Shown piece after piece: positions 1-50,380 of a stretch of DNA of 50,380 nucleotides (within the stretch, counting starts at the first letter, position 1; each line of letters opens with the position of its first letter). The position numbers and the translations under genes are program-made. The notes below the pieces were generated by a model. That model did no database searches and had not been told where the DNA came from. It saw only the letters and a list, made by a program, of their open reading frames with translations. The stretch comes from Myxococcales bacterium (GTDB lineage Bacteria; Myxococcota_A; UBA9042; JABWCM01; BTVJ01): assembly GCA_045863395.1 (NCBI GenBank), contig BTVJ01000051.1, positions 1-50,380 of the forward strand, read 5' to 3'.

Positions 1-454
1 GTCGCCGAAGCTCGACCACAAGGAGGTCATCGGGTCGCGCGGTACGAGCTCGGAGGCGGCGACGAACCACCTGGCCTTCAACTACTTCAAGGAGAAGAAC
101 CTGCTCGCCATCCCCATGACCATCTGCGAGGGCGCCTCGGGCGGCGGCAACTACGGAGACCTCATGACCTTCAACGGCCTGCTGGTCTACCGCGTCACGG
201 CCGACGGCGGCTTCAAGAAGGTAGGCGGCGTGTCCCACGTGGCGCCCGAGACGAAGGGGAACGCTTGGGGCGCGTGCAGCTCCTGGTGGTCGGACGGCAG
301 CTCCGTCGTCAAGCGCAGCATCTTCATGGATGAGTTCGTGGTGAGCGTCGCCGACGACCAGATCAAGTTCTCGGCCCTGACCGACCTCGCCAACCCGGTC
401 GCCAGCGTCAAGATCGCCGAGCCGACCTGGCCCACCGACGGCATGGGCTGGTAG
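1..454 (+). CDS. hypothetical protein, C-terminal fragment (5' end outside window)
   Basis: The reading frame is open from position 2 and joins the listed ORF 116..454 (…NHLAFNYFKEKNLLAIPMTICEGASGGG…TDGMGW*). Codon usage looks GC3-rich. No recognisable motif. Confidence 0.45.
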   Translation, partial: SPKLDHKEVIGSRGTSSEAATNHLAFNYFKEKNLLAIPMTICEGASGGGNYGDLMTFNGLLVYRVTADGGFKKVGGVSHVAPETKGNAWGACSSWWSDGSSVVKRSIFMDEFVVSVADDQIKFSALTDLANPVASVKIAEPTWPTDGMGW

Positions 455-504
455 ACCGCCTCGGCCCCGCTCCCCGCCCGCGCCCCCTCGTCACTCCCCC
501 TGTC

Positions 505-1557
505 TCAGCGCGACGACCCGCTCCCCATGAGCTTCCTCAGCGTCGACTGGGTGTCGAAGGGGTTCCACTGGTTCGTGTTGATCTCGATGTCGCCGAAGTC
601 GATGGCCTCGACCATCTTCTTTCCGAGCAGCGTATCACCGCCCGTCTGCTGGTAGGCCTTGTTGATGGCCTCCTCACCCTTGGCGCGCGCTCGCGCCAGA
701 AGGAGGTTGCCCTCGGCTATCTGCTCGGTCTCGAAGCGCTCGGCCTCCGAGTTGACCTGCATGGTGTAGAGCGCCACGTCGCCCTCCATCTCCCGGAGCT
801 TCTTCTCCTTCTCCGCGAGGATGGTCTTGACCTGCTTGTCCCGCTCCTCGGAGATCTTCTTGACCATGGCGCCGGTCTCCTTCTCGATCTTCTCGGTGAC
901 CTGCTTCTCTTTCTCCGCCTTTGCCAGAGAGGACTGGAGGAGCTGGTCCTGCTCCAGGAGCTGCTTCTCCAGGAGCCGCGCCTCAAAGCTCGAGTCGTAG
1001 TCGATCTTTCGCACCAACACGTCGAGGACGTCCACTCCCTCCTCGCTCAACGCAGCCGCCAGGGTCTTGCGCGCGCGCTCCGCGTGGGCGTTCCTGACCT
1101 TCACGTTGTAGAAGTCCTCCGTGGCGAGGTCGCTCATGACCTCCCAGATGACCTTGTTGGAGTTGCGTGTGACGATCTCACGGAGCCGCTCCATGGATCC
1201 GAACTTCCGGGCGCTGCGCCACGCGGTCGTCCCGCCGTTCTCGTCCCGCGCGATGCGGAACAGCACGGTCATGTCCAGGTGCGTCGTGTACTGGTCCTTG
1301 CCCCGGATGTGGACGCGGCGGTCACCCTCGGGTCCCAGGTCCAGGTGGATCACCTGCACCGTCGGGTCCCACAGCACCAGGGTCTGGGCGCCGGGCCAGA
1401 TCCACAGGTAGCCGGCGTCCCGGTCCTCCTGCTCGACGCCGCCGCCGAAGTTGTTGATGACCACACCCACCTTGTCCAGCGGCACCTTCTGCAGGCACAC
1501 CACCAGCAAGACCACGATGGCGAGCGCCACCACCCCTGCGATCACAGCGCGCGACAT
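505..1557 (-). CDS. SPFH/Band-7 family membrane protein (HflC-like member of a paired SPFH operon)
   Basis: N-terminal TM helix (AVIAGVVALAIVVLLVV) is followed by an SPFH-like core and a C-terminal coiled coil (KEKQVTEKIEKETGAMVKKISEERDKQVK…). The ATG at 1557 overlaps the stop of the upstream SPFH gene (GTGATG), which indicates translational coupling. Confidence 0.75.
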   Translation of the reverse strand: MSRAVIAGVVALAIVVLLVVCLQKVPLDKVGVVINNFGGGVEQEDRDAGYLWIWPGAQTLVLWDPTVQVIHLDLGPEGDRRVHIRGKDQYTTHLDMTVLFRIARDENGGTTAWRSARKFGSMERLREIVTRNSNKVIWEVMSDLATEDFYNVKVRNAHAERARKTLAAALSEEGVDVLDVLVRKIDYDSSFEARLLEKQLLEQDQLLQSSLAKAEKEKQVTEKIEKETGAMVKKISEERDKQVKTILAEKEKKLREMEGDVALYTMQVNSEAERFETEQIAEGNLLLARARAKGEEAINKAYQQTGGDTLLGKKMVEAIDFGDIEINTNQWNPFDTQSTLRKLMGSGSSR

Positions 1558-2648
1558 CACTGGTCCTCCGTCGGTGCGTAGGGCAGGCGCCCCGTCTGCT
1601 GCATCTGGACGCGCTGCGGCGTCCCGTCCTCGGACCAGGGTCGGCCGACCACCTTGGCGCCCTGCATCTTGGCCGCGAGGGCCTCCCGCACCAGGCCTAT
1701 GCCACCGGCCGCATAGGCGTCGGCGAGCGCCCTGACGCCCTCGGCGCGCTTGGTCAGCTCCAGCTCCAGGGCCGCCGCCTGGTTCTCCAATTGAATGAAG
1801 GCGCCCTCCGCCTCCTTCTTGCGCTTGTACGCCTGGCCCTCAGCCTTGGCGCGCTGCTCCACGGCCCACGCCTCCCGGGCGATGATCTCCTTCTCCGCGT
1901 CGCCCCGCGCCTCTGCGATGGCGTTGCTCTGGAGTCGGTTCTGCTCCGCGATGCTCGTCTCCTGCTTCTTGCGGTTGGTCTCCTGCGCGGCGGCCTGGTT
2001 GACGAAGATCTGGTCCGCCTCCTTGCGCCGCTTGATCATGGCCTCGTAGGTGTCGTCGTAGTCCCAGTCCGTGGCGCTCACGGTCTGGATCTCCACCCCG
2101 AAGTTGACCATGGTCTCATTGAGGCGGGTCTTCGCCTCCTCGATGCGCGCCGTCCGCTCCTCGGGGCGCGCCAGCTCCTCCAGGTTCAGCTCGCCGATGG
2201 AGTCCCGGATGCGCGCCCGCACGAAGGAGTAGACCACGTCGCCGATCTTGCCGTGGTCGGCCCCCCCCGTCGCCATGCCAATCTCGCGCACGATCTGCCC
2301 TGCCCGCGACGGGATCAGGTTGTACGTGATCTCCACGTTGGTATCGACGTTGGCGCCCTCACGGGTCTTGATGACCACGCTGTCCTGCTCGACGAGCAGC
2401 AGGCTGCGCTGGGTCACGTCGATGACGTAGACGTCGGTCATGCCCCAGGGGAGGTGGATGATGATGCCCTCCGTCTCCTGGACGGTCTCCTGACCGGTGA
2501 TGTTGTTCTTGATGACGGCCACCTGACCGGCGGTCACGGTCGCGTAGCCAGAGAAGAAGGTCCCGACGATCAGGATCGCGATCACGATGAGTGGCGCGAC
2601 GACCAGGACCCGCTTGACGATGTGCATCGGATCGATTGTGTTGCTCAT
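1557..2648 (-). CDS. SPFH/Band-7 family membrane protein (HflK-like)
   Basis: Start MSNTIDPMHIVKRVLVVAPLIVIAILIVGTFF (TM) is followed by an SPFH domain (GQVAVIKNNITGQ…). The C-terminal part is charged and coiled-coil (NRKKQETSIAEQNRLQSNAIAEARGDAEKEIIAREAWAVEQRAKAEG). It forms a pair with the downstream SPFH gene, as hflK/hflC operons do. The long listed ORF 1557..4442 is an artefactual read-through fusion with the lipase gene frame. Confidence 0.75.
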   Translation of the reverse strand: MSNTIDPMHIVKRVLVVAPLIVIAILIVGTFFSGYATVTAGQVAVIKNNITGQETVQETEGIIIHLPWGMTDVYVIDVTQRSLLLVEQDSVVIKTREGANVDTNVEITYNLIPSRAGQIVREIGMATGGADHGKIGDVVYSFVRARIRDSIGELNLEELARPEERTARIEEAKTRLNETMVNFGVEIQTVSATDWDYDDTYEAMIKRRKEADQIFVNQAAAQETNRKKQETSIAEQNRLQSNAIAEARGDAEKEIIAREAWAVEQRAKAEGQAYKRKKEAEGAFIQLENQAAALELELTKRAEGVRALADAYAAGGIGLVREALAAKMQGAKVVGRPWSEDGTPQRVQMQQTGRLPYAPTEDQ

Positions 2649-2701
2649 GGCGTCGAGCCTTAGCACGAACGCCCCAAGGCGACAACCGGAATCGGGCGCA
2701 C

Positions 2702-4171
2702 CTACGGCAGGCGCGAATGGACCCAGGCGTGGGCGGCCTCTGAGGCGACCAGGTCCCAGTGGTTCAGCGGCACCAGGACCTCCACCTCCGGGGGGGACGC
2801 GAACAGGTCGGTCTGTGTGGCGCTCTGGAGGAACACAAGCCCGTCCGACGGGCCCGTCGTCTCCAGGGCAACGCCGCTGACCAGCGGGGTGGCGCCTGCT
2901 CCGATGGAGACCGCGATGCTCCCCGGCACCTGGTGCTCGTGCAGGCGCGCCATGAAGTCGCCGCCCAGCTCGATGGCCGCGTCGATGCCCAGAGAGTGGC
3001 TCACGAATCCCCAGCCGCCCTCGTAGGTCGTGTACCAGTCCTGCTCGACCATGGAGAGGGGATGGACGCTGTCCCACCGCGCCGTGAGCTGGGCGACCCC
3101 GACGAAGGCCGGCCCGTAGATGCTGTCGGCGAGAGCGTCGGTCCAGAGACCCCACTCCAGGATCTTGTCCCAGGAGCCGGGCATGGGGAGGCCCCACACG
3201 TCGGCCGGCAGATTGAAGGCCGGGTGGCGGAAGCTCCAGTCCGTGCCCCCGATGGGCGTGGCCAGGAGGACGAGGCGTTCCACGTCCCCCTCGAATGGTG
3301 CACCCCGCTCCTCGGCCAATCCAGACACGTAGGCCAGCGCGACCACTCCGCCCTTGGAGTGGCCAACGACGGAGACCTCGGGCACACCCGTCAGGAGCCG
3401 CACCTGCTCCACGGCGGCCGCCAGGGCGATGGCCTGATTGAGGTTTTCGCCGAACGGGTGCGAGAACGTCAGCGCGACGACACAGAAGCCTTCCGCGATG
3501 AGCGTGTCGGCCAGGCCCACCCCGAGCCACGGCGGATCGGCCCAGGAGAGCTGTGCGTCGCTGCCGGCCCCGGGCACGAGGACCACGACCCTCCCTGGCT
3601 CGGCGCCGCTGCAACCAGGCGAGATGTGGAGCAGAAGGTGGCCGGGGGCGGGTTCGGCGGAGCCAAAGGCGTCGACGATCCGGGAGTCCGTGTACCGGGT
3701 ACGCTCCGTATGGGTCTGGTCGACCAGCCCCGGGTGGTCGACCACCACGTGCCGCACCTCCTCCCAGGGGTCGAAGGCGCTCGACCCCGCCAGGGTGACC
3801 ACATAGGTCGGTGCAGGCCCGGACCCGTCGCTCGCGGAGTCCCCCGAGGTGGCGGCGTCGGTCCCCCGGCCCCCCGCGTCCCCCACCGTCGTATCTGCGC
3901 CGGCGTCGACCACCGCATCTGCACCGGTGGCGTCGGTCCCTGGCGTGGCGTCGGGTCCTCCGTCCACGGCGCCCGATGGGGCGTCGCTCTGACCATCGAG
4001 GCCGCCTGAGGGAGCGTCCGGGAGCCCGGAGTGCGCGTCCCCGGCCTCCGCGGCGTCCTGCGTCGAGCCCGTGTAGCCCGGCCCGGCAGAGTCCGCCCCG
4101 GCCTCGCCCGTGACCGGAGACGAGCCACACCCCACGACCACCGCCAGTACAAGAGCCGCGCTCGTCCTCAT
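2702..4171 (-). CDS. alpha/beta-hydrolase lipase/esterase lipoprotein
   Basis: Start MRTSAALVLAVVVGCGSS is a lipobox signal preceded by the RBS AGGTGG. It is followed by a D/G/A-rich low-complexity linker. A GxSxG nucleophile elbow (VVGHSKGGVVALAY) in an alpha/beta-hydrolase context is typical of class-2 lipases / PGAP1-like esterases. Confidence 0.6.
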   Translation of the reverse strand: MRTSAALVLAVVVGCGSSPVTGEAGADSAGPGYTGSTQDAAEAGDAHSGLPDAPSGGLDGQSDAPSGAVDGGPDATPGTDATGADAVVDAGADTTVGDAGGRGTDAATSGDSASDGSGPAPTYVVTLAGSSAFDPWEEVRHVVVDHPGLVDQTHTERTRYTDSRIVDAFGSAEPAPGHLLLHISPGCSGAEPGRVVVLVPGAGSDAQLSWADPPWLGVGLADTLIAEGFCVVALTFSHPFGENLNQAIALAAAVEQVRLLTGVPEVSVVGHSKGGVVALAYVSGLAEERGAPFEGDVERLVLLATPIGGTDWSFRHPAFNLPADVWGLPMPGSWDKILEWGLWTDALADSIYGPAFVGVAQLTARWDSVHPLSMVEQDWYTTYEGGWGFVSHSLGIDAAIELGGDFMARLHEHQVPGSIAVSIGAGATPLVSGVALETTGPSDGLVFLQSATQTDLFASPPEVEVLVPLNHWDLVASEAAHAWVHSRLP

Positions 4172-4309
4172 CGGCCACCTCCGCGCCGAGCCTACCGCTG
4201 CGCGAGCGGCCGTTCCACTGGCGGCACGCCGGAAGGCAGGGAGGCCGGGCCGGAGGTAACCGGGAGCGACTGGTTGTAGTGGGTCCACCGGCCAGGTCCC
4301 TGGCGTTGG

Positions 4310-6961
4310 CTACTTCTCGCAGAGGAACGGGTAGTTGGCGCCGCACCCGGCGTCGTTCCACCGCCCCCCGCTGCACCAGTTGATCAGCGTGCAGTCCTCC
4401 GCCGCGAGCAGGCTGTTGCCGTCGTTCGGCTCCCCGCTGCACCAGGCCGTATAGCTCGCGTTGGATCCGCTGACCCAGGAGAAGTTGCCCTCATTCCAGG
4501 TGCCGCGGTCGTTGAATCCGATCCACGCGGGCCCCGACTCCAGGTCCGTCAACTTCTCGGCGAGGGCGTCCTGCTCGGCCTTGTTGTTGACGGTGGCCAG
4601 GTTGTAGCCCTTGCCCGTGCAGTAGGCCTGCGCCTGCTCCCAGGTTCGTGCGGAGGTGCAGAGGAAGTAGTTGCTGGTGCTCAACGCGAAGGCGTTCTGG
4701 AGCGCGAACACGCAGCCCGACGCCGGGCTGCACGAGTCGACGGTGCACGGGTCCCCGTCGTTGCAGACCTGAACTCCAGCGCCGATGCACTTGCCGTCGA
4801 CGCAGGCGTCCCCGAGGGTGCAGGCGTTCCCGTCATCGCACGTGGTCCCGCCCGGCGTGTGGACGCAGGCCCCGCCCAGGCAGGCGTCCACGGTGCAGCC
4901 GTTTCCGTCGTCGCAGGTCTGGGCTGCGCCGACGCACTTGCCCGCCGCGCACGCATCTCCCTTGGTGCAGGGGTCTCCGTCGTCGCAGGCCGCCGTGTTC
5001 TGCGTGTGCTTGCACCCGGACAGCGGGTCGCACACGTCGTCCGTACAGGGATCGTCGTCGTCGCAGGCGATGGGCGTCCCCTTGCAGACGCCCCCGGTGC
5101 AGATGTCGCCGAAGGTGCAGGCGCTCGCGTCGTCGCAGAGGCTGGTGTTCGGGGTCGCTGCGCAGCCGACCGCCGGATCGCAGTGATCGTCCGTGCACAC
5201 CTTCCCGTCGTCACAGGTCACCGAGGGGCCGCCCACACAGGCGCCGCCGGCGCACGCGTCGCTCTGGGTGCACGCATCGCCATCGTCGCACGCGCCAGGA
5301 ATGGGCGCGTTGGAGCAGCCCACCGTCGGGATGCACAGATCCGCCGTGCAGGGGTTGCCGTCGTCGCAGCCGACCGCCCCGCCCGTGCATGCCCCGCCGC
5401 CGCACGTGTCCCCCGCGGTGCATGGGTCGCCGTCGTCGCAGGGAGCCGAGTTCGGGAGGAACTGGCAATCTCCGCCTGGGTCGCAGCCGTCGTCCGTACA
5501 AGGGTCGTCGTCCGTGCACACCCGCGGCGTCCCAGCGCAACTCCCGGCAGCACAACCGTCGCCGTCGGTGCAGGGGTCACCGTCGTCGCAGGCGCCGCTC
5601 GCGGGCACCGACGTACAGCCGGTGCGTGGATCGCAGCTCTCGTCCGTGCACGGGTTGCCGTCGTCGCACGCCACCGGCGCTCCCATGCAGGCACCCTCGA
5701 CACAGGCATCCCCGGCCGTGCAGGCGTCTCCGTCGTCGCAGGGCTCTCCACTCGCGGGTGTCGCAGAGCACCCCGCCGCCGCGTCGCACTGGTCGTCGGT
5801 GCACGGGTCGCCGTCATCGCACTCGACGGGCACCCCGCCGCACACGCCGCCCGCACAGGCGTCGTCCGCCGTGCAGGCGTCGCCGTCGTCGCAGGGAGCC
5901 GTCGAGAGGCTGTACGCGCACTCGCCGTTCGCGTCGCACCCGTCGTTGGTGCACGGGTCCCCGTCGTCACACCCCAGCGCCTGGCCCAGGCACCCGTCGG
6001 GGCCGCAGACATCGCCGGTGGTGCACGCCTCCCCGTCGTCACAGGGGGCTCCCGTCGGGGAGTGCACGCAGCCCAGACCTGGTGCACAGGAGTCTGCGGT
6101 GCACGGGTCTCCGTCATCGCAGTCGACGGGCTTGCCCGCGCAGGCCCCCCCCGAGCACCACCCTCCGACCGTGCATGGGTCAGGGTCGTCGCACGGCACC
6201 CCGTCATAAGGGTTGTTGAGGCAGCCATCTTTCGGGTTGCAGAAGTCCGTCGTGCAGGCATTGCCATCGTCGCAGTCGACGGGAAGCCATACGCACCCTA
6301 CGCCCTCCTCGCACGCGTCGAGGGTGCAGGCGGTCTCGTCGTCGCAGGGCTCCGCAGGGCTCCAGGTCGCGCAGCCCGACTCCGGGTCCACCTCGCAGAG
6401 CACCATGGAGGGGCCGTTCAGGTCGTCGCAGACAACCGTGCCCTCCTCGCATGCGTCCACGCAGCCGGCGTCCACGGGATCCACCCACCCGTCGTCAGCA
6501 GAGACGTCGCTGGAGTCCGGTCCCTCGCTGGTATCGCCAACCCCGGCGTCGTCACCAGCTTCCACGTCCCCCGCAGTGTCTCCCCCGGTGTCTCCCCAGG
6601 TGTCCTCCACGGGAGCGACATCTGCGCTGCCCGCGTCCGCCACATCGGCCATCCCGTCTGGTACCGGGCCACCGGCGTCGCCGCCAGGGTTCGCCCCCGC
6701 GTCCGTCCCCTGGCCGAGATCTGCTCCGCCTGTGCTGCCTCCGTCGAGCCCCGGCTCGACGCTCGCCGTGTCGGGAGCGCCCCGGCCGCCCCCATCGCTC
6801 GCGCCGCCGGGCTCCGGTACGTCCACGGCGACGAACCCGTCGATGCCGTGGAGCCCCTCGCCCAGGTTGAGTCCCCCGGACACGCCGTCCGCTCCGCAAG
6901 CGACCAGGAGCGCTCCGGCCACCACGCACGCCACACCCCGCACTGCACGTGTACGAGCCAC
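4310..6961 (-). CDS. secreted lipoprotein with ~25 tandem myxobacterial-type Cys-rich repeats and a C-terminal C-type lectin-like domain
   Basis: Candidate GTG start at 6961 has the RBS GGAGG 7 nt upstream and a lipobox signal (VRGVACVVAGALLVACGADG). It is followed by an acidic D/G linker and ~25 repeats of ~27 aa (CDDGDPCTxDxCxxxxGC…). The C-terminal ~125 aa (…WEQAQAYCTGKGYNLATVNNKAEQDALAEKL…PAWIGFNDRGTWNEGNFSWVSGS…WCSGEPND…EDCTLINWCSGGRWNDAGCGANYPFLCEK) match the CTLD signature (WIGxxD…WxDxxC…FxCE). The exact start is uncertain. Confidence 0.7.
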   Translation of the reverse strand: MARTRAVRGVACVVAGALLVACGADGVSGGLNLGEGLHGIDGFVAVDVPEPGGASDGGGRGAPDTASVEPGLDGGSTGGADLGQGTDAGANPGGDAGGPVPDGMADVADAGSADVAPVEDTWGDTGGDTAGDVEAGDDAGVGDTSEGPDSSDVSADDGWVDPVDAGCVDACEEGTVVCDDLNGPSMVLCEVDPESGCATWSPAEPCDDETACTLDACEEGVGCVWLPVDCDDGNACTTDFCNPKDGCLNNPYDGVPCDDPDPCTVGGWCSGGACAGKPVDCDDGDPCTADSCAPGLGCVHSPTGAPCDDGEACTTGDVCGPDGCLGQALGCDDGDPCTNDGCDANGECAYSLSTAPCDDGDACTADDACAGGVCGGVPVECDDGDPCTDDQCDAAAGCSATPASGEPCDDGDACTAGDACVEGACMGAPVACDDGNPCTDESCDPRTGCTSVPASGACDDGDPCTDGDGCAAGSCAGTPRVCTDDDPCTDDGCDPGGDCQFLPNSAPCDDGDPCTAGDTCGGGACTGGAVGCDDGNPCTADLCIPTVGCSNAPIPGACDDGDACTQSDACAGGACVGGPSVTCDDGKVCTDDHCDPAVGCAATPNTSLCDDASACTFGDICTGGVCKGTPIACDDDDPCTDDVCDPLSGCKHTQNTAACDDGDPCTKGDACAAGKCVGAAQTCDDGNGCTVDACLGGACVHTPGGTTCDDGNACTLGDACVDGKCIGAGVQVCNDGDPCTVDSCSPASGCVFALQNAFALSTSNYFLCTSARTWEQAQAYCTGKGYNLATVNNKAEQDALAEKLTDLESGPAWIGFNDRGTWNEGNFSWVSGSNASYTAWCSGEPNDGNSLLAAEDCTLINWCSGGRWNDAGCGANYPFLCEK
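4700..6390. repeat. intragenic tandem repeat array encoding ~27-aa Cys-rich repeats (coding, within CDS 4310..6961)
   Basis: The protein-level motif C-D-D-G-[DN]-x-C-T-x-[DG]-x-C repeats about 25 times. The repeat is related to the array in CDS 35967..40154. Confidence 0.7.
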
Positions 6962-7249
6962 CGTTACACCTCCGACGTTCCGTAGAGCGTACCGCACGGC
7001 AAGTCCTTTCGCCAGCTTGGTTTCTGGGCTGATCGTCACCTTCCCGGGGCGTGCGCTGCCCCGTCCCCGCCTCCCGCCCCCCGCCGACCGACCACCGACC
7101 GTCGCCGACGGTCCGACGTCGCCCCTTTCCGGCGCCTCCCTCCTGGCAGCGCGCGTCAACATGCTGAAACCAAAGGACATCGAGGCGCCCCTGCGCACCT
7201 GCCACGTGCGGCACGGCCCTTGCCCATGTGTCCGGCAGGAGGACACGAA

Positions 7250-7340
7250 CATGAGACTCACGACGCTGATCGAGATGGTGCAGGCGCTGACGGTGGTGGT
7301 GGCAAGCATCCTGGTGGCGGTGAGCGCGGGCCTGCTGTGA
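7250..7340 (+). CDS. candidate small hydrophobic ORF (30 aa) MRLTTLIEMVQALTVVVASILVAVSAGLL
   Basis: ATG is preceded by AGGAGG at an 8-nt spacing. It encodes a single predicted TM helix and lies in the intergenic gap between the Cys-repeat gene start and the histidine kinase gene end. No homology can be asserted. Confidence 0.25.
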
Positions 7341-7362
7341 GGTCGCCCTCCCAGCCAACCGG

Positions 7363-9081
7363 CTACGCTGGCGGCGCTCCGAAGATCTCGTCGAGGCGAG
7401 CAAGGAGCGCCTCGGCAGAGAACGGCTTGGTCAGCACCTTGGGAACCTCGCTCGGCTCCACCCCGAGCTGGAGCAGCGTCTTCCCCGCGTACCCCGAGAT
7501 CAGGATCGTCGGCACGTCCGCCCACGCCTCCCGGAGCTGCCGGAGGAGCGCCGGCCCCGGCATCCCGGGGAGGCTCACGTCGCTGACCACGAGGGACGGC
7601 GGCTCGGGGAGGGCTCTGGTCAGCGCCACTGCCTCCTCTGGGGTCGAGACGTCGATGATCGTGTATCCGGAGGCCACCAGGAGGCGCCGGACCACCATGC
7701 GCACCATCGGCTCGTCCTCCACCAACAGGACGGTGCGCCCGTGGCCGGCCCTCTGGAGTGGCGCAGGCTGCGGCTCGGGAGCATCCAGGCTCGGGACCTC
7801 GACGATGGCCGCAGTGCCCACATCCACCAGGGGCTCCAGGCGGATTGTCCCCCCCATGGACTTCACGATGCCATGGGCCGTAGACAGGCCGAGGCCTGCG
7901 CCCTCGGGAGGCGACTTGGTCGTGAAGTAGGGCTCGAAGACGCGCCGCGCGATCCCCGCGGGGACCCCGACCCCATCGTCTTGCACCCGGAGCTGTGCTC
8001 CCCCTCCCCGCCCCTCGGTGACGGAGACCCGCACGGTCCCGCCATCGTCCCCCAGCGCGTCTCGTGCGTTCATCACGAGGCTCATCACGAGCTGGTCCAG
8101 GTGACCCGGGTTCACCTCGACGAGGGGCACGCTCTCGGCCAGGGAGACCTCGAGCCTCACGCCCTCGCCCACCGCATGCTCCAGCAACGGTTGCAGCGCC
8201 CGCACCGCCCCGCTCATGTCCACGGGCATCGCCACGCCGGTGCGCTCCCGCGAGAACACCATCAGCCGCTGCACCAGCGCCCGGGCCTTGCCTGCCGCCC
8301 GAGCGGCGGCGGCCAGGTCCTCAGCGCGGGGGTCAGCGCCCTCGAGCCCCTGCCGCGCCAGGGCGATGTAGTTGATCACCGCGGAGAGCTGGTTGTTGAA
8401 GTCGTGAGCGATGCCGCCTGCCAGGCGCCCGAGGGACTCCAGGCGCTGGGCCTCGCGCAGCTCCGCCTCCAGGCGCTCCCGCTCCCGCTCGTGGCGCTGA
8501 CGCTCCAGGGCGTGCCCCAGGGTCCCCGCGATCATGGCCAGCACCGCCGTCTCGTCGGTGCGCCACGGGCGCGGCTCGCGCAGGTTGTCGAATCCCACGA
8601 AGCCGAGGAGCCGCCCGCCCAGGAGCACGGGGACGCACGTGGCGCCGCGAATCCCCTGTCGCTCCAGCTCCTGCCGCTCTGGAGACGCATCGGAGGGCAG
8701 GGCCTGCACGTCCTCGATGTGGATGCTCTCGCCCCTCTGGAGGCGACCGGTCCACCACGGGAAGGCATCCACCCGCAGGCCCTGCAGGGTGGGTCGCTCC
8801 GCCTGGACCCCTGGCGCACACCACTCGTGGGTGTTGTCCATGAGCTGCCCCCCGTCGCGCAGCATGAACAGGTAGGCGCGGTCGGCGCCGGTCAGGGCGC
8901 CTGCCAGGGCGAGCACCTCGTCGATCACCGGATCCAAGGCCTCCAAGGGCCCCGCGAACCGCTTGGCGACCCGGATGATCGTTCGCACCGTCTCGGCGCG
9001 CACGGCGTCCGTCACGCCCCTCGAGGCCGCGCTGGCCATCGGGGACCCGCACCTGTCGCAGTCCACCGCTTCCATCACCAT
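7363..9081 (-). CDS. hybrid sensor histidine kinase / response regulator with N-terminal GAF domain
   Basis: Start MVMEAVD has the RBS GGAGGTG. A GAF-like sensory region is followed by an H-box (GIAHDFNNQLSAVINYI), an HATPase_c region (N/G boxes …GAGLGLSTAHGIVKSMGGTIRLE…) and a C-terminal receiver (TVLLVEDEPMVRMVVRR…LVVSDVSLPGMPG…TKPF). Confidence 0.8.
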   Translation of the reverse strand: MVMEAVDCDRCGSPMASAASRGVTDAVRAETVRTIIRVAKRFAGPLEALDPVIDEVLALAGALTGADRAYLFMLRDGGQLMDNTHEWCAPGVQAERPTLQGLRVDAFPWWTGRLQRGESIHIEDVQALPSDASPERQELERQGIRGATCVPVLLGGRLLGFVGFDNLREPRPWRTDETAVLAMIAGTLGHALERQRHERERERLEAELREAQRLESLGRLAGGIAHDFNNQLSAVINYIALARQGLEGADPRAEDLAAAARAAGKARALVQRLMVFSRERTGVAMPVDMSGAVRALQPLLEHAVGEGVRLEVSLAESVPLVEVNPGHLDQLVMSLVMNARDALGDDGGTVRVSVTEGRGGGAQLRVQDDGVGVPAGIARRVFEPYFTTKSPPEGAGLGLSTAHGIVKSMGGTIRLEPLVDVGTAAIVEVPSLDAPEPQPAPLQRAGHGRTVLLVEDEPMVRMVVRRLLVASGYTIIDVSTPEEAVALTRALPEPPSLVVSDVSLPGMPGPALLRQLREAWADVPTILISGYAGKTLLQLGVEPSEVPKVLTKPFSAEALLARLDEIFGAPPA

Positions 9082-9142
9082 GGCACCTCCGCCCGTCCTC
9101 GGCGCGTCAGCGCGCTCCAATTGCGCCCCCCACGCCCGCACA

Positions 9143-12100
9143 CTACGGCCCCTCCTCCTTGTCCGGCTCGAAGGGCCGGAAGACCTCTCGCACCGTCTGC
9201 ACGTTGGCCAGGGTCGCGCGATCCACGTGCCTGAGCGCCGCGAGGATGTCGGTCAGGCGGTTCCAGATCTCGCTCTGTCCCTTCAGGTGGTGCCCCATGG
9301 ACCGGAGCAGGGGGATGAGGGACAGCTCCACCACCTGGATCTGGCGCTCGAGCAGCTCGTGGATGGCCGGCGGCGGCATGTTCACGATCTCGACCCCGAG
9401 CTGCGCCTTGGACAGCGTGCGCAGGATCTCGTCGAGCCGCCGCAGGTAGGGTGCGAGGGCCACGCTCGGGTCGGTCCGCGGCGCCGCGCCAGCCTTGGCG
9501 ACCAGCTCCGCGGTCTTCGCGGCCGCCTCGACCTGGGCCTCGGCGACCTTGGCCGCCGCCTCTGCCTGGCGCTCTGCCACCTTCGCCGTCGCCTCTGCCT
9601 GGCGCTCGGCGGCCTCCACCTGGCGGGTCGCGGCCTCCCGCGCCGCACCTTGTATGGTCCCCGCGATGGACTCCAGGCGCTCGGACAGGAGCCCGAGCTG
9701 CCCCGTCACCCGGGTCACGGGATCGTCCTCCTTGCCCCCCATGAGGACCTGGCGCTGGAAGCCCTTCTTGATCTCCGCCCACCGCGCCGCCTGCTCGGCC
9801 GTCATCCTGCCGCGCAGCTCGGCGAGCTTCAGCAGGTTCTGCTCCGCGCCGGTGGTCAGGGTCTGCGCCTCGCCCAGGTAGTGGTCGTCGATCAGCGCCT
9901 GGAGCTCCGCCTCGTTCATGACCGGCACGACCCGCTGGGCCATCTTGTTCATGTTGCGGTAGCTGCCCTGGAGCTTGAAGGGAGGCTCCGTCCGGTACGC
10001 GTCGTCCTGTGAGGCGCTGCGGATGTACTCCAGGTTCACGCGCAGCACGACCTTTTGGATGGCCATGAGCTTCCGCACCACGCTGATCACGTCCTGGAGC
10101 TCGGCGGAGGTCCAGGAGGTGGAGAGCTCGCTGGTGGCGATCTCTTCGCCCAGGGCCATGCGCACGATGAGGCGCACGTCCTTCGGGTCCCGCGTGGTCA
10201 GCGGCGCGAGCACCTGGTTCGACGTCAGGGAGTTCTCGATGTAGCTCAGCGCGAACAGCTCCTCCTTGCCGTCGAGGATGTCGCCCAGGTTGTAGGTGTC
10301 CGCCCGGTTGGCGAGCATGTCGGGGATCTGGAACTTCTCGCCGGACTCGGTGTACGGGTTGCCGGCCATCACCACGCAGAACTTCTTGCCCCGCAGGTCG
10401 TAGGTGCGCGTCCGACCGCCCCACACGCCCTCGATCTTGCGCGTCGCGTCGCAGAGCGAGATGAACTTCTGCAGCAGCTCCGGGTTGGTGTGCTGGATGT
10501 CGTCGAGGTAGAGCATCACGTTGTTGCCCATCTCCAGGGCCAGGTTGATCTTCTCGACCTCCTGCCGCGCCGTGGCGTTGGGCGCCTCCGCCGGATCCAG
10601 CGACGTCACCGAGTGCCCGAGCGACGGGCCGTTGATCTTCATGAACACGAGGCCGAGGCGCGTCGCCACGTACTCCATGAGGGTCGTCTTGCCGTAGCCC
10701 GGGGGGGAGACCAGCAGCAACATGCCCATGAGGTCCGTGCGCTTGCCGGCCCCCGCCGCGCCGAGCTGCTTCGCCAGGTTGTCGCCGATCAGAGGCAGGT
10801 ACACCTCGTCGATCAGGCGGTTGCGGACGAAGCTGCTCATGATGCGCGGTGTGTACTCGCTGAGCCGCAGGCGGCGCCGCTGGGCCTCCAGGACCTTGTG
10901 GCGCACGGCCTGGTAGGCCCGGAACCCGGGGACCCGGACGTGACGGAACTGGAGCAGCCGTGAGAGCACCTCGTCGAGCCGCAGGCTCATGGTCCGGTTC
11001 GTGATCCGCCCGTGGTGCCCGAGGAGGCCCGTCACCTCCACCGAGGACACGACGCTCGAGGGCTCGCGGTCCAGGCGCCGCTCGGTCACCATGAGCACGA
11101 CCGCCTCCTCGACCACGTGGCGGTGCTCCGCGCGCCCCGCGTCGGCCTGGAGCCAGCCTCCCAGCCAGGCGCGCACCAGCTCCACCTGGCTCGTCGGATC
11201 TCCGTCCAGCGCGCGCAGATCGTCGAGGAGCTCCCGCAGCGCGCCGCTGCGGTCCAGATCCGTCGTGAACGCCCGCTGGAGCGCCAGCGCCTCGGCGCTC
11301 GCCACGAAGCGCTGCGGCGTCCGGGCGATCTCCTCCAGCAGGTAGGCGCCGGCGATGCGCGCGTCCTCTGGATCGATCAGCAGCTCGCGCGCCTCGAAGA
11401 AGGAGGCCACCGCCGCCGCGAGGTCCGCCTGGAGCTCACCGATGGCGGGCCCATAGGCGAAGGCCTCCCGCATGCGCACGAGGCTCCGCGCCTTCCGCTC
11501 CCAGAGCCCCCTCGCCTTCGCGTCGTCGAAGAAGGCCCAGAACAGCGCCGCATACGCTCGCGGGGCGGGTGGGAACCGCAGGAGCCCGGCCGTCTGCGAC
11601 ATGCCGTGGAGCTTCTCCAGGATGAGCGCCGCGTCCGCGTCGTGCAGGCCCCGCTCGTAGCCCTCGTCGTAGCGCTCGGCCGCCACGCGCCGCACGAGGG
11701 CGAGGAGACCCCCCTCCGCCAGGGCGGCGTCGCGCAGGTCCGCCATGGACAGCCCCTTGCCGACCTCCGCATCGAAGAGGATGCTCGTCGCCAGGTACTC
11801 GGCCCGGTAGACCTCGGGGGTCTCCGACACGAGCTGCTGGTCCCAGTACGGTCGCGTCGCCTCCAGCTCCGCGTCGCTCACCACCTCGAAGAAGTCGGTG
11901 CCGAGCAGGTGGACCGCCATGCCGTCGCCCCGGGGCAGCATGGTCAGGTCGAGGGCCTGGGTGTTGACGCTGAACCGGTGCCGCCCGAGGCGCACGAGGC
12001 TCGCGCCCTCCTCGAACAGGTCCTGGCGGTCCCGCAGGGTGCGCCCCGCCTCCTCACGGGCCGCCTTGATGCGGGACTCCACCTCGTCCGCGCGCACCGA

Positions 12101-14548
12101 GTCACCGAGCTCTCGCAGGCGCTGCGCGACGTCCCGGATCTTCGCCACCATGGGGTCGGCGGCGAAGTAGGCGTTGAGCTCGTCGCCGGTGCCAAGCTGG
12201 GCGGAGCGCCGAACGATGCCCGTCAGGATCCGGTCCGCCGCGTCCATGAGGCTCTGGGCCTTGCGCTGCCGCACCTCCATGAGCGACTGCTTCTTGGCAG
12301 CGAAGGCCTCGGTCAGCTCCTCCCGCTTGGTGGCGAGCTGCACCAGGAACTCGTCGAACTCGCTGAACCGCCCCTCCAGGTCCTCGAGCTGGAGCAGGAG
12401 CCGGCTCTGCCCCTCGTCGCACTTCTCGGGGGTGTCCGCGACGACCAGCGCGCTCTGCACGTTCTGCGACAGCAGCTTGAACTGGGCGCCGAACTCCGCG
12501 ACGCTCTCACGCCCCAAGAGCTCGCGACGCCGCGCCGCCACCACCGCCCGGGCCCGGTTCAGCGCGCCGAGCACCTCCGAGATGGCCTCCAGGATCTGCG
12601 TCCGCACCGTCGCGTCCGAGATCGCCAGGCCCCCCACCACCTCCGTGAGCAGGTCCACCTGGGACGCCACCTCGTCGATGGCCACGAGCACCGGGTCTGC
12701 GTCCGTGACCTTCTGCACGGCCTCGCCCGTCGCCAGCAGCTCGCCGATCCGCGCGTGGTACGGAGCGAGCGCCTCGTCCCGCAGCAGGAACTCCACCGCG
12801 CCACGGCTCAGAGCATCGAACCGCTCGATGACCCCCTTCTCCAGGGCGTCGATGCGGCCCACGTCCGCATAGCGCATGTCCTTCAGCGAGATCAGGTGCC
12901 CCCGCTGGCGCCGCAGCTCCGCGAGCCCGCCGACGTACCCATCGACGGTCGTCCAGTCCTCCGCCCGCAGCCGCCGCAGCAGCTCCTCCTGCTGGCGCGA
13001 CGCCGCCGCGACGGCGTCCTCCGCCGCCTTGCGGATGGCGACGACCTTCTCGAACTCATCGACGATCAGCTCGGCGGTGGCGCGGATCTCCGTCACCAGC
13101 GGCGCCAGCCCGCCGACCTCCGCGTGGGACAGCCAGTAATACTGGTCCAGGGCGCGCGTGGCCGCGGCGATCAGGTCCTCGTAGATCTGCACCGAGGGCT
13201 TCTGCTCCTCGATGGCGCGCCGCAGGGACAGGCAGTCCGAGATGCCCCGCACCAGCTCCGCGTTGCCCACCTTGGCCAGATACGAGTCTCCGACGGGAGC
13301 CTTTGCGGCAAACTCGTCGCTGGTGAAGGGGGTCTGCCACACCTGCATGGGGTGCACGCGGGTCGCCTCCGCCCCGGTGGAGCGAAAGATGACCATGAGG
13401 CCGTCCTCGAAGATGGTGTAGCCGTGGCAGAAGATGGGGGTCTGGACCTCCTTGCGGATCAGGTTGTAGCCGAGCAGCGCGAACCGCCCCTCGTCGGCCC
13501 GGTGGAACACGTAGAGCACGTCCTCCCCGTTGGGCGACCGGATGGCGCGCTTGAAGGTCATGCCGCTGACGTCCGCGTCGAAGGCCCGCGTGACGCCGGT
13601 CTGAAGCGTGTACCCGCCGGGGAAGATGATGCCGTGGTCCTCGGGCAGCGACACGCACGAGAGGCCGATGGCGTCGATGCGCTCGACCTGCCGCGTCCGC
13701 GTATTGAAGACCAGGTAGCGCCACACCTTCTCGTGGTAGGGCAGCACCTTGATCAGGATCAGCCCGCCCACCTTCGCGTACCAGATGTCGGCGTCGTCCA
13801 GGGCCTGGCGGGGGTCCTCGACGGGCTCCCTGTAGATGCCGAGCCCATCGGTGGTGTTGTCCTCCACCTTGACCGTCAGGTCGCCGCCGACGGTCTCCAC
13901 GAAGACGGTGTCGAGGATGTTGACGTGCGGGTGGCGCCCCGCCACGTGGTTCTCTCGGGTGGTCTGGGTCCACTCGAAGTCGTGGCTCGGCGGGTAGACG
14001 TCGTCCCGCTCACCGCGGTTGTCGATGTACGAGACCTTGCCCGCCGGGGAGATACTCCACCGGAAGGCCTTGGTGTCGACGATCTTGGCGCCGATCTGCA
14101 GCACGGCCAGCAGCTTCCCGTCGAGGCGCCGCGCGTGCAGCAGCTTCGCGTCCTTGTAGTACCTCGTCAGCTCGCCGAAGTCCTTCACGAAGCGCGGGTC
14201 CGCCAGGAAGTCCGCGTCGGAGGCTGGCTCCAGCGAGAATCCCTCGCCGGTTCTCCGAAACGTGTGCAGCGAGAAGACGTCCCCGACGCCGATCTCTGTG
14301 CGCAACCCCAGGAACACGTTGTACGCGAAGAGCAGGCGGTCACCGATGGCGACGATGGACCGCGGGATGCAGTTGTTCTCGGTGCGGATGCGCTCGTTGC
14401 CGACGACGGCCAGCTCCTGGCCGCCGAACAGCTCCATGCGCCGCTTGTTGAGGGCCTCGGCCTTCTCGGCCAGCGCGCGCCCCTGGGCGATCAGCCGATC
14501 ACGGATGACCTCGTAGGCGCCGCGCTCGATCTGCTGGCTCTCCGCCAT
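9143..14548 (-). CDS. giant (1801 aa) MoxR/AAA_5-class AAA+ ATPase-containing protein
   Basis: The AAA+ core sits near residues ~1235-1400. It has Walker A (LLLVSPPGYGKTTLMEY, nt ~10693-10719), Walker B (VMLYLDDIQH) and sensor/Arg elements (FCVVMAGNPY…IPDMLANRADTYNLGD). The ~1200-aa N-terminal region has no recognisable domain. Long alpha-helical/coiled-coil stretches are present (…ERQAEATAKVAERQAEAAAKVAEAQVEAAAK…). The start ATG at 14548 lies 1 nt after the flotillin stop (TGAgATG). Confidence 0.8.
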   Translation of the reverse strand: MAESQQIERGAYEVIRDRLIAQGRALAEKAEALNKRRMELFGGQELAVVGNERIRTENNCIPRSIVAIGDRLLFAYNVFLGLRTEIGVGDVFSLHTFRRTGEGFSLEPASDADFLADPRFVKDFGELTRYYKDAKLLHARRLDGKLLAVLQIGAKIVDTKAFRWSISPAGKVSYIDNRGERDDVYPPSHDFEWTQTTRENHVAGRHPHVNILDTVFVETVGGDLTVKVEDNTTDGLGIYREPVEDPRQALDDADIWYAKVGGLILIKVLPYHEKVWRYLVFNTRTRQVERIDAIGLSCVSLPEDHGIIFPGGYTLQTGVTRAFDADVSGMTFKRAIRSPNGEDVLYVFHRADEGRFALLGYNLIRKEVQTPIFCHGYTIFEDGLMVIFRSTGAEATRVHPMQVWQTPFTSDEFAAKAPVGDSYLAKVGNAELVRGISDCLSLRRAIEEQKPSVQIYEDLIAAATRALDQYYWLSHAEVGGLAPLVTEIRATAELIVDEFEKVVAIRKAAEDAVAAASRQQEELLRRLRAEDWTTVDGYVGGLAELRRQRGHLISLKDMRYADVGRIDALEKGVIERFDALSRGAVEFLLRDEALAPYHARIGELLATGEAVQKVTDADPVLVAIDEVASQVDLLTEVVGGLAISDATVRTQILEAISEVLGALNRARAVVAARRRELLGRESVAEFGAQFKLLSQNVQSALVVADTPEKCDEGQSRLLLQLEDLEGRFSEFDEFLVQLATKREELTEAFAAKKQSLMEVRQRKAQSLMDAADRILTGIVRRSAQLGTGDELNAYFAADPMVAKIRDVAQRLRELGDSVRADEVESRIKAAREEAGRTLRDRQDLFEEGASLVRLGRHRFSVNTQALDLTMLPRGDGMAVHLLGTDFFEVVSDAELEATRPYWDQQLVSETPEVYRAEYLATSILFDAEVGKGLSMADLRDAALAEGGLLALVRRVAAERYDEGYERGLHDADAALILEKLHGMSQTAGLLRFPPAPRAYAALFWAFFDDAKARGLWERKARSLVRMREAFAYGPAIGELQADLAAAVASFFEARELLIDPEDARIAGAYLLEEIARTPQRFVASAEALALQRAFTTDLDRSGALRELLDDLRALDGDPTSQVELVRAWLGGWLQADAGRAEHRHVVEEAVVLMVTERRLDREPSSVVSSVEVTGLLGHHGRITNRTMSLRLDEVLSRLLQFRHVRVPGFRAYQAVRHKVLEAQRRRLRLSEYTPRIMSSFVRNRLIDEVYLPLIGDNLAKQLGAAGAGKRTDLMGMLLLVSPPGYGKTTLMEYVATRLGLVFMKINGPSLGHSVTSLDPAEAPNATARQEVEKINLALEMGNNVMLYLDDIQHTNPELLQKFISLCDATRKIEGVWGGRTRTYDLRGKKFCVVMAGNPYTESGEKFQIPDMLANRADTYNLGDILDGKEELFALSYIENSLTSNQVLAPLTTRDPKDVRLIVRMALGEEIATSELSTSWTSAELQDVISVVRKLMAIQKVVLRVNLEYIRSASQDDAYRTEPPFKLQGSYRNMNKMAQRVVPVMNEAELQALIDDHYLGEAQTLTTGAEQNLLKLAELRGRMTAEQAARWAEIKKGFQRQVLMGGKEDDPVTRVTGQLGLLSERLESIAGTIQGAAREAATRQVEAAERQAEATAKVAERQAEAAAKVAEAQVEAAAKTAELVAKAGAAPRTDPSVALAPYLRRLDEILRTLSKAQLGVEIVNMPPPAIHELLERQIQVVELSLIPLLRSMGHHLKGQSEIWNRLTDILAALRHVDRATLANVQTVREVFRPFEPDKEEGP

Positions 14549-14549
14549 C

Positions 14550-16694
14550 TCAAGACTTCAGCGAGTCGATGCCCAGCGACCTCGCCGTCTCCAGGAGCTT
14601 CTGCAGCTTGAGCTTGCCCTGCGCGTCCGCCCGCCCCATGAGCGAGGCGATCACCGCGGAGATCGTCAGGTTCTGGATGTCCCCGGAGCCCAGCGCCGGG
14701 CGCGAGAGCACGTCCTTCAGATCTGCTGCCAGGTCGCCCTCCCCGCTCAGGTACGGCTTCAAGACCGTCTGGAGCGACTCGCTGCGCCCCACGAAGCCGT
14801 CGATGGACTTGCCCATGCTGATGGCGTTGACCATACGGTCGAAGAAGGCCCCGTCGCCGCCGACGATGTCGATCTTCGCGGACTTGAAGGCCTCGCCGAT
14901 GAGCCGCGCCTGGGCCTCCGCCACCTCGCGGCGCGCGTGGATGTGCTCCAGCTCGACCGCCTTCTCCTTGTCGAGCCGCAGCCGGAACTCCTCGTGGCCC
15001 CGCCCCGCCTCGTCGAGCGCCTTCATGGCCGCCGCCTTGCTCGCGATGCCGCTCGCCTCGGCGGCCAGCTTCTCCTTGGTGCCGACCGCCTCGGCGGTCA
15101 GCTTCTCCTTCGTGCCCACCGCCTCGGCCAGCGCCTTCTCCCGCGAGACCGTCGCCTCCGCCAGCCCCACCTTCTCCAGAGCCGCGGCCTCTGCCTCCCG
15201 CACGCGCACCCGGGCCTGGCCCTGCGCCTCCTCGCCCACCGCCGTCGCCTGCATCTTCTCTACGGTGACCCGGGCCTCTGCCATCCCCTGCTTCTCCGTG
15301 GCGATGGCGCCGGCCTCCCGCACGCGCACGTCCGCGAGCCCGGTGGCCGCCGCCTCCGCCTGGACGCCCTCGGCAAGCCGCATCTTGGCCTTGGCAAGCC
15401 GGTCGGCCGCCTCCAGCTCCGCCTCCGCGATGGTGAGCCGCTGCTTGGCCTCGTGGCGGGACGCCTGCTCGCTGGCCTCTGCGGCCTTGATGTCCTTGAC
15501 GAGCTGTTGCTGTGCCTCCCCCTCCGCCTTGATGATCGAGGCGTCCTTGTGGCGCTTGGCGTCCTCGACGAGGCGCAGCGTCTTGATGCGCTCCTCCTCC
15601 TCCGCCACGGTCTTCTCGACGGCGATGCGCTGCCGGATGACGTCCTGGATCTCCTTGCGCTCCTTCTCCAGCTCCTTCTCCTTGGAGATGCGCTGGAGCT
15701 CCACCTCCCGCTCGCGCGAGATGGCCTCCAGGTCCCGGTCCTTCTGGACGCGCTCGGTCTCCACGCCGATGACCCGCTCCCGGTTCTTGCGGGCGACCTC
15801 CACCTGGCGGGTCTTGTTCTCTTCGTTGATTGCGATCTCCTCGTCGGCCTTGATGCGCGCGTTCTCGGCCTTGAGCCGCTCCTCGGCGGCGACGCGCAGC
15901 TCCTCCGCCTTCTCGCGCGCCTTCACGGTCGCGATCTCGCGCGCCTGCTTGGACTCGGCGTCCGCCTTCTGGCGGTCCAGCTCCAGGATGGCCTCCTGCG
16001 CCTCCACGTCCTGCTTGCGGATCAGCTTCTTCTCGTTGTTCTCATACTCATTCGTGCGCACGTGCTCGATGGCCGTCAGCTCGGTGATCTTCCGGATGCC
16101 CTGCGCATCGAGGATGTTGCTCGCGTCGAGGGACGTCAGCGGCGTCTGCTCCAGGTAGTCGATGGCCGCGTCCTCCAGGACGTAGCCGTTCAGGTCGCGC
16201 CCGATGACCTCGATGATCTTGTCCTTGAAGTCGTTGCGCTGGGTGTAGAGGCCCTCGAAGTCGATGTGCTTGCCCACGGTCTTCAGCGCCTCCGAGAACT
16301 TCGCGCTGAACAGCTCCTCGATGGTCTTCTGATCGCTCGCCCGCGCGCAGCCGATGGCCTGCGCCACCTTCAGCACGTCCTCCTTCGTCTTGTTGACCCG
16401 CACGAAGAACGTGACCTTGATGTCCGCCCGGATGTTGTCCTTGCAGATCAGGCCCTCCTTGCCGCGCCGGTCGATCTCGATGGTCTTCACCGAGATGTCC
16501 ATCACCTCCGAGCGGTGGATGATCGGGTAGACCACCGCGCCCGTGAACGTGACCAGCGGCTCGGACTTCATCGTGTTGACGATGAGCGCGCGGCCCTGGT
16601 CGACCTTCTTGTAGAAGTTCAGCACGACGATGCCGGCGCCTGCGATCAGCAGGACCAGCACGCCGATGGACACGAGGACGGCATAGATGGTCAT
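14550..16694 (-). CDS. flotillin-like SPFH protein with extended coiled-coil (714 aa)
   Basis: Start MTIYAVLVSIGVLVLLIAGAGIVVL (TM) has the RBS AAGGAG 8 nt upstream. An SPFH domain is followed by a long E/A/K/R-rich heptad region (ADEEIAINEENKTRQVEVARKNRERV…), as in FloT/YqiK-type flotillins. Confidence 0.8.
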   Translation of the reverse strand: MTIYAVLVSIGVLVLLIAGAGIVVLNFYKKVDQGRALIVNTMKSEPLVTFTGAVVYPIIHRSEVMDISVKTIEIDRRGKEGLICKDNIRADIKVTFFVRVNKTKEDVLKVAQAIGCARASDQKTIEELFSAKFSEALKTVGKHIDFEGLYTQRNDFKDKIIEVIGRDLNGYVLEDAAIDYLEQTPLTSLDASNILDAQGIRKITELTAIEHVRTNEYENNEKKLIRKQDVEAQEAILELDRQKADAESKQAREIATVKAREKAEELRVAAEERLKAENARIKADEEIAINEENKTRQVEVARKNRERVIGVETERVQKDRDLEAISREREVELQRISKEKELEKERKEIQDVIRQRIAVEKTVAEEEERIKTLRLVEDAKRHKDASIIKAEGEAQQQLVKDIKAAEASEQASRHEAKQRLTIAEAELEAADRLAKAKMRLAEGVQAEAAATGLADVRVREAGAIATEKQGMAEARVTVEKMQATAVGEEAQGQARVRVREAEAAALEKVGLAEATVSREKALAEAVGTKEKLTAEAVGTKEKLAAEASGIASKAAAMKALDEAGRGHEEFRLRLDKEKAVELEHIHARREVAEAQARLIGEAFKSAKIDIVGGDGAFFDRMVNAISMGKSIDGFVGRSESLQTVLKPYLSGEGDLAADLKDVLSRPALGSGDIQNLTISAVIASLMGRADAQGKLKLQKLLETARSLGIDSLKS

Positions 16695-16743
16695 CGGTAC
16701 TCGCTCCTTTCGCGCATGGTCAGGACCGGGGATCTGGACACGC

Positions 16744-17559
16744 TCAGGGGCGCGTGTCAACCGGAATGTCCCCGTCTCCGAGGAGCTGATCGTAGGGGAC
16801 GACGTGGAAGATCCCGTGGGCGGGGTCGTAGTCGATGATCAGCGCGCGCTCGCCCCGGCCGAGCTGCTTCGCCTTGTCGGCGCTCCTCACCTGCACCAGC
16901 AGCCCCGCGCCACCGTCCGCCACCTCGGCCTGCCCGAAGTGGTCGTCCACGCGGGACGTGGAGATCACGCACACCTCGCCGATGAGCGAGCGGCTCTCGG
17001 GGCCCGCGTGGGTCACGAAGAAGCGGCGCAGCGGCTTGATGGCGAGGCGCGCGCCCGCCAGGCCCACGCCCAGCGAGGCGATGGTCACCCCCGCGCCCAC
17101 GATCAGCCTCATCAGCGCCGAGTCGCCCAGGCCCCCGAGCGCCTCCATGACCACCACCGAGGAGAGCCAGGCCAGCAGGACGACGAAGCTGAGCGAGACG
17201 GTCAGCGGCACGCCCCGGAGCCCCAGCGCGCTGAACAGGGAGGCCACCCCCTCGTGGCCGTGTCCGGCCGCCTCATGGAGCCCCTCTGCCGCGCCGTCCG
17301 CCGCGCCGTCGAGCCCGTCCACCCCGTCGAGGGCATCCAGGGAGCCGTGCCCTGCCGCGTGGGCCGCCCCGTCCACTCCCCCGAGGGCCGCCTCCGCCGC
17401 CCCATCCAACGCCCCGTCGGCGCCGTCCAGGTGCACGTCCAGGAAGTCCATGTCCAGCGCGCCCAGGACGACGAAGCCCCAGTAGATCACCACCACCCCG
17501 AGCAGGATCGTGAACACGACCGTCGGGAAGGCCAGAATGGCTGCGAGGAACTCCGTCAT
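16744..17559 (-). CDS. NfeD-like membrane protein (YqiJ/YuaF-type flotillin partner)
   Basis: N-terminal TM helices are followed by a Gly/Asp/Ala-rich linker and further TM helices. The C-terminal soluble OB-fold-like segment (GEVCVISTSRVDDHFGQAEVADGGAGLLVQVRSAD…GERALIIDYD) is typical of short NfeD proteins. It lies immediately upstream of the flotillin gene, in the canonical arrangement. Confidence 0.65.
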   Translation of the reverse strand: MTEFLAAILAFPTVVFTILLGVVVIYWGFVVLGALDMDFLDVHLDGADGALDGAAEAALGGVDGAAHAAGHGSLDALDGVDGLDGAADGAAEGLHEAAGHGHEGVASLFSALGLRGVPLTVSLSFVVLLAWLSSVVVMEALGGLGDSALMRLIVGAGVTIASLGVGLAGARLAIKPLRRFFVTHAGPESRSLIGEVCVISTSRVDDHFGQAEVADGGAGLLVQVRSADKAKQLGRGERALIIDYDPAHGIFHVVPYDQLLGDGDIPVDTRP

Positions 17560-17895
17560 CGTCCGCTCCGTGTCCGGCAGGTGCCGCCGCGGCGCCTGCT
17601 ACGAGGTGGCCACACCTGCCGCGGGGCGTGCGGATTGTAGCGTGAAGCGGGGGATGGTGGAACCTGCCAACGACGTGCGGTGCGGACCGGCACGGGGGGA
17701 CGACCGGCAGCTCGGGAGCCTGCCTGGCGAGGAGGAGGTGATCGGGTGGCCGCCGAGGCGGTGGATGCACCCCGCAGCTCGCCTCGACGACGGTCGAGCC
17801 ACCCGATCAGCCACCGGACCGCCCGGTGGAGCGAGCGCGCCCGGAACGGGCGTGCTCGGTTTCTGGTCCCTCACCAGTGGCGCACGCGAATGACG

Positions 17896-18750
17896 CTAGT
17901 TGGCCTTGTCCTTCGCCTGCCCCGGAGGAACGTCCTTGTCCTTGTCCTTCGCCTGCCCCGGAGGGACCGGCTTGTCCTTGTTCTGTCCGGGCGCGCCGGC
18001 CATGCCCGGATTGCCCGAGGCCCCGGGGTTGGTCGCCGCGGGATCCTTCTTCAGCAGCCCAGGCGGGACCCGCTTGCCATCGCCCGTGTCCGGGTCCCCG
18101 CCCTTGACACCAGGCATCGCGGCCGAGCCCGGGGGCCCGCCCAGAGAGTCGAGCCAGGGCCCAAAGCCTCGGCGTGCGTCGTTGCGAGCAGCCGCGCCGG
18201 CCAGCTCCCGCGCGGCCGCAGCCATGTCCCCTCCGTGGCTCGACCCCAACCGGTCCAGCGCGCCCAGCACGCGAGCGACGTCCCCCGGCGCGCCGGCCGC
18301 AACGGAGCGCGTCAGCCCCAGCGCGAGGTCGGCAGGGACCCCGCGGAGCCTCAGGTCGGTGGCGAACCGAATGACCACCTCCGGCGAGAGGGTCGAGGCG
18401 GTGATCGCTCCGGAGAGCGACTCCAGCTCCACCCCGCTGCGGAGCGCCTGGGCCCCGGCGATGATCGCGTCCCGCGAGGCCTCGGCGCCGTACCACGCAA
18501 CCAGCGACTCTCGGGCCCGCAACAGATCGCCGCGGAGCCCCGTCACGGCCTCCATGAGCCGCTCCTCGGACACTCGCTTGAGCTGCCCCTCCCGTATCTT
18601 CCTCTCCAGGACGTCTGCGGGGAGCCCCTGCTCCCGCGCCTCACGCACGACCTCGCCGAGCGGGCCCGACAGCTCGCCTGGCGCCTGCGCGGTGGCTGCC
18701 CCCGGGAGCCAGACGGTCAAGAGAAGCGCTAACCAGGAGACCTTCCGCAC
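17896..18750 (-). CDS. secreted hypothetical protein with C-terminal Lys/Pro-rich short repeats
   Basis: GTG start has the RBS GGAGGG. A signal peptide (MRKVSWLALLLTVWLPGAATAQAP) is present. The C-terminus carries repeats (NKDKPVPPGQAKDKDKDVPPGQAKDKAN). Confidence 0.5.
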   Translation of the reverse strand: MRKVSWLALLLTVWLPGAATAQAPGELSGPLGEVVREAREQGLPADVLERKIREGQLKRVSEERLMEAVTGLRGDLLRARESLVAWYGAEASRDAIIAGAQALRSGVELESLSGAITASTLSPEVVIRFATDLRLRGVPADLALGLTRSVAAGAPGDVARVLGALDRLGSSHGGDMAAAARELAGAAARNDARRGFGPWLDSLGGPPGSAAMPGVKGGDPDTGDGKRVPPGLLKKDPAATNPGASGNPGMAGAPGQNKDKPVPPGQAKDKDKDVPPGQAKDKAN

Positions 18751-18889
18751 GACACCCTCCGTTCGGGGGCGGGCCCTTCAGAGACTCGCCTGCCGACATG
18801 ATCCACCTACGACGCACCCCCAGCGTCGATACGTACATCGTCTCCGCGCGTCCGCCGCGGCTCGCTACGAGGCACCACCCGAGGACGCC

Positions 18890-20095
18890 TCACCTTACCA
18901 CCACCACCCCGTTTACGTCGCCGAAGCCGCTCTCGACCCGATGCTCGACGCCCTCCGGCGCCTCGACGCGCTCGCCGTCGACCAGGAACGCAAACTCCCA
19001 CGCGCCCGGGGGGACGGGTACCGTCGCGACCCAGAGCCCGTCGGACTCGGGCTCCATGGGGGCAACGCCGGGGTCCCAGCCATTGAAGTCCCCCACCACG
19101 GACACCCTCACGGCGTGAGGGGCCCTGTGGAGGAAGCGCACGCCCCCAGGCACCACGCGAGGCGCGAGCCCCTCCGGCGGCTGGGCCGTCCCGAGGGCGA
19201 GCTCCATCCGCAGCGGCACCATGTCCGCTGTCGCGCCGCCCCAGCGGAGGCCCACCCCGGCCCCGAGCGCGTGGGAGACGAAGCGCCTGCCTGCGTCGCC
19301 CGCGTCGTTGACGGCCAGATCCCATCGCGCCCACACCGTGAGCCACTCCGTCGTGGCGACCTCTGCCTCCAGGCGGTTTCCGTGCAGGAGCTCTGGCGCG
19401 TCGGTCCCTTCGAAGGTGCGCGCGTAGAGGAGGTACAGCTCACGAACGCGGACCCGCGCATGGGGGCTCAACACCGCGCCCACCAGCAGCCGGTGCCCGA
19501 ACAGATCGTACCCATCGACGTCGGCCTCCCGGGGCCCGACCTGGTAGCCCGCCAGGAACGCCAGCCATGGCGCCACGCTCTGGAAGAGCTGCATGCGTGG
19601 CAGGTGAGAGACCTCCTGGCGCACCGGGGACGCGTCCATCCAGGTCCGCGCGTGGGCCCTGTAGGCGATCTCCACCTCGCCGCTCCCCCACGCCGCGGCC
19701 AGCGCGGCCTCTCCAAACCCCGCGGCCGCGTGCCCCCCCAGCCCCTCCGTTGCCCACTGGTGGTCGAAGCCGGCGGTCACCTCGACGCGAAGCCAGTCGG
19801 TGGCCCACCAGTGGAGACCCACGTCGCCGGCATGGACGGCGACGGCACCGCGCGCCGCGTCGAGGTAGCCTCGCAGCGTCCCGGTCCAATCCGCGGCGAT
19901 GCGCAGGCCCGGCGCGACCACGACCGTGAGCCCCGCAGACGGAGCGACCTCCAGGTACCCATCCGCGGTGGGGTCATCCGCATCGTAGAGCACGTTGCTC
20001 TCCCAGCCGGAGCCAACCTCCAGGCCGAGGCCCCCGCGAATGGGCGCAGCGTGCGCGGAGGACAGGGCGCCGACCAGCGCGATGACGGAGGGCAT
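18890..20095 (-). CDS. secreted protein with C-terminal CBM48/AMPK-beta-like glycan-binding domain
   Basis: Candidate start MPSVIALVGALSSAHAAP carries a signal peptide. The central region is beta-rich. The C-terminus (VRVSVVGDFNGWDPGVAPMEPESDGLWVATVPVPPGAWEFAFLVDGERVEAPEG) matches the AMPK1_CBM / CBM48 consensus (GSFNNW…YKFxVDGxW). The GTG alternative at 20164 cannot be excluded. Confidence 0.55.
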   Translation of the reverse strand: MPSVIALVGALSSAHAAPIRGGLGLEVGSGWESNVLYDADDPTADGYLEVAPSAGLTVVVAPGLRIAADWTGTLRGYLDAARGAVAVHAGDVGLHWWATDWLRVEVTAGFDHQWATEGLGGHAAAGFGEAALAAAWGSGEVEIAYRAHARTWMDASPVRQEVSHLPRMQLFQSVAPWLAFLAGYQVGPREADVDGYDLFGHRLLVGAVLSPHARVRVRELYLLYARTFEGTDAPELLHGNRLEAEVATTEWLTVWARWDLAVNDAGDAGRRFVSHALGAGVGLRWGGATADMVPLRMELALGTAQPPEGLAPRVVPGGVRFLHRAPHAVRVSVVGDFNGWDPGVAPMEPESDGLWVATVPVPPGAWEFAFLVDGERVEAPEGVEHRVESGFGDVNGVVVVR

Positions 20096-20178
20096 GCAGC
20101 GATAGGGGGACAGCCGAGCCTCCGGAGACGTTCCGACCTGGTGGCGGGGGCTGCTCAGAGCCACCCGCTCACTAGATG

Positions 20179-20889
20179 TCAGAGATCCGTCAACTGGGCC
20201 AGCTCAATCAAGGCGTTTCGGTTGCCGAAGCCGTCGTCGCGGTAGCGACCGGCCAGCGGATCCGGCACGAAGCGCTGGCCATCGACCACGAACACGTACT
20301 CGTGCGTGCCCGACGGGATGCGCAACGTCGCGGTGAAGGCGGCGGCGCTCTCGGCGCGCGACATCGGGGCGGGCTCCCAGCCGTTGAAGTCGCCGGCGAC
20401 CGCGACGGTGCTCGCGTCGGGGGCGGCGTAGACGAAGCGGACCAGCACGGCGTCGTCGCAGGCCGGGTGCGCCGCAGGTTCCGTCGCGGTGGGCCCAGCG
20501 GCGACCGCCCCGGACTCCCCGCCCGCCGTCGGAGCGTCCTGCGGGGGCGCTGCCGCCCCACGCCCGAGCGCATAGCCGAGGGCGAGGAGCAGGCCGGCGG
20601 CCAGCGCCCAGGTCGGGGCCGGGAGCTCCAGGCGACGCCCGAACCACCGCGCCACCCGGCGCCACCCGCGTGCCTCCCGCTGCGCGAGCCGGGCCATGAC
20701 CGCGTCGTGCAGCGCGCCTGGCGCCCGCAGCGTCGCCAGCACGGCCAGGTCCTCGGTCAGTGCCTGCTCCGCCACGATGCGCGCGCCGAGAGCGGGGTCT
20801 TGGGCAGCGCGCCGCTCCAACACGGCGCGCTCGGCCTCCGTCAGCTCGCCGCTGATCAGTCGCTCGATGAGCAGCTCGTCACGGTCCAT
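20179..20889 (-). CDS. anti-sigma factor (single-pass) with C-terminal CBM48/AMPK-beta-like domain
   Basis: The N-terminal anti-sigma-like helix (LISGELTEAERAVLERR) is followed by a TM helix (WALAAGLLLALGYAL) and a periplasmic CBM48-like domain (VAVAGDFNGWEPAPMSR…THEYVFVVDGQRFVPDP). The start overlaps the sigma gene stop by 11 nt. RBS GGAGGT. Confidence 0.65.
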   Translation of the reverse strand: MDRDELLIERLISGELTEAERAVLERRAAQDPALGARIVAEQALTEDLAVLATLRAPGALHDAVMARLAQREARGWRRVARWFGRRLELPAPTWALAAGLLLALGYALGRGAAAPPQDAPTAGGESGAVAAGPTATEPAAHPACDDAVLVRFVYAAPDASTVAVAGDFNGWEPAPMSRAESAAAFTATLRIPSGTHEYVFVVDGQRFVPDPLAGRYRDDGFGNRNALIELAQLTDL

Positions 20890-21499
20890 GGTACCTCCGT
20901 CGCGTCTCGCTGGCCTCCGCGGCCTCCAGCGTCAGGCGAAGCTGCTCACGGGCGCGCACCACGCGGATCTTCAACGTGGTGATGGGCAGGCCCGTGATCG
21001 TGTGCATCTCCTCGTAGCTCAACCCCTCCACGCACTTCATGAGGAGGGGCTCCCGGTAGTCGTCCCGCAGCTCAGCGACGGCCGCCCTGACACGGTCCAG
21101 GTGCTGCGTCCGCTCCAGGGTGTGGTCTGGGCGATCCGCAGGGTCGCCCGCCACCTCGTCGTCGGGCGGCGGCTCCCCCGGGTGCCTGTGCCTCCCCTCC
21201 ACGCGCTTCCGCTTGAAGTGATCCTTGCACAGGTTCACGAGGATGCGAAGGAGCCAGGGCCTGACGGGGAGCGCCGAGTCGAAGCGGCCAAGCGAGCCCA
21301 GGAAGCGGATGAGGGCCTCCTGCACGAGCTCGCTCGCCACCTCCTCGGACCCCGTGTAGTACACGGCGAACCGATACAGCGCGTCCTGGTGGGCACGAAC
21401 CAGACGGGAAAACGCCGCGGTGTCGCCGCGCTGGGCGGCCTCGATCAGCTCTTGTTCCAACGTCCCTCGGGGCGAACGGCACACGCCGACTATGCTCAT
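20879..21499 (-). CDS. ECF-type RNA polymerase sigma factor
   Basis: Sigma-70 region 2 (AAFSRLVRAHQDALYRFAVYYTG…ELVQEALIRFL) and region 4 (EPLLMKCVEGLSYEEMHTITGLPITTLKIRVVRAREQL) are present. ATG at 21499 gives start MSIVGVCRSP. The upstream part of the listed ORF is likely non-coding. Confidence 0.8.
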   Translation of the reverse strand: MSIVGVCRSPRGTLEQELIEAAQRGDTAAFSRLVRAHQDALYRFAVYYTGSEEVASELVQEALIRFLGSLGRFDSALPVRPWLLRILVNLCKDHFKRKRVEGRHRHPGEPPPDDEVAGDPADRPDHTLERTQHLDRVRAAVAELRDDYREPLLMKCVEGLSYEEMHTITGLPITTLKIRVVRAREQLRLTLEAAEASETRRRYHGP

Positions 21500-21603
21500 C
21501 TTACGACGCCCGAACGCCAAGGATACGACGGCGCGACGGGAGCGCGCGGGTAGCGGCGAGCGCCCTGGCTCTGGTACGCTCACCGCCAACGACGGAGGGA
21601 CCG

Positions 21604-24600
21604 ATGAGAAGAGCGCTTCTGGCTCTCGTGCTGCTCCTGTGGGGCTGTGGCGACGACGCGATCCAGCGAGGCGGCGACGCCGGCGACGTCGGCGGCATCG
21701 GGGGCATCGATGGGGTCAGCGGGGGCGGCGACGTGGAGGCGCCCGACGCCGCAGGTGGCGAGGGCAGCGGGGACATCGACGCCGTCGCCGACGTCGGGCC
21801 AGTGGCTGACACCCAGGACGGACCGGCCACCGGCGAGCCCGGGTACCCGTGCAAGAGCGGGAGCGACTGCTACAGCGGGTGGTGCGTCCAGGGGCCGGAC
21901 GGCGGGGAGTGCGCCGCCCCGTGCGCGGGCAACGACTCCTGTCCCACCGGCTGGATGTGCTCCCAGGTCGCGACCCACCCGGATCTGACCTTCGTCTGCG
22001 TCTACACCATGCCGAACCTGTGCCGCCCGTGTGCGACGGACGGGGACTGTGCGGCCCTCTTCGGCGAGGATCCGGGCGTCTGCGTGAGCGCGGGCGAGCA
22101 GGAGGGGAGCTACTGCTCCTATCCGTGCAAGGCGGACCAGACCTGCCCCACAGGGTACGGCTGTGGCGCCCCGGGCGGCGCCCAGCGGTGCTGGCCGGAG
22201 GGCGCCTGCGCCTGCACGCCCTCGTGGGAGGGCCTCTCGACCCCGTGCGCCGCGACGAGCGATGCGGGGACCTGCTCCGGGCAGCGCACCTGCTCGGGCG
22301 GCGCCTACACGGAGTGCTCGGCACCGGTCGCGGCCGAGGAGACCTGCAACGGTGCGGACGACGACTGCGACGGCCAGGTGGACGAGGGCGTCGGAGGGGG
22401 CTCCTGCGACCTGAGCAACGAGCACGGCGCGTGCCCCGGTGCAGAGACCTGCGAAGGGGGTGCGCTGCTGTGCGTCGGGGTGCCCCCGGCGGCGGAGAAG
22501 TGCGACGGCGCCGACCAGAACTGCGACGGCGTGGCCGACGAGGGCTACCCCGACCAGGACGAGGACGGCGTCGCCGACTGCGTGGACGACGACCTGGACG
22601 GCGACGGCGTCGCCAACGGGGTGGACAACTGCCCGGCCGTGGCCAATGGAGAGCAGGCGGACCTGGACCTGGACGGCAAGGGAGACCCCTGCGACCCGGA
22701 CGCAGACGGCGACCTGGCGGCCAACGAAGGGGACTGTGCCCCGCTCGACTCCAAGATCTTCCCGGGGGCCCCCGAGGCGTGCAACGGGGTGGACGATGAC
22801 TGCGACGCAGCCGTCGACGAGGGCTTCCCGGACCTGGACGGTGACGGCGTGGCCGACTGCGTGGACGCGGACAAGGACGGCGACGAGGTCCCCGACATCG
22901 ACGACAACTGCCCGCTGATCGCGAACCCCGGCCAGGAGGACCAGGACGAGGACGGCAAGGGCGACGCCTGCGACGGCGACTCCGACGGAGACGGCGACCC
23001 GGATTTGACCGACTGCGCGCCCCTCGACCCGGCCATCCACCACGGTGCACCGGAGGTGTGCGACGGGGTGGACCAGAACTGCAACGCCATCGCCGACGAG
23101 GGCTTCCCGGACACGGACAAGGACGGCCTCGCCGACTGCGTGGACCCGGACGACGACGGCGACGGGGTCGAGGACGCGCTGGACTGCGCGCCGGTCGACC
23201 CGCTGATCCCTGCGGCGACCGAGAGCTGCAACGGCAAGGACGACGACTGCAACGGGCAGGTGGACGAGGGCTTCACCGACACCGACGGCGACGGCGTCGC
23301 GGACTGCGTGGACACGGACGACGACGGCGACGGGGTCGCGGACCCGCAAGACAACTGCCCCCTCGTCTCGAACCCGGGACAGGAGGACCAGGACAAGGAC
23401 GGCAAGGGCGACGCCTGCGACGGCGACTGGGACGGCGACAAGGACCCGAATGAGACCGACTGCGCGCCGCTGGACGGCAAGATCCACCACGAGGCCCTGG
23501 AGAGCTGCAACGGGGTGGACGACGACTGCGACGGTGTGACCGACGAGGGCTACAGCGACCTGGACGCGGACGGGGTGGCGGACTGCATGGACGACGACGA
23601 CGACGGGGACGGGGTCGTCGACTCGCAGGACAACTGTCCGGTGACCTTCAACGCGGACCAGGCGGACCTGGACGGAGACGGCAAGGGGGACGCCTGCGAG
23701 AACGACAAGGACGGCGACGGAGACCCGGATCTGACCGACTGCGCGCCGCTCGACCCTCTGGTGCACCACGGCGCCCAGGAGCTGTGTGACGGCGTGGACC
23801 AGAACTGCAACGCCATCGCCGACGAGGGCTTCGCGGACACGGACAAGGACGGCGTCGCAGACTGCGTCGATGGGGACGACGACGGGGACACGATCCCCGA
23901 CGGCGAGGACAACTGCCCCCTGGCAGCGAACAAGCCGCAGAAGGACACGGACGGAGACGGCCTCGGAGACGCCTGCGACCCGGACGACGACGACGACGGC
24001 GAGCCCGACGAGAGTGACTGCGGGCCGCTGGACTTGGCGGTCTACCCCGGGGCGCCGGAGGTCTGCAACGGCAAGGACGACGACTGCGACGGGCAGACCG
24101 ACGAGCAGGACGCCAGCGGCTGCACGGTCTACTTCTACAACAAGGACGGCGACGGCTATGGCATCGACCTTCTGACGCGGTGCCTGTGCGTCCCCGAGGC
24201 GCCGTTCACGGCGCTGGTGGACGGAGACTGCAACGACCAGAACGCCCAGGTGTTCCCGGACGCCACCGAGGTCTGCAACGGCAAGGACGACGACTGCGAC
24301 GAGGAGGTCGACGAGGTGGGCGCCCTCGGCTGCACCCTCCACTGGCAGGACTCCGACCTGGACTCCTGGGGTGGCCCTGCGACGGCGTGCCTGTGTGTGA
24401 TCAAGCCCGGCTGGGCCCAGAAGGGCGGAGATTGCGACGACACGTTGCCGCTCGTGAACCCGACGGCCATGGAGGCCTGCAACGGCATCGACGACGACTG
24501 CGATGGGCTGGTGGACGAGATCGGCGCCAACGGCTGCGACAAGCTCTACGCCGACAAGGACCAGGACGGGTTCGGCCTGACCGCCGACAACAAGTGCTTG

Positions 24601-26832
24601 TGCGAGCCAGCGGCGCCCTACACGGCGGCCTCCGACGGAGACTGCAACGATGGAGACGGGTCGATCTACCCCGGCGCACTGGAGGTCTGCGACGACAAGG
24701 ACAACAACTGCAACGGCCAGATCGACGAGGGCGCGAAGTCGACGTTCTACATCGACAACGACCAGGACGGCTTCGGGGCCGGGTTCAACTCCAAGGAGGC
24801 CTGTGCGGCGCCGCCCGGCTACGTGGCCAGCGGTGGAGACTGCAACGACTTCAACGGAGCGATCAACCCGGGGGCGCCCGAGCAGTGCAACGGGATCGAC
24901 GACAACTGCAATGGGCTCGCCGACGAGGGCCTGCCGCTCGTCAACGTGTGGGTCGACATCGACGGAGACGGCTTCGGAGCCAAGGGCACCGCGGGCAAGA
25001 AGGTGTGTCTGCTCGACGAGGACGGGGACGGCCTCGGTGAGACTGCCCCACCCGGGTGGGCGCTGGTCGGTGACGACTGCGACGACAGCCAGGCGACGGT
25101 CTACCCTGGCGCCCCGGAGCTGTGCGACGGCAAGCTCAACGACTGCGGCGCGCCGGTCCAGGACTTCCAGTGCCCGCAGAGCTGCGGCGGAGCCTGGCCC
25201 TTCTCGGCGGGGGTGACCAGCGGGTACGTCACCGTCGCGCAGATGGACACGGGCAACACGCTGGAGGTGGTGGTCCAGGGCGCGGGGAAGGTCACGGTCC
25301 TCAATCACGACGGCACGGTCAAGTGGACCGCGGCGGCCAGCGTCCAGTACTCCCACCCGGTCCTCGCCGACATGAACCTGGACGGGACCATGGACGTGGT
25401 GCTCGTCGAGAACAACCTGATGCGGGTGCTGGACGGAGCGACGGGCGCGGTCCTGGAGACCCACGCGACCCCAGGCGGCAGCGGGTGGCGCCAGGGTATC
25501 GCCTTCGACCTCGACAACGACGGGATCACGGACATCGCGGGCATCGCTGGGAGCCCGGCGAGCGGAATGCCCGTCGTGCTTCGGAACGGGACAGGCGGCG
25601 CCAAGAGCATCCTGTGGCTGAAGGCCCCCGCCGGCGCCTACATCGACGCGGGCGTGCCCGCCATCGTGGATCTGAGCGGCGACGGCATCGCGGAGGTCCT
25701 GGTGGGGACGGGCTACTCGACCTGCAACAGCCCCACGGCGCCCGCCTGCAACGGGATGCTGCTCGCGTTCAGCGGCGCCACTGGAGCCCTTGCAGCCGAT
25801 CCCCTCGCGGCCTTCCTGGTGCCCGACCCACCGAACACCTACACGGGAGGGCCGGCGCCGCTGATCGCGGACCTGGACGCGGACGGACAGCCGGAGGTCT
25901 TCCACTGGTTCTCCAGCAAGCTGGGCGGCGGCGCGCCCATGGTGTGGGACCTCGACGGGGTGGCGGTCTCGCCCGCGACGCCCATCGCCAGCTCGGCGCC
26001 CCTGCTCGCGCCCATCGACGCCGCTGGGAAGCTCGTGGCCGACGGCACCCTGCTCGACGTAGGAGGCGCGGCCGTGGACCTGGACGGCGACGGCATCTAC
26101 GAGGTGGTGAAGGCGGTGCCTGCGGGCTGGGGAGTCTACAAGGCGGGGCAGCCCATGGACGGATACCCCGTCACGGTCAAGATCAACGCGCCCCTGGTGG
26201 CCGACATCAACCGGGACGGGCGCCTCGACGTCATCGGCATCGGCGCCGACAGCACCGCGGTCTACTGCTCGACGCTGGGGGAGGGGACCTACGACTTCAA
26301 GCGCGTCCTGACCAACGGGGCCAGCGACACGATGGCCGCGGCGGTCTACCGCACGGGCAACGTGGACCCCTTCGAGCCCAACGACATCCCCGGCCTCACG
26401 TTCGACCCGGCGGCGGTGACGGACCCCGTCAAGGACACGCGCGCGTTCCCGCTGCGCGGGTTCCTCGACAAGTACAGCTCATCCAGCGGCTGGAGCCGGA
26501 GCCTGGTGGCGAAGATCGGCCACGAGGGAGACCGTGACTTCTACTGGGCAACGGGCACCTACATCAACGCCTCGGTGGACCTGGGCCCCGGGGCGGGTGA
26601 CTACGACCTGTACGTGCACATGTACAAGAAGGTCGGGGCGGCCTGGCAGTACATCACCACGCGCAGCGCCACGGGGCCGGGCGGAGACACCGTGGACTGC
26701 CACTGGTCAGAGCCCTGCCCCGACGCGGCCAACGGCGGCACCAAGACCTTCCTGCTGGAGGTCCGGCCCAAGAGCCCGACGACCTGGGGCCCCTGGCCCT
26801 ACCGGCTGCGCATCAACTATGGGGCGCAGTAG
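21604..26832 (+). CDS. giant (1742 aa) secreted lipoprotein with Cys-rich module, MopE-type metal-binding motifs, thrombospondin type-3 repeats, FG-GAP repeats and a C-terminal PPC domain
   Basis: RBS GGAGGGA. Lipobox (LLLWGCGDD). The Cys-rich N-terminal module is paralogous to that of CDS 40263..42967. CNGxDDDCDGxxDEG motifs (MopE-like) recur. TSP3 repeats are present (DQDEDGVADCVDDDLDGDGV…DNCPxxxNxxQxDxDxDGKGDACD, repeated). FG-GAP-like repeats are present (DLDNDGITDIAG, DLSGDGIAEVLVG, DINRDGRLDVIGIG). The C-terminal pre-peptidase PPC-like beta domain is (GDRDFYWATGTY…GDYDLYVHMY). Confidence 0.8.
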   Translation: MRRALLALVLLLWGCGDDAIQRGGDAGDVGGIGGIDGVSGGGDVEAPDAAGGEGSGDIDAVADVGPVADTQDGPATGEPGYPCKSGSDCYSGWCVQGPDGGECAAPCAGNDSCPTGWMCSQVATHPDLTFVCVYTMPNLCRPCATDGDCAALFGEDPGVCVSAGEQEGSYCSYPCKADQTCPTGYGCGAPGGAQRCWPEGACACTPSWEGLSTPCAATSDAGTCSGQRTCSGGAYTECSAPVAAEETCNGADDDCDGQVDEGVGGGSCDLSNEHGACPGAETCEGGALLCVGVPPAAEKCDGADQNCDGVADEGYPDQDEDGVADCVDDDLDGDGVANGVDNCPAVANGEQADLDLDGKGDPCDPDADGDLAANEGDCAPLDSKIFPGAPEACNGVDDDCDAAVDEGFPDLDGDGVADCVDADKDGDEVPDIDDNCPLIANPGQEDQDEDGKGDACDGDSDGDGDPDLTDCAPLDPAIHHGAPEVCDGVDQNCNAIADEGFPDTDKDGLADCVDPDDDGDGVEDALDCAPVDPLIPAATESCNGKDDDCNGQVDEGFTDTDGDGVADCVDTDDDGDGVADPQDNCPLVSNPGQEDQDKDGKGDACDGDWDGDKDPNETDCAPLDGKIHHEALESCNGVDDDCDGVTDEGYSDLDADGVADCMDDDDDGDGVVDSQDNCPVTFNADQADLDGDGKGDACENDKDGDGDPDLTDCAPLDPLVHHGAQELCDGVDQNCNAIADEGFADTDKDGVADCVDGDDDGDTIPDGEDNCPLAANKPQKDTDGDGLGDACDPDDDDDGEPDESDCGPLDLAVYPGAPEVCNGKDDDCDGQTDEQDASGCTVYFYNKDGDGYGIDLLTRCLCVPEAPFTALVDGDCNDQNAQVFPDATEVCNGKDDDCDEEVDEVGALGCTLHWQDSDLDSWGGPATACLCVIKPGWAQKGGDCDDTLPLVNPTAMEACNGIDDDCDGLVDEIGANGCDKLYADKDQDGFGLTADNKCLCEPAAPYTAASDGDCNDGDGSIYPGALEVCDDKDNNCNGQIDEGAKSTFYIDNDQDGFGAGFNSKEACAAPPGYVASGGDCNDFNGAINPGAPEQCNGIDDNCNGLADEGLPLVNVWVDIDGDGFGAKGTAGKKVCLLDEDGDGLGETAPPGWALVGDDCDDSQATVYPGAPELCDGKLNDCGAPVQDFQCPQSCGGAWPFSAGVTSGYVTVAQMDTGNTLEVVVQGAGKVTVLNHDGTVKWTAAASVQYSHPVLADMNLDGTMDVVLVENNLMRVLDGATGAVLETHATPGGSGWRQGIAFDLDNDGITDIAGIAGSPASGMPVVLRNGTGGAKSILWLKAPAGAYIDAGVPAIVDLSGDGIAEVLVGTGYSTCNSPTAPACNGMLLAFSGATGALAADPLAAFLVPDPPNTYTGGPAPLIADLDADGQPEVFHWFSSKLGGGAPMVWDLDGVAVSPATPIASSAPLLAPIDAAGKLVADGTLLDVGGAAVDLDGDGIYEVVKAVPAGWGVYKAGQPMDGYPVTVKINAPLVADINRDGRLDVIGIGADSTAVYCSTLGEGTYDFKRVLTNGASDTMAAAVYRTGNVDPFEPNDIPGLTFDPAAVTDPVKDTRAFPLRGFLDKYSSSSGWSRSLVAKIGHEGDRDFYWATGTYINASVDLGPGAGDYDLYVHMYKKVGAAWQYITTRSATGPGGDTVDCHWSEPCPDAANGGTKTFLLEVRPKSPTTWGPWPYRLRINYGAQ

Positions 26833-26966
26833 CACGCACCAAGCACAACGAGCGCCCTCAGGTACCCACGAGGAGAACTTCCCCCTCAAGGTCGCCCCCA
26901 CCCCTGCCGAAACTTCCCTCGTGTTTCCAACCGCCGCGACGCGGCCACACACTCGAGGGAAGACCA

Positions 26967-28208
26967 ATGCGACCCACACTGTTCGGCACCGCGCTCCTCG
27001 CCGCCACCCTGCTCGCCGCCTGCGAGCCCGGCATGGAAGAAGCTCCGGAGCTCGCGAGCCTCGAGGGTGAGGCCCGCATCGACGCCTGCCCCAATGGAGA
27101 GTGCGGGCTCATCGGCGCCGCCTGCCCCCACAACGGGGACTGCGGCGCCGGCCTGGCGTGCCAGGCTGCCTCGGGGACCTGCAAGCGCGCAGGGACGACC
27201 GGCACCGCGTGCGCAGCAAAGGGCGACTGCACGGCGGGCCACACCTGCGACATCATGTTCGGCATCTGCCGCCTGGACGTCGCCGCCCCTGCATGGCCGC
27301 GCATCGGCCACATGGCCCTCGACGACGAGCTCGGGCCCTGCTCCGAGAGCCTCGACCTCACCGGGGACGGCGTGATCGACATGATCTCGACCTTCTCCTA
27401 CGGCCCCACGGGTGACGTCATCGAGGCCAAGGAGATGATGGGGAGCTGCGCCCTGACGGACGCGAAGCTCATCGTGGCCAAGGAGAACCTGACCTGCACC
27501 CCCCCGGACGGGACCGTCACCGGGCGCACGGTCTGGGAGCGGGATGGGCTGGGGCGCGTCCGCACCATCGACAAGGACATGGACGGGGACGGGTCCTTCG
27601 AAAGCCGCAGCACCTACGTGTACGACGCCAACGGCACCTTGCACGAGGCGCGCCACGACCTGGGCCTGGACGGCACCGTGGATGCCATCACCAAGTGGAC
27701 CTGGAGCGCGGGCCAGCTGACCTCGACACAGCTCGACACCAACGGCGACGGCAAGGCGGAGCGAATCATCTCCTACATCTGGAGCGCAAACGGCTACCTG
27801 CTCGCGGAGATCGACGACACCGACGCGAACGGGCTCCTGGACGCGACCACAATCTACGAGTATGACGCGGGCGGCCTGCCCACGATGCGAGAGTGGGACG
27901 GCTACGGACCCTGGACGCTGACCAACGCCATGTGCGGGACTGGAGTCTATACCAAGGGCGCCGACGGGCAGCTCGACAAGCGGCACCGCTGGTCGTGGGG
28001 GTCGGACGGGCAGTTCCAGGGTGAGAAGACCATCTGGTTCCTCGTGAACAAGGGCTTCAGCGGGTCCTTCGTCATCCGGGACGACGCGGATCGGGTCACC
28101 GAGGTGGTCCGCCAGTCCCTCGAGGCGGTGGACTTCGTGGGCCGCTGCAAGAACCCGCTGATGGGCATCACCCAGCGCACCTGGTCTTACGACTGGTCCT
28201 GCAAGTAG
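26967..28208 (+). CDS. hypothetical lipoprotein
   Basis: Lipobox (LLAATLLAACEP). A Cys-rich N-terminal segment is followed by a D/G/T-rich beta-type region. No specific family recognised. Confidence 0.55.
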   Translation: MRPTLFGTALLAATLLAACEPGMEEAPELASLEGEARIDACPNGECGLIGAACPHNGDCGAGLACQAASGTCKRAGTTGTACAAKGDCTAGHTCDIMFGICRLDVAAPAWPRIGHMALDDELGPCSESLDLTGDGVIDMISTFSYGPTGDVIEAKEMMGSCALTDAKLIVAKENLTCTPPDGTVTGRTVWERDGLGRVRTIDKDMDGDGSFESRSTYVYDANGTLHEARHDLGLDGTVDAITKWTWSAGQLTSTQLDTNGDGKAERIISYIWSANGYLLAEIDDTDANGLLDATTIYEYDAGGLPTMREWDGYGPWTLTNAMCGTGVYTKGADGQLDKRHRWSWGSDGQFQGEKTIWFLVNKGFSGSFVIRDDADRVTEVVRQSLEAVDFVGRCKNPLMGITQRTWSYDWSCK

Positions 28209-28413
28209 CACCGCCGGTCCAAGGCCACCGCCCGCCCTGCCCTCTCCCGCGCCCGCCGCTTCCCCTGGCTCCTCCCCTCGCAGAGTCTGACTGCGCCGCT
28301 CCTCTCTGCGCTCGCTCCCGCGTCCGCCGCTTCATTTGGTTCTTCCCCTGCCGGACTTCTGCTATTCTCGGGCTGCGGTCCACGCGACGACCGCCCCTCC
28401 GCGGAGATCACCC

Positions 28414-29649
28414 ATGGGAACGACCAGCGAGCAGCTCACCACCCCGTCGTCCGGTGTCACGCAACCATCCAGCGCTCCAGCGTCCGAGGCTGGCCGCAGC
28501 CCGCTGCGCCCGGATCTGCGCGGCATGGGGTATGCCGGGGGCCTCGCGGCGGTGCGGCCGGGGCAGGGGCCGTCCGAGCCCGACGCCGGCGCTGACGACA
28601 GCGTCGCCAGCCGCCTCCCACAGGGGGTGGACCTCCAGGCGCTCCGCCTCGGCTTCACGCTGCCGCAGGGCAAGGTCCTGCAGGGCAGCTGGCAGAGCGA
28701 GGTCCGCACCAGCACGGACAGCCGCGTCACGCTGGAGGTGACGCCGACGCAGCTTCGGGTCTGGTGCTCGCCCGGCATCCACATCGACGCCCTGTGGCCC
28801 GTCCAGAACATGACCCTCGGGGGCGCGACCTACGACTTCCGGACCGCGTCGACCAGCGTCGACGTGTGGCTCCGGCGCGGGCTGGGCGAGGGGTTCATCG
28901 ACGCGACCGACACGGCACGGCGCAGCGTCACCGACCTGATCGCCGGAGGGCTCCGCGGGACCGCCGCCGGGCGGCCCGGCTACAACCCGCTCACGGACAC
29001 CGACATCATGGCGACCCTCAACGCCATCGCCAGCAACTTCACGAGCCTGCCGTCCGCCGGCGGAGGTGGTGTGACCACCAACGACATGCTGCGGGCCTCG
29101 GCGGGCGCGACGCTGGCGCTGCGGGACGGGTTCCGCCAGGAGCAGGGCGGCGCGGGCGTAGAGGCAGCGCAGGGAGCGATCTTCAACGTCTCCGTGGCGG
29201 GTGACGGGAGCCTGGGGGCCATCGCGCGGGGTGGTGACGCGGCCGCGAGCGCCCGGGCCGCGCAGATCCGCTCCGTCTCGATCAGCAGCGACTCGCTGAA
29301 CGTCACGAAGGGCGGGCAGGCCGTCATCAAGCTCAAGCGCGTGCGCGTGGACCGAGGCGGTCAGGTGTCGGTAGAGGACCTCGAGCTGCTCGGGAGCGCG
29401 CGCCGCGCGTCGGACATCGAGTCCGCGCTGCGGCTCCTGGGTGGCATGCTGTACTACGGCGCCCAGGGCGCCCCGGACCAGCTCGCGGTGAACCTCGCCG
29501 CGCGCCACGCCCAGGCAGAGATCGTCCCGGGCCTGACGCGCAGCATGGTTGAGGAGGGCCTGACCGCGGCCGTCCACAAGCTCCTCACCGAGAACGCCAA
29601 CGCCGTCCCGGGTCTCAACCTGGCCGAGATCTTCGACGTCCGGCGCTGA
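28414..29649 (+). CDS. hypothetical protein
   Basis: ATG at 28414 has GGAG 7 nt upstream. The product is Ser/Thr/Gly/Ala-rich with no signal peptide. The upstream part of the listed ORF 28336.. is likely non-coding. Confidence 0.45.
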   Translation: MGTTSEQLTTPSSGVTQPSSAPASEAGRSPLRPDLRGMGYAGGLAAVRPGQGPSEPDAGADDSVASRLPQGVDLQALRLGFTLPQGKVLQGSWQSEVRTSTDSRVTLEVTPTQLRVWCSPGIHIDALWPVQNMTLGGATYDFRTASTSVDVWLRRGLGEGFIDATDTARRSVTDLIAGGLRGTAAGRPGYNPLTDTDIMATLNAIASNFTSLPSAGGGGVTTNDMLRASAGATLALRDGFRQEQGGAGVEAAQGAIFNVSVAGDGSLGAIARGGDAAASARAAQIRSVSISSDSLNVTKGGQAVIKLKRVRVDRGGQVSVEDLELLGSARRASDIESALRLLGGMLYYGAQGAPDQLAVNLAARHAQAEIVPGLTRSMVEEGLTAAVHKLLTENANAVPGLNLAEIFDVRR

Positions 29650-29708
29650 CGCCCGACGTCAGGCGCTGCCCCCCCAGCTTCGACGTCAGACGCTCCCCCC
29701 GCGGACGC

Positions 29709-31652
29709 CTACTTCTTCAGGATGTACTTGTCGATGGCGGCCTGGAAGCCCTCGGTGGAGTATCCACCCGCGGGGCTGAACTTGCGGCCGTTGATGAAGA
29801 CGCTCGGGGTGCCCTGGACGCCGATGCGGCTACCCTCCGCCATGTCTTTCTGGACCTTGTCCTTGTACTTCTCGGCGCCGACCGCCGCCTTGAACTTCGC
29901 CATGTCGAGGCCCACCTGCTGGGCGTAGAGCTCCAGGTCGGCGGCCGACAGGCTCTTCTGGTTCTCGAACAGCAGGTCGTGATACTCCCAGAACTTGCCC
30001 TGCTCGTTGGCCGCCATGGACGCGATGGCAGCCGGCATCGCGTTCTTGTGGAAGCTCAGCGGGAAGTGCTTGAACACGATGGCGATGTCGTCGCCGTAGA
30101 TCTCCTTCAGCGGCTTGAGGGCAGGCCCGACCCGGGAGCAGAAGGGGCACTCGAACTCGCTGAACTCGGTGATCACGATGCGCGCCGGGGTCTTGCCGAT
30201 GGTCGGCGAGTCCTTGGTGTCGATCCACTGGACCTTGTCGTCGAGTGGCGTGAACAGCTTGCCCTTGGCGATGAGGGTCTCGTAGAGCTTGTCGGGCGCC
30301 GTCCCCTTGTCCACGAGCTTCTGCACGACCTCAAGCTCGGCGTCGATGGCCGCCTTGAAGTCCTCGAAGGCCTTGCCGCCGTCCATGAGCTTGCCGTTGA
30401 TGAAGAAGGTCGGCGTGCCCGACGCTTTGACCTCGCCCGCCTGAGAGGCGTCCGCCAGCACCACCGCCTTGTAGGTGCCGTTGTCCAGCGCCGCCTTGAA
30501 CTTCTCGATGTCGAGGCCGATCTCCTGGGCGTAGCGCTCCAGATCGGCACGGTCGAGCGCCTGCTGGTTCTCGAACAGCTTGTCGCCGTACTCCCAGAAC
30601 TTGCCCTCCGCGTGGGCCGCCATGGAGGCCTCGGCCGCGAGCTGCGCCTTGTCGTGGAACGACAGCGGCAGGTGCTTGAAGATCACGCGGACCTTGCCCG
30701 CATACTCCTCCTTCACCTGCTTCAGCGTGGGCACCACCTTGCCGCAGAAGGGGCACTGGAAATCGGACCACTCGACGATGGTCACCAGCGCGTCGTTCGG
30801 GCCCATCTGGGGCTCGTCGCCGCGCAGCGAGACCTTCCAGACCTCCGCGTCGCCCTTGGCCGTGGCGGGACGGGGCGCCGTCGTCGGCATGTTCCGCACG
30901 AGCAGGTCGAGGGCCTTCTGGTTGTTCTTCGCCATCAGGGCGTAGGCGACCTTCTCCTTGGGAGTGCCCGCCGCAATGGCCTGGTCCGCCTTGGCGATCT
31001 CCGCGTCGATGATCGTCTTGAACTCCTCGAAGGGCTTGGCGCCGGAGAGGTTGATGCCGTTGACGAAGAAGCCCGGTGTACCGGTCGCCCCGAGCGCCAC
31101 GGCCGCCCCCTGGTCCGCGTCGACCTTCTTCGCGATGGCCGGATCCTTCAGATCTGCCTTGAACTTCTCGGCATCCAGGCCCAGCTCCTCGGCGAACTTG
31201 AGGAGGCTCGCGTCGTCCAGCGACTGCTGATTCGCGAACAGGGTGTCGTGGTACTCCCAGAACTTGCCCTGACGCCGCGCCGCCATGGAGGCGATGGCGG
31301 CGGCCCGCGCCTTGTCGTGGAAGGACAGCGGGTTGTGGACGAACACGAGCTGCACCTGGTCCCCGTAGGTGTCCGTGATCTGCTTCATGGTCGGCACGAC
31401 CTTGCTGCAGAACGGGCACTGGAACTCGCTGACCTCGTGGATGATCACCTTCGGGGCGTCGCCGCCCTTCTTGGCGCTCGGCTCGAGCTCCCGCATGGGC
31501 TTGACGTCGATGTCCGCGGCCGCGACCTCGACGCCCGTAGGCCCGCCCGCGCCGCCGCCCTTGTCGTAGTTGACCGCGTATCCGATGAAGAACCCCACGA
31601 TCCCGCCGGTGATCAGCGCGATCAGGATCCGGTCGAAGCCTCCTCTGCTCAT
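29709..31652 (-). CDS. membrane-anchored thiol:disulfide oxidoreductase with three tandem DsbA-like thioredoxin domains
   Basis: Start MSRGGFDRILIALITGGIVGFFIGY is a TM anchor with the RBS GGAGGGA upstream. Three paralogous domains each have a CPFC active site (FQCPFCSKVVPTMKQ…, FQCPFCGKVVPTLKQ…, FECPFCSRVGPALKP…) and DsbA-like helical inserts (GKFWEYHD…). Confidence 0.75.
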   Translation of the reverse strand: MSRGGFDRILIALITGGIVGFFIGYAVNYDKGGGAGGPTGVEVAAADIDVKPMRELEPSAKKGGDAPKVIIHEVSEFQCPFCSKVVPTMKQITDTYGDQVQLVFVHNPLSFHDKARAAAIASMAARRQGKFWEYHDTLFANQQSLDDASLLKFAEELGLDAEKFKADLKDPAIAKKVDADQGAAVALGATGTPGFFVNGINLSGAKPFEEFKTIIDAEIAKADQAIAAGTPKEKVAYALMAKNNQKALDLLVRNMPTTAPRPATAKGDAEVWKVSLRGDEPQMGPNDALVTIVEWSDFQCPFCGKVVPTLKQVKEEYAGKVRVIFKHLPLSFHDKAQLAAEASMAAHAEGKFWEYGDKLFENQQALDRADLERYAQEIGLDIEKFKAALDNGTYKAVVLADASQAGEVKASGTPTFFINGKLMDGGKAFEDFKAAIDAELEVVQKLVDKGTAPDKLYETLIAKGKLFTPLDDKVQWIDTKDSPTIGKTPARIVITEFSEFECPFCSRVGPALKPLKEIYGDDIAIVFKHFPLSFHKNAMPAAIASMAANEQGKFWEYHDLLFENQKSLSAADLELYAQQVGLDMAKFKAAVGAEKYKDKVQKDMAEGSRIGVQGTPSVFINGRKFSPAGGYSTEGFQAAIDKYILKK

Positions 31653-31960
31653 GGCCTGGATGTTCCCTCCGGCGTAGCGCGCACTCCTGCGCTGTGTGAA
31701 GTCGCGAGGCTTGTATCGCAACCGGGAGGGAAAGGCAACGACTGCGCCATTGGTGGGTGCGGCGGGGTGCCGCTCGCAGCACCAGGCGACGGTGACACCC
31801 GCCACGTCGGGCAGTGGCAGCGTCAGGCGCGCCACTTGAACTTCGGAGCATTGATCAGTAGCGTCCCCACTGAAGGATCTGCGTGCACGCTTCGCGGCGC
31901 CCGGGGGTGGGCGAGGTGGCCCTGATCCTGTCACTGACCCGAAACGTCAGGAGGTGGACC

Positions 31961-34960
31961 ATGGTGAGGAGGTGGCTGTGGAGCGCCGCGCTGGCGCTGG
32001 TGGTCGGGCAGGCGCTCCCCGTGGACGCGGCGACCGTGGACCGCACGCTCAACATCCAGGGCATGGTGCTCACCAGCTCCGGGGTCCCCGCGGGCGGCAC
32101 CTTCACCATGACGTTCCGCCTGTTCGCCGCCCAGACCGGGGGGACGAAGCTGTGGGAGCAGGTGAAGACCGGGGTCGTGGTGACGGCGGGGGTCTTCGAC
32201 GTCCAGCTCGGTCCCATGATCACCGGCGTTCTGGAGGCCTACGACGCCGTGTGGGTGGAGACGGAGGTCGAGGGCACCGTCCTCCCCCGCGTCCCCCTGC
32301 GGGCCGTCGCATACTCCCTTGTGGCGCAGCTCGCCAACGACGTGAGCTGCAGCGGGTGCATCGCCAACAGTGACATCGCGGACGCGGGCATCGGCCCCTC
32401 CAAGCTCGCGAGCGGCACCTACGGCATCAACATCTCCGGCAACGCGGCGACGGCCACGTCGGCGACCACGGCGCTCAACGCCACCAACTTCACTGGGGCG
32501 CTGGCTGGAGACGTGACGGGCACCCAGGGCGCCACCCAGGTCGCCAAGGTGCGAGGGGTGACCGTCAGCGCCACTGCGCCGACCAGCGGCCAGGTGCTGC
32601 GCTACAGCGGATCCCAGTGGGAGCCGGCGACGCCGGCGGCGGGCTCCGTGACGTCGGTCAACTCCGGCGCGGGCCTGACGGGCGGCCCCATCACCTCGTC
32701 GGGGACCCTGTCCATCGCGAACAACGGCATCACGCCGGCCATGGTGTCGAGCGGGTCGTACGGGATCAGCATCAGCGGCAACGCCGCGACCGCGACCACC
32801 GCCGCGGGCTTCTCGGGCGCGCTGGCAGGGGACGTCGTGGGCACGCAGGGCGCGACCAGCGTCACGAAGGTCCGGGGCGTGACGGTGTCGGCGACCACAC
32901 CCGCCAGCGGACAGGTGCTCAAGTATGACGGCACGCAGTGGGCTCCCGCGGCGGACAACGCCGGCGCAGGGACGGTGACCAGCGTCGCCACGGGCAAGGG
33001 CCTCCAGGGCGGCACCATCACGTCGTCGGGGACTCTCAGCGTTCGCGTGAGCGGCACGGGCGGTCTGTCTGACTCCCTTGGCGGCGGCTCCAATGAGCTG
33101 GGGATCGCGGCAGGGGGCATCACCCCCGCCATGGTCGGCAGCGGCACGTATGGCATCAACATCTCCGGGAGCGCGGCGAGCGCGGCGAGCGCCACCTCGG
33201 CGACCAACTTCACCGGGTCCCTGGCGGGCGACGTCACGGGGACCCAGGGAGCGACGACCGTCGGCAAGCTCCAGGGGCGGGTGGTCAGCGCGACGGCGCC
33301 GTCGTCGGGGCAGGTGCTCAAGTACAACGCGACCACGTCACAGTGGGAGCCGGGCGCGGACGCGACGGGCTCGGGAGTCACCAGCGTGACGGCGAGCGCG
33401 CCGCTGGCCTCGTCCGGGGGTACGGCGCCCAACATCACGCTCGGCACGGTGCCGACGACGAAGGGAGGGACCGGGCTCACGGCCGGTCCCACGGCAGCCG
33501 GTCAGTTCCTTCGCGCCACGGGCAACGACACGTGGGGCATCGCGGGGCTCCAGGCGGGCGACGTGCCGTCCGGCAGCGGCTCCTACATCTGGAACACCAC
33601 GAGCGCCCAGTCGGCGAACTTCAACGTGACGGGCAGCGGCACCGTCGGCGGGATCCTCGTCGCCAATGGCAGTATGCGGTCGCCCATCTTCTACGACCTG
33701 AACAACACCTCGTACTACCTCGACCCGGCGAGCGGGTCTCAGGTGAGCACCATCTATGCCAACGCGTGGTTCCGGGCGCAGGGGCAGTCCGGCTTCTACT
33801 TCGAGGACTACGGCGGCGGAATCTACATGACCGACTCCACCTGGGTGCGGGTCTACAACGGCAAGGCGCTGCTCGCGAGCAACGAGATCCGCAGCGAGAG
33901 CAATGTGAGGGCGCCGATCTTCTACGATCTCAACGACGGCGGCTATTACGTAGACCCGAACGGCACGAGCCGCCTGAACGCCGTCTACCCGAACACCATC
34001 ACGTGCATGAATGGCTACTGCCCCGCAAACTACGTGGCGCGGCTGACGCCCAACCTGCACCTGAACGCGCTGGCCGGATACTCGGTCATCCTCAACTGGG
34101 ACAATGGCACCACGGGCAGCGCGCAGACCCTGCGCATCGGCAACGGCGCTGGCAGCGACGTGTTCTACGTGCGGGCCGACGGCCTCGTCTACGCTCCCCA
34201 ATACCGGGATCTCAACGACGGGAGCTACTACCTGGACCCGGCGAGCGTGTCGATCCTCAACGACGTCCGGGCGACCATCTTCTACGACCTCAACGACACG
34301 GGCTACTACGTCAACCCGAACAGTGTCACGCAGCTCCACTACGTGCTGGCCAACAATTGGTTCCGCGCCCAGGGCACGACGGGCTTCTACTTCGAGTCCT
34401 ACGGCGGCGGCTGGCACATGACGGACGGGACGTGGATCCGCGCATACAACAGCAAGCCCGTGTACGTGGCCGCGGAGATCCAGAGCGGCACGCTGCTGCG
34501 CGGCCCCATCATGTACGACCTCAACGACGGGGGCTTCTACATGGACCCGAACGGCACGAGCCGCCTGCAGCACACCCGGCAGGACGGTCGGGTCTGGCAT
34601 GACGGCGGCTGCCCCGCGCCCTTCGACCATGCTGGGGGCTATCACTCCTATGCTGGCTACACCAACAAGATCTGCATGTGGCGGAGCGGCTGGAACACCT
34701 TCCCCGAGATGCAGAACGTGTGCTTCGCCATGGGCGGGCATGTCTGCTCCTACTCGGACATCTACGCCATGGCGCGCGTCTACGGGACGTCTCCGGCTGG
34801 CATCGGCATCACCAATGGGTGGTGGGTCGGCAACTTCTATGCGGACGACGCGGTGTTCTGCGTCAACAACCAGAATGACCGCAACAACTTCGAGGGTGGC
34901 TGCAACAAGAACGACGGCCGCTACGCCGCCTGCTGCTACACTTCGACGCACAACGAGTGA
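31961..34960 (+). CDS. secreted tail-fibre-like repeat protein (adhesin-like)
   Basis: RBS AGGAGG at 7 nt. Signal peptide (MVRRWLWSAALALVVGQALPVDA). Three ~97-aa repeats (…SGTYGINISGNAATATSAT…GDVTGTQGATQVAKVRGVTVSATAPTSGQVLRYSGSQWEP…) are followed by about 5 repeats of a second type (PIFYDLNDGGYYVDPNGTSRL…). A C-terminal Cys-containing domain follows. Confidence 0.6.
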   Translation: MVRRWLWSAALALVVGQALPVDAATVDRTLNIQGMVLTSSGVPAGGTFTMTFRLFAAQTGGTKLWEQVKTGVVVTAGVFDVQLGPMITGVLEAYDAVWVETEVEGTVLPRVPLRAVAYSLVAQLANDVSCSGCIANSDIADAGIGPSKLASGTYGINISGNAATATSATTALNATNFTGALAGDVTGTQGATQVAKVRGVTVSATAPTSGQVLRYSGSQWEPATPAAGSVTSVNSGAGLTGGPITSSGTLSIANNGITPAMVSSGSYGISISGNAATATTAAGFSGALAGDVVGTQGATSVTKVRGVTVSATTPASGQVLKYDGTQWAPAADNAGAGTVTSVATGKGLQGGTITSSGTLSVRVSGTGGLSDSLGGGSNELGIAAGGITPAMVGSGTYGINISGSAASAASATSATNFTGSLAGDVTGTQGATTVGKLQGRVVSATAPSSGQVLKYNATTSQWEPGADATGSGVTSVTASAPLASSGGTAPNITLGTVPTTKGGTGLTAGPTAAGQFLRATGNDTWGIAGLQAGDVPSGSGSYIWNTTSAQSANFNVTGSGTVGGILVANGSMRSPIFYDLNNTSYYLDPASGSQVSTIYANAWFRAQGQSGFYFEDYGGGIYMTDSTWVRVYNGKALLASNEIRSESNVRAPIFYDLNDGGYYVDPNGTSRLNAVYPNTITCMNGYCPANYVARLTPNLHLNALAGYSVILNWDNGTTGSAQTLRIGNGAGSDVFYVRADGLVYAPQYRDLNDGSYYLDPASVSILNDVRATIFYDLNDTGYYVNPNSVTQLHYVLANNWFRAQGTTGFYFESYGGGWHMTDGTWIRAYNSKPVYVAAEIQSGTLLRGPIMYDLNDGGFYMDPNGTSRLQHTRQDGRVWHDGGCPAPFDHAGGYHSYAGYTNKICMWRSGWNTFPEMQNVCFAMGGHVCSYSDIYAMARVYGTSPAGIGITNGWWVGNFYADDAVFCVNNQNDRNNFEGGCNKNDGRYAACCYTSTHNE

Positions 34961-34971
34961 CGCCTGTCCCC

Positions 34972-35964
34972 ATGTCATCGCCATCGGCCCCATCCATGAA
35001 GCACTGGGCGCTACTGCTCGCGGTGGCGGCCGTCGTCGGGGGGCTCGCCGGGTGGCTCGGGAGCCGCGCCGGGCGCACTGAGAGCCCACCGCCGATTCCC
35101 GCTGCGCCGCAGCAGGAGGAACCCGTCTCCGCCCGTCCGACGCCCGCGGTCCAGCCGGCTGTGTCGCGCCAACTCGGCTTGCCTCCTCCCATCGCGCTGC
35201 CTCCTCGTGAGACCCCGCGGCCCAAGGCTGGGGGCCCGGCGCCGCTGCCTGCGGTGCTGCCCAGCGTGACGAGCCAGATCGCAGACTCCACGGCGGACCA
35301 GCGCCTGGCCACCGCCGAGAGCCTCCTGGCCCGGGGCACCCCTGCGGACAAGTGGGACGCAGTCAACGTGCTGGCTGGAACCAAGGACCCTCGGGCCTAC
35401 GACCTCGCGCGCCGCCTCGTGCGGGACAAGGACCTGGACGTCGCCACGGGAGCCGCGCACGTGCTGGCCATGGGACCCGGTCTCGCGGGGGAGGACGTGC
35501 AGGCGCTCAAGGACATGATGGGGGACGCCAGCATCATCGGCGGCGAGCGCGCCGGCTACAACGCGGCGATCATGAGCGCGATGCGCATGGGCAAGGCGCC
35601 GGGGGACCTGATCGCCCACGCCATGAAGGCGCTGGAGTCCGACGCCTCGGAGGTCAGGGGCAGCGTGGTCGCCAACGTCGTGACCTTGCCCTCCGACGCC
35701 GCGGTGCCCGTGCTGGTCAAGGCGCTCTCCGACGCGAACGGCGACGTGGCCAACGGCGCCTGGCTCGCGCTCGTGCACGGCCACGGCGGAGACCCGGAGC
35801 TGGGCAAGGACCCGGCCGCCTGGGCCGCCTGGTGGGAGAAGAACAAAGACAAGCCCACCGCAGACACGAGCGGAGCGGCGCCACCACCACCGGAGGACTT
35901 CGCCCGGCCCGAGGCGCCTCCGCCGGTTCACGTGCCCGCCGATCCCTCCCCCGACGAGGACTGA
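34972..35964 (+). CDS. HEAT/PBS-lyase-type repeat protein with N-terminal membrane anchor and Pro-rich linker
   Basis: A TM helix (MKHWALLLAVAAVVGGLAGWL) is followed by a Pro-rich linker and HEAT-like repeats (DKWDAVNVLAGTKDPRAYDLARRLVRDKDLDVATGAAHVLA…VKALSDANGDVANGAWLALV). The start was chosen at ATG 34972 and an alternative exists at 34996. Confidence 0.5.
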   Translation: MSSPSAPSMKHWALLLAVAAVVGGLAGWLGSRAGRTESPPPIPAAPQQEEPVSARPTPAVQPAVSRQLGLPPPIALPPRETPRPKAGGPAPLPAVLPSVTSQIADSTADQRLATAESLLARGTPADKWDAVNVLAGTKDPRAYDLARRLVRDKDLDVATGAAHVLAMGPGLAGEDVQALKDMMGDASIIGGERAGYNAAIMSAMRMGKAPGDLIAHAMKALESDASEVRGSVVANVVTLPSDAAVPVLVKALSDANGDVANGAWLALVHGHGGDPELGKDPAAWAAWWEKNKDKPTADTSGAAPPPPEDFARPEAPPPVHVPADPSPDED

Positions 35965-35966
35965 CC

Positions 35967-38900
35967 ATGACTTCGACCACTGACGTACTCCCGCACGGAT
36001 ACTCCATCCGGAAGCGTGTGGGGACTACCATCTCCACGCTCCAAATCAGCCCCGCGGCGCTGCGACTGCTCCTGCTGGCCCTGGTGCTCTCCGCTGGTGC
36101 CTGCGTGGACGTGGGTACACCTGGGCCGCTCGGCGGGGTCGATGGGGGCACCACCGATGGAGACTCCGGGGGTGAATCGCCCGACGTGGCCGACACCGGA
36201 ACGACTCACGAGGACGGCGCCGCGGAGGGCGACGGGGCCTCGCCGGACGGGCTTGGTGCCGATTCGGGGGGAGACACTGCGGTGGATGTCACTGAGGGGG
36301 ACTCGATCGACGCGGTCACGGACACGACGGACGGCGGAGGGGATTCGGCAGACGCCGATGGCCAGGACACGCTCGCGGACGCTGGCGGAGACTCGGGGGG
36401 AGACACGGGCGGCGATGTCAGCGAAGATTCGGGAACGGACTCCGGTGATACGGGTGGAGACTCCGGAGAGGACACCGGCGGAGACGCCTCCGCGGACGTC
36501 GGTGCAGACACGGGCGGAGACACGGGCGGAGACACGGGCGGAGACACCGGCGAGGACGTCGCCACAGGCTGCCAGGGCACCTCGGACTGCGACGACGGCG
36601 ACGCCTGCACCGCGGACGACTGCCTCCCTGACGGCACCTGCGCCCACGAGGCGAAGCTCTGTGACGACGGCAACGCCTGCACCGTGAGCGTCTGCAACCC
36701 GATGAGCGGCAACTGCTCCAGCGCGCCCGTGAGCTGCGAAGACGGCGACCCCTGCACCCTGGACGTGTGCTTCGCCGGCATCGGCTGTACCGCGGTGCCC
36801 GCCCCCTGCGACGACGGCGACGCCTGCACAGAGGACGTCTGCACCGCGGGCGCCGGCTGCACGAGCGCCCCCCTCGACTGCGACGACGGCGACGCCTGCA
36901 CCGTGGACTCCTGCGCGCCGGTTGGCGGGTGCGCCAACGTGGCGAAGCCCTGCGGAGGAACGCTCTGCAACCCGAGCACCTGTGATCCCGCCGTCGGCGA
37001 GTGCACGTCTGCGCCCCTCGACTGTGACGACGGCCTCGCGTGCACCGCGGACTCCTGCGACCCCGTGGCCGGCTGCATCAACGCCCCCCTGCCCTGCGCG
37101 AGCAACGATCCGTGCGTGACGGGCGCATGTGAGGAGCCGGCAGGGTGCGTCTTCGTGGAGGCGAGCTGCGGTGACGGGGGCGCGTGCGTGGCCATGGCGT
37201 GCGATCCGGCCAAGGGCTGCGTGTCCGCGCCGCTGGACTGCGGCGACGGCGACCCCTGCACCTGGGACGCATGCACCCCGGGCGTGGGGTGCGACTATGT
37301 GCCGAACCCCGACTGCAAGGGGTGCGTGAGCGCCGCGGAGTGCAGCGACGGCGACCCCTGCACCACCGACGCGTGCAATGACGGCCAGTGCGGCCACTCG
37401 TCCCTCGTCTGCGACGATGGTGACGCCTGCACGGCGGACGCGTGCAAGCCTGGCGTCGGGTGTACGGCGGTCGCGATCCCCTGCGACGACGGCGACGCCT
37501 GCACTGCGGACTCCTGCGACCCGGCGACGGGGATCTGCCAGCACACCGAGTCACCCTGCGACGACGGGGACGCCTGCACGGAGGACGGCTGCAACGCGCT
37601 GACGGGCACGTGCAGCCACGGGGCCGTCGCGTGCTTCGACGGCAGCCCCTGCACGACTGACGCCTGCGCAGGCGGGGCGTGCGTGTTCACGCCCGTGCCG
37701 TGCGAGGATGGGAACGTCTGCACCACGGACTCCTGCCACCCGTCCATCGGGTGCATCCACGCGCCGTCCGGGTGCGACGACGGGAACGCCTGCACCGCCG
37801 ACTCCTGCGACCCGCCGACCGGGTGCAAGCACGCGGCGGTGACGTGCAACGATGGGGACGCCTGTACCGTCGACTCCTGCCTGCCCGGCGCCGGATGCGC
37901 CTTCGCGCCCAAGGACTGCGACGACGGCGACGCCTGCACGGAGGACGGGTGCGCGGCGGGGGCCTGCACGCACGCCCCGTCCGCGCAGTGTGACGACGGC
38001 AGCGTCTGCACGCTCGACGTGTGCGACGCCCTCGCCGGGTGTACCTGGTCGCCGATCCCCTGCCCGTCCGTGGGCTGCGCCACGCAGATCTGCGACCCGG
38101 TGGACGGGTGTGTCGCCGCTCCCTCCCTCTGCGACGACGGGGACGCCTGCACCCAGGACGCCTGCGTGGGGTCCACCTGCCAGCACACGGCGACCACGTG
38201 CAACGACGGCGATGTGTGTACCGACGACCTGTGCGACCCCAAGACGGGCGCCTGCGTCCAGGTGCCTGTGTTCTGTGACTCGTCTGACCCGTGCATGACC
38301 GGGAGCTGCCTCGGACCCACGACCGGCTGCGTGGAGGCGCCGAAGCTCTGCCCCGGTGCCGACTTCTGCAACGACGCGGTGTGCATCGGGGGGGCGTGCA
38401 CGCTGGTGCCCACGAGCTGCGACGACGGCGACCCTTGCACCGCCGATGCCTGCGGCGCCACGGGCTGCACCCACGCCCCCATCGCGGGGTGCGGCACGTG
38501 CCAGACGGCCGCGGACTGCACGGTGTTGGGGCCCTGCCTCCAGGCGGTCTGCGCGGCGGCGCCCGTCGGCTGCACCTACACCCAGGTCCCCTGCCCCGAC
38601 GCGGGCCCGTGCGTGGAGTCCATCTGCGACCCGGGCTCGGGCTCCTGCGGGTATCAGGCCGGCGGCTGCGACGACGACGACCCGTGCACCACGGACCTGT
38701 GCGCCCCGGACGGGAGCTGCACGCACGCCCCGAAGAGCTGCTCCGACCTGGACCCGTGCTCCCTCGACTTCTGCGACACGGACGGCTCGTGCAAGCACGT
38801 GGCGGGCGCCAACTGCCACGACTGCACCTCGGCGGCCCAGTGCGACGACCAGGACCCGTGCACCGACAACCTGTGCACGGGGGGGCAGTGCACCTTCGCG

Positions 38901-40154
38901 CCCAAGCCCTGCGACGACGGCGACTCCTGCACCGAGGACACGTGCGGGCCTGGCGGGGTCTGCCAGCACGCCGCGTCCCCCAAGTGTGGCGACTGCACGA
39001 GCGCGGCCCAGTGCAGCGACGGGGACGTCTGCACCACGGACGTGTGCGCGAGCGGCAAGTGCGCCTTCCCGCCCGTCGTGTGCGATGACGGCGACGAGTG
39101 TACGGTGGACTCCTGCATGCCCGGCTCTGGCTGCACCTACCTGCCGGCGACGGGCTGCCTCCCCTGCGTCTCGGCGTCGACCTGCGACGACGGCAACCCG
39201 TGCACCATCGACGCCTGCACCGGGGGCTACTGCGCGTTCACCCCGACCCCCTGCAACGACGGCAACCTGTGCACCCTGGACGTCTGCGACCCGTCGTCCG
39301 GGTGCAAGACCCAGGTCATCGACGGGTGCAAGCTGTGCAGCACGGCCGCAGACTGCGACGACCTCACGCTCTGCACCACCGACCTCTGCGTGGGGGGCGT
39401 CTGCAGCAACCCCATCGTGAGCTGTGACGACGGGGACCCGTGCACCTACGACATCTGCGGGGGCGACGGCGTATGCACCTTCCTGGTCGTTCCGAACTGC
39501 GTGCTCTGCGACTCGGCGGCAGACTGCGGCGACGGCAACGCCTGCACGACCGACGTGTGCTTCCAGGGCATCTGCATCCACGACACGGTCTTCTGCGTGG
39601 CCGACAACGGCTGCTTCCTGCCGTCGTGCAACCCGGCGCAGGGCTGCGTCCAGGTACCCATCGACTGCGGCGACGGCGACCCGTGCACGGCGGACACGTG
39701 CAACCCCGCGACCATCCAGTGCGCCCACGCGCCGAAGCCGGGCTGCACCGGGTGCGCGACGGCGGCGGACTGCCAGGACGGCAACTACTGCACGGCGGAC
39801 ACGTGCTCCGCGGGGAGCTGCGCCCACACGCCGATCACGTGCGGCGCCTCGCCGAGCCCGTGCAGCACCCTGATGTGCGACCCGACCATGGGCTGCATCC
39901 AGACGACGAAGTGCGACGACAGCAACCTCTGCACCCTGGATAGTTGCGACCCGATCACCGGGGCCTGCACGTTCACGCCGGTCTCCTGCGGCGGCGACCC
40001 CATCTGCTTCCCCGGCGTGTGCAGCCCCGCGACCGGCTGCACCTACACGCCGAAGTGCGACGACGGCGTCAAGTGCACCAACGACGTCTGCGACTCGGAG
40101 ACCGGGGCCTGCACCTACGAGGAGGTCCCGAACTGCGACGGCGGGACCGATTAG
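35967..40154 (+). CDS. secreted lipoprotein (1395 aa) built from ~45 myxobacterial-type Cys-rich repeats
   Basis: Start ATG 35967. Lipobox (LVLSAGACVDVG). An acidic G/D/T/S-rich linker is followed by continuous repeats (CDDGDACTADDCLPDGTCAHEAKLCDDGNACT…) of the same family as CDS 4310..6961, but with no lectin domain. Confidence 0.75.
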   Translation: MTSTTDVLPHGYSIRKRVGTTISTLQISPAALRLLLLALVLSAGACVDVGTPGPLGGVDGGTTDGDSGGESPDVADTGTTHEDGAAEGDGASPDGLGADSGGDTAVDVTEGDSIDAVTDTTDGGGDSADADGQDTLADAGGDSGGDTGGDVSEDSGTDSGDTGGDSGEDTGGDASADVGADTGGDTGGDTGGDTGEDVATGCQGTSDCDDGDACTADDCLPDGTCAHEAKLCDDGNACTVSVCNPMSGNCSSAPVSCEDGDPCTLDVCFAGIGCTAVPAPCDDGDACTEDVCTAGAGCTSAPLDCDDGDACTVDSCAPVGGCANVAKPCGGTLCNPSTCDPAVGECTSAPLDCDDGLACTADSCDPVAGCINAPLPCASNDPCVTGACEEPAGCVFVEASCGDGGACVAMACDPAKGCVSAPLDCGDGDPCTWDACTPGVGCDYVPNPDCKGCVSAAECSDGDPCTTDACNDGQCGHSSLVCDDGDACTADACKPGVGCTAVAIPCDDGDACTADSCDPATGICQHTESPCDDGDACTEDGCNALTGTCSHGAVACFDGSPCTTDACAGGACVFTPVPCEDGNVCTTDSCHPSIGCIHAPSGCDDGNACTADSCDPPTGCKHAAVTCNDGDACTVDSCLPGAGCAFAPKDCDDGDACTEDGCAAGACTHAPSAQCDDGSVCTLDVCDALAGCTWSPIPCPSVGCATQICDPVDGCVAAPSLCDDGDACTQDACVGSTCQHTATTCNDGDVCTDDLCDPKTGACVQVPVFCDSSDPCMTGSCLGPTTGCVEAPKLCPGADFCNDAVCIGGACTLVPTSCDDGDPCTADACGATGCTHAPIAGCGTCQTAADCTVLGPCLQAVCAAAPVGCTYTQVPCPDAGPCVESICDPGSGSCGYQAGGCDDDDPCTTDLCAPDGSCTHAPKSCSDLDPCSLDFCDTDGSCKHVAGANCHDCTSAAQCDDQDPCTDNLCTGGQCTFAPKPCDDGDSCTEDTCGPGGVCQHAASPKCGDCTSAAQCSDGDVCTTDVCASGKCAFPPVVCDDGDECTVDSCMPGSGCTYLPATGCLPCVSASTCDDGNPCTIDACTGGYCAFTPTPCNDGNLCTLDVCDPSSGCKTQVIDGCKLCSTAADCDDLTLCTTDLCVGGVCSNPIVSCDDGDPCTYDICGGDGVCTFLVVPNCVLCDSAADCGDGNACTTDVCFQGICIHDTVFCVADNGCFLPSCNPAQGCVQVPIDCGDGDPCTADTCNPATIQCAHAPKPGCTGCATAADCQDGNYCTADTCSAGSCAHTPITCGASPSPCSTLMCDPTMGCIQTTKCDDSNLCTLDSCDPITGACTFTPVSCGGDPICFPGVCSPATGCTYTPKCDDGVKCTNDVCDSETGACTYEEVPNCDGGTD
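36585..40110. repeat. intragenic tandem repeat array encoding Cys-rich ~27-aa repeats (coding, within CDS 35967..40154)
   Basis: The motif C-x-D-G-[DN]-x-C-T-x-D-x-C recurs throughout. It is related at protein level, and partly at DNA level, to the 4700..6390 array on the opposite strand. Confidence 0.7.
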
Positions 40155-40159
40155 GGACG

Positions 40160-40190
40160 GCGCGCCGGGCGGATGGGGGACCGCCCCTTG
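40160..40190. terminator. possible GC-rich stem-loop between convergent genes (35967..40154 + and 40263..42967 -)
   Basis: GGGCGG…atgggggac…CCGCCC is an inverted repeat right after the stop at 40154. No U-tract follows, as is common in high-GC genomes. Confidence 0.25.
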
Positions 40191-40262
40191 GAGCGGGGTG
40201 AGTGACGTGCCAGCAGCGGTGAGACTCGTCGGCAGGGGGGCCGGTGGGGGCAGTGGGCAGGG

Positions 40263-42967
<2,705 letters not shown>

Positions 42968-43451
42968 TCGCCCGTCCCTCCTGGCGGCCCAGGCCGGCGA
43001 CGTGCGCGCCGCCAGGGCGGCGAAGCGCCGGAGCCACCGCGTCCGCAGGCGGTCCACCTGCGGCGACCGGCCGCTGAGCCCCAGCATCACGCGCGGGTCC
43101 TGCGGGCTCCGCGGCTCCCTCATCATCGTCTCGTGCGTCATCATCTCGACCATGGCCCTTCCTCCGTTGGCTGCGGGTTACACACGCAGTGGGGCTACGG
43201 CAAGCGGCGTGCCAGGGACGTTCGCAGAGGCATATCGTTGTAGATTCGGACCATTGCGATTCTGCGCCCGATTCGAGCACGAAGCATCGCAGGAGGAGGG
43301 ATGGCTTCAATTCGCTGTAGTTCCGCAATGTTGTTCCGACATGCTGGAGCCTTCCGACCCCAGGCCACACAGAAACGGCTCGGTTACAACCACACATGGG
43401 GCACGCCGACCCCACTTGCAGGGCGCTCCGGCCTCTGCCAAGGTGCGCGCC

Positions 43452-44102
43452 ATGCGCATCTTCATGCTGCACAAGCCACGCGGCTGCATCACGGCCCGGG
43501 CGGACTTCGCCGGGCGGCCGACCGTCTATGACCACGTGCCGCCGCACTTCCCCCGCCTGCCGCACGTGGGGCGCCTCGACTTCAACACGGAGGGGCTCCT
43601 GCTGTTCACCGACGACGGGCGGCTGGCCCAGGCCCTGGGGAACCCCGGGTTCGCGGGGGTTGCAGAGGAGGTGCCGCCCATCGAGAAGGTCTACCACCTG
43701 AAGGTGCGCGGCGTGCTGGCACCCGACGACGGCCGCATCGGGCTCCTGGGCGAGCCCCTGCGCTTCAACACCGGCCACGTCACGCGACCGGCGCGGGTCC
43801 GTTGGCTCGAGCACCGGTCGCGGGCCACCTGGATCGAGGTCGTGCTTCGGGAGGGGCGCAACCGGCAGATCCGCAGGCTCTGCGACCGAAGCGACCTGCA
43901 GGTGGTCAAGCTGCGCCGGGTGGCCATCGGCCCTGTGGGGTTGGGCGACCTTCCCGCGCGCTGGTGCCGCCAGTTGACCGCCGAGGAGGTCGCCGCCCTC
44001 TACGCCGCCGCAATGCCGGACGACGCTCCGCCGCCCCACGAGCCCTTCGACGACAGCCCGGAGGCCCTGGCGCGGGCGCGCTCTCTCCTGATTGGGACCT
44101 GA
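43452..44102 (+). CDS. RluE/RsuA-family rRNA pseudouridine synthase (no S4 domain)
   Basis: Catalytic motif HVGRLDFNTEGLLLFTDDG. Conserved (KVYHLKVRG…RNRQIRRL). The size (~216 aa) and absence of an S4 domain resemble RluE. An alternative GTG start lies a few codons upstream. Confidence 0.75.
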   Translation: MRIFMLHKPRGCITARADFAGRPTVYDHVPPHFPRLPHVGRLDFNTEGLLLFTDDGRLAQALGNPGFAGVAEEVPPIEKVYHLKVRGVLAPDDGRIGLLGEPLRFNTGHVTRPARVRWLEHRSRATWIEVVLREGRNRQIRRLCDRSDLQVVKLRRVAIGPVGLGDLPARWCRQLTAEEVAALYAAAMPDDAPPPHEPFDDSPEALARARSLLIGT

Positions 44103-44218
44103 CTGGGGAGGCCGCAGGCCGCACGGGGGCGTCCCTGGCGGTGGGTGTGATATCGTGCCAGGTGTGAGAGCCCCCTTCGTGGCGACCGCCCGCGCCGGGC
44201 GTTCCGGGGCCCCGTGAC

Positions 44219-44686
44219 ATGGCCAATGACTACGTGGAGCTGCTCGCCGCGCTGGATGGGATCGCGCAGGACCCGCGCCACCATCCCGAGGGGGACGCCC
44301 TCTTCCACTCCCTGCAGGTCTTCGCTCACGCGCGGTCAGAGACGCGGGACTCCGAGCTCGTGACCGCGGCGCTCCTGCACGACTGCGGCAAAGCGATCCG
44401 CAGCCGAGACCACGACAGGCTTGGCGCAGAGCTCCTGGACGGCCTCGTGTCGCCGCGGGTCGTGTGGCTCGTGCGGCATCACCTGGACCTGCTGCGCGAG
44501 CCGGCGCGGACGCGGCGGCGCCTCCGAGGCACGCCGGAGCTCCGCGATCTGGAGCTGCTGAGGTCATGGGACCTGCGGGGCCGGTCTCCCTGGGCGTCGG
44601 TCTGCTCCATCGAGGAGGCCGCGACGTTCACTTCACTCCCACCGCCCCCCGGTGCGCTCACCGGCCCCTATGACCCCACGCGATGA
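44219..44686 (+). CDS. HD-domain phosphohydrolase-like protein (155 aa)
   Basis: HD motifs (DPRHHPEGDALFHSLQV … LVTAALLHDCGKAI … VRHHLDLL) resemble the HD domain of CCA-adding-enzyme-type proteins. The stop overlaps the next start (ATGA at 44683-44686). Confidence 0.6.
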   Translation: MANDYVELLAALDGIAQDPRHHPEGDALFHSLQVFAHARSETRDSELVTAALLHDCGKAIRSRDHDRLGAELLDGLVSPRVVWLVRHHLDLLREPARTRRRLRGTPELRDLELLRSWDLRGRSPWASVCSIEEAATFTSLPPPPGALTGPYDPTR

Positions 44687-45023
44687 ACCCGGCCGCGACA
44701 ACCGGCTCTGCTTCTGGCCCGATCTCGACCGTCTGACCAGCGACCGTTCCCTGTGGAGCGACGAGGCCCCGCTCAGCGAGGCGCTCCAGCGCGCCCAGGA
44801 CCAGCTCCGGTGCGCGCTTGCCCGGCTGACGCCCAGCCAGCGGGAGGCGGTCGAACTCTTCTACTTCGACGGCCTCTCGGAGGGGCAGATAGGACACCGC
44901 CTCGGCGTGAGCCAACAGACCATCCACCGCCGCATCCACGGCGCCCCGCGCGGCGGGCGGGTGGTGGGGGGGGCGCTGGCGCGGCTCCGGGCCCTCCTCG
45001 GGGAGTGGCGTGGGCGCCCGTGA
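44670..45023 (+). CDS. small sigma-70 region-4-like HTH protein (117 aa)
   Basis: LTPSQREAVELFYFDGLSEGQIGHRLGVSQQTIHRRI matches the region-4 HTH of ECF sigma factors but region 2 is absent. An alternative GTG start lies at 44652. The stop overlaps the next gene start (TGATG at 45021-45025). Confidence 0.45.
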   Translation: MTPRDEPGRDNRLCFWPDLDRLTSDRSLWSDEAPLSEALQRAQDQLRCALARLTPSQREAVELFYFDGLSEGQIGHRLGVSQQTIHRRIHGAPRGGRVVGGALARLRALLGEWRGRP

Positions 45024-45790
45024 TGCGCGCTGACCAGCGCAGGACCTCCATCGCCCGGGAGGCCGCCCGGCTCATGCTGGAGGAGGGCGTGCGGCAGTAC
45101 TTCGACGCGAAGCGCATCGCGGCGCGGCGCCTGCCCGGACAGCGCCGGCAGCGCCGGGACCGGGCCGGGGACCTGCCGTCGAACGGCGAGATCCGGGACG
45201 CGCTCCTCGAGCTGGTCGAGCTGACCGAGGGGTCGAGCCGCGGGCGGCGGCTCTTCGCCATGAGGGTGACCGCCTGGCAGACGATGGGGGCGCTGCTCCC
45301 GTTCCGGCCCCGCTTGATCGGGTCGGTGGCGACCGGGCACGTCCGGCGCGGCAGCGACATCGATCTACACGTCTTCACGGAGTCGGAGCAGACCCTCGAA
45401 GGCTTCCTCTGGAATCTCGGCTGGACCTTCGAGACGAGCCGCGTGAGCGTGCGAAAGGGGGGAGTGATCCGCGAGTTCACGCACGTCCACGTCGATCGGG
45501 GCTTCCCCGTGGAGCTCTCGGTGTACCCGCCCGAGGAGCTGCGCGTCCGCGGCCGCAGCAGCACGGACGGCCGCCCCATCGAGCGGCTGTCGAGGGCGGC
45601 CGTCGAGCGGCTGCTGGTGCGAGACCACCCGACCGAGTGGGCGGCCTGGTGCGGAGGCGCCCCCGGCGACCTGTCAGAGACCGACCTGCCCGACACGTCC
45701 GCGGTGGAGGACCTGCTCGCGCTCGGCGACCCGGACGCTCCGGAAGGGGACGCCGCAGGGCTCTCCGGGCGAGGGGGGCGCCTCATCTGA
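45023..45790 (+). CDS. Pol-beta-superfamily nucleotidyltransferase (minimal NTase, 255 aa)
   Basis: NTase signature GSVATGHVRRGSDIDLHVF (GS-x10-DxD). A candidate third acidic residue lies in THVHVDRGF. A basic N-terminal region precedes the core. Confidence 0.6.
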   Translation: MRADQRRTSIAREAARLMLEEGVRQYFDAKRIAARRLPGQRRQRRDRAGDLPSNGEIRDALLELVELTEGSSRGRRLFAMRVTAWQTMGALLPFRPRLIGSVATGHVRRGSDIDLHVFTESEQTLEGFLWNLGWTFETSRVSVRKGGVIREFTHVHVDRGFPVELSVYPPEELRVRGRSSTDGRPIERLSRAAVERLLVRDHPTEWAAWCGGAPGDLSETDLPDTSAVEDLLALGDPDAPEGDAAGLSGRGGRLI

Positions 45791-45815
45791 GCGCCCGGCG
45801 CCGAGCCACGGGACG

Positions 45816-46396
45816 TCAGGGGGGCGGGCCCTCGGGCGGGAGGTCCTCGTAGACGGGATCCACGGGCAGCTCGATGGAGAGCGCAGAGAGGGGGATCGCC
45901 TGTCCGGCGCCGTGCTCGGTGAGCCGCCACGACCCGTCGGCCAGGAGCTCGTAGTGCTCGATGCGGGCCACATCCTGGCTGACGAGGAGGTAGTGGCGGA
46001 GCGACGGGATGCGCCGGTAGTGGGCAAACCTTCCGCCCCGGTCCCAGGCCTCCGTGTCCGGGGACAGCACCTCGACCAGAAGCGTGGGGTTTGTGACCGC
46101 GTGCCCGTCCTCGGGATCGAGCTGCGGTCGCCCGCACACAACGCTCAGGTCGGGGTAGGTGGCGAGCCCCGTCGCGAGGACGCGCACCTTCAGGTCCGAG
46201 TCGTACGGCCGGCTGGGCGTGTCCCGCAGAGCGCCGCGAAACAGCGCGGTGAGGTTCGTCTTGATCGCGGAGTGCCGGACGCTGCCTCCCGCCATGGCCC
46301 AGGCCGTGCCGCTTGCGAACTCGTGCCGCACCCCGGTGGTGCGCTCGAGCGCGAGGTACTCTGCGTAGCTGATCCCCTTCGTGGCCGGTGCACGCA
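45816..46396 (-). CDS. Uma2-family (DUF820) PD-(D/E)XK putative endonuclease
   Basis: Start MRAPATKGISYAEYLALE has a strong RBS GAGGAGGAGG. Family hallmarks are present (…EFASGTAWAMAGGSVRHSAIKTNL…DLKVRV…PDLSVVC…LLVEVLSPDTEAWDRGGRFAHYRRIPSLRHYLLVSQD…). Confidence 0.7.
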
Positions 46397-46530
46397 TGAC
46401 CTCCTCCTCTGCCGCGCGACGACGGCGTCGGGCACAGTCTACAGCATGACCCGGGAGCCAGACCACGCGCACGGCCCCCTGTAGCCTCGCGCGCCGGATG
46501 GAGCGAGCCGGTTGCCTCCTCTGCCACACC

Positions 46531-46772
46531 CGCGGAGGCATCGTCACGATACCGCGGGGGCATCGACCGGATACCGCGGGGGCATCGTCCCGATACCGCG
46601 GGGGCATCGACCGGATACCGCGGGGGCATCGACCGGATACCGCGGGGGCATCGACCGGATACCGCTGGGGCATCGACCGGATACCGAGGAGGCATCGACC
46701 GGATAGTACTGAGGTATCGACCGAATACTACGCAGGGATTGGGCGGTGACCTCGGAGGCATCCCGCGACCAC
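46531..46772. repeat. tandem direct repeat array: ~11 units of 22 bp (consensus CGCGGGGGCATCGACCGGATAC), 8 near-perfect
   Basis: Read directly from the sequence. Units begin at 46531, 46553, 46575, 46597, 46619, 46641, 46663, 46685 and 46707, then degenerate at 46729 and 46751. There are no unique spacers, so it is not CRISPR. The array lies between the Uma2 gene start and the 3' end of CDS 46842..47264. Confidence 0.9.
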
Positions 46773-46841
46773 CGCCGGGGGATGCCGTGGAACCTCCGAC
46801 GGGCTCACGGAGACACCCCGACAGGCTGGCGCGAACGGGTG

Positions 46842-47264
46842 CTACTTGTACCCGATCCAGGATCGCAGCCCGGAGAAGGCCGTCTCCAGCCCCGCGTCGC
46901 GCTTCGCTTGCGCGTTCACCTGGTCGTTGACTCTGCGGAGCTGGGACGCCGCGTCGGCGTCGAACAGCAGATTGGCCTGCTTCAGAGTCTGCAGCAGCAC
47001 CTCGAGGTCCGAGATCACCTGGTCGATGCCCTCGGCGCGGGCACCTGCCGCGCGGAGCGAGTCGGGAGTCACCCCGGCGGGCGCGGCGAACCGTCCATCG
47101 AGCTTGGACAGCGCGTCTGCGGTAGCCTCGCAAGCAGCTCCGACGCCGCGACGGGCCTTGGGGATCGCGCGCACCTGGTCCACATTCAGCGTCCCGGCCT
47201 CGGGCGGCAGGGCGAGCGCGTCGGGGATGATGATTGTGACGGTACCCTGCTTGATCTCGGGCAT
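46842..47264 (-). CDS. hypothetical protein (140 aa)
   Basis: Start MPEIKQGTVTIII has the RBS AGGAGAGG. The C-terminal half is predicted helical. No family recognised. Confidence 0.5.
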   Translation of the reverse strand: MPEIKQGTVTIIIPDALALPPEAGTLNVDQVRAIPKARRGVGAACEATADALSKLDGRFAAPAGVTPDSLRAAGARAEGIDQVISDLEVLLQTLKQANLLFDADAASQLRRVNDQVNAQAKRDAGLETAFSGLRSWIGYK

Positions 47265-47622
47265 GTGCCTCTCCTGGTGGTGAACGCGGCCATACTGGGC
47301 AGCGACGAACCCCGCCGCCGCCCCCCTGACCACTTGGACCTTGGCAACGCGCCGATGGGGCCACAGAGGCGGGCGCCTGTCAAGGGCGCTCGCGTGCCCG
47401 AGTCGTGGCGCTGGGTGGGGACCCGTCCCTCCGCCGCCCGGCGCCGGGATGGTTGACGGGCCGGAGCGAGGGCAGCACACTTGGCGTCGCTCGCGGCGCC
47501 AGGCGAACCAGAGGTGTGTGACGTCCATCGCCCGGTGCCTCCCCTCGACTCCGGTCGCGGCACACACGGCGCCCCGGTCGCGGGGCGCGACCGACCCCAC
47601 AATTCCGGGAGACACGCCGAAG

Positions 47623-50380
47623 ATGCACCCACTCGAGACGTACCTTCGAGACCTGCGCGAGGCGCGCTTCGGCGGTGTCGCCGAGACCACGCACTATCCG
47701 GCGCTCCGCGCGCTGCTCAACGCCGCGGGTGAGTCTCTGCGCCCGCGCGTGCGGTGCATGGTCCATCCCAGGAGCCAAGGCGCCGGCATCCCAGACGCGG
47801 GGCTGTTCACCGCGGACCAGATCGGTGAGAGCGACGAGGACGCCGGGGCGAGCCTGCTCGCCGGGGGGGTGCTGCCTGCACGTGGTGTGGTCGAGGCCAA
47901 GCCAACGAGCCACGGTGTCCTGCAGACAGCCGCCAGCGCGCAGGTGGCGAGCTACCTCGAACGGTACGGCAGCGTCCTCGTGACGAACTACTGGAGCTTC
48001 CTCCCGCTGCAGCACGAGGGGGGACGCCCGGCGACGCGCCTCGAGTCGTATCAGCTCGCGAGGAGCGAGGCGGAGTTCTGGCAGGCGGTCGCGCACCCGC
48101 GGGCGCTCGTCGCAGAGCACGGCGACAGCCTCCTCGACTATCTCCGGCGCGTCCTCCTGCTCCGTGCCGCGCTGAGGGACCCGGCCGACGTCGCGTGGGT
48201 GCTGGCCTCCTACGCGCGCCGCGCCCGTCGCTCCCTCGAGAAGCTCGACCTCGAGATCCTCGACGCGCTCCGGGCGGCCATGGAGCGGACGCTCGGTGTC
48301 ACCTTCGACGAGCGCCGGGGGCAGCACTTCTTCCGGTCGACGGTCATTCAGACGCTGTTCTATGGCCTGTTCTCCGCCTGGGTGCTCTGGGCGCGGACCC
48401 ACGGCCCCGAGGAGCGCTTCGACTGGCGGCTCGCGGTCCACGAGCTCCGCGTCCCCGTCGTGAGGGCGCTCTTCGAGCAGGTCTCCGCGCCGAGCAAGGT
48501 CAAGCCCCTCCAGCTCGCCGCCATCCTCGAGTGGACCGGCGAGGCCCTCAACCGCGTGAACCGGGGCGCGTTCTTCGAGAGCTTCGACGAGGGGCACGCG
48601 ATCCAGTACTTCTATGAGCCCTTTCTGGAGCAGTTCGATCCCGTGCTCCGCAAGGACCTGGGGGTCTGGTACACGCCGCCCGAGATCGTCCGCACCATGG
48701 TCGAGCGGGTCGACCGCGTGCTCCGGGACGAGCTCGGCCGCGCCGACGGCCTCGCGGACCCGGACGTGTACGTCCTCGACCCGTGCTGCGGAACGGGCGC
48801 GTACGTGCTGGAGGTCGTGCGGCGCATCCAGGCGACCCTCGAAGACGCGGGCGCGGGGGCTCTGCTCGGGGCGAAGCTCCGGAGGGCGGTCACCTCGCGC
48901 ATCTTCGGGTTCGAGATCCTGCCGGCTCCCTTCGTCATCGCGCACATGCAGGTGGGCATCCTGCTCCAGGGCCTGGGGACCGCGCTCGACCACGAGAAGG
49001 ACGAGCGGGCCGCGATCTACCTGACGAACGCGCTCACCGGGTGGGATCCGCCGGCGCCGGCGAGCGGCCAGGCGGCGACGCAGATCCCCTTCGCGTTCCC
49101 CGATCTGGAGGCCGAGCAGAGGGCAGCGGCGTCCGTCAAGCGGAGCCGTCCCATCCTGGTCGTGCTCGGCAACCCGCCCTACAACGCCTTTGCCGGCGTG
49201 TCTTCCGAGAGCGAGCAGGACGTCGGGCTCTACAAGGAGGGCCTGCAGGAGACCTGGGGGATCAAGAAGTTCAACCTGGACGACCTCTACGTGCGCTTCT
49301 TCCGCCTGGCCGAGCGCCGCGTCGCCGAGATGACCGGGTGCGGGGTCGTGTGCTTCATCTCCAACCACTCCTACCTCTCCGACCCCTCGTTCGTGGTGCT
49401 CCGCGAGCGCCTGGTGCGCCAGTTCGACCGGATCTGGATCGACGGCCTCAACGGCGACAGCCGCGAGACGGGCAAGCGCACGCCGGACGGGGCCCCGGAC
49501 CCGTCGGTGTTCTCGACCCCGACCAACCGCGAGGGCATCCGCCTCGGCACGGCGATCGGGCTCTTCGTCCGCCGGTCCACGCCGGACGGGCAGCGCCACG
49601 TCCGGGCGCGGGAGTTCTGGGGAGCGGCCAAGCGAGAGGAGCTCCTCGCCAGCCTGGACTCCGGCGGGCCCCCCTACGTGGACGTGTCGCCCGCCCCGGC
49701 GAACCGCTGGTCGCTCCGGCGCGTCGAGGCCCGAGCGGGCTACGCGGCGTGGCCGACCGTCGTCTCCTTCGCCGGGACGGAGCCGGTGAGCGGTCTGCAG
49801 GAGATGCGGCGCGGCGCGCTCATGGACATGGACCGCGAGGCGCTCGCGAAGCGGATGCGGGCGTACTTCGGGTCCGCCGCGGAGTGGGAGGCGCTCAAGG
49901 CGGGTGGGGTCGGGCTGGCGGTCAAGGCGGGAAGGTACGACCCCGATGCGAGCCGGATTCGAGTCATGTCCGCAGACCGCTTCCAGGAGGCAAACATCCG
50001 GCGCTACGCGCTCTACCCCCTGGACGTCCGCTGGTGCTACCACTCATCGGTTCGGCCGCTCTGGAACGAGCCCCGCCCGACCCTCGCAGCCCAGGCCTGG
50101 CCCGGCAACCGCTTCTTCGTCGCGCGGATGGTCGCCGAGCGCGCCCGCGAGGGGGCTCCGCTCCTGGTCACCCCGCACCTCCCCGACTACCACCTCCTGC
50201 GCCCGAACGTCGTCGCGATGCCGTTCCGCCTCCGCGAGGTGGTGCCGGACGCGCCGCTCCTCCAACGGACGCTGGGCCTGCCCGCCGCCCCGAAGGAGAC
50301 CGCGAACCTGTCGGCGGCCGCCCGACGCTTCCTCGCGTCGCTGGGTGCGCCGGATCCGGACACCGACCTGGAGTCCTCCG
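47623..50380 (+). CDS. MmeI-family Type IIL (IIG) restriction-modification enzyme, N6-adenine gamma-class MTase with N-terminal PD-(D/E)XK nuclease; 3' end outside window
   Basis: The N-terminus carries a D…ExK motif (AGIPDAGLF … GVVEAKP) and a following …RYGSVLVTNYWSF segment that parallels MmeI. MTase motif I is LDPCCGTGAYVLE (~48775). Motif IV is LGNPPYNAFAG (~49170). The frame stays open to the window end. It is not in the ORF track because no stop is reached. The opposite-strand 887-aa ORF 47380..50043 is a low-complexity shadow ORF. Confidence 0.75.
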   Translation, partial: MHPLETYLRDLREARFGGVAETTHYPALRALLNAAGESLRPRVRCMVHPRSQGAGIPDAGLFTADQIGESDEDAGASLLAGGVLPARGVVEAKPTSHGVLQTAASAQVASYLERYGSVLVTNYWSFLPLQHEGGRPATRLESYQLARSEAEFWQAVAHPRALVAEHGDSLLDYLRRVLLLRAALRDPADVAWVLASYARRARRSLEKLDLEILDALRAAMERTLGVTFDERRGQHFFRSTVIQTLFYGLFSAWVLWARTHGPEERFDWRLAVHELRVPVVRALFEQVSAPSKVKPLQLAAILEWTGEALNRVNRGAFFESFDEGHAIQYFYEPFLEQFDPVLRKDLGVWYTPPEIVRTMVERVDRVLRDELGRADGLADPDVYVLDPCCGTGAYVLEVVRRIQATLEDAGAGALLGAKLRRAVTSRIFGFEILPAPFVIAHMQVGILLQGLGTALDHEKDERAAIYLTNALTGWDPPAPASGQAATQIPFAFPDLEAEQRAAASVKRSRPILVVLGNPPYNAFAGVSSESEQDVGLYKEGLQETWGIKKFNLDDLYVRFFRLAERRVAEMTGCGVVCFISNHSYLSDPSFVVLRERLVRQFDRIWIDGLNGDSRETGKRTPDGAPDPSVFSTPTNREGIRLGTAIGLFVRRSTPDGQRHVRAREFWGAAKREELLASLDSGGPPYVDVSPAPANRWSLRRVEARAGYAAWPTVVSFAGTEPVSGLQEMRRGALMDMDREALAKRMRAYFGSAAEWEALKAGGVGLAVKAGRYDPDASRIRVMSADRFQEANIRRYALYPLDVRWCYHSSVRPLWNEPRPTLAAQAWPGNRFFVARMVAERAREGAPLLVTPHLPDYHLLRPNVVAMPFRLREVVPDAPLLQRTLGLPAAPKETANLSAAARRFLASLGAPDPDTDLESS

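Follow-up and report, generated by a model that had tools for sequence, protein, structure and literature searches.

A YqiJ-like, flotillin and giant AAA+ ATPase gene trio from a Myxococcales bacterium as a further member of a conserved, barely characterised operon class

The window analysed here is a 50,380 nt stretch of a Myxococcales genome (contig BTVJ01000051.1, positions 1 to 50,380) that encodes three successive ORFs on its minus strand: a 271 aa YqiJ/NfeD-like membrane protein (17559..16744), a 714 aa YqiK-type flotillin (16694..14550) and an 1801 aa soluble AAA+ ATPase of the DUF3686 family (14548..9143). All features described below lie on this strand. The three genes constitute a single conserved unit, and the trio is a further member of a previously described, barely characterised system. 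A preliminary description of the locus placed the three genes and the ATPase motifs at positions that are confirmed here, but its statement that the arrangement corresponds to no nameable system does not hold, as the class appears in a comparative genomics study of PSP systems (2024, PMC11237479) and has a P. aeruginosa member, bacABCDEF (PMC10948618).

Conservation and organisation of the trio

The linkage between the ATPase and the flotillin was surveyed in 80 genome loci, 77 of which had enough upstream sequence to test it. All 77 carry a flotillin gene upstream of the ATPase gene on the same strand, within 1 kb in 76 cases and at 6.3 kb in the remaining one (L031), and these upstream ORFs match the window flotillin with E-values of 1e-170 to 1e-268. 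A YqiJ-like gene precedes the flotillin in 70 of the 80 loci, which span Myxococcota, Actinomycetota, Gammaproteobacteria, Acidobacteriota and Planctomycetota. The opposite pattern, homologues of the ATPase occurring mostly apart from flotillin and NfeD genes, had been named beforehand as evidence against a unit and was not found across these phyla, at least five in number. In a reciprocal search that started from the flotillin, the ATPase lies downstream in 63 of 70 metagenome loci (61 directly, two at ~2.1 kb) and the YqiJ-like gene upstream in 64. The other seven, about 10% of the close flotillin relatives, have no adjacent ATPase, and therefore the flotillin can function without it.

Most loci carry the abbreviated trio, as 66 of the 80 genome loci are without PspA; genes for PspA, DUF2170 and phospholipase D are likewise missing near the trio in the window. 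The gammaproteobacterial form embeds the trio in a longer operon that also contains DUF2170, PspA, rhomboid and phospholipase D genes: DUF2170 and PspA_IM30 lie upstream in 14 gammaproteobacterial loci, while a rhomboid gene and a PLDc_2 gene each lie downstream of the trio in nine loci. On plasmid pQBR103 the trio is joined to PspA, rhomboid and glutathionylspermidine-synthase-type genes.

Within the window the genes are closely spaced. The YqiJ-like gene is separated from the flotillin gene by 49 nt (16695..16743), and the flotillin ATG from which the 714 aa length is counted follows an AAAGGAG ribosome-binding site 8 nt ahead of it. The stop codon of the flotillin and the start codon of the ATPase together form the sequence TGAgATG (14546..14552) with a spacer of 1 nt, so that both junctions are as the preliminary description had read them; the latter arrangement is consistent with translational coupling from flotillin to ATPase. 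Among the 68 related loci scored for this junction, all with the flotillin gene immediately 5' of the ATPase gene on the same strand, the two genes overlap by 1–8 nt in 14, with 4 nt overlaps being frequent, and are spaced by at most 13 nt in 30. The 336 nt intergenic region 5' of the operon (17560..17895) is presumed to be its promoter region. It includes a GC-rich hairpin immediately 3' of the stop codon of the upstream gene (17832-17858) and a TACAAT sequence (17634-17639) ~75 nt ahead of the ATG of the YqiJ-like gene, which is itself preceded by GGAG at 7 nt, and it contains no match to a sigma-70 or sigma-54 consensus.

The distribution of the ATPase across phyla is patchy and copies are carried on megaplasmids, which suggests horizontal transfer and would suit an anti-phage or conflict system, with the trio sensing infection at the membrane and triggering membrane-level abortive infection. 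Large NTPase/beta-propeller fusions are common in conflict systems. The P. aeruginosa genes PA3728-PA3732 are induced in all phage-infected samples of a study with two lytic phages (PMC12041424), and among Pseudomonas species paFlo3 has a patchy distribution (PMC13086221). Such induction is, however, expected of a phage-shock or envelope-stress regulon, and the ATPase retains 52–60% identity over ~1800 aa between phyla with a single uniform architecture, unlike fast-diversifying immune sensors. PADLOC returned no significant match (the best, to IetA with E = 0.005, spans 29 residues at the P-loop), defence-type neighbours are not recurrent, no phage-borne copies were found and the core trio is without an obvious toxic effector. 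The conflict or defence option of the preliminary description has gained no positive evidence, as no known defence family matches the trio, and is considered improbable.

The flotillin and the YqiJ-like protein

In the flotillin (14550..16694), an N-terminal anchor of hydrophobic residues (aa 6-24) precedes an SPFH/Band_7 domain (aa 30-213), and a long coiled coil rich in Glu and Ala leads to a C-terminal region. The full-length protein has no Pfam match, and Band_7 is only recognised in a separate scan of aa 1-260 (37.1 bits; cut-off 23.6). The protein is clearly homologous to E. coli YqiK, which an alignment of the family matches with an hhalign probability of 99.9% (E = 5.7e-32). The ATPase-linked flotillins constitute a tight subfamily of ~700 aa proteins that share 49–68% identity across phyla but only ~29% with YqiK. 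P. aeruginosa BacD (PA3729 or PaFlo3), with 56% identity over 642 aa, is the orthologue of the window protein.

The 271 aa protein (16744..17559) has three hydrophobic segments in a hydropathy scan (aa 7-25, ~111-137 and ~149-170), a variable linker that is acidic and rich in Gly, His and Asp, and an OB-like domain at its C-terminus. Its earlier designation as NfeD-like is upheld only by these segments and by a profile-profile match of its family alignment to E. coli YqiJ (hhalign probability 93.5%, E = 2.4e-7), whereas neither Pfam nor NCBIfam yields an NfeD match, and the profile matches B. subtilis YuaF (2K14) only marginally (E ~1). P. aeruginosa BacC (PA3730), at 30% identity (E = 3e-27), is the orthologue of this protein. 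The trio thus has hydrophobic segments in two of its members, three in the YqiJ-like protein and one in the flotillin, and none were found in the ATPase by hydropathy scan.

The DUF3686 ATPase

The ATPase (9143..14548) has more than 6274 homologues, and its 52% identity over 1639 aa to P. aeruginosa BacE (PA3728) identifies it as the orthologue of that protein. Its N-terminal ~1200 residues had been thought to hold no recognisable domain, but Pfam detects both DUF3686 (PF12458, E = 2.9e-207) at aa 26-471 (13136..14473) and DUF7902 (E = 2.4e-27) at aa 592-676 (12521-12775). DUF3686 is N-terminal in every full-length relative (1590–2036 aa). An AlphaFold2 model of the ATPase (pLDDT 84), of the kind that the preliminary description had proposed, resolves defined domains: in the DUF3686 region an N-terminal helix (aa 11-41) precedes a beta-propeller of ~28 strands (aa 47-405), followed by a long helical stalk or bundle (aa 423-843; 12020..13282) that includes DUF7902, and then by a small beta domain (aa 852-890) and a helical domain (aa 915-1154; together 11087..11995). 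In a Foldseek comparison the propeller region only matched generic beta-propellers at E ~1e-4, namely the clathrin heavy-chain terminal domain and linker, Vps18 and Elp1. The small beta domain carries the near-invariant motif GRHRFSVNTQ (aa 855-864), in which G855, H857, R858, F859, V861, N862, T863 and Q864 are invariant columns.

The AAA+ module including its lid domain occupies aa 1240-1513 (10010..10831). It comprises Walker A SPPGYGKTT (aa 1281-1289; 10682-10708), Walker B LYLDDIQH (aa 1346-1353; 10490-10513), a pre-sensor-1 beta-hairpin (aa 1371-1385), the sensor-1 strand VVMAGNPY (aa 1392-1399; 10352-10375) and LANRADT (aa 1412-1418; 10295-10315), which contains a candidate arginine finger. 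Walker B reads DD in place of DE across the whole family, and because of this the ATPase could be a slow switch and not a motor. The module is followed by a conserved post-lid helical extension (aa 1530-1603, including QGSYRNMNK) and a C-terminal tail (aa 1610-1801; together 9146..9961). The supposed C-terminal coiled coil of ~350 aa therefore needs to be redrawn: aa 1429-1603 are conserved lid and extension, and only aa ~1610-1801 are variable Ala/Glu-rich long helices, of low confidence by per-block pLDDT, with conservation falling beyond ~aa 1610.

Database names point to DNA repair, since the Pfam text of PF12458 reads "ATPase involved in DNA repair" and NCBI homologues are named "DNA repair ATPase"; weak RuvB_N and RuvB matches at the P-loop and the presence of RecJ two genes downstream in P. 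aeruginosa are in line with these names. The resemblance to RuvB does not extend beyond the generic AAA+ core, however, and at 21 bits is far from the curated cut-off of 282, the Pfam scan detected no protease, nuclease or DNA-binding domain, and the literature searched contained no mention of DUF3686. Moreover, the conserved partners are membrane proteins, and RecJ is not a conserved neighbour in other loci. The label is disfavoured as unsupported, and a role in DNA repair is barely credible.

The AAA+ fold is nearest to NorQ and CbbQ, with ClpA, ClpB and dynein only about one Z unit below, and the Pfam AAA_5 match barely exceeds its cut-off. After sensor 1 the MoxR family, which includes NorQ/NorD, CbbQ/CbbO and RavA/ViaA, has the pattern NP.E.EG.Y.LPEA.LDRF, and the window sequence NPY..E.G..F.IPD.LANRA resembles it. 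The window ATPase is nevertheless six to seven times larger, owing to a 1240 aa N-terminal propeller, stalk and helical region, it has the DD Walker B, and while characterised members use a VWA partner, no VWA gene recurred near the ATPase in the neighbourhood survey. As NorQ and CbbQ remodel specific client enzymes, it is conceivable that the flotillin/YqiJ cage serves as a platform on which the ATPase acts on gathered membrane proteins or lipid-modifying enzymes, and not on flotillin. It would then be a chaperone or quality-control machine directed at clients, much as FtsH works within the HflK/C cage or as MoxR ATPases bring particular complexes to maturity. Beta-propellers typically bind substrates or adaptors, the trio can be accompanied in Gammaproteobacteria by genes for a rhomboid protease and a phospholipase D, and S. 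aureus FloA-NfeD is reported to stabilise unfolded proteins (PMC11222466). Beyond Gammaproteobacteria, however, there is no conserved client gene, the universal partners being flotillin and the YqiJ-like protein only, and neither a VWA adaptor nor a protease domain was found in the ATPase, which makes client remodelling rather unlikely.

The neighbouring histidine kinase

A 572 aa hybrid histidine kinase with the Pfam domain order GAF-HisKA-HATPase_c-REC is encoded at 7363..9081, outside the span 9143-17559 of the trio. It starts at ATG 9081 behind a GGAGG sequence, 61 nt 3' of the ATPase gene; the terminator scan found no terminator-like site between the two genes, and their co-transcription in the window organism is possible. 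These features, together with the preservation of the arrangement in an 82%-identical relative, would fit a four-gene signalling unit, in which the kinase either detects the signal governing the ATPase and flotillin or is itself under their control. Against such a unit, the kinase is absent downstream of the ATPase in a 71%-identical relative of the same lineage, directly follows the ATPase in none of the 80 genome loci (only five have kinase-like ORFs at other positions) and is matched in only two of 80 metagenome loci. The CBM48 genes upstream are also syntenic in the closest relative, so the placement of the kinase looks like ordinary local synteny. The earlier view of a kinase in cis is accurate as to strand and distance, but the linkage is lineage-specific; the kinase is judged to be a neighbour and not a component of the conserved module, and a four-gene unit is very improbable.

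Related systems

The closest counterpart of the trio is the P. aeruginosa bacABCDEF operon or 'biofilm-associated cluster' (PA3732-PA3727, PA14_16140-16200; Mace 2008; Wallart 2024, PMC10948618). The locus encodes, in order, DUF2170, PspA, a 213 aa protein, a 688 aa protein, the 1746 aa DUF3686 ATPase and PLDc_2, followed by YaeQ, RecJ and LasB. According to PMC10948618, bacA to bacF are co-transcribed, and loss of bacA raises BacB to BacF 6- to 13-fold. Published work on the cluster deals with bacA and bacB, and the passages of PMC10948618 consulted contain no account of the domains of BacE, whether as AAA, ATPase, SPFH or NfeD; the assignment of BacE as the DUF3686 ATPase is made in the present analysis. 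Deletion of bacD (paFlo3) in P. aeruginosa PA14 lowers biofilm by ~20% with no stress phenotype (PMC13086221). The window trio has the same order on a single strand and aligns with BacC, BacD and BacE, but lacks bacA, bacB, bacF and a sigma-54-like site, and has a histidine kinase gene after the ATPase instead. Given that PspA, DUF2170 and phospholipase D genes are missing nearby and that no sigma-54-like site is present, regulation in the window organism differs from that in P. aeruginosa.

The operon class in PMC11237479 has a matching component list and architecture, and the window trio corresponds to its "abbreviated operons", which consist of flotillin, a YqiJ/YuaF protein and sometimes an ATPase. 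That account is short and in silico, without linkage numbers, and differs from the present sample, in which rhomboid and phospholipase D genes occur equally often. The two-gene flotillin operons yqiJ-yqiK of E. coli and yuaF-floT (yuaG) of B. subtilis likewise have a gene for a YqiJ-like protein with three TM segments and an OB domain followed by that of a YqiK-type flotillin, but in E. coli yqiK is followed by sibD/ibsD and not by an ATPase.

HflK/C-FtsH, in which an SPFH assembly is paired with an AAA+ ATPase, provides a working analogy for cooperation between cage and ATPase, although FtsH is a membrane-anchored classic-clade AAA protease whereas the window ATPase is soluble, MoxR-like and without a protease domain, and the sequence relationship is limited to the SPFH and AAA+ folds. 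The resemblance to Vps4/ESCRT-III and PspA/Vipp1, where an AAA+ ATPase recycles a membrane-bound polymer, is a functional analogy only. It is linked to the gammaproteobacterial versions by the co-encoded PspA, a member of the ESCRT-III superfamily, but Vps4 belongs to another AAA+ clade, no MIT domain was found in the window ATPase and the window has no PspA gene.

Proposed function

The most economical reading of the trio is a membrane-associated, ATP-driven role, as the preliminary description had suggested. It is on balance somewhat probable that the trio is an envelope-stress module in which the soluble MoxR-like ATPase acts on the flotillin assembly. The YqiJ/NfeD-like protein with its three TM segments and the YqiK-type flotillin would form an SPFH cage or microdomain at the cytoplasmic face of the inner membrane, and the 1801 aa protein would assemble into a MoxR-like AAA+ ring. 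We infer this oligomeric state, a physical contact in which the beta-propeller and the long helical stalk dock on the flotillin assembly, and the choice of that assembly rather than its clients as the substrate. ATP hydrolysis may then serve to put together, open or take apart the flotillin assembly and, where one is co-encoded, a PspA/ESCRT-III-like polymer may be acted on as well. Overall, this would give the cell control over the contents of the flotillin assembly during membrane damage.

Organisation of the YqiJ-flotillin-ATPase operon

The YqiJ/NfeD-like small membrane protein (271 aa; 17559..16744, minus strand), the YqiK-type flotillin (714 aa from an ATG behind an AAAGGAG site; 16694..14550, minus strand) and the AAA+ ATPase (1801 aa; 14548..9143, minus strand) are encoded by ORFs that follow one another in this order on one strand of the window, which has a G+C content of about 70%; the same order is found in Pseudomonas aeruginosa. 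The 49 nt between the small-protein and flotillin genes and the TGAgATG junction of the flotillin and ATPase genes were both confirmed on the sequence. Hydropathy analysis gives three hydrophobic segments in the small protein, one in the flotillin and none in the ATPase, which is identical to a database protein of 'MAG: Myxococcales bacterium AMXMBFR64'. Neither a sigma-70 consensus site for the operon nor a terminator between its genes was found. A 12-bp GC-rich hairpin at 17832-17858, terminator-like on the plus strand, directly follows the stop of the upstream gene for a 284-aa secreted protein. The upstream transcription unit probably ends here, in which case the promoter region of the operon itself starts at this point.

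Conservation of the gene linkage

With one genome scanned per species, relatives of the ATPase turned up in at least 566 species, and the six-frame ORFs of the best 80 loci were searched with the window proteins. These 80 loci belong to Myxococcota, Actinomycetota, Gammaproteobacteria, Acidobacteriota and Planctomycetota, together with one Clostridia-labelled MAG. The preliminary description had singled out co-occurrence of the ATPase with SPFH/NfeD genes beyond Myxococcota as a point to check, and it holds in at least five phyla, with a flotillin gene upstream on the same strand in all 77 testable loci among the best 80; in the other three the contig ends less than 100 nt from the ATPase start. 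In 76 of the 77 loci less than 1 kb separates the end of the flotillin gene from the start of the ATPase gene, mechanical ORF calling giving values from a 77-nt overlap to a 968-nt gap; in the remaining one (locus L031) the distance is 6.3 kb. Overlaps of 1-8 nt between the two genes are common among the best 80 loci. A YqiJ-like gene is located upstream of the flotillin gene in 70/80 loci, about half of the rest being cut by a contig end.

The reverse test started from the flotillin in metagenomes, where 70 loci had downstream sequence. The ATPase is encoded directly downstream in 61 of these, about 2.1 kb away in two, and is absent in seven. Five metagenome loci (L096, L108, L154, L158 and L163) encode flotillins 51-62% identical to the ATPase-linked one and have about 8 kb of downstream sequence without an ATPase gene, so members of the flotillin subfamily can occur where the ATPase is missing. 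The linkage is nevertheless real and is conserved more strongly than was visible from the sequence alone.

Copies of the ATPase are also carried by megaplasmids of Pseudomonas, Streptomyces, Deinococcus and Hymenobacter and occur in Proteus, Vibrio and Photobacterium. Phage records contained none, and IMG/VR gave only remote AAA matches. The top match among those listed (L001, CAZQBW010000056.1; ATPase 59% identical) includes the whole trio and comes from a MAG labelled 'uncultured Clostridia bacterium', which could be due to mis-binning of the contig or to recent transfer.

The flotillin and the small membrane protein

The flotillin begins with a hydrophobic anchor (aa 6-24) that is followed by a Band_7 domain (aa 30-213), which reaches 37.1 bits against a cut-off of 23.6 when the first 260 aa are scanned alone with Pfam. 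The profile of a 29-sequence family alignment (A7) aligns with E. coli YqiK over 406 columns (hhalign 99.9%, E=5.7e-32), extending beyond the SPFH domain to include the coiled coil. The C-terminal 454 aa have no Pfam match to the Flot domain, even at E up to 10, and a PDB sequence search with the flotillin returned nothing, its profile retrieving only QmcA (E=0.011). Among the 29 full-length members of the subfamily, 26 have no Pfam match of any kind and three match Band_7, and the precomputed Pfam entry of the flotillin homologue in the closest relative (L082, 82% identical; 5888-7999) is likewise '-'. The long Glu/Ala-rich coiled coil probably triggers the HMMER bias filter on full-length flotillins, so that automated annotation will miss those of the ATPase-linked subfamily.

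The small protein combines a multi-pass N-terminus and a C-terminal OB-like domain with a gene that adjoins a flotillin gene, as in the NfeD/YqiJ family. The profile of its own family aligns with E. coli YqiJ (hhalign 93.5%, E=2.4e-7) over TM2, TM3 and the C-terminal domain, and grazes the OB domain of YuaF (2K14) at an E of about 1. The Pfam NfeD/YqiJ models do not match the window protein; among 34 of its relatives three graze YqiJ_N (E=0.015) and one NfeD (E=0.021). NCBIfam yields no match to the small protein and likewise assigns no family to the flotillin or the ATPase.

Domain architecture of the ATPase

The N-terminal region of the ATPase had been described as lacking any recognisable domain, which is not the case: Pfam assigns DUF3686 to aa 26-471 (E=2.9e-207) and DUF7902 to aa 592-676. 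The DUF3686 propeller domain comprises only about 775 clusters at 50% identity and is always N-terminal in full-length proteins of 1590-2036 aa. AlphaFold2 was run on two pieces of the protein, aa 1-1200 and aa 1101-1801, with 42-sequence alignments. The first piece (pLDDT 84) is predicted to consist of a helix (11-41), a beta-propeller (47-405), long helices (423-843), a small beta domain (852-890) that includes the near-invariant motif GRHRFSVNTQ, and a helical domain (915-1154). The second (pLDDT 75) is predicted to form the AAA+ core, with a beta-hairpin (aa 1371-1385) ahead of the sensor-1 strand, followed by a lid, a conserved helical extension and a low-confidence, variable helical tail rich in Ala and Glu. 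Foldseek searches with the N-terminal model returned generic propellers only, at E of about 1e-4, some of them propeller-plus-solenoid proteins, clathrin heavy chain and Vps18 among them. A protocoatomer/clathrin-like reading of the propeller and helices was dropped except as a remark: clathrin heavy chain, Vps18 and Elp1 were matched weakly (E about 1e-4, TM at most 0.36) and alongside generic propellers.

The AAA+ motifs quoted in the preliminary description are borne out, with Walker A (aa 1281-1289), Walker B (aa 1346-1353), sensor 1 (aa 1392-1399) and a candidate arginine finger (aa 1412-1418) all present in the core. The Walker B motif reads LYLDDIQH (window 10490-10513, minus strand), with Asp-Asp instead of the usual AAA+ Asp-Glu, and both Asp residues are invariant across 15-105 aligned homologues, so that members of the family may be slow ATPases or may work as a switch. 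In Pfam the ATPase scores 30.8 bits with AAA versus 24.2 bits with AAA_5, both weak, a PDB sequence search gave only P-loop-level AAA matches, and RuvB and NorQ rank equally as structural relatives of the AAA+ module in Foldseek; the label 'MoxR-like' is reasonable, if not exclusive. The scanned subset of recurrent neighbour clusters contains no VWA-domain partner gene; it comprises the operon-adjacent DUF2170, PspA, rhomboid and PLDc_2 clusters and, at variable distance and orientation, a Ser/Thr kinase, a LysR regulator and an ion channel.

NCBI and UniRef name the family (homologues P0001-P0390) 'DNA repair ATPase', which apparently traces to the description of Pfam PF12458. No DNA-binding or nuclease domain was found in the ATPase with Pfam, RuvB models reach 21 bits versus a cut-off of 282, and DNA-repair genes are not among the conserved neighbours, which encode membrane proteins. 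Literature searches found no paper mentioning DUF3686, none on a flotillin together with a 'DNA repair ATPase' and none on YqiJ/YqiK with an ATPase. The DNA-repair reading was rejected as being without support from sequence, fold or gene neighbourhood, and the widespread database name is thereby shown to be unsupported.

Relationship to the Pseudomonas aeruginosa bac operon

The P. aeruginosa locus encodes, in order, DUF2170, PspA, a 213 aa protein, a 688 aa protein, the ATPase homologue (1746 aa, an entry with 3222 member sequences), PLDc_2, YaeQ, RecJ and LasB. With recJ and lasB, which we take to be PA3725 and PA3724, this gene order identifies the ATPase as PA3728, that is BacE of the bacABCDEF operon. 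The window proteins are 30% identical to the small protein BacC, 56% to the flotillin BacD and 52% to BacE. The myxobacterial locus is thus now tied to the bac operon, and BacE is identified as a DUF3686 ATPase. The six genes bacA-bacF are co-transcribed, with a sigma-54 promoter proposed; BacB to BacF increase 6- to 13-fold when bacA is mutated, and mutants in bacA or bacB show defects in biofilm formation, rhamnolipid production, swarming and virulence (PMC10948618). Deletion of bacD (paFlo3) causes a biofilm loss of only about 20% (PMC13086221). The 17 genes whose induction was common to every phage-infected sample include PA3728-PA3732 (PMC12041424), and mutations in PA3728 recur among isolates from cystic fibrosis (PMC8190622).

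The full-length P. aeruginosa form has the DUF2170-PspA pair upstream and a phospholipase D (HKD) gene downstream, whereas in the window PspA, DUF2170 and phospholipase D genes are all absent near the trio, a histidine kinase gene taking the downstream position. The window operon has no sigma-54-like site (TGGCAC-N5-TTGC) upstream of the kind proposed for bacA, and window-wide matches to this motif are fewer than in shuffled sequence; a promoter of this type was therefore dropped.

Flanking-ORF clustering of the best 80 loci placed DUF2170 and PspA_IM30 genes upstream of the trio in 14 gammaproteobacterial loci and a PLDc_2 gene downstream in nine, with a rhomboid gene equally frequent in this sample (nine loci). 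The rhomboid gene directly follows the ATPase gene in eight gammaproteobacterial loci, L033, L041, L042, L047, L050, L055, L057 and L074 (at about 15.2-15.9 kb), often overlapping the ATPase stop; the copy in L068 is on the opposite strand, upstream of the operon (5113-5661). The trio without PspA is the commoner form (66/80 genomes), and the module therefore probably works alone or with PspA encoded elsewhere in the genome. A comparative genomics study of PspA-based membrane-stress systems describes the operon class of the trio, including abbreviated operons that consist of a flotillin, a YqiJ/YuaF protein and sometimes the ATPase (PMC11237479). As the DUF2170-PspA pair is missing upstream, the window trio is the abbreviated, PspA-less form of this published class, orthologous to bacCDE, and not a new kind of system; the earlier view that it corresponds to no system that can be named no longer stands, bacABCDEF being the P. 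aeruginosa member. The P. fluorescens SBW25 megaplasmid pQBR103 (L081; NC_009444.1 85452-104335) carries the trio with genes for PspA, rhomboid, DUF2491, DUF350, DUF1190 and a glutathionylspermidine-synthase-family protein, a string that merges two PspA operon classes described separately in the same study (PMC11237479).

The histidine kinase and other neighbouring genes

A GAF-HisKA-HATPase_c-REC kinase gene (Pfam; start 9081, minus strand) follows the ATPase gene. It is indeed present 61 nt downstream on the same strand, as had been noted, but it is not part of the conserved unit. Only the 82%-identical relative has the kinase behind the ATPase gene, and there synteny extends to the upstream CBM48 genes; the 71%-identical relative lacks the kinase at this position, and in the best 80 genome loci it is never adjacent. 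Its candidacy as a system component was rejected on the neighbourhood data of the genomes, the two close relatives and the metagenome loci. The 61-nt gap contains no terminator-like site, so read-through into the kinase gene could occur in this organism.

Upstream of the trio lie the genes for the secreted 284-aa protein, CBM48 proteins and an ECF sigma/anti-sigma pair. The string at 18890-21589 (minus strand), syntenic in the closest relative (L082), encodes an ECF-type sigma factor (Sigma70_r2/r4_2), a 236-aa protein that has a C-terminal AMPK1_CBM/CBM48 domain and sits in the anti-sigma position, and a 424-aa CBM48 protein. The gene at 21604-26832 on the plus strand specifies a protein of 1742 aa, in which ten putative metal-binding motifs of the MopE type (E=2.5e-77) are accompanied by thrombospondin type 3 repeats and one FG-GAP-like repeat. 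A large secreted-looking protein encoded at 4310-7525 (minus strand) combines, unusually for a bacterium, at least seven Cys-rich CTDC repeats of the Dictyostelium type (E=1e-54) with a C-type lectin domain at its C-terminus (E=5e-15).

A possible ATP-driven step in flotillin function

The evidence points to the membrane rather than to DNA as the site of action, because the universal partners of the ATPase are two membrane proteins, with PspA, a rhomboid protease and a phospholipase D-type enzyme as optional ones, and because the P. aeruginosa operon behaves like a phage-shock/envelope-stress regulon. A role of the module in the envelope-stress response is on balance favoured, and flotillin itself as the substrate is held with less confidence. 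The soluble ATPase would oligomerise via its MoxR-like AAA+ module, its propeller and stalk would reach the flotillin/YqiJ assembly, and ATP would be used to assemble, open or recycle that assembly. By analogy with Vps4 and ESCRT-III, it is tentatively suggested that the DUF3686 ATPase could be dedicated to the ATP-driven remodelling of cages formed by flotillin (SPFH), with propeller and stalk gripping the cage. The main rival explanation, in which the flotillin platform holds clients and these are what the ATPase acts on, is considered unlikely. A role of the trio in defence is improbable: PADLOC 2.0 gave no significant match, the ATPase hitting only IetA (E=0.0047, 29 residues at the P-loop) and the flotillin and YqiJ-like protein nothing, and defence fits poorly with the 52-60% identity that the ATPase retains between phyla in one fixed architecture.

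The role of bacterial flotillins is unsettled, and single deletions usually show weak phenotypes. The near-constant genetic pairing of the flotillin subfamily described here with a large and highly conserved AAA+ ATPase opens flotillin function to concrete experiments, through point mutants of the ATPase, in vitro remodelling assays and a structure of the complex, and a possible effect of the ATPase on the flotillin is worth testing. If the remodelling proposal is true, the DUF3686 ATPase would be the first regulator of flotillin assemblies known to depend on energy, and bacteria under membrane damage would actively cycle between assembling and releasing microdomains.

Follow-up and report, generated by a model that had tools for sequence, protein, structure and literature searches.

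The window, by which we mean the whole stretch of 50,380 nucleotides from a Myxococcales bacterium analyzed in our study, carries three small co-directional genes in the order HD, sigma4, NT. The first (44219..44686, + strand) encodes an HD-domain protein of 155 aa (Pfam HD, E 4.8e-10), the second (44670..45023, +) a 117-aa HTH protein consisting of sigma-70 region 4 only (sigma4; Sigma70_r4_2 E 3.2e-12, Sigma70_r4 E 4.6e-10), and the third (45023..45790, +) a nucleotidyltransferase of the Pol-beta superfamily with 255 aa (NT), whose NTP_transf_2 match of 21.8 bits lies above the cut-off of 21. Read in its correct frame, each gene has a GC3 of 0.85-0.97, and therefore the three are coding; genes called independently on a contig of 98% identity are the same three, with the same overlaps. 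The initial annotation of this DNA, made from the sequence alone, had described exactly such a linked set, with a region-4-only protein of 117 aa in second place and a Pol-beta NTase with a GS...DxD signature in third, and all of this is borne out. It had also joined sigma4 and NT through the TGATG at 45021-45025, which is correct and gives an overlap of 1 nt. The ATGA at 44683-44686, which it took as the HD/sigma4 junction, was misread, since that ATG lies in a different frame and opens only a short ORF; sigma4 starts at the ATG at 44670 and overlaps HD by 17 nt. The possibility that these ORFs are fragments of a broken CCA-adding or GlnD gene is ruled out because they are intact, have high GC3, are widely conserved and stand in the order opposite to that of CCA and GlnD enzymes; they are intact, selected genes.

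Conservation of the operon and its flanking genes

Relatives of NT were found in 489 species genomes, mostly of Myxococcota (Polyangia), and the family as a whole occurs in Myxococcota, Planctomycetota and giant sulfur bacteria, with thousands of metagenomic proteins. Our locus comparison was based on 80 fetched NT loci. In 79 of them an HD gene is found directly upstream of NT, and in 64 sigma4 stands between the two, arrangements that exceed chance, so that the fear that the ORFs might not be co-conserved can be set aside and the question of whether the trio is kept as a unit is answered positively; the Thiotrichales-type loci do without sigma4. Within the 64 loci, the sigma4 stop and the NT start overlap by 4 nt in 40 and by 1 nt in 3, the junction falls within 17 nt in all but one, and the sigma4 frame is open past the HD stop in 63. 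Sigma4 is a Myxococcota-specific insertion that is translationally coupled to NT. The pairwise divergences of HD and NT are correlated (r=0.86), and ORF clustering across the 80 loci identified the HD, sigma4 and NT families as the only conserved ones. In 15 Sorangium genomes the trio keeps a syntenic place on the chromosome, and its proteins share ~55-65% identity across Polyangia, which is a pattern of vertical inheritance and not that of a mobile immune module; the operon is a self-contained, vertically inherited chromosomal unit.

Special attention was given to the neighborhood, because the initial annotation had placed the cassette in a defense islet flanked by a Uma2 nuclease, an iteron-like array and a restriction-modification enzyme. 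These features are real: a Uma2 domain at 45816-46673 on the - strand (E 8.6e-30), a 22-bp tandem array of eight units at 46530-46705, and, running from 47623 to where the contig stops, a Type IIG RM enzyme (PADLOC REase_MTase_IIG, E 1.3e-66). They are not conserved with the cassette, however; the flanks differ between loci and are mostly housekeeping, and the three are therefore incidental. When 118 proteins flanking 32 of the loci were compared with PADLOC, each family matched two of them at most, a count that is not a rigorous genome-wide statistic and that speaks against enrichment of the trio in defense islands; the commonest Pfam families among these proteins were GST, Cys-tRNA synthetase and P450, and the PADLOC matches included DrmA/DrmD (two proteins) and Ser/Thr-kinase-type ones. 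HD, sigma4 and NT themselves gave no significant PADLOC match.

A toxin-antitoxin or phage-defense signaling module, as the initial annotation suggested, could take the form of a Clover-like dNTPase and NTase, an AbiE-like HTH and NTase, or an MNT-type pair. In its favor, the trio of the window adjoins Uma2, the tandem array and the Type IIG enzyme, a few other loci likewise adjoin RM or DISARM genes (a XhoI RM system beside L082/L083, DrmA/DrmD matches in two flank proteins), the distant fold matches of NT include MenT1 and CD-NTases, and Clover shows that defense pairs of HD and NTase proteins exist (PMC12265719). Clover, in which the dNTPase HD protein CloA is paired with the NTase CloB, resembles the locus as a two-gene HD and Pol-beta NTase pair and has also been reported in Myxococcia (PMC12265719), but the trio is not a dGTPase-family HD dNTPase with an NTase in a defense island; the solved CloA chain has 453 residues, and the HD protein of the window 155. 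HepT/MntA (type VII TA) and AbiE likewise set a small GS...DxD Pol-beta NTase beside a small partner, which in AbiE includes an HTH protein. Here, in contrast, the neighbors of NT are HD and sigma4 with no HEPN protein, PADLOC gave no AbiE-family match, NT scored 16.7 bits against the MntA-type model NF047752 (cut-off 60), conservation resembles that of core genes, and another phylum carries the genes as a fusion. No CD-NTase with an effector gene is present either, and the earlier statement that the cassette is no obvious member of CBASS or of HEPN-MNT was right. Given the unconserved flanks, the PADLOC result for the trio and the vertical type of inheritance, the defense proposal fails, and we consider a defense role highly improbable. 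It is important to note that RM and Uma2 neighbors in a single genome are weak evidence of such a role.

The sigma4 protein and the upstream box

The region 4 profiles cover residues 40-92 of the 117 aa of sigma4, and no profile matches region 2. Its match to TIGR02937 reaches 41.7 bits (cut-off 42.9) and spans positions 105-156 only; the protein is thus not a sigma-70 family sigma factor with regions 2 and 4, and no ligand-binding domain is evident in it. Its conserved core reads LT.KQREVVE.YFFEGLSQGEIARRLGV.QQVV.KRL.GA.RGGR.VGGAL.RLR. Partial sigma proteins bearing region 4 are known from the two-subunit sigma SigO-RsoA of B. subtilis (PMC7826278, PMC8103513), which is similar in having a region 4 without region 2 that is associated with a specific -35-like element; unlike that system, no region-2 partner is encoded here, and sigma4 is a region 4 with a short N-terminal tail.

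Upstream of the operon we identified a bipartite promoter/operator-like box (44138..44169, +) made up of GCGGTGGGTGTGA, a spacer and GTGTGAG. The distance from this box to the start codon of HD is 78 nt. Its core, GTGGGTGT, lies at 44141-44148, and the second box, GTGTGAG in the window (44162-44168) and GGGTGAG in the consensus, follows at an offset of 21-22 nt, in the form GTGGGTGT-N13-GGGTGAG, often with an A/T-rich stretch just upstream. Each ~12.6-kb locus contains the exact 11-mer a single time, at this place only. The box co-occurs with sigma4: of the 63 loci that contain sigma4, 62 carry GTGGGTGT ahead of HD on the + strand, against 1 of the 13 loci without sigma4, the other 12 of which lack it, as do the Planctomycetota and the subfamily-2 fusion loci L081-L085. 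An RNA leader or riboswitch at this position was considered and rejected; an Rfam scan of 43950-44300 returned chance matches only, and 30 leaders folded together with RNAalifold yielded an open chain with no consensus structure, so that a DNA promoter or operator is favored. Scans of 43950-46000 for a sigma-70 consensus promoter and for intrinsic terminators found nothing. We find it somewhat probable that sigma4 binds GTGGGTGT as a -35-like box and so would autoregulate the operon; repressor, activator and sigma subunit are its candidate roles.

The catalytic halves and their fused relatives

NT begins with a four-helix domain (residues 1-90) that contains an invariant DLPSNGEIR at 50-58, followed by a catalytic core with G110-S111, D112, D114 and E164, whose catalytic carboxylates are all invariant, a conserved RSSTDGxPI loop at 178-186, and a disordered C-terminal tail. 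Its profile matches are to PF01909 and MNT-type models and not to the CCA head, and it lacks the head and neck of PolyA_pol (PF01743). A Pfam scan gave no RelA_SpoT match, NT has no GlnD match, and neither GlnD_UR_UTase nor ACT domains were found above cut-off. The top fold matches of NT include 1miv and 3wfs, and among solved structures nothing is closer to it than generic Pol-beta cores. Longer NT homologues were examined as possible fusions to sigma4 or HD and discarded, as their extra length consists of acidic tails only.

The HD protein has a complete dimetal site of six ligands (H30, H54-D55, H65, H87/H88, D118), invariant in 34 sequences and aligned with the ligand positions of PhnZ. 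Its further motifs are an invariant HPEGD loop (22-26), K58 of HDxGK, and R115-x-W117-D118, and the region (W/Y)HPExD...H...HDxGK in the window protein matches the HD of Cca. With both catalytic sets intact, NT and HD are predicted to be competent. Among solved structures, HD comes closest to the diiron oxygenases PhnZ, TmpB and MIOX, and then to tRNA-binding HD domains. Scores against specific models remain low: 29 bits for Phn-HD (TIGR03276, cut-off 214.6), 16.7 bits for GlnD (TIGR01693, cut-off 519), and 12.9 bits for HD_4 (E 0.096, cut-off 27.2). The initial annotation had called this protein an HD phosphohydrolase; the HD assignment holds, but a phosphohydrolase that serves as eraser goes beyond the evidence because the nearest solved relatives are HD-domain diiron oxygenases, and hydrolysis is thus no more than a putative activity.

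In Planctomycetota, NT and HD are joined as a single NT-HD polypeptide. P0260 and P0262 (~370 aa) each span the two halves in the order NT then HD, swapped with respect to the window genes, and are 46% and 48% identical to the window proteins; a search with P0262 retrieved 5954 proteins, with Planctomycetaceae, Pirellulales, Aeoliella and Humisphaera as the named top matches. From these sequences, the operon is best described as the split, order-swapped form of the two-domain enzyme that Planctomycetota make fused. In a sister subfamily (P0275), this same NT is joined to an HD body and tail of the CC-adding-enzyme type, homologous to the CC-adding enzyme 3wfo (E 2.7e-17); the tail aligns with that of the CC-adding enzyme and not with ACT domains, and the HD matches the GlnD HD region (E 6e-13). 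As a side observation, the Pirellulales fusion has mdh and a microcompartment locus as neighbors, in convergent orientation and in an arrangement confined to this lineage. A Cys-rich giant ORF, examined for its bearing on taxonomy, had no match in NCBIfam. Neither Pfam nor NCBIfam holds a curated model for the NT-HD family, and literature searches on HD and NTase in Myxococcota, on DUF4269, and on HD oxygenases with NTase gave no title or abstract on it. What appeared as a defense curiosity is a clearly delimited, uncharacterized enzyme family.

Candidate activities of the enzyme pair

We are highly confident that the trio is the operon of a split NT and HD enzyme and that it does not serve defense. 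The initial annotation had seen in the linked NTase and HD a writer and an eraser of the CCA or GlnD kind; the link stands, given the adjacency (79/80), the correlated divergence (r=0.86) and the fusions, but the eraser role is too specific. In the mechanism that we propose, the NT half would transfer a nucleotide from an NTP onto a substrate hydroxyl, and the dimetal HD half would act on the same substrate, either as a binding "body" or as a phosphoesterase; sigma4 would stand outside this chemistry, being absent from the versions of Planctomycetota and Thiotrichales. Among class II CCA-adding enzymes with an HD domain, it is the HD/body domain that grips the acceptor arm of the tRNA and can also remove 2',3'-cyclic or 3'-phosphates to let the head domain extend the 3' end. 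By analogy with this division of labor, the 3' end of an RNA, tRNA-like, would be the preferred substrate, a choice that we make tentatively.

The class II tRNA nucleotidyltransferases with an HD domain (E. coli Cca and the CC-adding enzyme of A. aeolicus, PDB 3wfo-3wfs) likewise unite a Pol-beta NTase and an HD domain, and do so in the order seen in our fused relatives. They differ in that NT has its own four-helix domain, DLPSNGEIR and RSSTDGxPI in place of the PF01743 head and neck, that the window HD is minimal (155 aa) and has no tail, and that the genes here are split and order-swapped, with the sigma4 gene between them. The pI is 11.1 for the NT core of the window, 6.0 for the fusion and 6.2 for a gamma-type NT, and charge is thus ambiguous as a proxy for RNA binding by NT. 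Taken as a whole, the reading of a CCA/GlnD-like NT and HD enzyme that would favor an RNA 3' end and would be autoregulated by sigma4 is one to which we give slightly less than even credence. Since NT has a different head and HD is like the diiron oxygenases, the chemistry could be a new cycle of nucleotidylylation and repair acting on RNA or protein, or one without precedent; the split and fused pair, the sigma4-only regulator and the invariant GTGGGTGT box offer direct experimental handles.

Three other chemistries have to be weighed against an RNA 3' end. GlnD unites writer and eraser in one enzyme, and its HD removes UMP from PII; in a comparable reversible nucleotidylylation of a protein, NT would add an NMP to Tyr, Ser or Thr and HD would remove it, and the co-translated sigma4 of Myxococcota could serve as target or as readout. 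The likeness to GlnD lies in the NT-HD architecture, with the order NT then HD in the fused form, in an NT of the PF01909 and MNT type instead of a CCA head, and in weak HD-level matches of the window protein and of P0275; furthermore, the fusion is small and has an acidic pI, as would suit an enzyme acting on proteins or small molecules, and sigma4 is translationally coupled to NT. We nevertheless consider this unlikely, as GlnD_UR_UTase and ACT domains are absent and every GlnD score falls far under its cut-off, the tail of P0275 is that of a CC-adding enzyme, the trio has no link to PII or nitrogen genes, and the surroundings of the Planctomycetota and Thiotrichales versions encode no conserved candidate target. 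A second-messenger or alarmone cycle, in which NT would make a signaling nucleotide and HD would degrade it in the manner of RelA/SpoT or SAS and SAH, with sigma4 as the output in Myxococcota, seems very improbable: the canonical GS...DxD signature of NT is one of nucleotidyl transfer, without a RelA_SpoT match in Pfam, its matches stay at the generic superfamily level, and neither a receptor or effector conserved nearby nor an evident ligand-binding domain in sigma4 accompanies it.

The six-ligand H...HD...H...H...D dimetal site that HD shares with PhnZ, TmpB and MIOX is the basis of the remaining alternative, in which HD would be a mixed-valent diiron oxygenase of that type, cleaving a C-P or C-C bond beside a hydroxyl, and NT would activate or tag the same phosphate- or phosphonate-bearing small molecule. 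The same six ligands, however, occur in dinuclear HD hydrolases, and HD falls ~185 bits under the Phn-HD cut-off. The putative YxxE lacks a conserved aromatic residue (His in the window, Y/F/W elsewhere), and the motif is HDxGK, where PhnZ has His; HDxGK is typical of HDIG hydrolases and is also found in MIOX. In every case the HD protein comes with an NTase, as its pair or fused to it; the 80 loci contain no PhnY/TmpA-type hydroxylase or phosphonate gene close by, and we know of no pathway in which an HD oxygenase works together with a Pol-beta NTase. For these reasons we judge such an oxygenase doubtful at best. Still more doubtful is its strongest version, that of a genuine PhnZ/MIOX-type oxygenase permanently coupled to a Pol-beta NT and oxidatively cleaving a nucleotidylated or nucleotide-bearing substrate, for example the cis-diol of a ribose or polyol, or a phosphonate; to our knowledge, no NTase-HD pair carries out oxidative bond cleavage. 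If it were true, the few HD oxygenases, of which a review names three characterized members, would be extended to a family present in thousands of genomes.

The three-gene operon and its conservation

Many overlapping ORFs were listed on both strands of the window, whose G+C content is 70.5%, and coding status was therefore judged by codon-position G+C. Read in its own frame, each ORF of the cassette has a G+C content of 0.85-0.97 at the third codon position, so that all three are coding. The cassette proposed in the initial annotation is real and correctly placed. It encodes, on the + strand, an HD-domain protein (HD; 44219-44686, 155 aa; Pfam HD, E 4.8e-10), a sigma-70 region-4-only helix-turn-helix protein without region 2 (sigma4; 44670-45023, 117 aa; Sigma70_r4_2, E 3.2e-12), and a Pol-beta nucleotidyltransferase (NT; 45023-45790, 255 aa) that scores marginally above the gathering score of NTP_transf_2 and carries GS110-111, D112, and D114. 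The TGATG junction between sigma4 and NT at 45021-45025 is as first described; the ATGA at 44683, taken for the HD/sigma4 junction, has its ATG out of frame, and the real start of sigma4 is the ATG at 44670, giving an overlap of 17 nt. The same three genes, with identical overlaps, were called independently on a contig of 98% identity.

More than 1299 NT homologues were found at 52-64% identity, the named ones mainly from Polyangium, Sorangium, Chondromyces, and Minicystis. From the NT relatives that a genome scan identified in 489 species genomes, 80 loci were fetched, and our locus counts refer to these. An HD homologue lies directly 5' of NT in 79 of them (tblastn), the single remaining locus being interrupted by a contig end, and a sigma4 homologue stands between HD and NT in 64. 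The 13 complete loci without sigma4 belong chiefly to Thiomargarita/Beggiatoa-type Gammaproteobacteria, and HD abuts NT there. Where sigma4 is present, its stop and the NT start are at most 17 nt apart in 63 of 64 loci; a 4-nt overlap is seen in 40 of the loci and a 1-nt overlap in 3. Clustering of all ORFs identified NT, HD, and sigma4 as the only conserved families, with flanking genes alike only inside one genus, and the pairwise distances of HD and NT correlate with r=0.86. The trio is therefore conserved as a unit, and the 80-locus survey clearly speaks against the possibility, raised at the outset, that the three ORFs are not found together elsewhere. Together with the fusions described below, these results show that HD and NT are an obligate, co-inherited, sometimes fused pair.

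The close named relatives of the window's HD and NT genes are all Myxococcota, besides MAGs with broader labels. The closest of them, P0002 (Myxococcales MAG AMXMBFR64), is an in-frame HD-NT chimera in which the first ~90 HD residues are joined to NT from residue ~29 (...HDVLG|AKRIAARRL...), so that the C-terminal HD ligands, the entire sigma4 gene, and the NT N-terminus are missing; the chimera reflects either a genuine deletion allele (~620 bp) or a fault of assembly.

Active sites, fused relatives, and the candidate substrate

In an alignment of 34 HD homologues, the invariant residues are H22-P-E-G-D26, H30, H54-D55, K58, H65, H87-H88, D90, R115, W117, and D118, and the predicted dimetal site H...HD...H...H...D is complete. 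The N-terminal (W/Y)HPExD...H...HDxGK region matches the HD domain of E. coli-type CCA enzymes. Dinuclear hydrolases use the same ligand set as HD oxygenases. Since this set is common to both, the name "HD phosphohydrolase" of the initial annotation is plausible but not established. The ligands of HD are those that the three known HD oxygenases use, according to a review (PMC8177086). An orthologue of PhnZ was considered and rejected: HD reaches 29 bits where the cut-off is 214.6, and the fetched loci gave no partner resembling PhnY.

In the NT model (pLDDT 84.6), four helices form an N-terminal domain ahead of the Pol-beta core, and a conserved RSSTDGxPI loop is present. The residues D112, D114, and E164 do not vary among the homologues, so NT should be active; at the level of sequence, both active sites, that of HD and that of NT, are shown to be intact. 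Most Polyangia NTs (e.g., P0010, P0025, P0028, P0088, and P0101) also end in a long acidic tail, in which D-Y-(D/E)-P-L-P-G-F-E is conserved close to the C-terminus; this tail looks like a docking peptide and is missing from the window NT and from the gammaproteobacterial ones.

Searching 1.84 billion representatives with a profile identified 988 NT relatives at E <= 1e-10, many of which are 360-500 aa long, with NT at the N-terminus and HD at the C-terminus (Pfam). In one such fusion, P0262 (370 aa), identity to the window NT is 46% across the N-terminal half, and identity to the window HD is 48% at residues 222-354; a search with it found 5954 proteins, the named top matches being from Planctomycetaceae, Pirellulales, Aeoliella, and Humisphaera. 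These fusions are strong evidence that NT and HD act together: the Myxococcota operon encodes one NT-HD enzyme in split form, with its two parts in swapped order. They also rule out the possibility that the genes are fragments of a disrupted, pseudogenised CCA or GlnD gene. In a second, sister subfamily (P0275, P0278, and P0293; ~460-480 aa), the same NT (42% identity) is followed by a different HD plus tail, which matches, over residues 252-496, the chains of PDB 3wfo-3wfs (E 2.7e-17); these bear the deposited name "Poly A polymerase / tRNA processing enzyme", and we take them to be the A. aeolicus CC-adding enzyme. Matches of this HD plus tail to the HD regions of actinobacterial CCA enzyme and GlnD were found as well. 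P0272, P0317, and the gene at 6001-7443 of locus L085 also belong to this subfamily, whose members come from metagenome contigs, and the HD motif is apparently degenerate in some of them (P0272, P0317). The NT plus HD logic is common to Cca, GlnD, and the present system, but NT is without the PF01743 head of the Cca family and the trio proteins are without GlnD/ACT domains, so that the system lacks defining domains of both families. Neither a paper nor a curated model for the NT-HD family came up in our search of literature and family models. We classify the trio as a widespread, uncharacterised NT-HD enzyme, split here and accompanied by a putative regulator that consists of sigma region 4 alone and by a promoter-like box of its own.

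In the mechanism that we propose, NT would transfer a nucleotide onto a hydroxyl of its substrate, and HD would act on the same substrate. We tentatively favour the 3' end of a tRNA-like RNA, based on the CC-adding-type body and tail of the sister subfamily, the Cca-like motif in HD, the tRNA-binding HD domains that are its best non-oxygenase fold matches (PMC10164559), and the RNA-tailing enzymes that top the NT fold lists. However, the NT-HD fusion is acidic (pI 6.0), no RNA-metabolism gene is a conserved neighbour, and the likeness of HD is greatest to oxygenases. An oxygenase-coupled small-molecule pathway is unlikely, a GlnD-like cycle of protein NMPylation is a slightly better but still doubtful candidate, and a cycle of nucleotide messengers is improbable.

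The upstream box and sigma4

The 8-mer GTGGGTGT was identified on the + strand 5' of HD in 62 of 63 sigma4-containing loci, often just after an A/T-rich stretch and with GGGT(G/A)AG 21-22 nt further on. In the window, this nearly invariant bipartite box (consensus GTGGGTGT...GGGTGAG) is at 44138-44169 (+ strand), and among loci L003-L080 it is likewise placed 5' of HD; depending on the locus, 25 to 158 nt separate it from the start codon. The exact 11-mer of the box occurs once per locus, at the operon upstream position only. The box is missing from 12 of the 13 loci without sigma4 and from the fusion loci L081-L085, which shows that the sigma4 gene and the box are co-occurring lineage-specific additions. 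Neither an Rfam match nor a consensus RNA fold was found for the upstream region, and in a promoter scan the box did not fit the sigma-70 consensus; with its -35/-10-like geometry, it is predicted to be a promoter/operator. Because the -35 element is read by sigma region 4, the simplest inference is that sigma4 binds the box and autoregulates the operon, the alternative being that a dedicated ECF sigma encoded elsewhere reads it. The box may specify which DNA a sigma region 4 protein standing alone recognises.

Genomic surroundings

The initial annotation placed the trio in a defence-like islet and suggested a toxin/antitoxin-like or phage-defence signalling module, and the flanking Uma2 domain, 22-bp array, and restriction-modification (RM) enzyme on which it drew are all present. 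Such a module is very improbable: HD, sigma4, and NT have no significant match among the defence profiles of PADLOC, and neither the upstream pseudouridine synthase gene nor the downstream Uma2 gene is a conserved neighbour in the 80 loci. When 118 proteins flanking the cassette in 32 diverse loci were scanned (PADLOC, Pfam), no PADLOC family matched more than two of them, the strongest matches being DrmA/DrmD, in two flank proteins of alignment A4, together with kinase-type ones; the commonest Pfam families, mostly housekeeping, were GST, Cys-tRNA synthetase, P450, Hsp33, Ogt, and aldehyde dehydrogenase. The operon occupies corresponding chromosomal positions in 15 Sorangium genomes, and one gammaproteobacterial locus is near secA. 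Given its even divergence, one locus per record in the fetched set, and taxonomic coherence, the trio bears the marks of a vertically inherited gene, and the RM and Uma2 surroundings in the window are incidental. A minority of loci, including those of the DrmA/DrmD matches, again adjoin restriction or defence genes: an XhoI RM pair lies beside the fusion gene in Pirellulales (L082 4007-5897, L083 1743-3495), and Uma2 is beside the operon in two Myxococcota loci (L059 6866-7387, L066 8386-8898). These recurrences may reflect chance or a local insertion hot spot.

The tandem array at 46530-46705 has eight copies of the 22-bp unit CCGCGGGGGCATCGACCGGATA (92% matches), shows no clear codon-position G+C bias, and has the Uma2 gene on one side and, on the other, an ORF of the minus strand (46842-47387) with no family match. 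As the long Uma2 ORF (45816-46673) continues across the array, the Uma2 gene probably begins near 46397 instead. The Type IIG RM fusion enzyme (47623-50380, + strand; N6_Mtase, NPPY motif, Type_ISP_C; PADLOC REase_MTase_IIG, E 1.3e-66) is incomplete, its gene extending past the contig end. Two very long ORFs are also present at 35352-40154 (+) and 40263-44567 (-); in one, without an NCBIfam match, the Cys-rich unit C..DGD.CT.D.C recurs dozens of times, and the other carries repeats of a similar kind (DCDD.D..(V/I)HPG..E.CNG.DDDC), after which comes a C-terminal region that is not repetitive.

Follow-up and report, generated by a model that had tools for sequence, protein, structure and literature searches.

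Iteron origins, type III toxin–antitoxin loci, REP elements, plasmid centromeres and the KfrA operator are the described systems with which a tandem repeat array beside a small gene is most readily compared. In the R6K γ origin and in pPS10, the iterons have a period of 22 bp. In the type III toxin–antitoxin systems (ToxIN, CptIN and TenpIN) the repeats always precede the toxin gene, share a single orientation and are co-transcribed with it across an intervening terminator; ToxI repeats are ∼36 nt long and form pseudoknots, and the toxin is an endoribonuclease of the ToxN/AbiQ type. REPs are dispersed genome-wide without a strict head-to-tail register, and RAYTs are HUH Y1 transposases. Centromere-binding proteins bind cooperatively and assemble a filament or solenoid, and their repeats diverge between systems (PMC5016525). 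KfrA of RA3 has five 9-bp repeats near its own gene, and its function requires repeat number, repeat orientation and oligomerization (PMC7783346). Here we compare with these systems a 22-bp repeat array in a stretch of DNA of 50,380 nt from a Myxococcales bacterium (contig BTVJ01000051.1), the whole of which we call the window.

As read from the sequence, 22-bp units abut head-to-tail, without spacers, from 46530 to 46771. The original prediction had placed an array of eight near-identical and three degenerate units at 46531–46772; TRF and shuffled controls confirm the array and move its register by one base. The core of eight near-identical units (46530..46705) was recovered by reading, by TRF (period 22, 8.0 copies, 92% matches, score 289) and by repeat and motif searches. 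In the + strand register, the consensus CCGCGGGGGCATCGACCGGATA is present in four exact copies, at 46552, 46596, 46618 and 46640. The first unit, CCGCGGAGGCATCGTCACGATA at 46530, has three mismatches to this consensus, and the units at 46574 (CCGCGGGGGCATCGTCCCGATA), 46662 (CCGCTGGGGCATCGACCGGATA) and 46684 (CCGAGGAGGCATCGACCGGATA) have one or two. On the gene (−) strand the consensus reads GGTATCCGGTCGATGCCCCCGC, and every core unit carries two CGGT motifs and the imperfect palindrome GGTATC-N5-GATGCC (− strand). The three degenerate units occupy the gene-proximal end of the array (46706..46771) with 55–68% identity to the consensus; counted by hand, 15/22 positions match at 46706, 12/22 at 46728 and 14/22 at 46750. 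The central units are thus the most homogeneous and those at the edges degenerate, and a repeat search follows a weaker 22-nt register over 46486–46805. Allowing up to 3 mismatches, the consensus has 7 matches, all within the array, where 100 dinucleotide-preserving shuffles give an expectation of 0.00. An inverted partial unit faces the array at 46757..46786 (GGCATCCCGCG / CGGGGGATGCC, with 11-nt arms and an 8-nt gap); as RNA, this hairpin does no better than shuffles (−27.2 kcal/mol, z = −1.37). Single-base differences distinguish two strains in the last unit and in the flank.

Across the 50-kb window, GGTATC-N5-GATGCC is confined to the array, and the two matches with 2 mismatches elsewhere are at chance level. 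A REP/BIME–RAYT assignment was rejected because the palindrome is not dispersed in this DNA, and a CRISPR array was rejected because the units abut without unique spacers. Additional copies in the genome, in plasmids or in phages would, according to the original prediction, have suggested an origin or partition site; exact and degenerate scans of 185,579 species genomes gave no matches, and on this basis the 22-bp unit sequence is apparently private to its source lineage. Rfam (E ≤ 1) gave no matches over 44–49 kb, and strict promoter and terminator scans near the array returned neither element and no full sigma-70 consensus. The region had also been described as a horizontally acquired islet. 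That description draws solely on gene content; the base composition is the same as that of the surroundings (GC 0.67–0.72 across 46–47.5 kb, and flat overall at 0.67–0.76). Elsewhere in the window, long coding tandem repeats at 22551–24105 and 36471–37881 have periods of 279, 447 and 72–75 nt; their TRF consensus units are rich in GAC, TGC and GGC (Asp, Cys and Gly) and are unrelated to the 22-bp array.

The array is intergenic, and the genes on either side of it, for a 140-aa protein and for Uma2, are both on the − strand. Along that strand the order is the 140-aa ORF (47264 to 46842), ∼55 nt, the inverted partial unit (46786–46757), the degenerate and then the good units and, after a gap of about 132–133 nt, Uma2. 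The Uma2 gene begins at ATG 46397 (−) with the RBS GGAGGAGG, and its Pfam domain (PF05685, E = 2.9e-30) extends from residue 12; gene calls made independently on other contigs place the start at the same codon. As had been proposed, then, the ORFs crossing the array are artefacts of a high-GC repeat. Divergent from the 140-aa gene, on the + strand, is a Type ISP restriction–modification enzyme (N6_Mtase + Type_ISP_C) that starts at 47623 and runs off the window end at 50380; the gene is complete on another contig (L001), where it encodes 1152 aa. On the other side, at 44219–45790 (+), an HD-domain protein (155 aa), an HTH protein consisting of sigma-70 region 4 only (123 aa) and a nucleotidyltransferase (∼254 aa) are encoded by tightly packed or overlapping genes. 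The nucleotidyltransferase has a weak MntA-like match, and the three genes may form a toxin–antitoxin or defence cluster. Together, the Type ISP enzyme, Uma2 and this cluster bear out the original description of a defence-type neighbourhood. The cluster does not adjoin arrays at other loci, and the link once suggested between the array and the HTH protein at 44670–45023 has no counterpart there.

The 140-aa gene (46842..47264, − strand) has the RBS AGGAGAGG and belongs to an orphan family in which, as described below, 21/22-bp arrays accompany the genes. A TTGACA (−35-like) box at 47378..47383 (−), 119 nt 5′ of the start codon, is kept at the most similar locus (L021) and is presumably a promoter element, to judge from its sequence. 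The protein has 36 relatives in a collection of 5.8 billion proteins, and the family comprises 176 clusters at E ≤ 0.001 among 1.84 billion representative proteins. Nearly all members are single-domain proteins of 140–190 aa, and the named hosts are mostly Myxococcota (Polyangium, Byssovorax, Polyangiaceae and Myxococcales MAGs), together with one MAG labelled Chloroflexota. Family loci lie on contigs of bacterial genome assemblies and metagenomes, two of them on contigs of > 3 Mb, and at least three assemblies carry two family loci (the OW818691.1 chromosome and the MAGs JANORL01 and JAEUJZ01). No member was found in PLSDB (72,556 plasmids), INPHARED (50,697 phage records) or IMG/VR, and literature searches on myxobacterial 22-bp tandem repeats or defence-island repeat arrays brought up no description of the module.

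Searches of the family against Pfam, NCBIfam, PHROG and PADLOC gave nothing meaningful, and neither did Pfam at E ≤ 10 across all 31 members. An AF2 model built from a 31-sequence alignment (pLDDT 92.3, pTM 0.68) has a β-hairpin at residues 3–12, short helices, a helix of 53 residues (67–119) and two short C-terminal helices. A fold search with this model gave no match, and it contains no ribbon–helix–helix, winged-helix or HTH fold; its 53-residue helix suggests oligomerization. Conserved motifs of the family are PKAxRGxGLxC and LKQANLLFDAxA, and the sole conserved basic patch is formed by residues 26–45. By eye, the N-terminus (GTVTIIIPD...) resembles the AbrB/MazE 'VxIP' motif, a likeness that we dropped since no search supports it. 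In one sub-clade (L036, L038, L046/L047, L049 and L054) the family gene is preceded, at ∼40–110 nt, by a common leader that includes a CTTGCATC box, a TTTTATC/TTTGATT box and the hairpin-forming CGCGGGTGG(A/G)GTTGAGCCCGCGGA; this leader may be a promoter plus 5′-UTR element.

We fetched about 30 loci encoding relatives of the 140-aa protein, and 32 entered an autocorrelation count. An array phased at 21 or 22 nt is present within 600 nt of the family gene at 24–25 of the 32: 24 have a 200-nt window no more than 600 nt from the gene in which the best lag (of 15–29) is 21 or 22 with a value of at least 0.46, and L043 is added as the 25th by TRF. The background comprised 1501 windows lying > 1.3 kb from the gene; lag 22 came out best at ≥ 0.42 in one of them, and neither lag 21 nor lag 22 did so at ≥ 0.5 in any. 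The arrays include 20.7 copies of a 22-nt unit at L019 (CGGGAGTGCGCGACGCGGTCCT, by TRF), 12.3 × 22 nt at L032 (CATCGAGTAGCTCGGTACCACC, 91% matches), 11.9 × 22 nt at L048 (CCGACACCTCCGAGGTATTGCA, 91% matches), 11.9 × 21 nt at L033 (TCGGTCGCCGGACCGACAGGC), 9.0 × 22 nt at L021, beside the gene of a 91%-identical protein, 7.8 × 21 nt at L040, 7.5 × 22 nt at L042, 6.2 × 22 nt at L038 (98% matches, reaching the contig end) and three sub-arrays at L024. Weaker arrays accompany the gene at L023, L027, L035, L036, L039, L041, L043, L049, L050 and L054. Even at most loci that are negative by TRF, the flank has its highest autocorrelation at lag 22; written in rows of 22, such flanks keep a short core in phase while the remainder has drifted (L047 and L045), with GGATCGGTC...GACC being the phased element at L047. 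By autocorrelation the array is absent from a few loci (L030, L031, L034 and L044), and at orthologous loci in Polyangium (L025/L030) the array is decaying and the gene intact.

Unit sequences vary from locus to locus around a common core, G[AC][TG]CGGT (ACCG[AC][GT]C on the other strand). In a Gibbs-type search that took one consensus unit per locus, in any rotation and either orientation, this core scored 10.79 bits, compared with 8.2 ± 0.24 over 40 shuffled sets, none of which exceeded 8.74. The palindromes in the units have conserved arms and variable centres, as in CGAG-NNN-CTCG (L032) and TCGGTC-N4-GACCGA (L033). The fixed period and the common core persist among proteins that are 42–60% identical to that of the window. 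The original prediction had named a neutral minisatellite as its alternative; the existence of a linked gene beside the array disfavours neutrality, and we rejected a VNTR on this linkage at 24–25 of 32 loci and on the conservation of the core in phase. Higher-order periodicity is common in the family's arrays, with super-periods of 44 nt at L021 and 64 nt at L040, and the upstream array of L028 (4670–4870) repeats a 66-nt block of three different 22-nt units. At L054 (2236–2630) and L036 (1283–1700), the 22-nt units fall into two halves of opposite orientation (GCGGTC...CTTCC and then GGAAG...GACCGC), which together form a large, imperfect inverted repeat. L041 (520–650) has a 66-nt direct duplication between its gene and the upstream array; the duplication carries a hairpin of 8-bp stem (TTTGGGGC...GCCCCAAA) and resembles an insertion of the REP type.

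Many short-read contigs, assembled from several sequencing runs, encode exact copies of the 140-aa protein or of Uma2, and the Logan contigs L001–L018, on which the 140-aa gene, a 91% paralogue of it or Uma2 is found, all stop within the 22-bp array. It follows that the array is present in several samples and that short-read assembly systematically loses or splits arrays of this kind, so that the pairing of gene and array is under-represented in public data. Annotation pipelines do not recognize the module, and the protein is labelled 'hypothetical' everywhere; between these labels and the assembly breaks, the pairing is mostly invisible publicly.

A comparison of the window with L021 separates the array from its other neighbours. 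The two proteins are 91% identical and their neighbourhoods are unrelated. In the alignment, DNA homology runs from the TTGACA box, ∼119 nt 5′ of the ATG (blastn begins about 60 nt 5′ of the ATG), to the distal edge of the array, where it stops; Uma2 is consequently a mere neighbour. The neighbours at L021 are DUF6279, a PIN–Phd toxin–antitoxin pair and a TPR protein, with no Uma2, and tblastn (E ≤ 1e-3) found no relative of the window's Uma2 at other family loci. The proposed link between array and Uma2, which is not conserved beside arrays elsewhere, is thus not supported, and the 140-aa protein, which had been listed as a candidate for EMSA, emerges from the comparison of loci as the product of the array's constant partner. 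By this comparison, the array's partner is the 140-aa gene at 46842–47264, not Uma2, and gene and array form a conserved module (∼46530–47383) made up of the TTGACA box, the gene, a spacer of ∼70 nt and the array.

What lies beside the module differs from locus to locus, with defence-type or mobile neighbours at ∼6 of roughly 30 loci. The window has its Type ISP restriction–modification gene. At L042 (809–3687), an endonuclease of the XhoI family, with an ORF that starts right at the array, is accompanied by an Eco57I/TaqI-type methylase; L033 (6–3065) has a ROC–COR–nucleoside-phosphorylase protein, and L032/L020 (beyond position 8.5 kb) has BREX BrxL and PglZ and IS91 and Mutator transposases. 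At these three places the genes directly adjoin the module. L048 has an MNT/HEPN pair and an AAA_16 NTPase, and L021 has its PIN–Phd pair. At L050–L053, a fragment of 61 aa that weakly matches Uma2 is found ∼360 nt 3′ of the family gene, on the opposite strand and beside a degenerate array; it looks coincidental because the window's Uma2 has no tblastn match (E ≤ 1e-3) there.

The array is downstream of the gene at 17 loci, upstream at 7 and on both sides at 1. Relative to the gene, its core points either way, and at L054 and L036 a single array contains both orientations. Upstream arrays at L032, L033 and L042 are separated from the gene by a TTGAC(A/G) box, and so probably lie outside the gene's transcript, as far as the consensus can tell. 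At stem positions that are not Watson–Crick pairs, counted over 15 arrays and sub-arrays from 13 loci, 67 are G·T (wobble on the gene strand) and 75 are A·C, which gives no strand bias, and MFE differences between the strands go in both directions, inconsistently across loci. The varied position and orientation of the arrays, the lack of strand bias in the stems and the location of upstream arrays beyond a −35-like box favour a role at the level of DNA.

Our preferred interpretation, held tentatively and a little short of even confidence, is that the array is a putative phased, multi-site platform of double-stranded DNA, the cis half of a two-part module whose oligomerizing binder would probably be the module's own product. 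It retains from the original prediction the idea of a multimeric operator array, most plausibly a phased protein-binding array. Under this interpretation, the array would act as a row of sites spaced two helical turns apart, and hence all on one face of the helix. An oligomerizing protein would load cooperatively on these sites; the module's own product is the most probable candidate, and could make contact through its basic loop (residues 26–45) and the 53-residue helix. The outcome would be a nucleoprotein filament, in a logic like that of ParR/parC, omega/parS, KfrA with its direct-repeat operator, and Rep with its iterons. The case for the 140-aa protein as the binder is weakened by the mildly acidic character of the family (median pI 6.1). 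Candidate roles for such a module are autoregulation, DNA anchoring or pairing, insulation, or the maintenance of the variable regions rich in defence genes that house several of the modules. Given that arrays are decaying in some lineages and absent from a few loci, they are perhaps needed only transiently, or they may be a recurrent by-product of some activity of the gene or its site.

The alternative in which the array works as RNA, either as a tandem-hairpin ncRNA that neutralizes or sequesters the adjacent protein (as a type III antitoxin or a sponge) or as a REP/BIME-like element that stabilizes or terminates mRNA, strikes us as improbable, although several observations fit it. The short palindrome of each unit can fold as a hairpin of 4–7 bp, and in the window the mismatch between the arms is a wobble pair (G·U) when the gene strand is read. 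Most arrays are 3′ of the gene in the same stretch of DNA, with no terminator found between them, several loci adjoin defence or toxin–antitoxin genes, as type III systems often do, and the acidic protein is atypical for a DNA binder. Against this, arrays also occur upstream, beyond the −35-like box, and in both orientations; neither the pooled stems nor the strand MFE values single out a strand; and some of the palindromes, such as TCCTGGA at L019, cannot form hairpins at all. Rfam had no match, no ToxN/AbiQ-type domain was seen, and the units are 22 nt long, unlike the ∼36-nt, pseudoknot-forming units of ToxI. Quite unlikely, in our estimation, is the view that the arrays are functionless, a recurrent by-product tied to the gene (for example of replication slippage, or of repair, where the adjacent DNA is protein-bound or palindromic) that is born homogeneous and then decays. 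The range from near-perfect arrays (98% at L038, 91% at L032 and L048) to barely detectable ones would follow from it, as would the homogeneous centres and degenerate edges and the orthologous Polyangium loci with a decaying array and an intact gene. It does not readily explain why a 21–22-nt period and a common core are kept among proteins as diverged as those compared above, and the core that remains in phase at L047 and L045 while the rest drifts points to selection on the core rather than to simple decay.

The two remaining alternatives, which concern replication or segregation and Uma2, are in our judgement both very remote. If the array were a set of replication-origin iterons, as the original prediction suggested, or centromeric repeats left by plasmid or phage integration, then its direct repeats with a 22-bp period, like those of R6K and pPS10, the inverted partial unit at one end and the small linked gene, as a possible source of a binding protein, would all be in place; type Ib, II and III centromeres are likewise repeat arrays beside genes for small binding proteins (PMC5016525). 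What stands against it is that Pfam and NCBIfam found no Rep domain (Rep_3, RepA, pi or TrfA) beside the array, and that neither a ParB-like protein nor an NTPase partner (ParA, ParM or TubZ) was found among the window's neighbours, nor Rep or such a partner among the called genes of the inspected loci. There is no A+T-rich unwinding region in the 46–47.5-kb interval, the DnaA box TTATCCACA (≤ 1 mismatch) is absent from the 50-kb window, the family is absent from the plasmid, phage and IMG/VR collections, and some assemblies hold two loci. The other possibility, that the array is an operator, upstream activating site or phase-variable spacer of Uma2, takes its appeal from the array's position just 5′ of Uma2 on the same strand, where shifts in copy number could alter promoter geometry. 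It is opposed by the end of the window–L021 homology at the array, by the lack of Uma2 at L021 and of relatives of it at the other family loci, and by the fact that the genes adjoining the arrays are mutually unrelated.

It is possible, if on the whole doubtful, that the family and its arrays are an unrecognized class of self-contained chromosomal cassette of Myxococcota, in which a protein of new fold polymerizes on, or is titrated by, a private array. Such a cassette would not be a degenerate relative of partition, iteron or toxin–antitoxin systems, and could have its own role in the variable, defence-rich regions that several copies occupy, serving, for example, as a minimal anti-phage or anti-plasmid system or as a device that anchors, pairs or insulates islands. 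If the linkage of gene and array is functional, it would define a compact module of protein plus repeat DNA, add a new fold to the proteins of iterated sites and supply naturally diverged, perhaps orthogonal, pairs of protein and array; it would also raise the question of what the module does beside restriction–modification, BREX, toxin–antitoxin and NTPase-type genes in large myxobacterial genomes. Should the arrays be a mere by-product, a gene that repeatedly spawns adjacent 22-bp arrays would itself be an unusual mutational phenomenon.

Set beside the described systems, the module shares part of its layout with each. ParR/parC (R1 and pSK41), omega/parS (pSM19035) and TubR/tubC likewise place a small gene beside a single-locus array of short direct or inverted repeats. 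These partition systems differ in that the module here is without a partner NTPase gene and without plasmid or phage members, and in that its arrays are longer (up to ∼21 units) and mostly downstream, with no ribbon–helix–helix or winged-helix/HTH fold in the 140-aa protein. KfrA (IncU/IncP) is similarly α-helical, has a long self-interacting helical tail and binds a row of short direct repeats; however, it is ∼350 aa long with a mapped N-terminal HTH and is plasmid-borne in a stability module, whereas the protein here has 140 aa and no detected HTH, the units are of 22 bp and most of the arrays lie off the promoter. Rep–iteron origins have 22-bp tandem direct repeats in helical phase (the window has 8 + 3 such units, within the ∼17–22 bp range of iterons) beside the gene of the presumed binder, with inverted partial copies, and are set apart by their Rep-family protein, A+T-rich element, DnaA box and plasmid or phage members, as well as by the presence here of two family loci in some assemblies. 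In type III toxin–antitoxin systems, too, a tandem array is tightly linked to a small gene, repeat length is conserved within a family while sequence varies, and several of the neighbourhoods here are of defence type; this class was rejected on array position (both sides), orientation (both), unit size (22 nt) and toxin family, since ToxN/AbiQ, CptN and TenpN were unmatched in Pfam and PADLOC across 31 members. REP/BIME–RAYT systems also have a gene flanked by its own lineage-specific palindromic repeats, and differ in that the palindrome here is restricted to the array within 50 kb and the protein is without the HUH Y1 fold. By analogy, the module would thus resemble a centromere, an iteron origin and an operator array in its logic while failing testable defining features of each, and we describe it as a presumed binding protein with iterated sites, for which a categorically new kind of system is an unlikely yet serious prospect.
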